64,000 bases of DNA from NCBI GenBank assembly GCA_030704615.1, contig CM060731.1, forward strand, positions 66,154,001 to 66,218,000, in the 5' to 3' direction. Shown piece after piece: positions 1-64,000 of this stretch (position 1 is the stretch's first letter; each line of letters begins with the position of its first letter). Under the pieces are notes generated by a model. It did not search any database and was not told the DNA's origin. It was given only the letters and a program-made list of their open reading frames with translations. Both the position numbers and the translations under genes were made by a program. The DNA is from Takakia lepidozioides. Its lineage: Eukaryota; Plantae; Bryophyta.

Positions 1-186
1 GTATGGATCATATTTCAGGAGTGGACTTGTCTAAAGTTTCCAGGGCATGCTAAGTACAGATGGCCTCACAGGGACTATCACGTGGCACAGAAGCTACTTA
101 GCTTGCAGTTTGCCAACCTGAGTGTGGATAATTTGCGGAGCTACCTGCAAAACTTGAAAAGAAGCTACTTAGAGGGAAAGCTATAA
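1..186 (+). CDS. possible 3' end of an unidentified coding region or gene fragment running off the window edge
   Basis: Frame +1 is open from base 1 to TAA at 184-186 (…FPGHAKYRWPHRDYHVAQKLLSLQFANLSVDNLRSYLQNLKRSYLEGKL*). No family recognised. Confidence 0.25.
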   Translation, partial: VWIIFQEWTCLKFPGHAKYRWPHRDYHVAQKLLSLQFANLSVDNLRSYLQNLKRSYLEGKL

Positions 187-843
187 TAGGCAGGATCAAA
201 CATGTAGAGAGGTTTTGTCCAAAGGTGTAGGTGAGCTAGTGAGCTAAGTACTAAAGACTGTTGGTTGTTTGGCCCTGATACACTTGAATTTTAAGGCCAG
301 CGTGCATGATCATGTACAGACTGGTTCGCATGAAATCAAATCCCTTCGAATCGAGATTTTATCCATTTGGGATGGCGAAGCATGACGGTGCCTACCAACC
401 TAGTTTCTTCTTCTTTCTTTTTTAATTAAAAGAAGGGAGCGGAGGCCCTAATAATACTGTGGGCAGTATAAGTGAGGGCTCTGCCATGGGTGCAACAAAA
501 TAACCTTGTTCATGGGCTAGACTTTGCATTTGATTTCTCAAGAATTCCCAATCACACCCATGCCCACGCAGTTGGGCTTGAACTTCCAGTCACACTGTAG
601 GCAGTTTCAAATGCAACTAGCCAAGGAACAATGTTACAGTGTTGCACTTTCAGTGATCATGTAAATGACAGTGTCATAGGGGAGAGAAGAGGTTTATTAC
701 TCATCAAAGTTTGCATGCCACCCTGTGGCAGTAGACTCTGCTGAACAGGGTAGGTAAAGAGCATAAACTAAAGAAAGCGACAGAACTTTGCTAAGACCTG
801 GGTTTGAGAGGGAAGGGAGCTCGTGAGTGGGAGATTATTGCAT

Positions 844-882
844 GTGATAATTAAGGGTTTCAAAAGCTACAAGGAGCAAGTT
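844..882 (+). pseudogene. short SMC3 (cohesin) N-terminal exon fragment
   Basis: Translates VIIKGFKSYKEQV, matching the remembered plant SMC3 start motif VIIEGFKSYKEQV. It is preceded by ttgcat (a decayed ttgcag acceptor) and has no continuation. Confidence 0.55.
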
Positions 883-1107
883 GTGTTGGGAAGTCTAGTC
901 TCTTGTTGTACACAAGTTTACCAGCCTCACTGGCCATCCTATCTCTGCCCATCCAGCACTATCTGCCTCCAATTGCAGTGACAGTGGGAAACACAATCAG
1001 CTCCATTTTCTTTAAAGAAGTCTCTCTATCACATTCATGCTGCACATATCCTGCGATCATTGCACTCCATGAGACCACATTTGGTTGGTTAAATAAGTCT
1101 CGAGCAA

Positions 1108-1329
1108 ATGCTACAGGAAGGGGTGACACCCAACAAAGTCACATTCATTTGCATTCTCAATGCATGTGCAGCAGTGGCAGCCCTCAGAAAGGGCGAGGAG
1201 GTTCATTCAAACACTATCAAGACTGGGAATGATTGCATCATGAATTCAGAGAATACCCTTGTTAACATGTATGCCAAATGTGGAAGCACGAAGGATGCAG
1301 GTCCAAGTGTTCGGCAATACTATGATTAA
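1108..1329 (+). pseudogene. PLS-class pentatricopeptide repeat (PPR) gene fragment
   Basis: MLQEGVTPNKVTFICILNACAAVAALRKGEEVH…NTLVNMYAKCGSTKDA is a typical L/S motif sequence; a frameshift or stop follows. Confidence 0.85.
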
Positions 1330-2349
1330 ACACCTCTTCAGAACCGTCAAGGCAACTTTCAAATTCTCAAGGCTGAGCCTAAGCCCTGGCCCTGCTGCTG
1401 CCTTCTTGATGGGCGGTTTCCTGGTTCTTTCTTTCTCTTGTGTGAGATCATGCTGTCTTTTCTGCTTTACTTTTTCTTAAAGATAGGAGACAGACTCGGC
1501 CCTTTTAATCAAATCAAAATGATAAGTCAGGAGAAAACCAGCCATGAAGACCTAGAAGGGATACCACCCTGAAACCCAAGGTATCTTGAAGGGATTAATC
1601 TTAGTGATTAAGGAAATGTGTGAACAAAGAGTTATTAATTTTCTAAAGAACTACAACAGAATGCGATATTTAGAAACTCCTGCGTAAATCCACACAACAT
1701 GCTCCCAATTCCAGAAGACAAATTATCTGCAGCACATCACAAACGCTCCCACCTTTGCCCATATATGGCACCAACTACAGCACTGACCGCAGGCCGAGAG
1801 GCCCAACAGCCCCCCTGTTGTCAAAATCTAACATACCACCAGCCCAGTTCATGCTTGATATACATACAAGACACCTGCATACACCCCACATATCTCCAAG
1901 TACAACTCGCTGCAAGAGAAAAAATCTGGCGGTGAGCAACAAGGCCCCCATAACCGCTTGCAGCAGTCATGCCCAAAGGCTCCATCTACACCAGAAACTA
2001 CCTCAAATAGCACAGCGGAAATCCTACCCAGACAAGAGCAATCACAATCACTCCTCACTCTCCTCCATCTCGTCCCCCACGGCTTTGAATTTGAAAACCA
2101 CACCCCCTGCAGGCCATGGAAACCTGCTGCCACAAATACATATACACTACAGCTCTTGCCAACCCTTACTTCATCCATGGCAACACTTCACATCTACAAG
2201 ATCTACAATTCATCTCCACTCTAACTATAAGTAATAATAATCACTCATCCATACAATGCACCCATCATCCACCTCCCCAGTCCCTCTCCCGCAGTCTCGG
2301 TTGCCTCGCTCGTGGGGATTGTGCTTGTTGGTGTGCACAGAGGGTGGAG

Positions 2350-5300
2350 ATGAACATGCAAAGAGAGGAGCTTGAGCGGCTTATGTTCTTTGAGCAGACC
2401 CGTGAGAAGGCTGCTGCTGACTACCTTCGGTCCCCCACAGATCCTGATGTAATGTGCTCCCTTTGTCTGTGTGTGTCGTTCCTCCGCCATCTCTGTCAGC
2501 GCTTTCTCTTAGTGCCGAAGAGTCTCATGGCCTAGTTGAAATTTTTTTCTTTCATGAACAGTGGGGAAGGTGGTTGAAGTGCCATTTTACAGTTGGATGG
2601 AGTATTGCAATTGGACTTAGCTTCAACTGGTGAGCGGTGATGCTCGTACAGTGTGGGAATATTTTAGTACAGGTCTCTGAAATTTCTGCAGGCGAGTTTA
2701 TGAGATTAGGGCTTTCAAATGATCATCCACAACATCATGATTTGCCTGGTTGACAGTGTCTGTCAGTCCGAATCTGATCAGGGTCGTTACTTGTTTCTCA
2801 AAAGCTTTAAGGGCATGGGTGGGAGAACAGAATTTGACAAGATGGGGTGGGGCCCTTCTGGAGCTGGCGCATTTTGGACAGGGCCAGGATTCCATCGATA
2901 TGGTTGATGGTATCTTTCTTTTTCAGCTATCTGGTCTTCTATTGTGATTTGTGGCCTGATTTGTCAGCGGTCTGTTGATGGACATCAGAATTTAGCAAGC
3001 AGAAAGGGTGGAGTTTTGTTGCCCTGACAGGTTAAGCTTCTGTGGGTACAGCTTGAGGTGTTGGACGGTATTTCGGGTTGTAGATGCGGTGTCAAAGCTG
3101 GAGGAAGCCCTTCGCATCAGTCCTCGCAAGCATGATGCACTCTGGTGCCTCGGTAATGCCTACACGTCCCAGGGATTTCTGGTGACTGAGACTGACAAGG
3201 CCAATAGTTTTTTCGAGAAAGCTGCCGGGTGCTTTCAGCAAGCAATCGACGAGGTGCCCTTCAATCTTAACCCCCAACAGAGTGGAATATGCAAATTAGT
3301 GTACACCCACAGCTGATGAAAGTCTGTGGGGAGTGGTGGCGGCTTGTCACGGCTACACATGATGAAGTGGATGGTCTGGGATTTTGTGATTAAGTGCTCT
3401 CTTTATGTCATGCTAGTTTAGGTTTCGGCTTGGACTGTTGCAATATCTGTTTGGGTGACCTTCTAATGTCTGTGTGGAGTTGTTACTCAGTACTTGCATA
3501 AATGATTCTACTTCTGTCATTGAGTAACGTCTACAATTTTATCTTATGCTCCATGATACTTTCTTTGAGTGGAGTTTGCAGTCATGGACGTATATATGAC
3601 CTGGTGTAGCATGTTGCCACTGGCTGCTGAATAAGTGTGAATGTGGTGAATGTTCAGGCGCCTCACAATGAGCTTTATCAGAAGGCCCTGGAGATGACCG
3701 ACAAGGTATTCTCACCCCCTCTAAGCACATGTGATTGTGGTTGGTGGTGGAGTTCACCATAAAGAAAAGAATGTCATGGGCCATTTCCCTGCAAATGTTA
3801 TCGATGGCTTGTGCACAGTCCCCACAGGATCCTAGCTGGTTGCGGTCTTTCAGCCCACTAGGGTATGTGAGACTCAGCCAGACATTGGCATATTGCAGAC
3901 TGCCAATGAGAACTTGGTTATACTGGGCATCAGATCAGTCATAATTGGGTTCTAGGAATCATCAGATGACGAATACTCTGCACTGCTTGCACATGGTACC
4001 TGCAAGGCACCTTCACCACTGTGAAAAACAACAAGGTTGCAGTTGACAAGATCGTTCTCAATAGGCCCCCTCACAGCCTGCACCCCACCATTCCTATCCT
4101 GCTCAATACTGAGGCAGAAGAGGGTGGAAGGGATGAGTGGAGGGCGTTCCTGATTTAAGGGCCCCAAGCCGAGGGCGCCAAACCGAGGTGAAGGCCCGAA
4201 CATCAGGAACGCACTCCACGAGGGCCTTCCCCAGCGCAAAGCATATGCTGCCACGGGCCAAAGTTTTGAAGAGGAGGAACCTTACGCCCTGTGTAAGGAA
4301 CCTCGCCAGCATGGCCAGGGCTTTACGCGGCCTAAGGAACCCACAGTAATATTCTGCATGGGGAGCGCCCTGTAAATATGAAGCAAAAAAGTAGCATCGC
4401 TTTACATCCTTGTAAGCTCCTCATAGTGTCCACTCTCTTTGTGTTGCCATACCAAGTGCTTAAAGAGCCTGAATGAGTACCTTGCTTGTAGCCTGACTGT
4501 TGATTCAGGTGCTGGTATTGACATCAGGTGTGGCTGTGGTGACACATTCAGTCACTGGAAGGAAGGAATGCTAAGTGAGAGAGAGACAGTGACAGAGAAC
4601 AGTCTGTGAATGTACTGTTATACTATGGCACGTCCTCGTGGAATAGCCCCCACAGCATACATCCTTCCAAGGATAGGCTTGTACCAGTTTAAAGCAACTC
4701 AACCCGAAATTGCACTGCTAATGACCATCAGATAATAGATATCATCAGATTAGATATTGACTGGTAATTGGGATGAAGAAAGCTTGATGTTGATCTCATC
4801 CATAGTACTCTAGGCCCCTTTTTTCCGTGACACGGTGTTATTGCACCTGTTACAGTGAAATCCGACAAAGCATAGGGAGGGATATACAGGGAGAGTTGGT
4901 GGATGGGTGACATTGGGAATTCCTTTGACTGGGAGGGCAGGCACCGTCATTGCATCAAGAACTTCAGAAGCAGCTGGCGTCACAGCAGGTGATCTTGGGA
5001 GGCGATGCAAGTTCAGTTGGTCCAAGCACTGGCAAGGTATTACCAGGATGAAGGGCATAACCCTGCGGTTGCCTGCAAGGATTTGATTGGCTCTGTACCA
5101 TGGCAGAGATCATGCAATGATGCAATATCAATTGACTTCATTTGTTTTCAATTTACCGTTCTCAAAATTAGCAATTGGAGTTCTCTTTTCTCTTAACAGC
5201 AACCCAATAAAATCCATAGAAATCCTCTCTTGAAAAGCAGTCATATCCCATGTTCTCATTAGTGTTGGGTCGCATGCTAGTAAGTTCTGTTTATCCATAG

Positions 5301-5554
5301 TAAGTAACTTGAAAGTTCTGTTCTGTCTGAGATGTCAATAAGGCCCAGTCTGTGATACATCTCACTTTGCAGCCAAGATCTACTTGGTCTCACTGTATTG
5401 TAACTTGGTATGCTTACAGGGAGGAAAGGAAAAGAAGAAGGACAGCGATCTCAAATATGATGTGATGGGGTGGATTGTGTTGGCCATTGGAGTAATAGCC
5501 TGGGTGGGTTTTGCCAAGTCCTCCACGTCGCTACAGCCACCTCCCCCCTTGTAG
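2350..5554 (+). CDS. TOM20: mitochondrial outer-membrane import receptor TOM20 (plant type), 208 aa, 6 exons
   Basis: Exons 2350-2448, 2831-2909, 3084-3253, 3658-3705, 4941-5036, 5420-5554, all GT-AG and in phase. Motifs [33 protein letters not shown]…[18 protein letters not shown], and a C-terminal TM segment [26 protein letters not shown]…PPPL*. Confidence 0.95.
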
Positions 5555-6581
5555 AAAAATCAGTAATAGCCTCAGATGGATACAGGGACTTTCAGGACGA
5601 CAATGTTGCAGTGTTTCTATGGCTTCTCCCTCAACGGAGAGGTCCTGCGATTGCTCATGATGAAGCCGAGGGTGAGAATAACTTAGCTGGTTGTGGCACA
5701 TAGATAAATTGCAAATGGTGGTCAGATGGAAATGAGGGTTGGTGTCATTAAAGGCTTTGTAAGGAAGACAATCTGCATTTGGTATGGGGTGGAATATCGG
5801 TCTCTCAAAAGTCTGCGCCAGTCGGTACATGCCACTAGTTCATGCGAATAGGGTGGAGGTGCTCTGAGATCCTCTCAACATTCAACTGATCTTTTACGAA
5901 AGAAATTTAAAGGAGGAAGAGAGATCAGGAGCAAATATTCATGTAGTAGTGGATAGCAGAGGTGCAGCAGGGTACAAGGGATCCCTTGCCGGAAGACGAC
6001 TACATGTGGCCTGTGAGGCCAGCAGATTGTCGGAGCCAACTGAGGTGTGGATGACAAGGGATGAAGAACTCCTACATACCATGGATGTGGCGTGAAGGAT
6101 GGAGGAGGTCATGATGTAGCAGTCAATCTCACCATCAAACCCTGGTGCGAGCAATTTGGATGGATGTGTAATGAGTTGTGTGGGTGTGCAAGTTTCGTTT
6201 ACTGTTCATCCATTTGAGCTGCTTTCGAGGAAGGTATGTCTCTCCGTTACACGCAGGCACGATCGCTGTCAATCTGGAGCTCAAGCAGTGCTTCTCTTAG
6301 TTCTGCCCTGACCATTGATCATCTGTAAGTATCTTATAAGCTCAGAGTCAAGTGAGATCTGCTAGATTTGGTCCTTATCCGCCTGCACTGAGATTTGGAG
6401 CGGTATACTCATCTAGTGGCCAACATAGGTTTCTTTTCAGCCGAGGTCTGCATTTTCTATGTTCTGGTAGGAAGGAACTCTGGACGGAATCATGGATTGT
6501 TCCAGTGCAAACATGCGAAATAGGATGAGGGTGGTAATGTGTGAGGTTGTGGAGCGTAGGTGTCCCGAGAACTAAGAAACC

Positions 6582-9078
6582 ATGGTGATGAAGTTGTACG
6601 GCGTCGACACTCCCAACGTTCGGCGAGCGCTGCTTGCACTCTACGAGAAAGAGGTAAAGTCTTAGACGAAAAAATTGTTGATATTGTTTGTATGATCACA
6701 TAATTTACGTTCCTGCATTTGTAATTTGAAACTGGTGCCAGTGCCATAGTGACAAATGCAACTGTTGCTCAGAAGTTTAATAGTGAACAACAGTGAGACG
6801 GATGTTCTTGGACAAATCTGAATGTATGACGGTTCTATCAATTGCAAAAGTGGGAATCCACAAATCTGCACTTGGGGGAACTTGGGTGAGGTTGTGTTTC
6901 TTTTTGTGGGAAGATTTCAGCAAGCGTGAACTGACTTTAAATGTAAACATCATTGGCATACATGGTTTGAATGGGGTTGAAGGTGGACGACGTTGAATAC
7001 GTGAAGGTGAACATTCTAGACGGAGGAAACAGGAAGCCCTCTTATCTCACTGTGCAAGTAAGTTTCTCTGCTGGATCCTCTGAGAGACATGCAACTTGGG
7101 AAAAATGTGTAATCACTGATAGACATAGTTCAAATGCAGAGAATACTAGTACCCATCCTGGTGTTGGTTGGGGCAGCAGTCCACCTCGATACATGCTATG
7201 GACCTGGATACGTTTATATCACTCACTCAACAACCACCTGCCATCAGATGTCTCATTTAAGGGAATTTCCAAACTGTGCCTGCAGTATGTGCTCTAAACG
7301 TCACATTGGACTGAATCATTGTCTGTTGGGCCTCTCACTATCTCTTTTGTAAATGGGATTTGGGGCTTGGTAGGTTATTTAGCACTTGGCATGTCACATG
7401 CGCCTCCTACTTGATTTCTTCCTCCTCGGACGGTTCTTGGTTCTATTGAGTAAATCTCTTTCTTTCCCAGGCTGCGGGGCAAAAGAAAACTCATGCTAGC
7501 TAATGATTCCATGACTGCCAAGTGTGGCCCACTAACAAACCAGAGATCATGTGACACATTGAGCTGTATCTACAAAGGTCAGATCTCATCGAAAGGGATC
7601 TCAACAGAAAGGATATTTGTGATGGAGAAAAATTAGAGATGGTCTCACGGACAGTTAGTTCTCTGCCAAGAGAAAGAGAAATGAGATGAACTGGAACTTT
7701 ATAACGTCCGCTAAAAGCTCAAAGAGCTTATGGCACAAAAGGAAAGCAAGAAACAAGAAAGACTAAAAGACAGTGTGTGGAGCCAGAACCAGGCAAAAAG
7801 CAACTAGCTACTGCTCACTTGAGGGATTGCCTAAGGGTCAAAGCTTCGCGCAGAAAAAGCTGCCACTCATTTCTGATCCTCATAATGGAAGAATTCATTG
7901 AGAGATTGGGTTTCACGGAACAGACAGTGAAATCTCCAGAGAGAAACGGGGGCAGAGATAACCAGAATTGTTCTTTCTTGGTGTTCACCAAAGCCTCAAG
8001 ATTTCCTTTGTACTCGTTGGTATGGGTTGGATGTGCCCTGTGTGGTATTCAATTGGAACATTTTGGCTCATGCCCCTTAAGAGATATACACAAAATATCA
8101 AGTTCCAAACCAAACTACCGAGCTTTGTGGTCATGGACATGACACTCAGTGCTTTAGACCTGAGCATGCTTTAGATAGCAGAGGGAGAAATCGCCCCAGG
8201 GACAACACCTTGTGCAAATATTAATTCCAAGCTGTGAAGGAAATGAGGGTTTTGTTTGTGAGAAAAGTAGTGTATGACATGATGAACTGAGAGTCGTCAA
8301 CCATCGCGCATGCTTTGTTTCCAATTTTACTTTCATTTTAGGGCTTAACAATCTATGTGGGATGGGATGGCAGCCATTTGGAAAGGTCCCGGCTCTCGAA
8401 GACGGTGACTTCCAGATCTTTGGTAAGCTCTCTTGAAAGCGAACCCCACTATTGTCGATCTCAATGACCCTCCTCGTAGTTACGATCAGAATATACGAGT
8501 GCTATGTACTCAGGTATTGTCTACAGGTACCTGTAAGTTTGAGCTTATCTCGATTATGGGCCCGTTTTACAGAGTCCCGAGCTATAGCGAGGTACATCAT
8601 CGAAAAATACGAGGGTCAAGGCACACCTGATCTGTTTGGGAAAACTCTGCAAGAGCAAGCCATTGTCAACCAATGGGTGGAAGTGGAGGGCCAGAACTTT
8701 AATCCTCCAGCTGCAGATCTCATCAGAGAGCATTTCTTTTCCACCGTGATGAAGAGACCTCTCGACAAAGAGCTGATTGTCTCCACAACTGCGAAGCTGG
8801 AGAAGGTTTTGGATGTCTATGAAGCTCAGTTGTCAAAGAACAAGTACCTTGCGGGTGACCATTATACCCTGGCGGATCTTCTTCACATCCCTGTTCTTGA
8901 CAGAATAGTGGCCTTGCAAGGGGAGTGCATTGCGTCTCGGAAGCACGTGGATGCATGGCATAAAGACATTGCCGCGCGCCATACGTGGAAGAAAACGTTG
9001 GAGAAGGGGTTGGAGGAGGGTTGGAGTCTGGTTCATTTATATGGGCAGTCTAGTCTCTTTCTCACTCTGCTAATCTAA
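6582..9078 (+). CDS. GSTF: phi-class glutathione S-transferase, ~233 aa, 4 exons
   Basis: Exons 6582-6653, 6983-7057, 8374-8422, 8573-9078 (GT-AG, in phase). MVMKLYG…VRRALLALYEKE, QPFGKVPALEDGD, FESRAIARYI, QWVEVEGQNF, LEKVLDVYEAQLSKNKYLAGDHYTLADLLHIP. Confidence 0.93.
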
Positions 9079-10349
9079 ATAAGCTGGTGTTTTGGGACAA
9101 GAGTTCTTGTCTCAGCTCAGGCCCTCCGTATGTTCACGGGGTTTAGTTTTGAAAACTGTGTGGATATAGATTGATTGCAGTGGGAGATTGGGCCTGCTAC
9201 ACATTCTGTGCCTGCCTCACTGGATGGGTCAGGTCCAGCCTAGCTAGCACACCAACTCTTCATGGTATGCAGCCTTGGCTGCTTCTAAAGGTGTTTAGTT
9301 TGATTGGTCAAAGGGATTGGGTCTGCTAGATAGCGGCTGTGACTAGTAATGAGACTGGATGTAGTTATATATATGACTTGTAAACCAACTCTTAAAAATT
9401 ACATGGGTAGTTCTGTACATGGATGGTGGGTTAGTGGCAAAATGGTCAGCTCTCCGTATTGTGTTGTTTCATGGTGCTTCTCTGAGGATCCCCTTGGGCG
9501 CAATAAATCTCCTCCCTCTCTCCTGTGTTAGTCTTCTGGCCGTCTTTGCCCCCTTCTCTTTGAGCACATACAAACGTTCATGTGTACCTTCGTAAGGCAT
9601 GGTATCCGGCGGGGACATCGCCCTCCTGGGTGGTGCAAGAACTACCTAATAGTCATGGAAAACACGGACCTCCTCTTGTACTTGAGAGCTTCCTATTTGA
9701 ATCAGTACTTTCACTTTTATTGCCCCATTCATTTTCTCCCACCTCAACTTCGGCTTGGGAGGTTTGCTGGAAGAGCCATCGAGCTACTTTCAACGAAGGC
9801 TTTATATTTAAGGTATCTCTCTCCTTCACACACACACACCGGCTCAATGGCTCTCAATACGATGCTCTGAAAGAATTTCTTCTCTGACCATTTTTCAATG
9901 TGTATTGAATCTAACCCCATCTGGAGTCAATTGAGATCTGCAATTTGGTCCACATCCGCCCACTGAGACCTTGTCCAGAGGGGTTTTACTGACTGTAGAA
10001 ACAAGTTTATAGCGCCACAGTCACTCGCTTAGCACAGAGATAGGGAACCCACGGTATCAATTGACAGTGAGCTTTCACACACGAAGTGTAGCACTCCATG
10101 AACATCAACAACATTTAACAAATTTGTAATTTGTAACAAATTTCAATCAGGCTAGACAACATAATTAGCTATTCCATGTTCTTTAATGACTGGAACTCCA
10201 CAGGGAAGCAGGTTTCTTGTCAGCCGGCCTCTGTATTTCCTACATTCTGGAAGGACCCTCTGGAAATTCTGGGTAAGATTGCCAGTGCAAATATGCCAAA
10301 TAGGATGAGAGAGGCGATGAGTGAGGTCTCCCGATCGGATTAAGCAACC

Positions 10350-10930
10350 ATGGTGATGAAGTTGTACGGCATGGAGACTGCCAATAATCGGCGACCTCAA
10401 CTGGGCCAGGGCTTTAGGCTCTGAGAGAGAGATAGGGCTTGCCTTGTCTTGACAAGAAAGGATCTATCTATTCCAGAACTATTCCATTCTAACCACAAAT
10501 TCATAGACACCAACAGCCTTCGAAGAAGGCAACCATCACATGTCCTCTTGATCCAAACTCAGCATTGACTCCATATCCATAGAGGTGATCAGTGTGGGTG
10601 GGTGGGTGTACTTGTATGTGATCAAACATCCATCTTCAACATGCCACAGGGGTAGGCATTGCACCCCACGAGAAAGAGGTAAAAGTTCTCTTAGACGAAA
10701 CCTAGCTGATTTGTTTGCATCACACTTAAGTAGGTACCTCCCTTTGTAAGTTTGAAATTCCTAGTGCCGTAGTGACAAATGCAACTGCTGTGCCTAAGTT
10801 TAGTGAGCAACAATAGGGAGACGGATTGGCATTAACATGTGTTCTGAATGGTGGTGAAGGTGGACGACTTTGAACCAGTGAAGGTGAACGTGCTAGGTCC
10901 ATAGAAAACCACAAACTTGTCTATTCGTAC
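10350..10930 (+). pseudogene. truncated phi-GST paralog (exon 1 and part of exon 2)
   Basis: atggtgatgaagttgtacggc at 10350 (MVMKLYGMETANNRR), interrupted by ~260 bp of unrelated DNA, resuming ttgcaccccacgagaaagag|gt at 10659-10680. An intron-1 homolog and a degenerate exon 2 (gtggacgactttgaa… from 10860) with a stop follow. Confidence 0.85.
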
Positions 10931-11205
10931 CTCCCTTTTGCAACTCTGATCAGTCCTACAGTGGACTTTTGAAGGAAAAAAAGCGAGCCCGGGAATGAAT
11001 GACAGCTTTAAATGTTCTCGAAAAAAATAAAAGTTGGACGAGACACCCTGCATGAGCAGCAAGGACCGAACCAAGCATTTGCGGAAGGTGAGAAATCTTA
11101 ATCTGAACCCGCAAATGGTAGCAAGTTATACAACTCAAATCTTCCTTCAACATGGTCAGAAAGCTGTACATATGGATATATACAGTTCATGTCAAGGAGC
11201 AGAAG

Positions 11206-12200
11206 TCAAACTCGGTGCAAAATTTGCATTGGGTAGCGGAGCTTGAGCCAGTGAGATGGATCAGACACGCCAATATTATGTATGATATGCTGTTTCCCTT
11301 GAGTATCATTCGTGATGTTGTACCACAAGAGAATCTCTCCACAGGTCCAGATACACTCATCTCTTGCTGCGCATTGCCAGTTGTTTTCGAAAGCTTCTCG
11401 GGCAACGACATCCGTCTTACCGACATTAAGCTGGGTTACTGGAAAAAGGTTACGACCGCCTCCTTGCAGCTGAATCGGGGTGATGCAAAAGTTCACAATC
11501 ACGTTTGAAATGTCAGGCCGCAGGCCCGCCCATGAAATTTCGATAAGGTAGAGAGTTTCCTTGCACGCCACAAGCCGTGGCTTGCTCATATCTTCACAAT
11601 TATAGCTCTTGAGCCGGGATCTTACGATAAAGATAATTGACTCTCCTTTTTTGATGTCAAATGCGTTCAACGTCATTACCGTCGTCGGCCCCGTGACTTA
11701 GCTCCTGTAGGAAATAGAAGATCCCATTGCATACCACACAATCAAGCGGTGCGCGTAGCTTAAGTGGAAATCTACTCACCATCATCCACGTTTCTGTTGC
11801 AGAAGAGAAAACTTGGAGGCAACTCGGGCAGAAGACAAAAAATTTGTATGTAGCAGACAGGTGATCAACGTACATGGTTGCACGGCCTCTTTCATTGACC
11901 ACTTGATCAGGCAACAGCTTCCAACTCATGATCACAGGATTGCACACATACAGTTGTTGGGTTTTTGGGTCCATGCCTTCACGACATAATTCTAGGCCCC
12001 CAGCTGCAGTAAGAACGGTACTCTTGACTCTGCTCTAGACCACAACAAAGGGGAAAGAACCGATCAGTCAATTCCACGCCCAGACTCCATGTAGTGCACA
12101 CTGCTTGGGATATAAGAAGATCGCGCACCTGGAGATGCGCAAGAACAATCTCTACAATCTCTTCGGGTAGACGCCTGAAATCCCCGTCTTCACCTTCCAT
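11206..12200 (-). pseudogene. F-box (kelch/FBA-like C-terminus) pseudogene
   Basis: N-terminal F-box LPEEIVEIVLAHLQVRDLLISQAVCTTW; downstream LYVCNPVIMSWKLLP, VFSSATETW, VVCNGIFYFL, PRLVACKETLYL. Spread over three ORFs (12200-11979, 11974-11657, 11676-11206), implying frameshifts. Confidence 0.8.
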
Positions 12201-12214
12201 TTGTTCTCTCTTCG

Positions 12215-12438
12215 CAACTTGGTGCTCTTGAAAAGGGCAGAGAGGTCCACGCTGACATTGTCAAAGCTGGTATCGCTTCATGTGTTAAGTTAGAAAATAC
12301 CATTGTTAGCATGTTTGCCAAATGTGGGTGCGTAAAGGATGCACGTTTGACGAGATGTGGTCTCTTGGACTGCAATGATAGCAGGATATGTCCATCATGG
12401 GTGTGGGATGGAGGCCCTCCAACTATTTGAATAAAATG
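12215..12438 (+). pseudogene. PLS-class PPR gene fragment
   Basis: QLGALEKGREVHADIVKAG…ENTIVSMFAKCGCVKDA, then a frameshifted DVVSWTAMIAGYVHHGCGMEALQLFE*. Confidence 0.85.
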
Positions 12439-13536
12439 CTATTTGAATCGGACCTCTTTGTGCATACGTACTTCATTCACTGTTTTGACACAGGTTTTCA
12501 GCCTCATACCTTTCACACTTGTCCACCTACTAAGCCCTTGTCACTGTCTTGAATCCCTGGTTGCAAGGTTACTTTTTGGGGATGCACGGAATCAGCCTGG
12601 CAAGGCACTAGTTAGTGGCTCTAGAACGCAGAACGCACAACTTCCAATGTCTGTCTCTGTGTTTCTTGGGCAAAACCAGCACCTGCCCAGGCGTCCACCG
12701 AGTACTCCCAAGAATCTCAGATCTGCATGTTGGATCATAGATCTGTGGCAGTGAAAAATGTCCATCTTGCTAGTTTTTAGAAAAGAGTGTTTGTCATGCA
12801 TTGTGTATCAAAAGGGAATTTCATTCCATCTCTTTTCTCGCCCAAACAGGCGCGTGTCAACAAAGTCTCGTGAGTACATTCTCTGAGACTGCCACAAGGA
12901 TATGCAGGTAGCACGCTATGTCATCGTCCCCTGCGAAAAGAACCATGTTTTGCAAATCTCCAGCTTTCCGTATCCATTCATAGATAGCAATCTCCAACAT
13001 GTGTAGTAGAATGTGAAGTGGCTCCCTGCTCAAAAACACATGAGGGTGGAAGACGGGGAAGTGCTTTGCTTGAGCAGGTAGCCCAGTGGTTGTGTGTTTG
13101 TGCCTTGCCTGTGCATAACCTGGGTGATCCTAGGTTCAATCCTTCAACATGTGCCTTCAGATTGTCCATTGGGCCCTCGATGGCCTGTGTGTTGTGTTGA
13201 GCAGTACGCTCTGTAAATTCACTGGACTATAAAGAAACTTTATCTTTATCTTTCTTCACATCTTGGAAAATTTCTCCACCACCTCACTTCTTGGGCATAG
13301 ATAGAGGTAGCTGCATCAATCAAACGATGAAATGCAGAGACATGACATGATAGCTTTGGCAACACTCCGCCATTCTTCTTCCGAAGAACAATGAAATATG
13401 GGATGTCCGTATGGAACACTGTGGGATGACCCCGCCCTTTTTGTGAAAATTGAACGTAGTTCTCAGAATTCGTCACTAGTAATGCGGAGCAATGCGAAGC
13501 CCTAGTGGCTTTTCATATTCAATGTCAAGATGCACA

Positions 13537-13762
13537 TTGGCTGGTAGCTCAGCTGGTAAGTGCACAGTGTGTCACCCTGGTGGTTCGGAGCAAACCCGCT
13601 GCCCCTGCCCCGTGCGTGGGATTGTTCGTGACAATATGTTTGCGCGTTGATTGTCCTGTAGGCCTCATGGCCCATAAATGAAAGGGGGTTAATTTTTCCC
13701 CCTCCTCAAGGGCCTGAATTGTGGGTTGTTGCTCCTAGGTTTCCTTTTAAAAAAAAATATAA
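13537..13762 (+). mobile_element. tRNA-derived SINE with A-rich tail and ~16-bp target-site duplication
   Basis: A box TAGCTCAGCTGG at 13545; degenerate B box/T-arm cggAGCAAACccg at 13586-13598; A-rich tail 13749-13762; TSD aatgtcaagatgcaca (13521-13536) / aatgtcaagattcata (13763-13778). Confidence 0.85.
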
Positions 13763-13825
13763 AATGTCAAGATTCATAGTTAACTAGGTAGCCTATGCCG
13801 TTGGCCCAAGAGTCGAGTGTCATAA

Positions 13826-16650
13826 TATTCATTCTTACATGCATTTGCTATTATATAGATCATCTATGTGTATCCCATGAATTCAAGAAGATTATGAGTA
13901 ACCTATGCATAGGATTGACGATTTATAGATGATGTAAGACATATAAGCTTACATTTCTGTACTTAAATAAATAATGAACTAATGTATTTTCAAAATTCAA
14001 ACGATATCATGCCACAACCTAATTTTCTTTAAACAAATATATGTACGTATGTGCACATACGTACATATATGTATATCATTTGAATAATCCAAATATGATG
14101 AGATATTATCTTTAAGAATGTTGGATTATAACGTGATATTGTGATGGTACTTAAAGAACAATTGGATCTAATAACATGTGTGGACGTATACTCTACAGTT
14201 TTCTAGTTTATTTGTAATACTTAGAATGTTTATATTATCATATATACAATTAAATAATAAATATATATTATATAAATTATATAAAAAAATTAAGAATAAT
14301 TACAAAGATGTGACAGATTGAATTAGAATCTATTCTATAACAGTCTTAGTAAATGCATATAAAATGTCACAATTAAGTGTTCATTCTTACATGTCCCTTC
14401 TTAAAGAACAATTGGATCTAACATGTGTGGACACTGTATAGTTTTCTAGTTTATTCATAATACTTAGAATTTTTGTATTGACAAATATGCAATAAAAAAA
14501 AAATAACTAAAAATAATTACAAATATGTAACAGATTGAATTAAATCTATTCTTAAGGGGGAAAAAAAATTAAAACCCCGATTAAGCCATAAGGCACACAC
14601 ACTGTGATCAGTGTAATTAGAGCCACACATCCAACAAATTGGATTTGGGAGAAACCAAGTTCTGGGACAGATCCCCAAAAATACCATTTTAATGCAGGCA
14701 GACTGATGGTTCCTAATGTGACCGACCCTTCGACTCTACATTGGCAATACAACAAATGAAATGACCCAGATTTTTGTCATTACCTTTCCTAGAGCAGAAT
14801 GGTTTAAGAGTAATTAAGTCTCGAGGCCTTGGATGAAATCTTGAGGTGTTTCCAGTTGACATCTCGCTCAAACTCCGGCGAACGAGTGGAGGGGGATTCG
14901 AAGGTCGCGCTAGGCTGGTGGAGGTACCTCTGTCCAGAAGCATTTGTCTTGCGATGGGGAGTAACAAATGATTCTCGCGAGGCCCCATGAATAGCAGAAA
15001 GCAGCGTGGATATTATCTGCGCTTCCAGAATTTCGTTCCATGTCTGCACATGTTTTAGCCCAAGCTTTACGAGCTTCAGTTTGGAGATCATAAAAAATAC
15101 TGGAGAGGAGCGTAGATATGGTGGTGGTTTGTCCAGAGAAGATATTCTTACAGCGGATCTTCCATAGGTGCCAAAGTGTGGACCCTCTCCGGGTTTCGAA
15201 TACTAGACAGTTTACAGCCTTGTTTTTTGTGTTCTTATCATAGTTTAGAAGTAAATGAGTTTCAGCAATGGGTCTTGGATTCCAGTTTAGGTAAAATATT
15301 TTCAACAGAGGCCATATCTTGGATGGTGCTTGACAATGAAGCAAACAGTGCTTCAGGGTTTCCTGCACAGCGGTAGAGCAGCACGCACAAAGGACTGATG
15401 CTTGGAATTGGAGCCACTCCCCTACTTTAAGCACTTGTTCGCAACTTGCTAGGCAGAAATTTTTGTAGGACGGGATTTGATCCATACCGAGCCCCAGATA
15501 GCAGACCACTTCTCATCTCGAAATCCGTGGGATTCTCATTCAAGTCCCACTTAGAGAGCATTGGTTTTGTTTTGGATAGTACCCTGTATTATCTTTTTGT
15601 TGCGTAAAAGAAAAAAGGGTATGGCGATCTGGTGAAGATCCATGACCATTCTGTCGGGTCAACATCAAGCTCTGCCAAAGGCCTTCCAAGGATCCATACA
15701 AAAGTGTTAGAGGCTAGCCAGTCATGAACTGGGACAGATAACGGGGGTAATGGGTTGAAGGCCTTATCTTGCGAAGTCCAGTAGCAAATCCTAATCGGGG
15801 TTAGAGGTATTGGTTTAATGAGTTGAGGAATTGTCGAAGCAAGAGTGAGCACCAGAGTTGTTGTGGTGATAAAAAAGTTGAAGATCGTGAGTTGTTGTGG
15901 TGAAGCGTATTGGATAAAAATGACTGATAATTGACCCTGGTATATGGCCAAGCCCCACGAATTGTCTAGAAGAACCGGGGGGCCCGATTCCAGGATGACC
16001 AACCATTGAGGGTTTATGGATGTGATGAGGGCTTGATATCCCTTGTTTGCCCTTCTTTTGCCCACTAGTTGCGAGATCGATTTTAGAAAATGGAGGGCTC
16101 TATTTTTCCAAATGTCGTAGCCTTACTAAATGCATATAAAATATCAAAATTCCGTGTTCATTCTTACATGTACCTTCTATTATTATATTGCTCATTTATG
16201 TGTAGAGTCTCATAAGTAGAATATTTTAATTGTCGTGCAATAAGTTATTCTAAATAAAAATAAATCACCTGGATCAAATTAAAAAATGAATAATAAATAT
16301 TATTTTAATATGCAGATAAGATTTTATAATTCAGTATTCATTCTAACATGCACCTCCATATTATATAGATCATTTATGTGTAACGCATGAATTCAAAAAT
16401 ATTATGAGTGACCTATGCATAGGCTGCACGATTTAGAGATGATCTATAGATATATAGTCAATGCATTTCTGTACTTAAATACTTATTAATGTTTGAAATA
16501 TTTTATTCATAAAACTGAGAATGTTTTGTATTGTTAGACATGCAGTACAATGTTTTCAATTAAAAATCACAAGGATGTGACAGATCAAATATATAAAATT
16601 ATATAGCATCATTTCTAAATACATATAAGACTCAACAATTTAATTTAATT
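13826..16650. repeat. AT-rich degenerate tandem repeat array (~250-bp modules), interrupted by a LINE
   Basis: Recurring blocks ttcattcttacatg… (13826, 14380, 16155, 16335) and cttaaagaacaattggatcta…acatgtgtggac (14150, 14400). Confidence 0.7.
14553..16117 (-). mobile_element. 5'-truncated L1-like LINE remnant (post-RT region, zf-RVT domain, 3' tail)
   Basis: ORFs 16065-15589 and 15509-14910: DVDPTEWSW…FFYATKR, LKVGEWL…CACC…QETLKHCLLHC…IW, LWHLWKIRCKNIF. It splits one unit of the surrounding tandem repeat (…aatctattct | LINE | agccttactaaatgcatataaaat…). Confidence 0.85.
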
Positions 16651-17056
16651 TATACTTATAATGACCTACATAATATTGGGCGGTACGTGTACCTAAACCG
16701 TAACTCATTTATACTACATTGTTTCTTTTGCATACATCAGTGGAAAAAATAACCATTATAGAGGCCGTGAAGGCTAACTGTGGGGAAATTCCCCCGTAAC
16801 TCAATATATTGAAAGTTACAATTTTAGAAGTAAAAATATGTTTAATTAATTAATTGTGATCATAGGGGAGATATAAATTAATTGATTCTTACTGATTTAA
16901 AATGCGATTTAGATAATAATATTCTTGAAAAATCATACACCTCATATTTCGTATTTCATAGCACTTCTTGCTCACCTGAGATCATTTATGCTTACCGTAG
17001 TACCTTGGCAACTTCGACACAAAAATTTAATATTTCAAAGATTGTTAAAAAATTTG

Positions 17057-17515
17057 GAGCCCGCACTGCTCCTCCGCTTCTCATCATTTCAAAAATCAAA
17101 GGGCTTTGTTGTTGTCTGCAAGGTCATTGTCATCGACAACAAACACGTCCTCAGGGCCTCCTTTGCAAGGATGTCGTGCTTGCGGAACCAGGACGACTGC
17201 CCTTATGAAGAGCCCGCACTGCTCCTCCGCTTCTCATCATTTCAAAAATCAAAGGGCTTCGTTGTTGTCTGCAAGGTCATTGTCATCGACAACAAACACG
17301 TCCTCAGGGCCTCCTTTGCAAGGATGTCGTGCTTGCGGAATCAGGACGATTGCCCTTATGAAGAGCCCGCACTGCTCCTCCGCTTCTCATCATTTCAAAA
17401 ATAAAAGGGCTTCGTTGTTGTCTGCAAGGTCATTGTCATCGAAAACAAACACGTCATCAGGGCCTCCTTTGCAAGGATGTCGTGCTTGCGGAACCAGGAC
17501 GACTGCCCTTATGAA
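17057..17515. repeat. tandem repeat, 3 x 153 bp, near-identical
   Basis: Units start gagcccgcactgctcctccgc at 17057, 17210 and 17363 and end gactgcccttatgaa; only a few substitutions between units. Confidence 0.97.
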
Positions 17516-17519
17516 GGCT

Positions 17520-19520
17520 TTGATTATGCAATGTATTCGGCCACATCGGGAGACATCGTTATCTGGCAAACAGTTTCCATAGAAGATAGTGGGGCGAATG
17601 TGGAAACATTGTCAGCTTTTGAGTATATCCCAGGCCACTACGCCTTCGAGCAGGGTGACGATCTTGGTCTAATGAGTCCGTGGCTCCTGCGCATCCTTGA
17701 TTCCAATTTTCCCAGCTACGGCGGGCATCCATGCAGAAGAATGCGCACTGCTATGATGTTGCGGTGGAACTGCTGCCAGTGACGTGGGTAGACTCCATCG
17801 AGAGACGTGTACTTCTGAAGGAGTGCGCTCATCTTCTCCTAAAAGAGGACTCTATGTGAGGAACTACTAGGGCTGCATAGGCAATTGACATGTTGTTGGC
17901 TTCCCTCCATGCTCTTCTAGTTACAGAGAGTTCGTTGTCCCGCACTTTGACCTTTTGATGCAATTCTAAAAGTTGCTGGTCATTTTCTTCATTAAGGCGC
18001 TTCAACTCCTGGATGACATCCTCATTGCGACAAAGAGTACTACCCAAATGCAACTCATCACCGAGTTCACAATATTCATTTATGGTTAGGGCCATCAGAC
18101 ACCAAGTTAACAGTCGAGCCATTTTTACAAACAAAAAACTGTCAACCTACAAAACTCACTAAATTGAAAATTCAAAATTCTACAAGTTTCACATCTGCAA
18201 TTTCTTTTCAATTTCAAGAATACTAGTCTAAAATATGGGATCTCCCAAAATGAAGAAAACTGTTGGGAATTCTTTTTCCTTCTCATCTCCACGGTTCTTC
18301 TCCTTCATCATCATCGTCGTCAGTGTCATCTGACCATCATCGTCATCGTCACTGTCTTCCTGATCATTATTATCATCACTGTCCTCCTGATCATCCTCTT
18401 CATCTTCTTCTTTCGACTCTTCCTCCTCGTCTCTTGGTTCTTTTTCCTCTCTCCATCTCTATCATCGTTTGTCTCTTATTCATCATCTAAATTTGCTTTG
18501 TTGTCGTTGTGTAGGTTTTTGTCTATACAACATGGAAACAATTTACACGTCTTAAATTATTCAATCACGTTGATAGAAACATTGTAGGAAATTCAAAACA
18601 TTGGACATGAGGGTGATAATACTCACACGCCTCATTTTTCTTATAGCGCGCAGTCGCTAAAGTACATGTTTTCGCATGAATATGATCTTCAAATCTTCAC
18701 TTCTCCATCTCCGTATTGGTGCATGCTAACGTCTCCGATCTATAAGGGGTTTAATCATAAGGTTTGTTTGAATTGAGAAAATCTTTGACATCGATTTGGT
18801 GAACACATCTACAATTCAAATAAACCAACTTTGGTACACATCAATCAATAGCAGAGGTAGAATAGTACCTTAGTTTGCAACTTTATTGCTCATGATATGT
18901 TAGCAAAACGGATGTCATCTTCTTTCGCAACTTGCGGCGATGCACCTTCCAGTAATCTTTGCTATAAACACCATTTTCAGTCGTGTCAAATCATGTTTGC
19001 AACCCCTCATAGGTTTATACTGTGCAAGTTTTTTTCGCACCACCTTACAAGTCGCATTGGAACCCACGACATCTTCCAACGTCTTGAGAGATAAATCCAT
19101 TATTTTCCATTCACGAATACCAAAGTTTTCAGACAGATCTGTTTCAAATAGAGTTGCCAACAATGGGACTCGTTTTTGTTTTCTCTTTTTCTCCATAGTA
19201 CCCTCGTGCGCATTTTTCCACATTCGATCTGCTCTTAACTTGAATCTATAACGTGCATTGTTATCGTACACTCTATTTCTTTTCTCTGCATCTGAATATA
19301 TCCTCATGTTGGTTTTATGATAGTTTTGCTCTCTTTGTTTCCCATCGGTAGGACGACCAGGTTTACCTAGAGAGAGGCGATGACCTCTACACTTCACCAT
19401 AAGATGGTTTTGGAAGTTGTGCTTATCCTTCTAACCCATAGAAGCTCTTTGGCCGCACATCAAACAAAACCACTTGCCAGCATCCCGTCTGTAGTGCATC
19501 CCATCTTGTGCAAACAATCC
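17520..19520 (-). pseudogene. decayed multi-exon gene, probably a transposon accessory gene (coiled-coil, acidic tract, basic and Cys-containing segments)
   Basis: Minus-strand ORF pieces 18134-17829 (coiled-coil) and 19400-18915 (basic), with a D/E-rich tract near 18290-18480, embedded in AT-rich repeat DNA. No family recognised. Confidence 0.35.
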
Positions 19521-19741
19521 ACTTGTGTAACATATATATGGATGTGAGAAAATAGGTACATTAATGTTTCAAAAATGAAGATTTCTCCACATGATGATAC
19601 CATTGTAAAGGTATTGGTCTTTAACCATCTATTATACTTATACATGATGATGATACCTCCGTAGAGACAAAAACACATATCTTATGATACTTCTATAGAA
19701 GAAAAAACATTGCGTACGATCCCACAGTTGCAAGCATGACC

Positions 19742-20192
19742 ACTAGTGTTGATGGTCCCGTTAATTCTCTAAATATAAACTAATTGAGGATCACTACCAC
19801 TATTGTATTAACGATGGTTATGGTGGTCCGATTTCTCATTTTATTTCACTATAAGATAATCTGGGTTTCACGACAATGTTTTTTTTCCCCGCAGTCATGG
19901 CACATCTAATTGAACGTATAACAACATAGTCGCGAAAGCCATTACAAATAAATAAAATAATCGTCGTAGTCATGTGAGTGACTATGCGATTTGAACGGGG
20001 TCAAACTTGGTTGACCATAGACACATGAGATGGTACATATGAATAGTAAATCATATACATATCTACTACTAGATGTCATGTCATAGTCATGTATTACTAC
20101 ATAACTACATGACTATGAGTGTGATGTAAATGTGACTAACAGTCATATATATGACTACGATTAGACATATCAAAAACTTTATATTTCAAAGT
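19742..20192 (+). repeat. diverged duplicate of 21168-21652, including the flank and left end of the CACTA element
   Basis: actagtg(t/c)tga(t/c)ggtcc…atttctcattttattt CACTA(T/C)AAGATAATCTGGGTTTCACGAC… through tttatatttcaaagtt is shared by both copies. Confidence 0.85.
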
Positions 20193-20738
20193 TCTAGCGA
20201 CGATTGAAGGTTGAAAGCTAGTTTGACGTAGAAAATGAATATGGTGTCATAGTGTCACGTTATCAGGTTTCATTGCCATGTTTCGATGTCAATTTTCCTG
20301 AAACGTGCCCGGGCTGCCCGAAAATAACTGGAAGAGCTGTGCGTGGGACTTGGATGAGGATGCCACCGCGTCATTGAGTGCGGAGGGGTGTTTCGATCTC
20401 TGCATGCTCCCTTCTCAGGACCTTTTCCGCCGTTCTTTAAATTTAAAAAAAAAATCTAAAAACTATTTTTTTTATATAAACAGATCAATATAATTATGGA
20501 ATAAATGAGATTATAATGAAAGGTAAAGTTCAATTGGATTATTGTCGACATGACGTACATTCCAAGCTTATTCAATTATGTTGGCTGCGATTGGATCATT
20601 TTCGACGTAACGTCCATTCCAAGCTTATTGTATAAGACGATTTTGTAACTTGACTAATGTGGTTACAGTGAGATGCAAATTGGCTGAACTATAACTACAC
20701 ACATGATGTGTCTACAACATTATTACAAAGTGCAGATC

Positions 20739-20742
<4 letters not shown>

Positions 20743-20784
<42 letters not shown>
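20743..20784. repeat. (AT)21 microsatellite
   Basis: Perfect AT dinucleotide run. Confidence 0.95.
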
Positions 20785-20786
<2 letters not shown>

Positions 20787-21333
20787 ATTATATTTTTTGA
20801 GGTATCTCAAAATTTTAGACCTTTCAAAAGTTAAATAATTAAAAAATTAAATCGATACCGCCAGTTTTGTTTTTAATGTTCATTCATTGCTTCATATTAT
20901 TATTGTTTGATTTAATTTAAATACAGAATTACGTTAAATTTTATCCGGATTTAAGCCAAAAGCCCAAAACTAGTTAAAATTGAGTTACAATTAAATTCAG
21001 CGCAAGTGGTTCCGGTAGTCTTGTTTATTTTCTTGGTAAAAATTTAAATCAAGACCGTCAGCTCTAACGGTCTCGTTTTATCTTTAAATAATAACTAAAT
21101 TGGGACCACCAGCTCGCTAGCTGGAGCTGGTGGTCCCGTTTTTTTATTTTATTTAATCGGGATAATTACTAGTGCTGACGGTCCTGTTAATTCTCTGAAT
21201 ATAAATTAAATGGGAACCGCCACCACCATTGTACTAACAATGGCTATGACGGTCTCCACATTTTTCATTTCGTTTAAAATTGAAACAAAAGCAGGATCGC
21301 CGACAGTGGCGGTCCCAATTTCTCATTTTATTT

Positions 21334-22802
21334 CACTACAAGATAATCTGGGTTTCACGACTATGGTTTTTTTTTTTTTCCGTAGTCATGACACATCTGA
21401 TTGAACATATAACTACACATCGCGAAAACCCTTAAAAATAAATAAAATATTTGACGTAGTCATATGGATGACTACAACTTGAACGTGGGGTCAAACTTGG
21501 TTGACCACGGGCATATGAGATGTCTACGACTAGATGTCATGTCATAATGTCATGTATTACTACATGACTATGATTGTGATGTCATGTTGTACGGTAAATG
21601 TGACTAATAGTCATATACGATTAGACGTGTCAAAAGCTTTATATTTCAAAGTTTGTTATGGTTATATACAATCAAACCACTTATGTGGTATATATATGTA
21701 CTCTCGGCCTGAAGTTAGATATTGTCCATTTATTACATACAGATCGATGTGAATTGTTGAGATCTCTAATAAATTTTTCGAAGCTCGAGAAACTCTTAGA
21801 TGAATTTTATATGTTTTCAACTGCATTTCTCAGCAAGTGTTTCGTGTGGCATGGATGTGGGAGCAGAGTGGGCAGTGTGGGGATGGGAATAGGGTAGGTT
21901 GGAAGGTGTGTTTGCGTTTCTTGAAAAACGTCTTGATCACCTCATTACCTTAATGGTCAGTATGGTCTACTTTATTGAATTGATTTACTGTAGTGGATCA
22001 TGCACAGCTAGAGTGTCGCATATTAAAATCCATAATAAGCCATGTGTGTATTATTCATGTTGTGTTTCGACTTCTGTCCTATGTTTATTAACTTTTGTCG
22101 TTATCAATTGTCAACTGGACAGTGTGACCATCTCGTAATTAAACACAGCACAACTCGTCAGATGAGCGACAAACCGCAACAGTAACCTAACAAGGACCTC
22201 ACTACATTTTAGTGCTCTAATATAGAGTCTACATCTTCACTTTAGAGGAGGTCAGTTTATTGGTTTTCTCAAAGCTCTCACTTTCAACTTACAACGGAAT
22301 AGAAGCCAAGAGCGTGTCAGCCCCGCAAAACAACGGAACTACATGTATTTGAATTTTGAGAATCAATATCGCTGTAATGAAAAGTTTTGCACCAGTTGCT
22401 TGCTTGCCTATCCATGTGTTCGCAGTCTCATGCACTTGTGGTTAGGGTATTTGTTAATTGCCCTCCTTGTTGATGGTGTGGGATTGAAAGTCAAATGGTC
22501 AACAGTGAATAGTCAATGCACAGTTCAAATTTTGAATTTTGAATTTCGAAATCAGAACCGCTAAAATTCAAAAATTCAAAATTTGAATTTGAATTTGAAT
22601 TTTAAAATCTTTAAAATCATATGTTATAAAATCTTATAACTACCACGTCATCGCAATGACACATAGTCACGGGATCTATGACTGTGTGATACTTATGACT
22701 TAATGGCCCTACGACAATGTGTTTGCAACTGTTAGTCATGAGGGACTTATAACTAAAAAATAATCATGAAACTCGGTGTAAAACCATGTTTCTTTTGTAG
22801 TG
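21334..22802. mobile_element. non-autonomous CACTA (En/Spm) element, ~1.47 kb
   Basis: Left terminus CACTACAAGATAA at 21334, right terminus TTTCTTTTGTAGTG ending 22802, 3-bp TSD TTT/TTT, and many subterminal tagtca/tgacta repeats at both ends. Confidence 0.88.
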
Positions 22803-24961
22803 TTTCTAAAATAGAAAAATCAGGACCATCAGCGCTGGAAGTCCCAAGTTTTCAGTTTACATTTCCAAAAAAGTTACTAATTAATTTATATTTATGTGAA
22901 ATCTCTTAATTATTTTCAAAATATTATTAACGATTGCGTTGGATGATTTTTTTTAATTAAAATTTTGAAAATGGTCATTTTCAGTAGGGTTGTCAGTGTC
23001 ACGTTCGTTGAGTCGCGACCTGACATTGACACGACCTACGTCACGTCAAGTTTCGGCGATATACTAGTAAAAAATATTCAAGGTAAAAATATGTCACTGA
23101 AGCAGTAACGGTGGCGGTGACAGATAACTAATGAAAAAAAAACAAAATAAAAGTTGTTTGCATTTTTATTTTTATTTTGAATCTCGCGCAACTATATTTT
23201 GTTATTTTTTAAAATGAAGCAAGTGCAAATATTGACGGTCGACGCAATTACTTTCTTGAAGAGTTACAACTACAATATCTTCTGAAAAGGATTGGTCCTT
23301 ACATCATAATGAATTCATGATGAAAGAATTCATCTGTAACTTTGATGTAGAGACAAATTTTACACAGGTGAAGAGGATTCCAAGACCTCTTCAACTTTCC
23401 GATTACGGAGGCAAAACCAACTGAAGCAGGAGCCCAGAAGTCAAGGGTCTTCTTAGTTAGAATGATTCACACCAATCATAAAGGTACAAGTGCACCAACA
23501 CACTTGTTGCGGAATTAAAGACGATTGGACCAACATTTAACATCCTGTTCCATATGAAATCATATATACCTTAGTAAATTTTTTATAAAAGACATTACAT
23601 AGCGTTAATAAGGGAGAAGGTGTCTTGGGTTGACATGATGCACCAAGCCTGGCTGTTGGAGAAGTTGAAATGTATTCACGAGAAGTCGAGACGGACCACT
23701 ATAGTGTCGGGCCCCATTGCACAAGTAATTCTTAAATCTTGCCCCTCACTAAGAATGAACGCAAAGCCATGAGGCTGATCGAGATGGAGATCACTGTTGT
23801 TAAGTAACAAGGTCGTACCACAGTAGAGGTCGTCGAGAAGAACAAGGAGAAGCTAAACGACAGAAGGTGATGAAAATCGAGCAACATGACAACCAATAAA
23901 ACCATGTGCCAGAGGAACCTAAAAGACATGAGCAAACAATGACTTTATAACCCAATAAGTACCTTTACAAACTATTACACTTAAATTTGGCTGTCCATTT
24001 CCTTCTAGAGGTGGTAGCCAACATTTCATACTATACAGCAAATAAAGGAAGAGATAAGGCAAGAAGAGCAGAATGAGGGGAACCCTCTATCAGTAATGAC
24101 AAGAGAGGTCATCATTCCAGTCCACTCACCACGAGAGAAGATATTTACAGAGAATAAATTTGAGGGTAATACGTCGGGACCTTCTGAGACAGAAGATACA
24201 AGGCTTCAAGGCCAATTTGATTCTTGGCATTAAACCATGGTATTTCAGCCACCAAGAGAGCAATAAACCACCAAAAAAGCCAACAGGACTTTCAAACTTC
24301 TCACAAACTACTTCAAAGACTATGTGCCTTTGGAACAGTTATGAGCTTTAAAAGAGTAGTTCAAGCAATATTTATTAAATTAAATAATTATCAAATTCAA
24401 ACGGTGGTCATTATTATTTTTTGTAAAAATACTTATTTATTTGAATAATTATAAATTCAAAAACGGCAGATAATATTGACATTCGTTTATTTCTTAAATT
24501 ACAAATGACCGCCAATATTGGAGATCGATTGTATTTCTTAATTTTTATAAATAAAACGTAAAAATAAATAAAAAACAGCAATCGCCTTGACTAGAAAATA
24601 ATAATAAATATTTGATTTTTCTTGGTTGAATATCCGTAAAAAAATACGGGAGTTGACAACTGCAATCCTAAACGGCTTCTATATATACATATATTACGAT
24701 AATAATCGACCGCAATTCAAGACGATTCCCACAACCTAAAAAAAAATGTTTTTTTATTTTGGAGGAGGGGGGAACAAATTTTGACAGCCTTAAAAAAAAT
24801 GCGGCCAAACCTCAGAACGGCTCCTATATAATGGTAAATCATGGTAGATCATGATGAATCATGTTAAATCACGGTAATTTTTGGTAATATGATAACTTGA
24901 TAACTTCTGGTATTTACTCTTGGTAGTTATTCTGGGCTATGTCCGTGACATCACCCCTCCT

Positions 24962-25492
24962 CTAGAGGAATGGTAAAATCTTGGACTTGCTTAGAGTTGG
25001 AGGAAATCCAAAATCCGGCGAATGGTACTTTGCCAAATATTCGGCTTTTCGTTCTTGACTCATATGATTTATAGGTCGATAATGCCCAACACCTTGAACT
25101 TGGGACCACGCAGTGATTTGAGCATTCTGATTTTCGAAGTTGTCTTCAAACATAATTTCGTTGCCCTCTGGGTTTGAAGCCTCAACTTCCAACATGATTA
25201 TCAGACTAGTTCGAGAAGACTTCATTTGCTGTCGTACGGGGTTCAGATGAGGAAGTACACGTCGCCTTGGTGGCCCATCGTCTCGAGGGCGTCGGCGTGA
25301 TGTTGAAGGTTGTAAGAGTCGGAACGGATGGTCTGGTAGTTGGGTAAGCGACAGATCCAATGCATCTGCTTCCTGTGACTCTATGCTGCCAATACAAGAT
25401 GCAAGAGTGCTGAAAGTGTAGCTATATATACTGGTGGGTGGTGCTCCTACCTCCTTAGCATGTATCAAGTACACTGAATGTAGAGTCTTCAC
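24962..25492 (-). CDS. extra 3' ORF of the chromovirus (between pol and PPT), 176 codons, unknown function
   Basis: Uninterrupted sense ORF after the chromodomain; its TAG stop overlaps the PPT; non-ATG start. Confidence 0.4.
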   Translation of the reverse strand: MKTLHSVYLIHAKEVGAPPTSIYSYTFSTLASCIGSIESQEADALDLSLTQLPDHPFRLLQPSTSRRRPRDDGPPRRRVLPHLNPVRQQMKSSRTSLIIMLEVEASNPEGNEIMFEDNFENQNAQITAWSQVQGVGHYRPINHMSQERKAEYLAKYHSPDFGFPPTLSKSKILPFL

Positions 25493-25780
25493 ATTGAAGC
25501 TAACCTGGCTGACATCATCGTTGTGATGTCTTATTGACGTGTAGTTCGGGGCTCAGCTGGATATCATTGATTAGACTTTTGGAGTTTCTCAGATGCATTG
25601 GCGAGGTTGGATGAAGGTTCCACGTTCGTTCGCTGATGTCGAAGCCTTTCCAATGTACAAAATACTCAAGATGTTTACTCTTGATGCGAGAGTCTAAGAC
25701 TTCGTCGACTTCATATTCAATTTCCTGATTGACTTCAATCGGTAGAGGTGGTACATAAACTCGTCCGGGGATACTTGAGT

Positions 25781-26531
25781 TGTCGCGCACCTCACTTCGG
25801 TAAGTTCCCCTTCAAGTCATAGTTACTCGCTTTGATGCGCGCGCCTAATTTCCAACCTGGCCGCTGGGCCAACTTGGAGCTTCGGCTGCTCACCGGGGCA
25901 TAACGGTCCCCCTTTAATCTCCCAAAGAACCCTCCACCGATTTGGGCCCAGCGGGAATTCCCTTTGGTAGTTGGCAGTCCGGAACAGCTCCCCACTCTTT
26001 GGTCGCTTTCCGGCTCGCTCGCTTACTCACTAGTTTTTGGTCACCAACGGGCTTGCACCGTTCTCGGGGTTACTACTCCCTATATATACTTCTGTAGCTG
26101 TCCGCGGGGGTTTCACAAACAACCATGCCATTTTATGGCGAACCACCACGAAAACCCTCGACTCCCGGTGATGAGTCGCGGTGAGTCTTGGCCCACCCAC
26201 CACGGCCCCTATGGACCGTGATGAGTCCCAAGACTCCCCACGACTCCCACCACGAGGTCTCCGCCCCAAGGTGAGTCCTATGCCACCCCCACTAAGTCCC
26301 ACTAAGCTACCACCACCCCTTTGTGAAGCCACCCCCACCCCTTTGTGAAGCCACCCCCACCGCATCCCGGTGTGCGGGGCTCCACCTAGTGAGCACCTCC
26401 GCCTCCTTGAGTGCTTTGGGCACTCAAGGGTGCTTCAGCCCCCCGTACCTATCGCTGCCACTGCCCCCACCACAGGGGCAGCCCCTCATGTGTCCCGACC
26501 CCCCCTGCCCTCAAGGCAAAGGGCCGCGACA
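25781..26531 (+). mobile_element. solo LTR (copy 1), inserted in the chromovirus integrase
   Basis: Termini TGTCGCG…CGCGACA, 5-bp TSD TGAGT (25776-25780 / 26532-26536), internal TATA-like ccctatatatac. Confidence 0.92.
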
Positions 26532-28505
26532 TGAGTGATACAACTCTAATAATGAGACATGAAAGACTGGGTGGATGCGCATACTTTGTGGAAGTTCAAG
26601 CCTGAAATTAACCGGATTTATTTGTCGGATAATTTTGAATGGTCCCAGGGTTGATAATCCAACTTCCTTGATGGTCGCGTGGTTTGTATGTCCCGTCGAA
26701 GAAGCCATACACGATCTCTGACCTTGAACTGGGGTTGGAGTTGACGATGTTGATGTGCATACTCTTTGTATTGTTTTTGAGCTTCTGCGAGGTGGAATGT
26801 AAACTTCTTGTGAATCGTATGAAGATGAGTAGCAACAGTCTTCATGTTGAAAGGGTCGGCTCGAGGGTGATGACCATAATTGGAGAAAAATGAAGTTTGC
26901 TTCGTCGATGAATGTGTAGTGTTGTTGTAGGCAAACTTAGCCAATGACGTTTTTCTTTCTTGTATCATAGACATCTATACCTTCTTCAAATTATCTAATA
27001 TGTACATACTCTATCGCCACTCTGATATGAAGTCTGAACCATATTAGCTTAGTACACTTAACCGTGAGCGTTTTTCAAGTTTGGTGAATGTCTTCGCCTT
27101 TGTGAGGATTTTTTTTTTTTTTTCATGCTACGAGTGATCCTTGAATCGATTCATGTGAGTTAAACTTTTCAGATGGACAAGAAATACTCTAGAGTACCTA
27201 CCTTCCCGTATGAGTGGAATAATTAACATATTAATACGTGACAGTTTTTTTTACAGATGAATCTTTGCTCATATAACCGGTGGCTTTTGAAATGCGCTCA
27301 ATTGTGGAGTTGGCCCTGATCAAGGAATCGATCACATTAGAGGAGTTGTAATCAGAGTTGGGGGGGGGGGAGATTTTGAGATTTCATCGAGGACTGGTTG
27401 TACAGATTAATGATATCCATACTAAGTTAAGATCAGCCGGTCACTTTTCTGGGAAGTTGACAAAACTCATTAAGTTGCACAACACCCTGTCTTGCTTGGA
27501 GTATCGGCATGACAAAGATGGTATAAATATCTGATTGCAGAGATGTATCATCATGTCATGTTGCAATTGTACACCTTGTCAAATCTACCAGGCTGAACCA
27601 ATAATATTTACAAGCTGATCGATTGATTGATTGAAACTACTTGTTGCTACGTTTTTGCATCTCTACACTTCATAATTAACTTGTCGCATCGATCAAGCTC
27701 GTAGAAACTACTACGAAGTCCCCTAAGAAGTTTCATCAAAGGAGGTTTATTGATGGAGAAGTTTCCAAGTTAGACAAAGGTTTATTGATGGAGAAGTTTC
27801 TTTAAACAAAGGAGGTATCGCGATGGAGAAGTTCCCTCCAGAGGAAGCTTCCTGAGTAGTTTTCAAGTTACTCTCGGTAATTTGATAAATTCCCGGTAAC
27901 TCGGTAATTAATGGTAACTTACGGTAAATCAGGGTAGATCACGGTAAATCATGTTAAATCATGGTAAATTTCGGTAATTTGGTCACTTCTGGTATTTACT
28001 CTTGGTAAGCTCTTCTGGGCTATGTCCGTGATAGTAGATGTGGTTGGAGAATTAAGGACTAGCCTAATTTTGGGTCTTGGTGCCTTGTCCAGTAACATGA
28101 TCAATCGAGTATGCTGATGTGTAAATGAGGAAACTTGCAATCTGTTCAACTTATAGGACGAAACCACCTAGCTGGTGTGATTATGTGCTAATTACATAGC
28201 ATGTGTGTTTGTTTGTGTTAATGCTATATTGTTTCTTTTGTGCTTAAAGCAATCGTACTAGACGGATCAGACTTCGTTAGAATTCAGCGGGTTGAATTGA
28301 TGCTCAATACTTGGTTATAGCCTTATGTGGTAAGAGAATTATTTTGGAGGGATATAGAGGCATCTTTATTTTGGGGTTGATCATATTATATTGGGTACTG
28401 CATAGGTTGACGGTTGCTTTGTTCCAACATTGCTTTGCTATAATAATTAACCTTCATTTGGTACTACATGAGACTCATGGCTGCATATTGCATTGCATCA
28501 TGCAT

Positions 28506-29229
28506 TGTCGCGCACCTCACTTCGGTAAGCTCCCCTTCAAGTCATAGTTACTCGCTTTGATGCGCGCGCCTGACTCCCAACCTGGCCGCCGGGCCAACTC
28601 GGAGCTTCGGCTGCTCACCGGGACATAACGGTCCCCCTTCGCTCTCCCGAAAGACCCTCCACCTATTTGGGCCTAGTGGAATTCCCTTTGGTAGATGGCA
28701 GTCCGGAACAGCTCCCCACCCTTTGGTCGCTTTCCGGCTCGCTTGCTTACTCACTAGTTTTTGGACACCAACGGGCTTGCACCGTTCTCGGGGTTACTAC
28801 TCCCTATATATACTTCTGTAGCTGTCCGCGGGGGTTTCACAACCAGCCATGCCATTTTATGGCGAACCACCACGAAGACCCTCGATTCCCGGTGGTGAGT
28901 CGCGGCGAGTCTTGGCCCGCTCACCACGGCCCCTATGGACCGTGATAAGTCCCAAGACTCCCCACGACTCCCACCACGAGGTCTCCGCCCCCATGGTGAG
29001 TCCTATGCCACCCCCACTAAGTCCCACTAAGCTACCACCACCCCTTGTGGAGCCACCCCCACCGCAACCCGGTGTGCGGGGCTCCACCTAGTGAGCGCCT
29101 CTGCTTCCCTGAGTGCCTTGGGCACTCAAGGGTGCTTCAGCCCTATACCTATCGCTGCCGCTGCCCCCACCACAGGGGCAGCCCCTCATGTGTCCCGACC
29201 CCCTGCCCTCAAGGCAAAGGGCCGCGACA
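28506..29229 (+). mobile_element. solo LTR (copy 2)
   Basis: Same sequence family, termini TGTCGCG…CGCGACA, TSD TGCAT (28501-28505 / 29230-29234). Confidence 0.92.
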
Positions 29230-30142
29230 TGCATTGCACTGGAGTTACAAGGCACTTTAGAGGACGACTCTAATTGTACTAACATTTCCCGTTTGCATCC
29301 ATTTAGCTGTGCATGCAAGCATGGTGCTCATATTTGGACCTTGGTGTATAGGCTTTGGCTGACCACCACATTGTGTCATAATTGCATTTGCTGCCCTTGT
29401 GGTTGAGGCTACTGCCCCAAGGCTATGAGGCCAGCAATACCTACATCCACGTAGAAGCATTTAGGAGCAGTAGTCCCCTTTCAGCCAGGGGTGTATACAT
29501 GGGGAGTGTAGGATTCCATTGGATTCCTGCCTTCATGTGCAGCGTGCTCACACGCATGGGCTACCAACTGGGGTAGCTCCGTGGGTTTGAAATGCGCCGA
29601 TACAAGGCTACTATGGGTGATAGATGAAGGTGAAGGCTGGTGTACTTGATTCAGACTTCGCCAAAACAATGAGAGAATGCGGTCTGGCTGCTGTACACGT
29701 GATTTCCATTTTGGGAGCCTTGGATTTGAGAAAAACTTAGCCAAAACAATCAGAGAAAATGGTGGATGCTACTGTGCACATGAATGGCACTATCAGGCTG
29801 GCCTTCTCCTTCAGCAAAACTGCTCCCACCCATGCAAATTTTTGACCCCCTTCACTTTGACCAGCAGCCAATAAAAAAAAATGATCCCAATTTCTGCATT
29901 CTATGGCTCATCAGAAGCCCGATGTGCTGGACAACACCTCTGATCAGGATGAGGCCAAACGAATTTCATCCCATCAATGAAAACTGCAATCTATTCCAAT
30001 TTCTCTAATTTGTTTTGGAAAGGGGCCGCCCCACACTTGGCCACTTGGCAATGGCGTTTCTCTAACTTTTGCTTGATTGCCGTGGAAATTTCCAGGTGTC
30101 CGCAAGGGGTAGGTGCGGTCACAACGCCCGGTCAATTTTTCC

Positions 30143-31430
30143 TCGAGGAAGGTATGTCTAACACGCAGGCACGATCGCTGTCAATCTGGAGCTCAAGCAG
30201 TGCTTCTCTTAGTTCTGCACTGACCATTGATCAAGCTCAGAGTCAAGTGAGATGATCTGCTAGATTATCCGAGATTTGGAGCGGTATACTCATCTAGTGG
30301 CCAACATAGGTTTCTTTTCCGCCGAGGTCTGCATTTTCTATGTTCTGGTAGGAAGGAACTCTGGAGGAATCATGGATTGCTCCATGAGGGTGGTGATGTG
30401 TGAGGTTGTGGAGCGTAGGTGTCCCGAGAACTAAGCAACCATGGTGATGAAGTTGTACGGCGTCGACACTCCCAACGTTCGGCGAGCGCTGCTTGCGCTC
30501 TACGAGAAAGAGGTAAAGTCTTAGACGAAAAGCTAGTTGATATTGTTTGTATGATCACAACAGTGAGACGGATGTTCTTGGACAAATCTGAATGTATGAC
30601 GGTTCTATCAATTGCAAAAGTGGGAGTCCACAAGTCTGCACTTCCAGGGTGAACTTGGGTGAGGTTGTTGGGGACGTTGCTTTTTTTCAGCAAGCGTCAA
30701 CTGACTTTATGTAAACATCATTGGCGTACATGTTTTGAATGGTGTTGAAGGTGGACGACTTTGAATACGTGAAGGTGAACTTTCTAGACGGAGGAACCAG
30801 GAAGTCCTCTTATCTCGCTGTGCCAGTAAGTTTCTCTGCTGGATCCTCTGAGAGACATGCAACTTGGAAAAAATGTGTAATCACTGGTAGACATAGTTCA
30901 AATGCAGAGAATACTAGTACCCATCCTGGTGTTGATTGGGGCAGCAGTCCACCTCGATACATGCTATGGACCTGGATACGTTTATATCACTCAAGTGCTC
31001 AAGAGCCACCTGTCATCGGATGTCTCATTTAAGGGAAGTTCCAAACTGTGCCTGCAGTATGTGTTCTAAACGTCACATTGGCCTGAATCTTTGTCTGTTG
31101 CGCCTCTCACAATCTCTTTTGTAAATGGGATTTGGGGCTTGGTACCTAGGTTATTTAGCACTTGGCATGTCACATGTGCCTCCTACTTGTTTTCTTCCTC
31201 CTCGGAGGGTTGTTGGTTCTATTGAGTAAATCTCTTCCTTTCCCAGCTGCGGGGCCAAAAAAAAAACTCATGCTAGCTAACGATTCCATGACTGCCAAGT
31301 GTGGCCCACTTACAAACGAGATCATGTGACCCATTGAGCTGTATCTACAAAGGTCATCTGGATCACATCGAAAGGGATCTCAATAGAAAGTATCTTTGGG
31401 ATGGAGAAAAACAGAAATGGTCTCACGGAC
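30143..31430 (+). pseudogene. segmental duplicate of the GSTF promoter, exons 1-2 and part of intron 2 (copy of 6225-7652)
   Basis: Highly similar to 6225-7652 with small deletions; ATG at 30441, exon 1 30441-30512, exon 2 30751-30825; exons 3-4 absent. Confidence 0.92.
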
Positions 31431-31688
31431 TCAGGTAGTCCGTCCAAAGTAAAGATGGATCATGGTGTGGTTACAACACTCCCTAGTCGACAGGGCCTAA
31501 GTATAAATTGGCACACTCAGTTTCATTGATGATGGTGGGGTATGTGGCCTCATTACGCCGATACAAGATTGGATGGCTAAGCCAAAATTGGTCAATAGTT
31601 TTGAAATTAGTGTCAAGGAAGGGAAAGACATTAGGATCTTCTGCTTGGGCTGCCCTTTGCCTATGCATCACCTTTTCGTTTAGATTTA

Positions 31689-31750
31689 GAATCTCATATA
31701 CTGATGGTGCTGGTCCTGCACTCATTGTGATAACTTTTCAGTGGGAAGGG
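31689..31750 (+). repeat. ~60-bp dispersed repeat, inverted copy at 63348-63407
   Basis: gaatctcat(at)actgatggtgctggtcctgcactcatt(g/t)tgataactt(t/c)tcagtgggaaggg matches the reverse complement of 63348-63407. Confidence 0.85.
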
Positions 31751-34406
31751 TCGAACTAGAATCCAATGCTCCCTCTCCACCCTCTGTGCGTTCCATATTG
31801 TAGCCTGTCTATTGAGAGAGCCTTGCTGCCCAGAGATTTGTGGAGGAGGCTGACACTGTGCTGTGGTCTGGTTGAAGACTGCCGTCCAACTGCTTTCTTC
31901 CTTTTCCCACACAAGAGTGAAACATACATTGTCAATTCCATTTACAGGTATTGCACATATGTGAAACAATGACAACAAATGGGTGCTGAAGAATGCTGAC
32001 CCAAAACTCCTGAAGTCTGATCCAGTGAACATCCCAAATGTGACACTCTTGACAGCAAGTACAACTCTGTAGGCCCAATCTGCATCTCTGGACCATCCTA
32101 CATAGCAAGCCAACATACATTTAGTGTCCAGAAACAGAAATGTAAAGAGTCTGTGGTCCATGGCAAGTTAGATTAATGCCTTGCACTACTTCGCCTAGGA
32201 GGCTATTTAATATAATCAAGTCGTTACGAATCTCGTCTCAAATTTTTGGTAGTTGCAGTTATCTTAGTACGAGTCCAGGGAAGCTGACCGGATCTCTGTA
32301 GGAGACCAGTTTAGTCTAGCACAACTCCACCACATGTTGAGGAACATCATATGTCTGTGGCTTGCCCTGAATATAGTGACAGATTTGACTTCTGTGGCTG
32401 GCGGGCCATCATTAGTGACCAATACGACACTTGTGGTTCAAAACATTTCTTTTCCAATCTTCAATGGTCTCTGTTTCTTTAGTGCTCGGAGAACCATTCA
32501 AAGCACACCCGATTGAGAATGACTGTTATTGTGACATGAAGGCCTCTGGTCAAACATTCGTAACATCATCTATTACAAGTCCTTTTCTTGATCACAAATA
32601 GATCTATACTAGCCATATTAGCCATATCCAACCTTCCAATAGGTACACAACAGCTACAAAGCCTCCCTACAAAGCCCTAAACTTGCAGAGGAACTCCTGC
32701 ATGTTTGTTTCTGCCGAGCACCCCTAGAATAAAGTGCGATGGTGCCAACTTGGATAACAGGGGTGACATGGACCATTACTGGGACCGCATGCCATCACTT
32801 GATTTGTGTAGCTACTAATTAGAACAGAAATTAGAGCATATGATTTATAGCAACCTCTAGCATGAAGAGAAAAAAAACAACCACTATCTCTTAAGAAAGA
32901 TGCAAATTTATTATCACCTCAACCCTGGACTGAAGACTTCCTCCAACTACCTTCCCCCACTCAGAGAGCTCATGTGCCAGTAGAATTTTTCAGGCTTTGC
33001 ATTCACTGTAGAAAGGCCAATTTTTATTGTTTTCGACGGAAAAGTTCATAATGACTGATGCGTTTAGCAAAGTGCCAAACATGAGGAGTCCACTGATAGC
33101 CCGGAGCACGTTGTTGAGCTGATGCCCTGGGTACTCCTCTTCATGCAGGGCCTTCTTCAGTTCATGGCAACCAGCTTCATTCTCGATTGCCGTTCACCAA
33201 ATTTGTGGTATTCTTTGTCTCCCCCATTCGCTTCTTTCTATGGTTGGTTTACTGGAGCTATTTATGGAGAATCCACTAGCAAAGCATACATAAAAGGAGC
33301 CCAGGTTAGAAAAAGCACTAGTCCTTTTAACAGCCTTCAAACTTCTCTTGCTGGGAAAAAGGTGCAAGGTACAAGACCTATGGACTATGAACCACGATTC
33401 CGGGACTTGCACTTTCCTCTGACATTGAAATGTTCTTTCTTCTTTCTTCTTCAACCTCCATCCCACCCTGCAAAATACCTGGTTGCTTAACGACACGAAT
33501 AGGCTTGTGAAAACCAGCCAAAAGGGATCAATGATTCTCTAAGTCATGATGTTGTCTACAGCAGCATAATGTGAGCCATTTTAGGCTCGCACGGGCTTAA
33601 GCTAAAGAGTGCTTGCAGTGTTTCAGCCTAAGAATCGTCCCAGCAATCTAGAACTTCGATCCTCAAATTGTAGAGCCTTACTCACCAAAGTAATGTGTTG
33701 CTTTTTCCAAAAATATTTTGTGGCATAGGTTCATCAGAAGTCCCAGTCAGCAGCTGTGCCCACATGTAACTCCCCACCGCTCTAGCAAAGAGACAGGTAA
33801 GCAGGGGACTAGGTGCACACCCACTAAGCTGATGGCATGCTCCAAGTTATGGCCATAATAGTGCTAATCTAGGGTGCTCTGTGCAACATGCACAATGAAG
33901 TCATGGACAGAGCAGAGAAAGGACCAAGGATGAGTTGCGCACCTTGTTTATTGAGAGTAACCTGCACATCTTCTCAAATACAAGTCGTAGTTAAGGTCGC
34001 TGAAACTTCGCAGTCACATCTTAGACCACAGTCAAACGGACAACTGAATTTTACTCAGGATCACTTCCTTCTAAATCCAGGAGCTTGACCTAGACACCTA
34101 TTTATACAGCACACAAAGCAGACACCTGGATGTGCATGCTAGTCATCCCTCTACACATCCCATGGTATCGTATACCAAGCACATTTTATTGCACAATTTG
34201 CCAAATAAAATTCTCATCTCATGTGCATCTAGCCACTAAGAGATATTTGAGATCCCCACATTTAGACACATAAATGGGGGCAATTTATGACTGTACAAAT
34301 CAACAACTAATCTCTAAATCACTTTTTAACCACTGGTCCTGTCCTGCCTTGGAACTCAGTGCTGTCTGAAGAAGTGTAAATTCATTGGAAAAAGTGGCCA
34401 CACAAG

Positions 34407-37400
34407 TCATCCTTGCAGCAACGCAAGTAGCTTCGAAAGCTCTTCATCATTGGCACCCTGGTTATCATTGTAGGATTGATATGATGACATGGACACTGGA
34501 TTACTAAAGAAAGACTGAGACTTGTGGTTGATGGAAAATTTTGATGGTTGGGGAGAAAGGCTGTCAAAAGAACTCCCATTAGAGTAAGAGGTAGAACTGG
34601 CATTAAATGTAAGGGAAGAAGGGTGTGAGGAAGTTATGGATGGGGGAAGAGAGAGAGAATGATAGGGATGCACAGAGGAGGAAGCAATAACAGGCTCAAA
34701 ATAGGAAACAGGGTTGGCACCTGATAAAAGACCAGAATCAAGACTCTGAGGAACAAAATCCCGATAATTTGAAAAACGGGTGCCATGATCCTGATTGGCC
34801 GACAGGCGAGTCCCACTAGCTGTACTGAGAGGTGGTGCACTATTTTGAGAAATAAGGCGATTACTGGTTTCAGACAAATGTTGGCCCGTGCTAAAAGAAT
34901 CCAACTGCGGAGAGCCTGTGTGTTCAGCCAAAAACTGGACCCCGTCCATAGAGGGTTGCACAGCATTCTCAGTTGGGTGCCCAACAGAAACCACTGCCAG
35001 CGGGGGCAGCGACCAGGCATGCTGTGGCACTCCCATTGAATGGGAAGCTAGCACTTGTAATTCTTCCTTAGGCAAGCCTAAAGCGCTACTTGAAGATGCT
35101 GAAGACACAGGGCAAGATACTGAAGAAGGTCTAGAAGAATTCAGCTTGCTAGGTTCATCATTGTAGTCAATATGTGCTGTGGCTTGCTTGACTTCTACTT
35201 TCTTGCCCCAGAATGCCAGATAACGCCGACGCACAGCAATCTCAGCATATTTGGGATCCTCAAACACCACAAAACCAAAACCTCTTGAACAGGACTTCCC
35301 GTCAGCATCAGTACCACAGATAACCACAGCATCCACAACTTTGCCAAATTCATGGTCGAAAAATTCCCAAAGCTCATCACCTTGGATGAAGTGAGGCAGC
35401 CCACCCACAAAAACTTTTCTGGCACGTATATTATCATTACTGTTGTCGCTACTTCCAGTTGAGACAAAAGAGTTGGATCCAAAAGGACCCACATCACTTT
35501 TTACCTCTGGTCGGATGCTTGAAGATGCAGAAAATGACCCCCGCAGCTCTCCTAGTCCATGTGCAAATGTACATCTCGAACCATGTGGACATCTTCCTGT
35601 CTTTTCAAGATGTGTACATAGCTTAGTCTTAAAATTTCTCCTGGCTTGATCAGCTCCCTCTCCATCCCCTTGATCTGCTCCAGTCCTCATTTCTAAACTA
35701 TCAATCCTATCAGCACTAAGAAGTTCATCCCTGGAATGAGCAAAATGACATTTGTTTCCAAAGCCACAACCCTCACTAGATGCAAAAAACCGGCACATAA
35801 CAGTCTTATATTGAGGCAAATTGACTGTTTCCTTTCGGCCGCCAACTTGCCCCATCTCTTGTCCACTAATGAACTGGGTCTGTACAGCTAACCACTCAAA
35901 TGGATTTCCATCTTGTGAAGAACCCGACAATGAGGGGAGAGGGGGTGAAAGAGAGGGAGATTGAAGCAATAGTGAGGGTCCCAGTTGCGAAGAGATGGTT
36001 GTGCTCGAAGTAAGCCAAGGCTGAGTAGAAGGATGTGATGGGAAGTGCGAGGACGGATGCATGAAACCTGGGGATGAAGCCTCTGAAAGTGAAGAAAATT
36101 GCGATTTGGACTCAGGTTGCAGAGGAGCAAGACAGAAAACAGAAGCCGATTGGGGTGAGGCTAGAGCAAGGGATGCCAAAAGAGTCTCCCACGATTGCTC
36201 TCTAATAGTTTTGTTGTCCAGCATCAGCAATGCCCGCATCTCAAGTGAGGGAGACAACTGCAAGGGTTTCTGGTTTCGTAGACTAGCGACATTACGATTA
36301 GCCCCATGCTTCAGAAGCAATGCAGTACAGCGCAAATGGTTGTTCTTCACGGCATAATGCAGTGGTGTCTCTTTTGTGGCTGCCATTACATTCACACCCC
36401 CGGCATCCTTATCCAAAATAAGCGAAAGAGCCTCAAAATGTCCATGTCCGGCTGCAGTGTGCACAGGAGTGGCTCCAAGCTTGTTCCCAGTCAACACGTT
36501 CGCGCCAGCATCCAATAATCTGGTAACAACACGTGCATTGACAGTCCGCTTGTTCATAGGAGTGGCTTGCCGCAGAGCCCAATGGAGTGCAGTATTGCCC
36601 TCTGCATCACGGTCATTGACAGGGGCACCAGCATCCAACAAAAGGAAAACCAGGGTTTCATCATTGCCCTGAGCAGCCCTTAGTAGAGGTGGAAGATAGA
36701 GACTCTGGGTGTGCGCACACAACCTGGGCCCAAATAAGAGCAAACATTCTAGAAGCTTTCTTGCAATCTCACAATTACTCCCTACACCATTCCCCCTGGC
36801 TCCACCATAATCATCCAGTAATATAGGCTTCCTAGACTTCGAGGTTACTTCTTCCAATTCAGCTGAATCTTCCATAGATTTGAGCCCGGAAAAACTCTCA
36901 TCCCATTTGCTGAAGTCTTTTAAATGCTCGGTATATGAGGTGCTGCCTGCCCATTCGTCCAAGCTACCGCTGTGCTTAGTATCCAACCCAAAATCCTCAT
37001 CTGCATCAGCTGAAGACTTTCTGTACAAGCCAAAGCCAGCCCATACATCCCCTCCATATTCTCTAACGTAAGAATTATTCTTCGCAGGTTTTTCGGCAGG
37101 CTTACTTGAACAGCAAGAAGTTGAGTGTGCTAATGCCATCCCTAAGAGCAAATCCACAAGCGTTCCCCCTATAAAATCATCAGGGGCATCTACCTTCCTT
37201 ATAACCAGACTCACCCTGGGAAGCTCCACCTTTTTAACCGCAGCATCTACTACGGTATCTATCTTCTTAGCCACTGCATTTACCACGGCATCTGCCTTCT
37301 TTTCAAACGAATTCACGACAGAGCTCCTAGCAACCAGCAACAAGGCAACAAAAGGGGCCATCTTCAAGCCTCGTGCGAGCCTGAAGGCAATTGGAACCAG

Positions 37401-37616
37401 CTGATCCTTGCATTTCTTCTCTAGATACTGCAGCATACTCAAGTCTTTTTCACGCAATCTTTCCACGATCATACTTGCAGGTGTGCCCAAATCCCACTTT
37501 ACATTTAGTCTACTGCTGAGCAATTCTTCCTCGAGACGTCCAGCCATCTCCACCAAAGTCCCCACTTGATTCCGCACCTTCTTCACTTCAGCTAAGTACT
37601 CGGATTCCACAGCCAT
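34407..37616 (-). CDS. intronless ankyrin-repeat + tandem CCCH zinc finger + RRM RNA-binding protein, ~1069 aa
   Basis: Single ORF, first ATG at 37616. About 4 ankyrin repeats (EGNTALHWA, LGATPVHTAA, TKETPLHYAV), two C-x8-C-x5-C-x3-H fingers (YKTVMC…FAH, FKTKLC…FAH), an RRM (RNP2 VFVGGL, RNP1 RGFGFVVF), and Ser/Pro-rich linkers and tail. Confidence 0.92.
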   Translation of the reverse strand: MAVESEYLAEVKKVRNQVGTLVEMAGRLEEELLSSRLNVKWDLGTPASMIVERLREKDLSMLQYLEKKCKDQLVPIAFRLARGLKMAPFVALLLVARSSVVNSFEKKADAVVNAVAKKIDTVVDAAVKKVELPRVSLVIRKVDAPDDFIGGTLVDLLLGMALAHSTSCCSSKPAEKPAKNNSYVREYGGDVWAGFGLYRKSSADADEDFGLDTKHSGSLDEWAGSTSYTEHLKDFSKWDESFSGLKSMEDSAELEEVTSKSRKPILLDDYGGARGNGVGSNCEIARKLLECLLLFGPRLCAHTQSLYLPPLLRAAQGNDETLVFLLLDAGAPVNDRDAEGNTALHWALRQATPMNKRTVNARVVTRLLDAGANVLTGNKLGATPVHTAAGHGHFEALSLILDKDAGGVNVMAATKETPLHYAVKNNHLRCTALLLKHGANRNVASLRNQKPLQLSPSLEMRALLMLDNKTIREQSWETLLASLALASPQSASVFCLAPLQPESKSQFSSLSEASSPGFMHPSSHFPSHPSTQPWLTSSTTISSQLGPSLLLQSPSLSPPLPSLSGSSQDGNPFEWLAVQTQFISGQEMGQVGGRKETVNLPQYKTVMCRFFASSEGCGFGNKCHFAHSRDELLSADRIDSLEMRTGADQGDGEGADQARRNFKTKLCTHLEKTGRCPHGSRCTFAHGLGELRGSFSASSSIRPEVKSDVGPFGSNSFVSTGSSDNSNDNIRARKVFVGGLPHFIQGDELWEFFDHEFGKVVDAVVICGTDADGKSCSRGFGFVVFEDPKYAEIAVRRRYLAFWGKKVEVKQATAHIDYNDEPSKLNSSRPSSVSCPVSSASSSSALGLPKEELQVLASHSMGVPQHAWSLPPLAVVSVGHPTENAVQPSMDGVQFLAEHTGSPQLDSFSTGQHLSETSNRLISQNSAPPLSTASGTRLSANQDHGTRFSNYRDFVPQSLDSGLLSGANPVSYFEPVIASSSVHPYHSLSLPPSITSSHPSSLTFNASSTSYSNGSSFDSLSPQPSKFSINHKSQSFFSNPVSMSSYQSYNDNQGANDEELSKLLALLQG

Positions 37617-37627
37617 GGCCGGCCCCT

Positions 37628-37663
37628 TCACTGTCTCATCAACCCTCCTCCTTCACCAACCAT
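37628..37663 (-). promoter_or_regulatory. candidate upstream ORF (11 codons) in the 5' UTR of the ANK-CCCH-RRM gene
   Basis: ATGGTTGGTGAAGGAGGAGGGTTGATGAGACAGTGA directly after a tgcag acceptor-like site; it stops 11 nt before the main ATG. Confidence 0.4.
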
Positions 37664-38469
37664 CTGCATTTGCAAATCCATGTTATTAACTTAGAGCCAG
37701 CATTTACTGTCAAGTAAAATTACCTAGTTTACAGTTTTTACTAACCTATGATAAACAACATAACTGGAAAAATTAATTGTTAACTCATATTATAACATAA
37801 GCACTCGAGACCACCCACCAAAGGGGACAGTAGTAGCCGTGAGGCGAAGTGGCTCTTAGCTAGGCCAGTTTCGGCTGGAGACTTTTCCGTAAGGACTCGA
37901 GAAGGCCCGAATTGTAATCAAATTAGAAAAAAAACATGGAAAGGAGGCCACGAAGGCGATATACAGCACAAAATGATATATCCTCTCGTCTCACAGACCC
38001 TATCTACCTCTACCTCGTGCTGAGGGAAAAAATTGGTCACCGCCCACCTGGGGAAAGCTTTGAAAAACTGTGAGCGATTTCACTGTGAAAAGGAGAGCAA
38101 GCAATGAAGAAGAGCAAGGAAGGAAAGGAGGTAAAGAGTAGTGCAAAGAGTTCCAGCACCGAGTGTTATATAAGAGGAACCATAATAGAGAAGGCAGGAA
38201 CAGCAAAAAGTCTTGGACAGTCCAAATGGCAGCGAGGTTTTTTATTTTAGAAAAAGGAAGGATTTTCTTATCACATCTGAATTTATATGGGCCTTGACTT
38301 TGGAGTCCCTGTTCTTGCGATGTTGCCAGTTGTTTTTGTATAATATTAAACAGTGTTCAGGGAAAAGGTATTTATTTATTTCAAATTATGTACATGAATT
38401 AAGTTATTCTTATTAAGTGTATTTTAAATCATATTATGAAGGGAACTAATCTTGCCCGTTAATTATATT

Positions 38470-38914
38470 GAGAGGAGACAAGCAAGCAGTGGTAATGGGC
38501 ACATATGGTAAAGCGACCTATATTGCTCCCTTTTAGCATCCAGCTGTCCATCTTCTTGGCCTCGTGAAATTTCAACTTTTTCTTACATGAGTTTTTGTTT
38601 TTTATCTTTTTCTTACAGTTAACCCAACTCTCTGGAATCTTTTTTCTGGGTTTTAGCCTTGGTGACATGCGCTTTTTTTTGGATTCTTGCTGCTCTAATC
38701 ACTTCTTCATAGCTCCTTTCTTAGAGCTGCTAGTAGTTCAGGTTTTCTTTGTTCAGGTCTATGGATCTGGGCTCCGGCCCTTGATAACGGTTTCGTGAGC
38801 TTTCTCTCGCTGCTTGCAGTGTGGTAGACTTATGGTTTGCCCGGAGGTTTTAATTTTTTTCCTCCTAATGATCCCAAATAAGGCATCGCTCCCCTTTCAA
38901 TTTCAAAAAAAAAA
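38470..38914 (+). mobile_element. LINE 3'-tail remnant with poly(A)
   Basis: cttatgg…ggaggttttaattttttcctcct motif shared with the LINE tail at 14553-14595, followed by an A-run at 38905-38914. Confidence 0.5.
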
Positions 38915-39199
38915 CCCCATAAATATTTTCCATTCATTGAAATGGATGAATTTGAGAATAATCCATCATATTTTCATCCAGTCGGTCCAGGGTCTCTGGT
39001 AATATTGCACACCTGATTATTCCAACATAGTCCTAGCAGGATGACATGCGACCTGCAAACCAGTGAAGGTGTTTCCCTTTTGGGAAAAAAAAACAAAAAA
39101 AAACAAAACTGCGCAATATTGCTGCCCCTAAAACATTTCTACATCGCCAGAACTGTAATACTTCTCTTTACAAAGAAATGCAAGGAGAAATTAACCTAT

Positions 39200-42100
39200 T
39201 TGACAGAGAAGAGGGGGGTGTGGGGTGAGGGGAGTGACCGTCTGTTGCATGCTACAGGTGCAGTCTGCTCCTCTCCTCAAAATCTGAAGCCATGAGTGCT
39301 AGGGGTACAGCCAGCAAGCGAGGAAACAAGGGGGGATCATCGATTCGCCCAGGATCTGCACTTGCGATGAACAAGGGGAAGTCAAAATGGATCACTAAGA
39401 ACTACTCTACCTCCAATGGTATGGGCGATTCAATCTTGGGCAAAGGCCCAACCCCACCAATCATTGACCACTCTTCCACGGAAGATGAGGGGGTATGGGA
39501 GGACTCCATTCCACAAGATACCAATGAGCAGCCAGTGTTAGCACTTGACAAGGAAAAGCTCAAGGTGCGAGCAGAAAAACTCACTCAGAGAAGAATTATC
39601 CTCTACTTCCCTGGGAAGCTTAGAGCTAGGAAGTGGGATCCGCACGTGGATCGTGAAACACATTGGAGCGGAGGGAGGACTCGACCAGCACTTCTGCCTT
39701 TCCATGTGCAAAGGTTTCTACCTGGTTCTATTCTGCAACTCAACTGAAGCAGAATCGGCTCTCAAGTTCAACACACAAATGTCAGCAACAAAGGTTTTCA
39801 TTTTCCCCTGGACCCATGACTGGGGTCACAAACAGGGAGTGATCTGGAAACCGAGGGTTATTGCAATCCCTTTCCTGCCTGCCATATATCTCTCTTCTCT
39901 CCCTGAAATAGGGGCCAGCTTTGACACTTTCATTAGCTCTCTGAACGTGTTCGAGCCTATCCAAGATACCATCAAAAGCTTGGACACAGAAGCTGCTTGC
40001 ATTGACTTTACCCGAGACAATGGCGTGCCCAAGTTGGTTGTTCTGATGCCGGAAACTAAGCCAATAGGCTCGTCCATCAAGTTGCCAACGTTAGATGATT
40101 CATACATCGTGGTAGCTATCCGCGAGGAGCTCATCTCCACGATTTGCAGGCTTTGGTTGCAACGGTGAAGGTCATGTGCGATCCAACTGTCCTAAAATCA
40201 ACAGACACAACGCCTCCGACAACGCCAAGCACCCCTTTCCACAGACAGAAGTAGCTGGCTCCTCATACAAGATAGCTGCTCAAGCCATTCACGCTCCAGT
40301 AACCATGGAATTAGACGTGGAGGTCCCTCATCAGGGTCAGACTTCTAAAAAAAAGAAGAGAAACGGAGAGAAGCCCCGGGTCATGGATACACCCAAACCG
40401 CCCATATGATCTACATCCTGTCAGAGTGAAGGACGCTTGGGCATCTTTTCCTTTCTCTGAGGAGGAGCTGCAATTTTTGGATAGCACAAGTCTAGCAACT
40501 GCTTTCCTGGAATTGCACACTTTCACCAGAAAGCCTCTCAATGGATGGGCCCCCGGATCAACATATACGCGAGATAGGGCAGCTATTTGTGTAACTCATT
40601 TGGTTTACACCCAATCTGACGATTACACAAATTTTTGCTTGCCAGAGGACGGGGAGGGTTTCCGCTCTGCATGGGTTTCGGAGCCCCTGGCCAAGGATTT
40701 GGGGGTCGGAAGTGTGAAGGATATCACTCTCTTCCTAACCAGCCAGATCCTCAGGGAGTTCTTCCCCCATATATCTCTATCTCCATCTCACATTCATGAC
40801 ATAGGTATCATGGTAGAGAACAATGTTGCCCTTGTCAATTTGGCGGTTATACATGTGCTCCCAATCTTCCATGCTTCCGACTTGGGGCAAGCCTCGGACA
40901 AGCCTATCAATGGGGTATGGGTGGACAAATTTGGCTTGTCTTGTAGGGTCAACGACCCTAATACCTGGGCACGCAACTCCCTATTCATGGAAGAAGGTAT
41001 TCGAATGGTAGCAGAACTGGCAAGTTTGCAGAAGCTCCAAGGCTTGGCAATGCAGGCAATGCAGGAAGGCAGGAGTGTGGAGCCCATCAACAACAAGGAG
41101 TTGGTGATATACAACAACACAAACATGGTGCTCTCCTCCAATGGGGCACACAAGGACATCACCGAGGCGATGCAACCGGAGGAGACTGTAAACTCGCCAC
41201 CTGCGGTAAGCATGTTTCCTCATGCTTACGCTCCTCTTGTTTTCTTTGTTCCAGACAATACCAATCTAAAAAGAGGCTGGATGCTGGTCATGGAACACCA
41301 ACTCAGGGAAAACAAGGTCCTGCCAGGATGGAATGATGTCTCTTTTTCTCTTCTTTCTGATACCTCTGTTGGCCTTCTCTCCTCAATTCTATCCTGGAAT
41401 CTTACCTTGGCAGATCTGTCAATGTTCAAAGACACCAAGAACCAATTCATGGAATTACATTGCGTTAACAAAAATAAGAGGTCTAGGCAACTGTATTTGT
41501 GGAACATCCCGCTTACCCCCCCCCCCGGTTGGTTTTAAATGGATCTACTCGCTTCAGCCCCTTGATAAAGGGGACTCTCTCTGTCTAGCAGTCGGTCTAT
41601 TGGATGTTTCCCACCCGGTAGAAGGTGAGCTAAGATTCACATGGGCTAACAATAGAGAGCCTCCCAACCTCTCTCTTGCTCGGCTTGATAGGTTTTACTG
41701 CTCTGCTCATCTGTTGAATTGGTTTGTGAGAAAAGCTATTAATCCAATTCCTCCAGGGTTTGACCACTCTAATATCCAGCTAGATCTCCACACCCTGGGT
41801 CCAGAGTCAAGGCTAGGGGTTTTTTCAAACTAAACCCCACACTACTTAAAGACCCAGAGATTATTCTCTCGCTCCAAAGGGTTTGGTCCTCTGCTGACCT
41901 CCCCTTCTCCTCCCCTACCCTCCTTTTTCTCTCTAAGCTTCGGATTTTGAGAGGCACCTGTCCCGTAAGAAAGCTGAGGAATCTGCCAGAAGAGAGAAAG
42001 CCCTGACTAAATGTCTTCTTGTTTGCCAATCTCAACTGCAAGAGGGAAGGGATGACCCCCAAACCCTCATCTCTTACAGAACTACAAAGAGAAACCTCTC

Positions 42101-44154
42101 AATGTTGTTAAACTCAAGGGAGCAGTTCATTAGGATAAAGACTGGCGTCAACTGGTCACTAAAGGGAGAAAAAATGACAAAATACTTCTTTGCTAAAGCA
42201 GCCCAACGCCGTGCTTCTACTCTGATCCCCTCCCTACGTGATGCATCAGGTACTTCAACTGCTGTCCCGAAAAAGATGTCCAGCATTGTTGCTGACTTTT
42301 TCAAACAACTCTTCCAAAAGAGAGACCATACTCCCTTGGTGGAAGAGGCAAGAAATGCTCTCCTCAGAAACATTCCATGCTCTCTCTTTGCTGCTGACAA
42401 GATAAGGATGGCAGAACCTTTCACTATGGAAGAGCTTGGAAAGGCGACGGACGCCCTGGCATCCTTCAAAAGTCCAGGTCTAGATGGGCTGCCTGTTGAA
42501 TTGTTTAAAGTTTTGTGGCAAACCATAGGGGATGACTTTCTTGCCATGGCCAATGACATCCTCCTCAAACAAGCGATGCCCTCGCAGATTTCAGAGGGCC
42601 TTGTCACATTGATTTACAAGAAAGGAGAAAGGGAAAATGTGGCTAACTACCACCCCATAACCTTACTCAATTCTTCTTACAAAATCATTGCTAAGGCTTT
42701 AGCTTTGAGGATTCAACCTTTGCTCCCGAAAATTATCAGAAAGAAGCAAATTGGATTCCTCAAAGACCGTATGATATTGGACAACATTCTTTTGGCCCAT
42801 GAGGCATTGCACAGAGCCACCTTGAACAACCAACCACTTGCTTTCCTGATGCTTGACTTCGTGACAACATCGACCGTGCTCTTCAAGCCTTGCAAGTTTT
42901 TTGCCTAGGCTCGGGCTTGAAAATCAACTGGAGGAAGTCCATGTTTCTCCTCTCAGTTTTGAATAGTCAAGCTGCGACTCACTGTAATCCATGGGGGCAA
43001 GATATTGGGCTGCAATGGCTAGGGGCTGGGGAGTCACACACTCTGTTGGGCCACCAGATTGGACTTGACTTGTCCCAACAAAGCAGAATGCGAAAAGTGA
43101 TCTCTGGGCTGAAAAGATCTTTGGCACATTGGTGCTCCTCCATGCTATCCATTGCTGGAAGAGCACTGGTGGCAAACCAGGGTGCTTCTCGCATCTTGCT
43201 GGTTCTCTGCAGCTATATGGGATCCAGGAAAAATCATGGTAAAGGAGATTAGAGCACTCATTCGAAATTTCATATGGGGTGCATCCTCGCACTCCCAAGT
43301 TAGAAGGGCTCTGATTTCCTGGGAGCAGCTCTGTCAACCGAAAAAAAAAAAGGAGGACTAGGCCTTTTGGACCCAGCGACGCAAATAAAGGCCCTACTAG
43401 CCAAGTGGATTCCTAGAGCTATCAATCACCAACATAGCCCCTGGAGTAAGCTAAGCCAGCCATATTTAATGGGGGCAATACCCTCTTCTTCCCCCCTTTG
43501 GGCTCACTCCCTGCGTTGGATTGTGCAAGGGAAAAATGCTAATGTGCAGCTCGGATCCCGTCCTTGGCAATCAATCTGGGCAGCTTGGCAGTCCATAAAA
43601 GACAAGCTGATCCAAAGACCTCCGATAAGCTTCGCAGAAACATTCAGACAGCCCCTGTTTTGGAATTCCATCATGAACTCAGGGGTGTTGTCACTTCCCA
43701 AGTGGGGCTTCTGGGAATTTGCTGGTTTCACACATGTGGGGGCTGCTTGGGAGCAGAATGAGTTTTTGCCCGTAGCTACAACGACACAATTGGTGGGTAC
43801 TTGACGTGCCAGAGCTTGGCCATCCTTGTTGCAGGCTCTTCCGGACTACATGTCCCCTCTGCTCAGAACTAGAGAAGACTTGGGGTATCTGCCAGCCTGG
43901 ATGGCTTCATCAAACGGCAATGGTAATACAGCCCTGCTTGTGCTCTCCTTGCAGGACCACATTGCCTCGGGAATTGCGTTCTTGGCAGATTGTGAAGGAA
44001 GCTTGAGAATCACGGGCTCGCTGGATATTCACAAGCAACACCTATATCCCATTAGATTGTTGGATGGAAAAGGCAACCCCAACCCAAGCCCCCCGGCAGG
44101 ACAGGAAATGCAATGGGCCTTGCATTCGGACCTCACCTGGTTCCTGAACTACCC
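39200..44154 (+). mobile_element. degenerate L1/Tx1-like LINE retrotransposon
   Basis: ORF1 pieces (39292-40168, GFYLVLF…IFPW RRM-like; decayed CCHC knuckle IC…GHVRSNC), a 370-aa unknown ORF (40426-41538), APE C-terminus (FTWANNR…ARLDRFY…DH), and RT N-half (GEKMTKYFF, KSPGLDGLPVE, NYHPITLLNSSYKIIAK, LDF) joined directly to SGLKINWRKS, so the RT core is deleted. Ends at an LTR insertion. Confidence 0.92.
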
Positions 44155-44684
44155 TGTCGCGCACCTCACTTCGGTAAGCTCCCCTTCAAGTCATAGTTAC
44201 TCGCTTTGATGCGCGCGCCTGACTCCCAACCTGGCCGCCGGGCCAGCTCGGAGCTTCGGCTGCTCACCGGGACATAACGGTCCCCCTTCGCTCTCCCGAA
44301 AGACCCTCCACCTATTTGGGCCTAGTGGAATTTTCTATGGTAAATGGCAGTCCGGAACAGCTCCCCACTCTTTGGTCGCTTTCCGGCTCGCTCGCTTACT
44401 CACTAGTTTTTGGTCACCAACAGGCTTGCACCGTTCTTGGGGTTACTACTCCCTTATATATACTTCTGTAGCTGTCCGCGGGGGTTTCACAACCAGCCAT
44501 GCCATTTTATGGCGAACCACCACGAAAACCCTCGACTCCCGGTGATGAGTCACGGTGAGTCTTGGCCCACTCACCACGGCCCCTATGGACCGTGATGAGT
44601 CGCAAGACTCCCCACAACTCCCACCACGAGGTCTCCGCCCCCATGGTGAGTCCTATGCCACCCCCACTAAGTCCCGCTAAGCTA
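44155..44684 (+). mobile_element. LTR copy 3, 3'-truncated, inserted in the LINE
   Basis: Starts TGTCGCGCACCTCACTTCGG like 25781 and 28506 and breaks off after gtcccgctaagcta. Confidence 0.9.
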
Positions 44685-44787
44685 AACCTTTTTAAAATCT
44701 AATTTGATTAAAAGGGTGTCCGTCCCTTACAAAAAAGAAAAAAGAAAGAAAAGAAAAAAAAAGGAAGAGGTGAGTCTGGTGGCCTAA

Positions 44788-45188
44788 GAGCATCTCCACA
44801 GTGTCACGGTACCTGCCAAAAAACGGCAATCTAGCGTGGCGGGGTCCTTAAAAGCACAGGTTGCTCCACGGTTGCCTATGTCGGGTAGAATTGCTCGGGT
44901 AGAATTGCTCCAGCCCCCGCCTTTAAATCTGCCTCGGCATGGCACTTTTGCCAAACATATAGGACCCAGCCAACCACTCTACATTAAATTTGTGAGGTCA
45001 AAGAGATATTATGTCCTCGGTCAACACGCCAAGATGGTGATCAAGCACCGGCATGCCTAGGGGGGGGGATCTCTGCCGGGTCTGCTACGGTTGGGAGTGC
45101 CAACCAAAGAGTCCTTGTAAACAATACCGTCACCCCTGTAACCGGGGTATATAACGTTTGACAGGCCGTGCTCACCGTGGAGATGCTC
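44788..45188. mobile_element. Tourist-like (PIF/Harbinger) MITE, 401 bp
   Basis: TIRs GAGCATCTCCAC… / …GTGGAGATGCTC with extended imperfect complementarity (~30 bp); flanks TAA / TAC. Confidence 0.85.
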
Positions 45189-45871
45189 TACGACCGGCCT
45201 CTCACTATTAAAATGTAAATGGGGACGGCCACGTTAAAACCTCTTTAAAAGAAACCTTATTTCTTTTATTTAAAAAAAAAATCTCAAGGGACAAACGGAA
45301 GAGAATACCACACCAACAAGGTAGAAAAATTTGAACCCAGAATCACCTGGGTGGCACTCAGAGATCTATCTCTACTTAGTTAATTTAACGCCTATTTAAC
45401 TTATAAAAGCCTTATCCTTAAGTAGAATTAACAATCATCCAAAGAAAACTTCAGGTTCTCTCTTCTTTCTGGCTTAAGAAAAACCAAGAAAAAAAGAAGA
45501 AGAAAAAAACCAAAAATGCCTAGGGTAGAAGTACCAGTTATGACTTGACAAGTTAATGAATGTGTATAAATTTTGTATTTTTAGAGGTCATGTAATACAC
45601 ACCAGGGTTTATATAGGATAGATTTCTGTAGTTGAACGTTTAATGGAATTCTTCCTTTTTTTTAAGGTTAAAAGTCATCAGAAGTTGATAAAATCTTGAT
45701 CCTGTTTTGGTGCACCATGTTCCTATTGTGGTGCGCCTTATTCCTTGGAGCTTGGGATTATAACCATTTTAGAAGGTAATGATACCATTGGAAAGCTCTT
45801 CATCTGCCCCATCTCTTTGTAGTTAGAGCAATTTTTAATAGACCTCATCTACTCGGAATAATTTGAGTTTT

Positions 45872-46394
45872 TCATAAGTAACCATAATAGGTGCACCTGC
45901 TAAATTGCAATTTTAGTACCTTGGGTTGTAACTTAACTTGTAACCATTCTAGAAAATAAAGGGACTGCCTGCCAACGCGTCTAACGTCCAGCGAGGCCCT
46001 GGTATCAGGCTGGGCGTTATTAACATGCAAGTGGTGAACATTGATGGCACATGTCCTTTTGGAGTAGCAATTCCCAACAACCTCAAGAGTACTGTGGATC
46101 AAAAGATTGTACTCATAAGACGTTGTTTGCCGTAGCCTTGTGGCCATTGACCCCGCGCCCAGTTTGAGCGGGAACAAAAGGGACAGAACCTACCTCCGTC
46201 AGGGGCTGACGTTGGTAGTAAGACTTACCTCCATATAAAGAATTAATCCGGGTTTTCCAGATATCCTCTAGAAATCCCTTCACACAAGCATCAATCTGCT
46301 GTGTGTGATTTGCCCAAAAACTAGGCCTCAGGAGGGCCTGGGCTTTTGGCTCAGCCTCGAGACTTTCAAAGTTGGTAAACAGGGGTACAGGCAC
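45872..46394 (-). mobile_element. remnant of a second LINE family's ORF1-associated region
   Basis: GNCYSKRTCAINVHHL resembles GSTYTRDRAAICVTHL in the 40426-41538 LINE ORF; interrupted by the 130-bp element. Confidence 0.45.
46107..46236 (+). mobile_element. ~130-bp structured short interspersed element, copy 1
   Basis: Nearly identical to 48867-48998; same 5' start ttgtactcataag, (AT) tail, flanked by aaaga/aaaga. Confidence 0.75.
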
Positions 46395-47789
46395 AATTCC
46401 CTTAATAGATGTGGATCAAAAGAGAAGGAGAGGTTAGATCAGTGGTTGAGAAGGTCCTGCTGGCTGTTGAATGGCAAAGTGCATGAAGTTACCTCTCACT
46501 TTCTCCAGCGCTGATGTGGGGTAGTAGATGGGGAGCACTAATAAATCCTGCCGCATCCAGTTGGTTGGCATTGACTATTGACGATGGGCACATCGTTACA
46601 GGGAGAGGGACACCACCTGCTCGGCATGTTGACTCGCCTTGACTCCGCAGACAGATCGGATATCATCTGGGTACTAGAAGATCATCTGGAAAACAGGGTC
46701 CTGTGGAAGCTCACTCACACTGTCTGACATGTAAGGAAAAGGAATCAAACATCGCAGCTGACACTGTTGGATCAAAGGAAGGATCTGGTAGAGGGAAAGG
46801 TAGATCAAGTGTTAAGAAATCACTGTCACCTGCCTCAGGTATCACTCCATCTACACCTCAATGTGTGCTTCCTTGGGAGGAGGTGCCATCCTTTTTCTTT
46901 CAAGTCATAGGCCATCATCAGCCGAGACAAATTGTAAAAAAGCTCCAAGTGATTCCTGGTGAGTGATTAGCACACAGAGCTATCTATTCCACTAAGAGAC
47001 ATGCACAACATTTGTCACTGCAAGCACACAGGGACCCACATCATCTGCATCTTGGACAAGGTTCATACTAGATCAAAGGTACCATGAAAGCAAAACTTGG
47101 TTATCAAGGAAGAGGAACCTCCTGAGATGAATCTTTCAGCAACCATGCTACCATCACTGAAGGCAACATTTCAAATGACAGACAAAAGCCAGCTTACCTC
47201 CTGGGAATGGAACAGAACAAGAAAGTCGAACAACCAAAGAAAATGATATGTACAAAATATATGGATTGCAAAGCTGTGTTAAAGGTTTTCCAGATAGTCT
47301 TTATTTGGAAAGAATTTATGTTGGGTGATTTAATACAAATGGAACCTACCAATAGAGATTCTCTCTACAAAGCAGGTGCGCACATCCAGACCATATGCTG
47401 TGCAGTCAAAAGTTAAAAGAATGAGGCAGCTATATATTTATATCTATCCCTGCACCAGTGACTTCTCAATTAGATTCACAAATTTCCGTCCTCTCTAAAT
47501 CTCTCTTAGTATCATGCGTACAAAAGTAATCACCCTGGAAGGTAGTAACTAATAATCCTATAACATCCCCTCATGTCTTGGTTTGAGAGCCTCTCTAATC
47601 AGCTGGCTAGTAAAGTGGGGATGCCTTCACACAACAAATGGCTTCTTGTTTGTAGACGGACGAATGTGTCCCTTTCCCTAGCAAGGTATGTCTGACTAAC
47701 AATACTTTGTCTGTCTGAGTGGGATTTGGCGACAATGCAATTGGTGAGGAGGCAATGCCTCACCAGGGTGCCACAACTCTCTAGATCCC

Positions 47790-50700
47790 TCAACCAAGGC
47801 CCATCAATAGAGAAGCTGCCAACGTCCCTGTGATGCCCACAGCTGCCACCCACCGCCGTGCTTTGAGACTCCAAGGGTTTTGCAACTCTCTGGCTCTTTT
47901 AACACAGCCATTGATGGAACGCAAGACACCATTCCACAGCTCCCTTTGGAGATGGGGCTTTTTGCTCCCCTCAAATGGTTGCTGCCTTGCCACAGTCATT
48001 GCTGTGGACCAGGGGCACCAAGGGCTGTAACAGATCCCACTTATCCCATTTGCACGCACCCGAAATCGGTATGTGTTGTCTGCAACCAGACCCTTCACTT
48101 CACACCTGCCACCAACCATTCTCATCCTCTGACAAGTTTCGTGCGAGGCTAATAGGAAGACTGATTTCAGGTCTCCACAAAGTGTATCTAATGGTGCTGC
48201 ATGGTTTTCAGATGAAAGGCATGCCTCATATACAACAAAAACCACAAGTTGCAATCACAGAACCTGCTAGGACTTACATATATTACTTAGTACTGAATAT
48301 TCTCTTTTGACAAATGCAAGAACTTACCGGGTATAGCACCCCTCGTACACTTGCGTACGTCTCTCTGCAGCACCGAGATCTTCCATCTCCACTGTGTATG
48401 AGACAGTCTCGGCAATACCGTCACCATGGCATGCTGATTCAGTGACTGCCTGGACAACATCATGCTCCATTGATGAATCCAGCCATTGAATGGTCAGAGA
48501 GGTCCCAGATGTGGAGACAAGCTTTGGGGTTTGAGGTGTGGGTGGAGGCAGAACAGGAAGTGTGACTGATGCACACTCACTCAATGCACTGGCCCCTAAG
48601 GCATTCAACGCCTGCCAACAACACCAAAAATTTTAGAGAGAGCAGGCAGAAAGAAGAAACATTACAATGTCCACATTGAGCCCTGAGGGGACAATTGTAC
48701 AAGCAGCATGCATATTAAAAAACTACAGATTTCGCCTCTGTGGCTTGGCTTCTCTTGGCTTTGCTGAGATGTTAGCTGAAGAGCTATTATTGTAAAGTTT
48801 CTTTGCTACTTAAATGTAATCACGAGACATTTGCCGTCTTTGCTACTTTTCAGGGAGAGAGAGAGATTGTACTCATAAGACGTTGTTTGCCGTAGCCTTG
48901 TGGCCATTGACCCTGCGCCCAGTTTGAGCGGGAACAAAAGGAACAGAACCTACCTCTGTCAGGGGCTGACGTTGGTAGTGTGACTTACCATCATATATAG
49001 GGAGAGAGAGAGAGAGAGAGAGAGAGAAGAAATTAACTTTTTAATGTCCATGGGTGACAAACAAGGTCCATGCCAAACCAAAAAGGTCCAAAAATAACCC
49101 AATCTATCCTTGGAGATTGACATGCCTCCTGCAGGTGGGCTGCCAAGCACTTCCGGTCCTCGAAACTGCCAAAGATGGGAAGTCTCTAAAGTGACAGAAG
49201 AGAGATCATTTATACAGCTGGGAATAGGTCCAGCATTGAGAAGAAAAGAAAACAAGAAACAATGGGGCGAGCTCCAACGACAAAACTGGTAACCACGGAA
49301 GATGATACATAGTGAGGTAAAATACCTGCACAGCAACATGGTAGCATGAGGCAGGTACAAGTTTTGTCGCCTTGTATGATGTTGCTCCTCCTTCATACAC
49401 CTGCCATCTCCCCTATCTTGATTAGTGATAGTCAATGTCACGAGTCCCCATACTCACCAGAAATATTTCTACAATTGGAACAGTATTCTCACTGGATCAG
49501 CTGTTGGTCTGTTTCTTGCAACTGACGGCAGCACTACTAGACAAGTCACTCACTTTTTGAAGCCGGCCTCCTTTGCCATCATCCATCATGAGCTTGAAGC
49601 TGTTGCACATTTTACATAAAACATGAAAATCCACCAATGCATCAGCCTGTATGTAAGCAGGTGTCTATGCACAGAAACAACTGACATATGTAACTTTCAG
49701 AAGGTCATTCTACATTCAATAGGATATAACTGTACCAGGCCATGCACACCAGATCATACACGAGCCAAGCCATCCTTTAGATACATGCTCTTGTATACGC
49801 TAGTTGCTATCATTCTGCGGTTTAGGCACTGAACTATGATGGTCACTGGAGTATGGAACCATTGTACCTTATGGAGTCAGGACAATGTTGCAAACAGGAT
49901 CCGGAGAAAACCAACCTGGTCACAGGCATGCCATTATCGTGGGTGGGAGCACTCCATCGGATGCGCATTCCAGTGGGAGTGATGGAGCCAAAAGTGGGGC
50001 GGGTGGGTGCCTCCGGTGCAAAAGCACAGGTTGATACCTCAATGCTTGGACTCGGGGGAGAAGCACCCATATCATTGTGGGCTACTAACCTAAAGCTGTA
50101 AGGTCTGCCAGGCAGCAGATCCAGCACCTTGTATCTGCAATTCCCGAAGATTCCCATTATCTTCAGCCTGTCTCTGTTTTCCTTTTACCAATCATAACAA
50201 GAGACTCTGGGTTTTGAAATCTTGACCTCGCCAACTACAGTGTGACAAAGTTGTGAATTGGATAATGTGTCGTCTGTCTATAGTTTCTTGCTTCTTTCTC
50301 ATAAGCTCTTTGAGCTTCCTGTGGACGTTATGAAGTACCATTTCAATTCATTTCCTGTGTTGCCCAGAGAGCCTCTCCTGAGTATTATTCATGTATAGAA
50401 TACAATTGCTCAACTATAGAGGGATGGGTTAACTGAGTCACATAGCACATCCTGATACATGGGAGTAATAGGGCCACAGAGAAGCATAAAACAAAGAACA
50501 AGCAAAAGGATGAGGAGTTAGGTGGTTTTACTGAAGATGAGGTCCATGGTAGATTTGATCCCATGTTGATGATGACAGACTGCTGCTGCTGCGCACTGCA
50601 GTATCCTGCCTGGTAGCTTTCTTGCGACTGGTTTTTCTTCCTTTGTTTGGACCGTTGCTTGTGTTATCAGTTTCCTTCAGAAGTATACAGTCAGTACTGG

Positions 50701-53700
50701 ACACCACCCTTGCCATCTGAAGGCTGAGATTGGAGACTGCTGAGCCATTGTCTTGCTCTGGAACCTACAAGGCAGAACAGGGATTGCTGAGGTACAATCC
50801 TTGTTCATATAGCAACCTCATTGGTATTCAATCTACTGCAAGTAGCTATATAGAGCTCTGCTGCACTCTGGGAATGTCTGAGAATCTACACCAAGTTTAA
50901 TAAAGAGAGATAGACAGATCAACAACAACCTCCCATGTAAGGGTCACTGAAAAGGGTGTTGCTTCCATATCTCTTGGGGGGTGTGGGGCACATGGAGCTG
51001 CAGCTGCAGTTGAGGCAACCATAAAATCGCTGAATGCACTTTGCCCAGCTGCATTCCTTGCCTGCCAATTCACAACCACTGGCCATCAGTGCTTTGACTC
51101 GTCTTGTAGGGATGTGTACTAGCTTCAAGTCTTTCCTGGTTATGCATCACCAGAGGATGTTATGCCAGCTTGCCCAGAGTGGCTGGTCTCCACATCGAAG
51201 GAAAGCTGAGAATGTAGAAGCAAAAGATCCCAGGTAACAATAATTGAAACCAGAACACAAAAATGACCAGAACCCGACAGCACATTTGACCAGCCAAACA
51301 CCTTGGTGCTAGCTGTGTGAACACACAGATACAAATGACTCCTCTACGATTGTTGTCATGCCAATCCTGCTAAGAGCTGGTAGTTGTTGAAAAACAAAGA
51401 CTAAGTTTCCATGGACAACCTGAACACGAAATGCATAGCTTGTAAAAGGCTGAAGTTTGCTGATGGTGTACGCTGTGCTTGGCCCATCATACACATCTCG
51501 CAAAGCAGGGTTACTGACGAGCCCATTTACAGTTACATCACTGCAGATTGTGTTCAAGCAGGTAGAGGCAACCTCACTCTTATGGAAACGGTCAAACTCG
51601 TCCTCACTGGTACCTGCACGGAACATATCTTAACTTATACTTTGACACAATAAACCACAATATTGACAATGTTTTACAAGCACTGGATTTTATCTATGAC
51701 TACGACATAAATGCCTGTCCAATCTCACGTTTCAGTGAACTTATCAGAAGCTTGCTAGACCACCATGACAGCTGCAGTCATGCTGCAAACAAAACCTACC
51801 AATATACTGCTAGGAAATCAACTATCGAGCAACAACCAAAAGTTGCATCACTAATCTAGAACAATAATGATCCAACCTTATCCAGATATGACGTGCAGCA
51901 GAGTCATCTATCTATCATTGATTCTGCACAATAGTCAACCCCTCCTTAGAAAATCCCAACAGGAAAACAAACAACCCTACCTGCTTCACTAGGTGGGGGT
52001 CTGTTTTTCTGTGAAGATTTCTCACTTTCCCAAGAGCTGCTGGTGTAGCTGGATGTAGAAGACATACTATGTGATGGGGAAGGCAGCTGTGTAGAATGGC
52101 TTAGGCGGGCACCATGGCCTCTCGAAGCTGCTGGACCCAGGACCTCCATATGCTTGCTGGGGTTTTCCCCTTCTTTAACATTCCCAGTACAGAAGCTGTG
52201 GTCACTAGAAGGAAGATGCTGGCCACCATATCCAAGAATTAGCATCTGTAGGTGATATGACATTATTGCTGCTCCATTGGCTTCTGGAGGACTCCACCTG
52301 CAACAAGAGTTGCACACACATTGGTAAGGCTGTGATTGTGGGTAGTTTGCCAAGAAAGATATTAGCATGCTGAAACTTGCGAGTCAGGAATGTATATCTG
52401 TACTGGTGAAGGACCCATATGGACCTTTTCATACCTCAAAGATATAATTGTGGTAGCTGGGTTACCAACAATGACTGGTGGCTCTGGAGATGATGGGTGG
52501 GTAGGCGGAGTCTTTAGTATGCTTGTACCTGCAACAAGAATTTCCCCCTGTTTCAGGTGACGACCCTCGGGATGGACACACTCACAACCAAAATGTGGGA
52601 TACCTGGACACCCTGCAGCAGAGCTAGATTTTCAAGCAAGCTACTGCTCATAAACAATTGCACCAGCAGGTACAATCAGGATTAGTTCTGACTTGGTGGA
52701 CAATTTCTCATCGTGGAAGAACTTGAGGTTGCCACAAAAGAGCACATGATGTGACAACTGTTAATTGAAATCAAAATACAGGACTTCATGGTTCGGCAAA
52801 TAATCACCACTCCAAGGGCTGACTCCGAGCTTGTTGAGTGCCTGAACTCGAAAGCCATAGCTGCCACCTGGATGCAGACCTCCCAGGGCAAAGTTGGATT
52901 CAATTCCACGGTACACACTCAAATAGCCCTTAGCGTCCCCTTGCCTTGTTCCAACGCTATTTGGCAAGTGTCCTTCGTCTCCAAATTCTTCCAAGACTTG
53001 CATCTGCAGAACAGGTGCAGCCCATGCACATGATTTCCACCCACAAACATTATATATCCAGACTGGATGAGAAACCTGTGCCATTAATACTTGCCAAATA
53101 CAGAGGCAACTGTGTCACCTACTTCAAAATTCTACTCATTTGTGCACATATATATACAAGGAAACCACTCACAATACAGAAGTGATCGGCACATGCAACT
53201 GCATGTTTGGAAATGTTGAAAGTACCTCAAGGCGGAAGGAAGTGACTTGGGATCCACCATCATGGGCAGGAGGGTGCCACCCCACAGTAAGGCTGCGGCT
53301 TGAACACTCCAGTGCTGTTGGATTTGATGGGGCCTCTGGTGGTCCAGGTGCTGTGCTGAAGAGTGCTGAAGACAGCCACATCATGTACAGGACAGTAAGT
53401 AATTCTCCACTTGAGCGTACTTCCTTCATAAACCAGACTACATATCCTCTCCACCTCTTCCAGCTTCTGGTCATCTCTCCGCTTCTCCAATACTAAGTAA
53501 CATACACCATTGAACATCTTCTGAGTACATTCTGTTTCTAAGCAAAGAGCCAACCGTACCTTCACTAGAAAAGCCACTTTTACCCATTAAATTAACAGCC
53601 TGCACACGCACTTGATACTGATGGCCTGCATATCCATTGAGAGACAGAAGGGAGTGAGGAACAAAAATGAACAATCAGCAGGTGGGGTATAAGGTAGAAG

Positions 53701-56700
53701 AGTAACTTTGACAAAGCTACTGTGCACACTCAAAAGCAAGAGAAAGAAACCAGAACTTCATGCATGCAGAACTGATCTAGAGTACATACAAAGAGCACAA
53801 TGAGAAGCGTATCAAACAAATGGCACCACATACCAGGAGAAAGGCCAGTGAGAGTGTGAGCCATAGCAGGTCCATAGTATATCAATGTCCAGGCTACCAT
53901 CACATGCCCTTCCCTTCGCAAGGATGACACAGAGCGCATCTCCACCTCATATCTGCCAGCTCTTAGTTCCAGTTTCACTTCTTGTCAGGAATGGCATTAG
54001 GCATATCCAGTACATCTTACGATGCTCCTTCTGAGAAGATGCATAGCTCTCATGAGTTTTGCTTCCCAAAACATGGTCTACAACAACAGCAGTCTCAGAT
54101 GCTTGATGGAAGCCAGGGCATAGTTCTCATGTCATGGGAGGTCCTGCGACTTGCAATAGAAACAGCTGCAAAGTGCACAGAAAATAACTAATTGCCAAAA
54201 ACCCTCCTGAAGTTTAAAGATAGCACTTTCTCCGTTGTTTGCAACCCCAGGTGAAGTTGCAATGACTTACGCTGTAATAGGGCTTCCACCATCACGTTCT
54301 GGAGGGCACCAGTTAACTAAAACATTTGTTGTGCTGCGCCCGGTGATGGTAGGTGTGGGAGGAGGATCTGGGGCTGAAAAACCGGTCAGAAGCTCCGCAG
54401 GCATGCTAAATGCACCCTTTCCTATATCATTGTGTGCCATTACTCTCACTCGGTACACCTGGCCACTTTTTAAGCCTTCCATAGTGCAGCTGGACACACA
54501 ATTGCTATGTTAGCAACATATCCTGACTACGAAGTCAGCTACAGTTACTATAACCGCACTGTTTCTCTATCCAGGTCCTTGTTGCATGTTCAAACACCTC
54601 TTTGTCAATGCTAAACCATCAACCAGTCTCATCTACGTTTACCAATTGTTGATGGGGGATAAATCGCTCTTTACCCTTCCTGAGATTCAACCAAGAAAGG
54701 AAAGGGGGAACAACAACATCATCGCCTGCAAGAAGAGCTGCAATGAGCCATAGCTCGAACATAGTCATACCTCGTATTTTCACCGCTGTACACGACCGTG
54801 AAAGGGCCCCCTTGAACTGCCAAGTTTACCGATGAAATTTAGTAATTCTCTTGACAGACATCTGGGCATGGAATATCACTAAAGGTGTCGTGACGATGAC
54901 ATAAGCAAACTATACAGTGTAGTGAGAACCAAACTTAAGAGCGGGAGGTAGAGAGAAGAGAAAAGGACGGTATTTTAAGAGATTGGCTGACAAGCAGAAG
55001 TATGAACAATTAAATTTCATGGAATAGATATAGACACAAAGACAGACGCACACAATGGGTTCGATGCCGAAAGAAACTTGCCATCATCACGTTCCAAAGT
55101 GTAGGCAGTGATCGGAGAGCCACAACAATGAGGCTCCTGCATCCCAAATCATTTCAGCCCACATGAGCCAAACTTCTGTGCCACAGACCATGTCAATATA
55201 TCACACACACACACAGAGATGTGCATGCAAGAGCCTAGTTAACTGTAAACTGGCATCTGAGAGTATAAAAATAAACGAGATCTATGATACTGAACACTCG
55301 CCATGCTGTGCATCTTTTCTGTTAGTCCCTTGTTTAAATTCCCATTACATATCCACAAACCTTTGGGGGCAACGATCATTAAGCAAGAGAGATCCAGGAG
55401 CAAGAAAAGCACAAAAACCAAAACAAAGTTGCTCCTCTGCTAAAACCTAACACTGTAACTTAATGAGGTAATTTTGGGTCATTGTATTGAGGGTTGAAAA
55501 CTCTACAACTTCACAGCTTTGGTCCTGAGGAGACTGCGCAGTCCCAATTTCTGCAAGAAGAATCCTTTACAGCTTGCCAGAGCCCATATGGCAATATCGA
55601 TGGCAAGGTATAACAAACAGCAATGCCCATACTCCCTAAATATCGCTATGCGGAGTGATCATTAGAAAGGATGCCACCTGCCAGTTGACAGTGATAGATG
55701 TGGATGATGCAAACATCAGAGTGGGAGGCAGAGGAGGTGCTGGTACAGATGCAGCCGTGGTGTACATCACTCCTGCACTATATTCACTTCGTCCAATCGG
55801 GTTCACCGCCTGCAACACAGACGAAACAAGACATACAAAGAAAACTTCCTTCAGGATGGATGGGTCCAATATCCAAATCTCTGAGGGTCAGATTGGCTGT
55901 CTCTGGAGCCAAACCATAAGAGCCTTGGGCCTCACATAGGAAGCCAAAGAAAGCACAAACATATGGTTGGCTCAACAATGAGGCAGTAAGTAAAATCACA
56001 ATAAGCATATCTGATCCACATAACCGAGAAGTGAATGACAAAGTGAACTCACCAACACACGGAAATGATAGGCAGTGCCTGGTAACAAACGGGTCACCTT
56101 CGCCCCTGCCTCTTTTCCATTATACACCCGTACAAATCCCTGCGGTTGCCCACAACAGTTGAAGGAGGTGTCTCTTAATAGCCTATATATACCATTGCTC
56201 TCAAACTACCACCGGTGGGAGAAGGATGTTGAGTCTACCAAGGAATGGATACAGAAGTAAGCATTTTTGCTGTTAGATTTTGGCGCGAGACAGGACCTAA
56301 GATGAAATCTACTTGCCATAAAACTTCAGAGTACCCAGATTCAGAAGTTTTTTGTTCACCGAAGCCACTTCAAAGGAAAAGAGAATACATTTGAGCTGGG
56401 GATGAAAGCCGTATCACCATCACCCTTGCCTGGAGGAGGCTTCATCTCCAGCCAGTACTCAGAGAGATGTACCCCTCCACACTCTGAAGGTGGGAACCAC
56501 TTAACCTGCACTCTCACGTGAAAAGAGTTAGAGTTTCAACCCAATTTCTACTCTGCCTTGAACCACACAGCTACTGTGAGATTGGTTGGTAAACCTGTTA
56601 GCATCAGCTTATGGAAGTTTTTACTATGCAGAAAAAGCAAGGATAGAATGATGCACTCTTCAACTATGCCCCTACCTTTGATTCTCGCAAGAGCTCTTTA

Positions 56701-59700
56701 GTTGTGCAATAGCAGCTAGTGGACCTCCTTAAAAAGCTGTATGACTGGGGTTCTATTATTTTTATGCTCTCTCTAAGGAATAACTTAGACCAAGCCCTTA
56801 GAAGACAAACGAATGAAGACACATTTACATGACATAGAGGGAGGACATGCCTTAAGAGATGTGCGGGCTCGATTCACCAATGTGGGTGCAGCTGGTGCGT
56901 TGGGGGCAGCAGGCTGTGTGGCAAACATGGAAGGCTTGGATGGACAAGGAGAGGCTGGTTGTACAAGTGGGGGAGAGATAACTGGTACCACTCTAATGCG
57001 GAAATAGTAAGCTGCTCCAGGCTTCAAATGCTCCACCTATACCAGACAGCCATCTCATTTGTAAGTTCAAAGCTCACTGACAATAGTGCTTACAATAGAG
57101 ATGAAATGCAGGGAGAGAAGGAAAGAGAGGGGGTCGAAAGCATAGCAGCTATGTTCATGAAAAATCAGAGAGAAATCACAATGAGGAAATGTCGTACTGC
57201 TAATTGTGATTGTTGGGTTAGGACCTAATGACCCTACATGCAGGTAGATCATTTTGCTCTGCCTGAATATTGATGAACCACTTGAGCATATCTAGGTCAG
57301 GTGCTCTTGCCAAAGAAGCAGCTGTGAAAAGCTCACCTTGTGAGTCCTCTCTGTGCCACAGTACACAGGCTCCCACTCCAGCTGCTCAGTGCTTTCACCT
57401 GATGGTGTTTCAGAAGAGCAGGTAGAAGGAGAGACATGCTCAGTCAAGAGCCCATCCCTTTTCTTGGAGCTTCCTGCCTCTGACCCCAACATTAGCTTCG
57501 CAGGCACTCCTACTTTACTGACAGCCATATCCAGGTAGTAAAGGACTTCGACCGGGTAGTCCACCCACTCTAAACTGATGCTTCCCTGATCACTGGATGA
57601 GAGCAGAGGGGCTGAAGGTTGAGGAATGTCTTGTACTTTCTTTTCCTCCACTGCATGTACCCCTTTCTCCTCACCTGCAACTGGCCTAGTCACTGGTGGC
57701 ATTGAATCTTTTGGACAAAGGTTTTCACTCTTGCTGGGGGAAGCTACAAGAACACTGGCAATGTATCCTTCCTGTTCTACATCGTCTTGTTGTTTGTCTT
57801 TTCTAGATCGGCTGAAAGCTTTAATGGTGCTTAAAGTCGCTGGTGTTGCAGTCATTTGTTGCATGGTTTCCCTTTCCATTGATGGAGAAGTGGGGACAAA
57901 AGGTTTCACACTGCTGTTATTGTCTCTGTGTTGGCTTGTATTGTCCTGACCACCCAAGGACATAGCCTTCACTGCAGGCAGTAAACCTTGTGTCCGAGGG
58001 TTTGAAATTGGCTGACTACCTCCATTTACTCCGTTGGCACTTCGACCTGGGAAGGGAGCCGCCAGAGAACTTAAAACACCATTTGTTCCAACTTCCCGAC
58101 TGCCTTTCAAACCTGTTCCGTTTGTCTGTTCCCTCCTCTCCCTGTGTCTCCACTCGGATTCTGATTTTGTCTCAGCCCCTGTTCTTTTCCCATCCCTGCT
58201 TTTGTCATTCTCACTGGCAGAATCCTTTGATCTTCTGCCATTCCACCAAGAACCTCCAACCCCTCGGCCTACACTATTCCCATCAGCTAATCCTGTCTTC
58301 ACAACGGGCTTTCCAGAGCCATGGAGACTGTCTCTTTTTGTGAGACTGTTCCTCTTTCTGTAAGCATCAGTACTGTTCTGAGAATCAACAATAGAGGTCC
58401 TTACTGTGCCAGCACCATTTCTTGAGGTCCATTTGTCAGTCCTGTTCTCTTTGTTAACCCTTTCTACTTCCTCAATGCCTGGAGCATACTTGTTGCTTGG
58501 CAGAAAACTGCCAAAGCAAATCGCCTTGTGACCGTCAAATTCACCTTCGCCGATCCCTCTGGCCAGGTTCTCTTCAATGGCATGAGCACTTTTCGGGCCC
58601 CTACCAGCACCATTTTCTTGTGCAGTGCTGGGTTCCCTTTGATGAGTACCACCATGGTGCCCTACTACTTCATAATTAGCATGCCCATTAGCATGAAATG
58701 CCCCATTTTCCTGCGAGACATGAGCCCCAGACAATTGCAATGAACTATTCTTTTCATCTGAACTATCAGACTTGCTTTGCGTACCAGGATTACAAACTTC
58801 CTGAGAATCTATTGGAGAACCATCAGCCACAACCTCAGCCACAACCTCAGTCATTCCCCTCTGACAATTCTCTTTTTCTGCCAAAGCTGTTGATACAGCT
58901 ACGCCTGTTGTTTCTGAATTGTCATGGTCTTCACCGGGATCACGTGACTCCACAGAAACACTGCAGCTCTCCCAGCTTGTCTCAAGCATATCGTGTGACT
59001 CAAAAGGCTTCTTGCTCACCTCCAACTGTCTACCAAGATCTTCACAAATGTCGTCAAAACTTCCAGTGCTACTGCCACTTAACTCATCACAACAGCCCTC
59101 AGATGATGCACCAGTGATTTCTGTTGATGTATTGTCACTGTCACACTCTTCTGTAGCTGTCTCAGATGACTCGCTCCTTGTCAACTGCTCGATGGATAGG
59201 CTTATCCTTCCTGTAGAAGTTGGTGTCTCACCACAGTAACCATCTTCTGCACATCTTCCAGACTCCGTTCCTCTGCTACTGTCAATACTAAACCGGTATG
59301 CATCCGTTTCCCTGCTGTCTCTTGTTGGTTTGTCATCACTACAATATCCTTCACATATTTGAAAAACATTATCTCGGCTGCTACCATTGCTCAAGTCCAA
59401 GCTTTCTGTGTGCACCTCCGTACCTTCCCTTCCATTCTCATTGCTTCTGAGAACTTCAGGTGATTCTGCAAGCCAATGAGGACCCCTTACCGCAAATGTG
59501 CAAATGTAAACAACAGAAACAACCAACAGAAAAATGCAAGACGGTGGCTTCCTTGCTTGTGCCGTATTTTGCACAAACTTGTTGAGGAGCAACACAGCCA
59601 CAGTAGTGAGGCAACTCCACACCGCCCTATAGCAATAAAGCACAAATTCCAAGTACATTGACTCATTCTAATGGCAATCTTGACCGGTTCTCTTTATGAT

Positions 59701-59922
59701 GCCAATTGCTTTTTCAATCCCAATCAAACACCCACGGTAAGTCCTTCCTTCATTATGTTGGGTGTGCTTACCACACGATGGTTGGCACCCTTTTCGTACA
59801 AACCCTGCAGTACACCCAGTGCTCTCCCAGACCTTCCACTCTTCTCCGGGCATGATCGATTCCACATCATTTCTTGGTGTCTCAGCAGAGTCAATACTCA
59901 TCTTACTGTCAGGAGTGGCCAT
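47790..59922 (-). CDS. FNDC3-like protein: long disordered N-terminus, nine fibronectin type III repeats, C-terminal TM anchor; ~1850 aa, 23 coding exons
   Basis: Hand-built exons (minus strand), all phases consistent, total 5553 nt: 59922-59772, 59465-57337, 57036-56851, 56505-56389, 56139-56053, 55809-55678, 55136-55082, 54816-54771, 54489-54271, 53952-53834, 53625-53560, 53365-53226, 53003-52808, 52528-52435, 52297-51981, 51613-51420, 51061-50930, 50764-50532, 50134-49916, 49599-49554, 49400-49326, 48611-48328, 48105-47790. Repeated P..P…W.PP..dGG.PI..Y…VY.G…L.PG..Y.FRV.A.N motifs; ends RRWVAAVGITGTLAASLLMGLG*. Confidence 0.9.
48867..48998 (+). mobile_element. ~130-bp structured short interspersed element, copy 2 (intronic)
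   Basis: Flanked by a 15-bp direct repeat agggagagagagaga (48852-48866 / 48999-49013) in a GA microsatellite. Confidence 0.78.
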
Positions 59923-62900
59923 GAGAGAGGGAGGTCAATCACAAGTTACAACCGGGTTGCATGTCACTTCTCTGAAGTTTGTTTCAGCTGCAGAACAAAA
60001 AACCCTAGGAGTCACTACATTTTTGACGTCTGTTTTACATCCAGGTGAAACACCTAAGCCACATTGCCACACAGATTTGAGATATCCGGTCCAACAACTT
60101 GTTCAGATCCGCACTGTTTTGAAGGAATGTAGTGGCCAAAGCACAAAACCTCAAGGATTATAGTCACTCAGCCAAAGATAAGAACGAAGCAGACTGCTTC
60201 GGTATCTTCTGTTATGTGGAATGCATTTCATACACGTGCAAGAGAAGAGATCCTCATCAGTCTTGAACTGGAGGCAAAAGCCTGTCAACAGAATGATATG
60301 GCATTCACAATAAACTTGGGTAAGAGAATAGGAAACTGCTGAAAGGAAGAAGCGGAGGCATTGGTTCAGGATTGTCAGGATGTTTCGCATGCATACTCTT
60401 CACAGCTAGTGACAATGTCTTCATTTCCTGGCCTCTCTTTAGCTCAACATGGTGGAAGAGAAGAAAATGAAAGGGAATGGAGATATCAAAACAGGATCTT
60501 CAAAGGCTTGATCTGTACATAATTAGCCCTTGGCATACTGCAACGTGCTTCTAAGACGATTTCAGAGTCCTAAGTCAAGACAGCAATCATATGATTAACT
60601 GATTACGCTCGTCTCCACACGTCTTCAGGTCTTCACAAGAGTCCAAGATTCATCAACAGGAGGAAGAGCAAGGAGGAAGAAAGATGGGGAGCAGCAAACA
60701 ACATTGGCGCAAGAAAGATGCAACATGCTGGAGGATCTCAATTGGAAGATCTAGACATCGAGGCTACATTCCATCGCCAGGTCAATTACGAAGAGCGAGA
60801 TCTACACAGGCTCCGATCGCAATCCAAAAACCGAGAAAGCAAAAAGGCTGTCCACTGCGATCAATACCTCATGAGAGGCTCGTCCGTTGGCACGCGCCTT
60901 CGGCTTCAGCGGCGCCCTAAATGAACCAGATCAGAGAATATCTCCGCACGTGTGCACAATGAAGAGAGAGGGAAAGAGAGCACTCCAATGCGACGAGGAC
61001 AAAAGATAGAGCCAAAACGGGTATTAGCCCCCGGCAATGTGAGCAGAAAAAGAAAAGCAAAGCTCACAACCAACTCATTCACGATTCTCCCGGATTGAAG
61101 AGAGGCACGTCACGTTGTTCTGGTCGGTGGAACCATCATCGAATCCGATCGAACACGAAGAAGCTACAGAAGTGCAGAATTGACAAAATTGGCTGCCACA
61201 GTCTTTCGAGAACACATCTGCAGCGTAGAGATGAATATGAGAAGATTACACGCATCGAGAATAAGTAAGCGACGGTACACAGAGCGCGCAGCGACGAACG
61301 CAAGCAATGTCATGCTCCCACCTCCCCCTCTCTCTCTCTCCTCTTGTACCTACTCTCTTGCTTTGCATCTCCGTTTCTATTTCACAGCACGACCAGGCCG
61401 CTTCGCATGGAACTGTGCGGACGTGGATGAACCGTCCTCATCCATCATCCACTCTACACGATTAACGATTCCACGTTTTGAATAGAATATTCTAAGTATA
61501 TTCTATAACATTCTGTTTCGCTTGTGATGATATTGTCTAGCTAATCCTTGTCATGTGAGATATTCTATTCATGATTCCAAATATAGAAAGCCGCGACTTA
61601 AAAGTCACATAAAATTACCAGCTGACCGGACTGTACCTGGATGATTCTGGAAGCCAGCTAACAAGTTATCGGTGGGCCCAGAATCCCAACATGCTAACTT
61701 ACCACATGGATATTTGTAATGTAAGCATTCATGGTTCCTTGCATATATCGTCACAGCGCCGCGGGCCAGCCAAACGATATGGGATATGTATTTCTGATGG
61801 TGCATATTACAGTAGTTGCCCGTCATATTCCCCCTCATCGAACAGGATCCTGTCGGCTGAGATAGTATTAAGCCTGTAGGCTTGCCTTGTCTTAGTTATC
61901 CCTTCCCGAGGTCTAAATAGCACTGACGCCCACGCGGAGCATTGACGAATTTACGAATTGATCTGCAAGCCCTAAATAAGCATCCATCAGGCGGATGGAT
62001 GGTGGCATCGGTATGGATGTGAACGGATCAATGATGACCGGGCCCTAACGGGCGACCCGGCCCCGTGACCGCGCGGTTGTAACGCAGTCGCCCGCGTGCG
62101 CTGCGAGGCTGGCAGGGCCGGCCTTTACAGCTGTGTGAGCAGTGTGCGGGCGGCTTGATGAGAGACAAGCTGCTTCCATGGTGGTGTGTTAGGGGGGCAT
62201 TCACGCTTCACGAGGGATCAATACAGAGCAACTTGCTCCTTCACGTGGATTTCTTGGTTGTTCTGATCATGGATTCATGAGAGTAGTGTGCTCAATAACA
62301 ACAGAAGGCATGTGCAGAATTTCACTCATCAGAGACTGGAGTGAAGGTGATTGATAGAGAGGGCCGTGAGGACAGTGTGTATTAATCAAAGGAGGCAGAA
62401 GGGGGATAGGGGGGCGGTGATCAGGGCGCCGATCAGGGGAGATGTAAACGTGGGCACTAACGTAGGAAACTTTGTAAGGTCCAGCGGGGGCCCCACTGAA
62501 GGAGAAATGGAGATTTGAGATAGGTGGGACCCAGGGAGCGAGAGAGACAGACAGCAACGAGGAATTCATTTGCCCGGCACGCAGCGACCGGACCTGAAAG
62601 CACCGGGGCAGATGCTGTCCGTGTGAGAGCGGTAAATCGCTGGCAAGGCTTGAGTCAGGGTTTTGTCAACGTTTTGCGGCATCCTCAGCATCTCAGACAT
62701 TTAGACATGGGAGCATCTAAGATGCGTAGGAGGACGGTGGACTAAATTCCGGGATTTCCTCACAATCAGAAATGTTTCACACTCTTTATCTTGTCTACAG
62801 TTGAAGGTGTTATTCATCGTTTGCCCCAAAAACATAGGTCCAAACATGGGGCTTTGATTTGTTATTTGCAGCTTTGCAATCCAATTGACACCATCGAATA

Positions 62901-63669
62901 GGGACTACAGAGAGCACACCTTCCAATTGGGGTCAGCTCATGATGGTGGATTTGACATCGCTTTTCAAGTTTTGAAGACATCAATTCTACAGACTCCAAG
63001 GGCATCTTCTACAATGTTATCCACTTCTTTCTTCCTCCTCATTCTTCGATTACAGTATGATATCAGATACATTCGCGGTGCACCTCCAACCAAGAAATTC
63101 AGTCATGAGGCAAGAATTTACAGAGAAAACTTTTCAGTGTCACAAGGACAGGCCACATTGCTACATCTACATGGGTTAATCGCTCAGGACCACTAAGTAA
63201 CTTCTCAAATTCAAGAAAACCTCTGACAAGGTTTTCAGAACCAAACTAACCATTTCAATCTTCACTGGCATTGTTTGAAAAAGGGGGTAAGGAAATGCAG
63301 CCCTTCCCACTGAAAAGTTGTCTGAAAAAGGTGGTAAGGAAAGGCGGCCCTTCCCACTGAGAAGTTATCAAAATGAGTGCAGGACCAGCACCATCAGTAT
63401 GAGATTCCTTTGGTTCTCGTTGACCTCTATTCTGTACTTTAGTATTAACAAACCTGTTACCTTCCTGTAACTCTGGCTGTGTCCCTGTCTCTTCCCCCTT
63501 CCACCTTCGTAAGGTCACTGTAGTGATCAGGATGTGACTGTATCACTAGGGAAATATGCTATCACAATGATACTTCATCATTGTACTACACATGTCTCCG
63601 CTAATGGAAGTGCAGAAAGAGTGCATGATTAATTCCGGAAGCTGATGATATGCTCGCCACTGTGGCAGA

Positions 63670-64000
63670 CTAAAAGTCCATGCAAGCCGCATTTGTGTCC
63701 TTCAATAGCACAACACAATCGTCTACAGAATCAAGATGGTACAAAACTGGGATGAGGGCGACACAGCCAAAAAGCACTGGGATGGGACCAAACACCCAAA
63801 GAAGCAATGGGCAAGCCATATAGAAACCCCGTGTACCCATAGTAAAGAAATTGCACCCTGCGGCCAGGACGTTGGCGACAGAGTCAGGTGTATTTCCGGC
63901 AGGGACGTTGATGAGAAAACAGACATCATTTATGTGATGCACCGATTGCATATAGCACAAGAAAGAGAACATAAAAAAGGATAGTAGTGACATGTACTTC
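63670..64000 (-). CDS. DUF599 family membrane protein, 3' end (runs off the window)
   Basis: KYMSLLSFFMFSFLCYMQSV…FLINVP…GCNFFTMGTRGFYMACPLLLWVFGPIPV…LYHLD, the characteristic plant DUF599 C-terminus. Confidence 0.88.
   Translation of the reverse strand, partial: KYMSLLSFFMFSFLCYMQSVHHINDVCFLINVPAGNTPDSVANVLAAGCNFFTMGTRGFYMACPLLLWVFGPIPVLFGCVALIPVLYHLDSVDDCVVLLKDTNAACMDF

Follow-up and report, generated by a model that had tools for sequence, protein, structure and literature searches.

The closest described proteins in domain layout are the animal proteins FNDC3A and FNDC3B and Drosophila Miles to go (mtgo), which consist of a disordered N-terminus, nine fibronectin type III (FN3) repeats and one C-terminal membrane helix, without a signal peptide (PMC12907209, PMC12828876). 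The FNDC3 N-terminus is proline-rich and carries a conserved PPGY(H) motif (PMC12907209). The molecular job of FNDC3 is poorly defined (PMC12828876). FNDC3A and FNDC3B recruit the mRNA-tailing enzyme TENT5C, a poly(A) polymerase, to the ER, and C. elegans is said to have no obvious FNDC3 orthologue (PMC9668313).

The same fold occurs in the titin A-band, LAR-type receptor phosphatases, contactins and DSCAM, which are the top PDB matches for single exons of the gene described here and owe their high ranks to the summing of many repeats. Unlike them, the plant protein has no Ig, kinase or phosphatase domain and no signal peptide, and its anchor lies at the extreme C-terminus. An FN3-type fold is also present in VIN3/VIL proteins and purple acid phosphatases, and weak Pur_ac_phosph_N cross-matches were seen among the exon ORFs; these proteins combine one FN3-like domain with PHD or enzyme domains and have neither a tandem array nor a tail anchor. 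We found no published account of an FNDC3-like or tail-anchored multi-FN3 protein in plants, and the initial annotation of this locus had called it uncharacterised in non-seed plants; relatives may already bear the name "FNDC3-like" in automated annotations.

Gene structure and expression

The window, by which we mean the whole 64,000-nucleotide stretch of Takakia lepidozioides DNA that was analysed, contains a minus-strand gene running from 59922 to 47790. Rebuilt by coordinates, it has 23 in-phase coding exons with 5553 nt of coding sequence for 1850 amino acids, and the sole stop codon of this frame is the terminal one. AG is present at all acceptors, and the donors are GT in 20 introns and GC in two (introns 3 and 7). 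The features of the locus, all on the minus strand, are as follows.

60868-60970 (5' end approximate), minus strand: non-coding 5' exon, spliced to 59987, beyond the earlier model
59772-59922, minus strand: coding exon 1, with the ATG at 59922
57337-59465, minus strand: exon 2, Ser/Glu/Gly-rich low-complexity N-terminus (residues 51-662) and the first half of FN3 repeat 1
58504-58521, minus strand: ICFGSF (residues 366-371), candidate motif for binding the G3BP NTF2-like domain, common to the L022-L025 orthologue
56913-57630, minus strand: FN3 repeat 1 (residues ~663-802), exons 2-3, with a long loop insertion
55756-56912, minus strand: FN3 repeat 2, exons 3-6, with the FNDC3-repeat-2 signature RARTSLKVKW and the GC donor of intron 3
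54378-55755, minus strand: FN3 repeat 3, exons 6-9, with the GC donor of intron 7 (GC also in orthologue L016)
53352-54377, minus strand: FN3 repeat 4, exons 9-12
52509-53351, minus strand: FN3 repeat 5, exons 12-14
51002-52508, minus strand: FN3 repeat 6, exons 14-17, with a long Ser-rich loop insertion in exon 15 that is 44% conserved in L016
50023-51001, minus strand: FN3 repeat 7, exons 17-19, with a basic loop insertion
48555-50022, minus strand: FN3 repeat 8, exons 19-22
47985-48554, minus strand: FN3 repeat 9, exons 22-23, missing in lineage L004/L007
47883-47957, minus strand: amphipathic helix predicted on the N-terminal side of the anchor, with a hydrophobic moment of 1.2-1.9 in each of the seven plant copies
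47850-47876, minus strand: juxtamembrane P-W-x-L-x-(T/A)-R-(R/W)-W motif, in which P, W, L, R and W do not vary among the seven plant sequences
47793-47849, minus strand: C-terminal hydrophobic helix, the tail anchor (residues 1832-1850), with the stop codon at 47790-47792

Splicing was examined in contigs of run X5, a probable RNA run ("RNA" being the tool's guess) from another sample with different alleles and unstated tissue. These contigs join at modelled introns 1, 2, 3, 4, 6, 7 and 8 and also connect exon 9 to exon 10. They thereby confirm the start and all but one of the first nine junctions, including the two with GC donors; a contig break falls at intron 5. The joint at intron 2 was confirmed in a second probable RNA run (X6), and the joints are absent from two DNA runs. 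Together with the coordinate rebuild, they bear out the original model of 23 in-phase exons and about 1850 residues. The contig joints cover the 5' 6 kb, and the model of the 3' half is based on the length of one contig and on orthologues: a 3280-nt RNA contig runs 2896 nt past exon 9, in agreement with the 2431 nt of exons 10-23 plus a 3' UTR of about 465 nt, and AATAAA/ATTAAA signals lie 455-485 nt past the stop codon. At the other end, the loose end of an RNA contig at 59989 matches the sequence from 60870 onward, which is the basis of the non-coding 5' exon. A two-codon uORF (Met-Ser-stop) straddles the 5' UTR intron, and the ATG at 59922 is taken as the start because an in-frame stop lies about 15 nt upstream, within the ATG's own exon.

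The gene is intact, spliced and expressed. A pseudogene or a mis-spliced model is ruled out by the RNA joints and by conserved orthologues. The locus is likewise not several split genes, since the exon 2-3 joint falls within repeat 1 and the RNA contigs are long, so that the single gene originally proposed stands. Plant-specific TOM20 among the neighbors identifies the host as a land plant and rules out animal contamination.

Domain composition and predicted topology

Every protein comparison was made exon by exon, and the joined 1850-residue sequence was checked for frame, length, composition and hydropathy. The N-terminal 680 residues are rich in Ser (14%), Gly (10%) and Glu (10%) and contain 4.9% Pro, in keeping with the Ser/Glu/Gly-rich, disordered N-terminus of about that length described in the initial annotation, disorder being judged from composition. 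No Pfam family matched within the low-complexity N-terminus (~660 residues), and region 675-790 of the exon-2 ORF had no match in a word search restricted to proteins of 57-182 amino acids.

Downstream, W/Y landmarks and exon-wise profile scores give a count of nine tandem FN3 repeats, as had been claimed, and no other folded domain was found. Five exon ORFs, searched singly, match the Pfam fn3 model: exon 9 (E = 4e-9), exon 19 (4e-10), exon 12 (3e-5), exon 13 (2e-4) and exon 16 (6e-4). Exon 23 gives a weak Fn3-like Pfam match.

The sole hydrophobic 19-mer of the protein comprises residues 1832-1850 (KD 1.76; the next best unrelated window reaches 1.2). It is preceded by basic residues and followed by none, and the protein lacks a signal peptide; hydropathy thus agrees with the terminal helix first proposed from the sequence. 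For the exon-23 alignment, AlphaFold predicts two helices separated by a break at the Pro-Trp motif, the terminal one with pLDDT 76-78, the remainder of the model being of low confidence; a search of the ESM Atlas with exon 23 returned no match at 0.9 or above. Since it has a single C-terminal helix and lacks a signal peptide, the protein is likely, by the rules for tail anchors, to be inserted after translation with its whole body facing the cytosol, which supports the topology suggested initially. A secreted or receptor-type FN3 protein is ruled out by the absence of a signal peptide and by the position of the anchor at the very end. Plant anchors are weakly hydrophobic (KD 1.6-2.3, versus 2.6-3.0 in FNDC3), and for this reason the ER is not specifically indicated as the target membrane.

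Orthologues in other plants

In order to identify related genes, exon 22 was scanned against 1.84 billion representatives, which gave 287 matches. The best 150 of the 287 were mostly bacterial FN3 arrays and included two single-stretch matches at 45%. A profile of exon 19 added four more fragments. The contigs of these matches carry the gene in three further plant lineages: L001, with exons 16-23; the group of L003, L016 and L022, with exons 2-23; and L004/L007. Where checked, L016 retains the exon ends, the phases and the GC donor of intron 7, and all plant copies end in the amphipathic helix, the P-W motif and a modestly hydrophobic helix followed by zero or one residue. Since the same exons and tail recur in three other lineages, the conservation first suggested for this gene holds, and it belongs to a conserved family of several plant lineages. 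Lineage L004/L007 has lost repeat 9; plant copies therefore have eight or nine repeats, and nine is not a fixed number.

Few lineages were recovered despite abundant public angiosperm sequence, which hints weakly that flowering plants lack the gene, given that representatives hide members and that the word search saw only proteins of 57-182 amino acids. A scan of JGI metagenomes returned two bacterial loci only.

Relationship to animal FNDC3

The FNDC3 side of the comparison was represented by named insect FNDC3 proteins (57 in the signature tests), and the control by 149 other arrays, all of them bacterial. When the best 150 of the 287 matches were ranked by summed exon scores, two insect FNDC3 fragments came first. 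For each of the 21 exons tested, the median profile score against FNDC3 exceeded that against the other arrays, in several cases only marginally; for exon 6 the medians were 29.6 and 11.4, respectively. The plant motif RARTSLKVKW matches a pattern that is confined to repeat 2 in FNDC3, where 43 of the 57 proteins have it, and is absent from all 149 other arrays, which supports the initial impression of an FNDC3-like repeat motif. Four single-repeat signatures, designed after looking at both sides, place FNDC3 repeats 2, 4, 5 and 8 collinearly with plant repeats 2, 4, 6 and 9 and are absent from the other arrays; they suggest that the plant array has one extra repeat and none corresponding to FNDC3 repeat 9. 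Plant junctions 1-2 and 2-3 match FNDC3 junctions 1-2 and 2-3 in 34 and 52 of the 57 proteins. The overall test of junction register gives P ~0.03, with agreement at 1-2, at 2-3 and partly at 6-7. A quick tree of 70 junction columns, largely unresolved, intermixes plant and FNDC3 pieces and pairs their 6-7 junctions (SH-aLRT 91). Insect FNDC3 searched against the ESM Atlas retrieved animal clusters only.

Other features separate the two groups. The plant N-terminus contains no PPGY/H or PPxY motif and is not matched by FNDC3 N-terminal profiles. The FNDC3 tail profile, in which an (S/T)-D-Q motif precedes a strongly hydrophobic helix, does not match exon 23; the plant tail is unrelated and less hydrophobic, with an amphipathic helix and a PW-x-L-x-T-R-R-W motif in its place. 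Long loops are inserted in plant repeats 1, 6 and 7, the register is shifted, and the best FNDC3 matches of most exons fall out of register. In PDB searches with single exons, the scores of titin and LAR-type phosphatases reach the level of single FNDC3A domains. The motif DDGKGG, initially likened to FNDC3, does not support the link as first stated, lying in plant repeat 8 but in FNDC3 repeat 2; a likeness of GKGDG to FNDC3 repeat 2 was dropped, as it is not conserved in L022. Of the FNDC3 architecture proposed in the initial annotation, the layout and the repeat likeness stand, and a clean one-to-one equivalence of nine repeats is not supported (register broken, repeat 9 lost in one lineage); the N-terminal and tail motifs of FNDC3 are absent. 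Because two defining features, the PPGY/H N-terminus and the tail, fail, we do not file the gene as a member of FNDC3.

The main competing explanation is convergence: a plant FN3 array with its own tandem duplications and its own tail anchor, forming a cytosolic membrane scaffold whose likeness to FNDC3 is coincidental. Ten of the 21 array introns fall into four classes of matching repeat position and phase (repeats 2/6/8, 3/7, 3/7/9 and 4/8; P ~2e-5, or 0.005 under a harsh 90-site null), which shows that an intron-bearing two-repeat unit was duplicated as the array expanded. Insect FNDC3 has no two-repeat periodicity, and of the three array introns of a beetle FNDC3 gene none falls in the four plant classes, one matching plant intron 20 in position and phase within another repeat. 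The different ends, the variable repeat number among plants and the many out-of-register matches point the same way. However, the beetle gene is intron-poor, so that the timing of the duplications is not decidable from it, and they could predate the plant-animal split. Repeat-specific signatures in the same order, the matching junctions 1-2 and 2-3, and the lack of a plant-only clade among junction pieces in the tree, itself unresolved, also speak against coincidence. We regard convergence as somewhat unlikely. The sequence comparisons suggest that the plant array and animal FNDC3 probably share ancestry, at slightly better than even odds, with remodelling by gain and loss of repeats and with different ends.

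A candidate G3BP-binding motif

Motifs of the form F-G-(D/E/S)-F bind the NTF2-like domain of G3BP; in USP10 the motif is FGDF at residues 10-13, its Arabidopsis counterpart has Ser at the third position, and two downstream acidic residues have been proposed as part of the FGDF-type motif (PMC4450067). Arabidopsis UBP24 carries an N-terminal FGSF and interacts in planta with all seven AtG3BPs tested (PMC7838295). The wider class of G3BP-ligand motifs is hydrophobic-x-F-G (PMC11962251).

The N-termini of the window gene (608 residues) and the L022-L025 orthologue (171 residues, acidic) cannot be aligned (local score 41, shuffle mean 48). The only sequence common to both is ICFGSF, with the F-G-(D/E/S)-F core following hydrophobic-x in each; a shared 6-mer of any kind arose in 18 of 2000 shuffles. 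Four of the six codons differ synonymously between the two genes, and the chance expectation of the motif, which was recognised after the fact, is 0.001 and 0.0003 in the two N-termini. The L022 copy is found some 9-14 residues from the presumed start, a placement like that in USP10 and UBP24. An FG[SD]F occurs in 2 of 122 insect FNDC3 proteins, both times far from the N-terminus, so that insect FNDC3 lacks a comparable N-terminal motif. ICFGSF was seen in two lineages, the remaining loci being without their 5' part. We conclude, from sequence, that it is selectively conserved in these two lineages within an N-terminus judged disordered by its composition.

The motif most likely binds the groove of the G3BP NTF2-like domain, as the FGSF of UBP24 and the FGDF of USP10 do. 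Like the G3BP ligands USP10, UBP24 and alphavirus nsP3, the plant protein carries a hydrophobic-x-F-G-S-F-type motif within disordered sequence, and in one plant lineage this motif is close to the N-terminus (PMC4450067, PMC7838295, PMC11962251). In contrast to these soluble enzymes or viral proteins, it presents the motif on a membrane-anchored FN3 rod, and downstream acidic residues are absent, ICFGSF being followed by LPSNK and PASLL.

Proposed function and alternatives

We propose that the gene, conserved in non-seed land plants, encodes a tail-anchored, cytosol-facing scaffold that docks G3BP and its mRNPs at an organelle and whose FN3 array is probably related to FNDC3; we put the probability of this reading at roughly 45%. 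One C-terminal helix would insert post-translationally and leave the whole body in the cytosol, and the predicted amphipathic helix together with the Trp/Arg motif would seat the protein on the membrane surface. The eight or nine FN3 repeats would form an extended rod and a docking surface. ICFGSF in the disordered N-terminus would bind the NTF2-like domain of G3BP and thereby hold G3BP and its mRNPs at the organelle surface, most likely that of the ER, with the mitochondrial or plastid outer membrane as alternatives. The outcome could be tuned local translation or the seeding of stress granules. To our knowledge, TENT5, the known partner family of FNDC3, is absent from land plants, and we know of no plant receptor for stress granules or G3BP mRNPs at organelle membranes. 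A role for such a protein with RNA at a membrane has precedent in the recruitment of TENT5C to the ER by FNDC3A and FNDC3B (PMC9668313).

A second alternative is that the gene is a plain FNDC3 orthologue, retained solely by plants with motile sperm and serving spermatogenesis or the flagellar apparatus. The shared overall layout and the few plant lineages recovered are consistent with it, and the L004 orthologue adjoins a gene for a sperm-tail PG-rich-repeat protein, so its host has flagellar genes. However, one locus's neighbor is not co-distribution, two probable RNA runs of unstated tissue contain the assembled transcript, and the defining N-terminal motif of FNDC3 is missing. FNDC3 is not known as a ciliary protein, and the testis role of mouse Fndc3a is spermatid-Sertoli adhesion (Obholz 2006, cited in PMC4498915), a role without a flagellar or plant counterpart. 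We consider this explanation quite improbable. An old horizontal transfer of an animal or protist FNDC3-type gene to an early ancestor among land plants or streptophytes, the gene later gaining introns of the plant host and new ends, would account for the patchy distribution, for animal FNDC3 being the best eukaryotic match found and for the lack of algal or protist intermediates among the best 150 of 287 matches, but it is very improbable given that the searches are powerless for distant eukaryotic kin (bacterial arrays swamp the list, and a length filter applies), that identity to FNDC3 is at the level of the FN3 family only and that 22 introns are conserved across plant lineages.

The reading we prefer, an organelle-anchored scaffold for G3BP mRNPs, can be extended to an evolutionary scenario that we regard as unlikely as a whole: a tail-anchored mRNP scaffold built on an FN3 rod would predate the plant-animal split and would have been lost in flowering plants, with bryophytes using it as a G3BP receptor, or tether between stress granules and organelles, and animals using the rod for TENT5. 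FNDC3 has been treated as an animal protein, and a bryophyte counterpart would either date the architecture to early eukaryotes or exemplify convergence. Bryophytes are genetically tractable, and the conserved FGSF would allow a one-residue test of how plant stress granules and G3BP mRNPs may be attached to organelle membranes.

Recurrent introns and variation at the 3' end of the FN3 gene

Within the FN3 gene (47790-59922), ten introns fall into four classes (introns 5/16/21, 6/17, 8/18/22 and 9/19) whose position and phase are identical across different FN3 repeats (P about 2e-5), and they are therefore the trace of a two-repeat unit duplicated internally in the gene. Orthologue-bearing contigs of other plant lineages show the following variants.

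L004:1898-2212, orthologue without FN3 repeat 9
L007:2053-2373, orthologue without FN3 repeat 9
L003:1295-2920, tandem duplication of partial exon 22 plus exon 23
L008:1309-2960, tandem duplication of partial exon 22 plus exon 23

Where repeat 9 is lacking, its strand A stub leads directly into the tail, and intron 20 is missing. The duplicated block lies downstream of the orthologue and includes the tail anchor.

Matches to exon 22 include an FN3-domain protein of the Asgard archaeon Candidatus Lokiarchaeum ossiferum (P0080, UYP44744.1; 1632 aa) with a hydrophobic C-terminal helix. Because its exon-summed similarity to the FN3 gene is low and its N-terminus is also hydrophobic, it is probably an unrelated surface protein.

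The 5' UTR and genomic neighborhood

The 5' UTR of the FN3 gene (60868-60970 and 59923-59987) is interrupted by an 880-nt intron, whose splicing alone creates a Met-Ser-stop uORF; a second uORF, of seven codons, immediately precedes the start. The window also contains the following features.

2996-3313, plus, plant TOM20 exon
8437-9075, plus, glutathione S-transferase exon
25518-25811, minus, chromodomain fragment, probably retrotransposon-derived
34407-37616, minus, gene without introns for a protein with ankyrin, CCCH zinc finger and RRM domains (Pfam-confirmed)
41937-42905, plus, decayed reverse-transcriptase element
46104-46240 and 48864-49000, two copies of a 137-nt repeat (94% identical)
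63673-63999, minus, DUF599 gene exon

The ankyrin gene product is another RNA-binding protein. The 137-nt repeat, probably a small mobile element, adjoins a (GA)n tract in intron 21 of the FN3 gene and recurs 1.5 kb downstream of the gene. In L004, the convergent neighbor of the FN3 orthologue carries sperm-tail PG-rich repeats of the SHIPPO/ODF3 type (L004:3561-4463, minus; Pfam E 3e-15).
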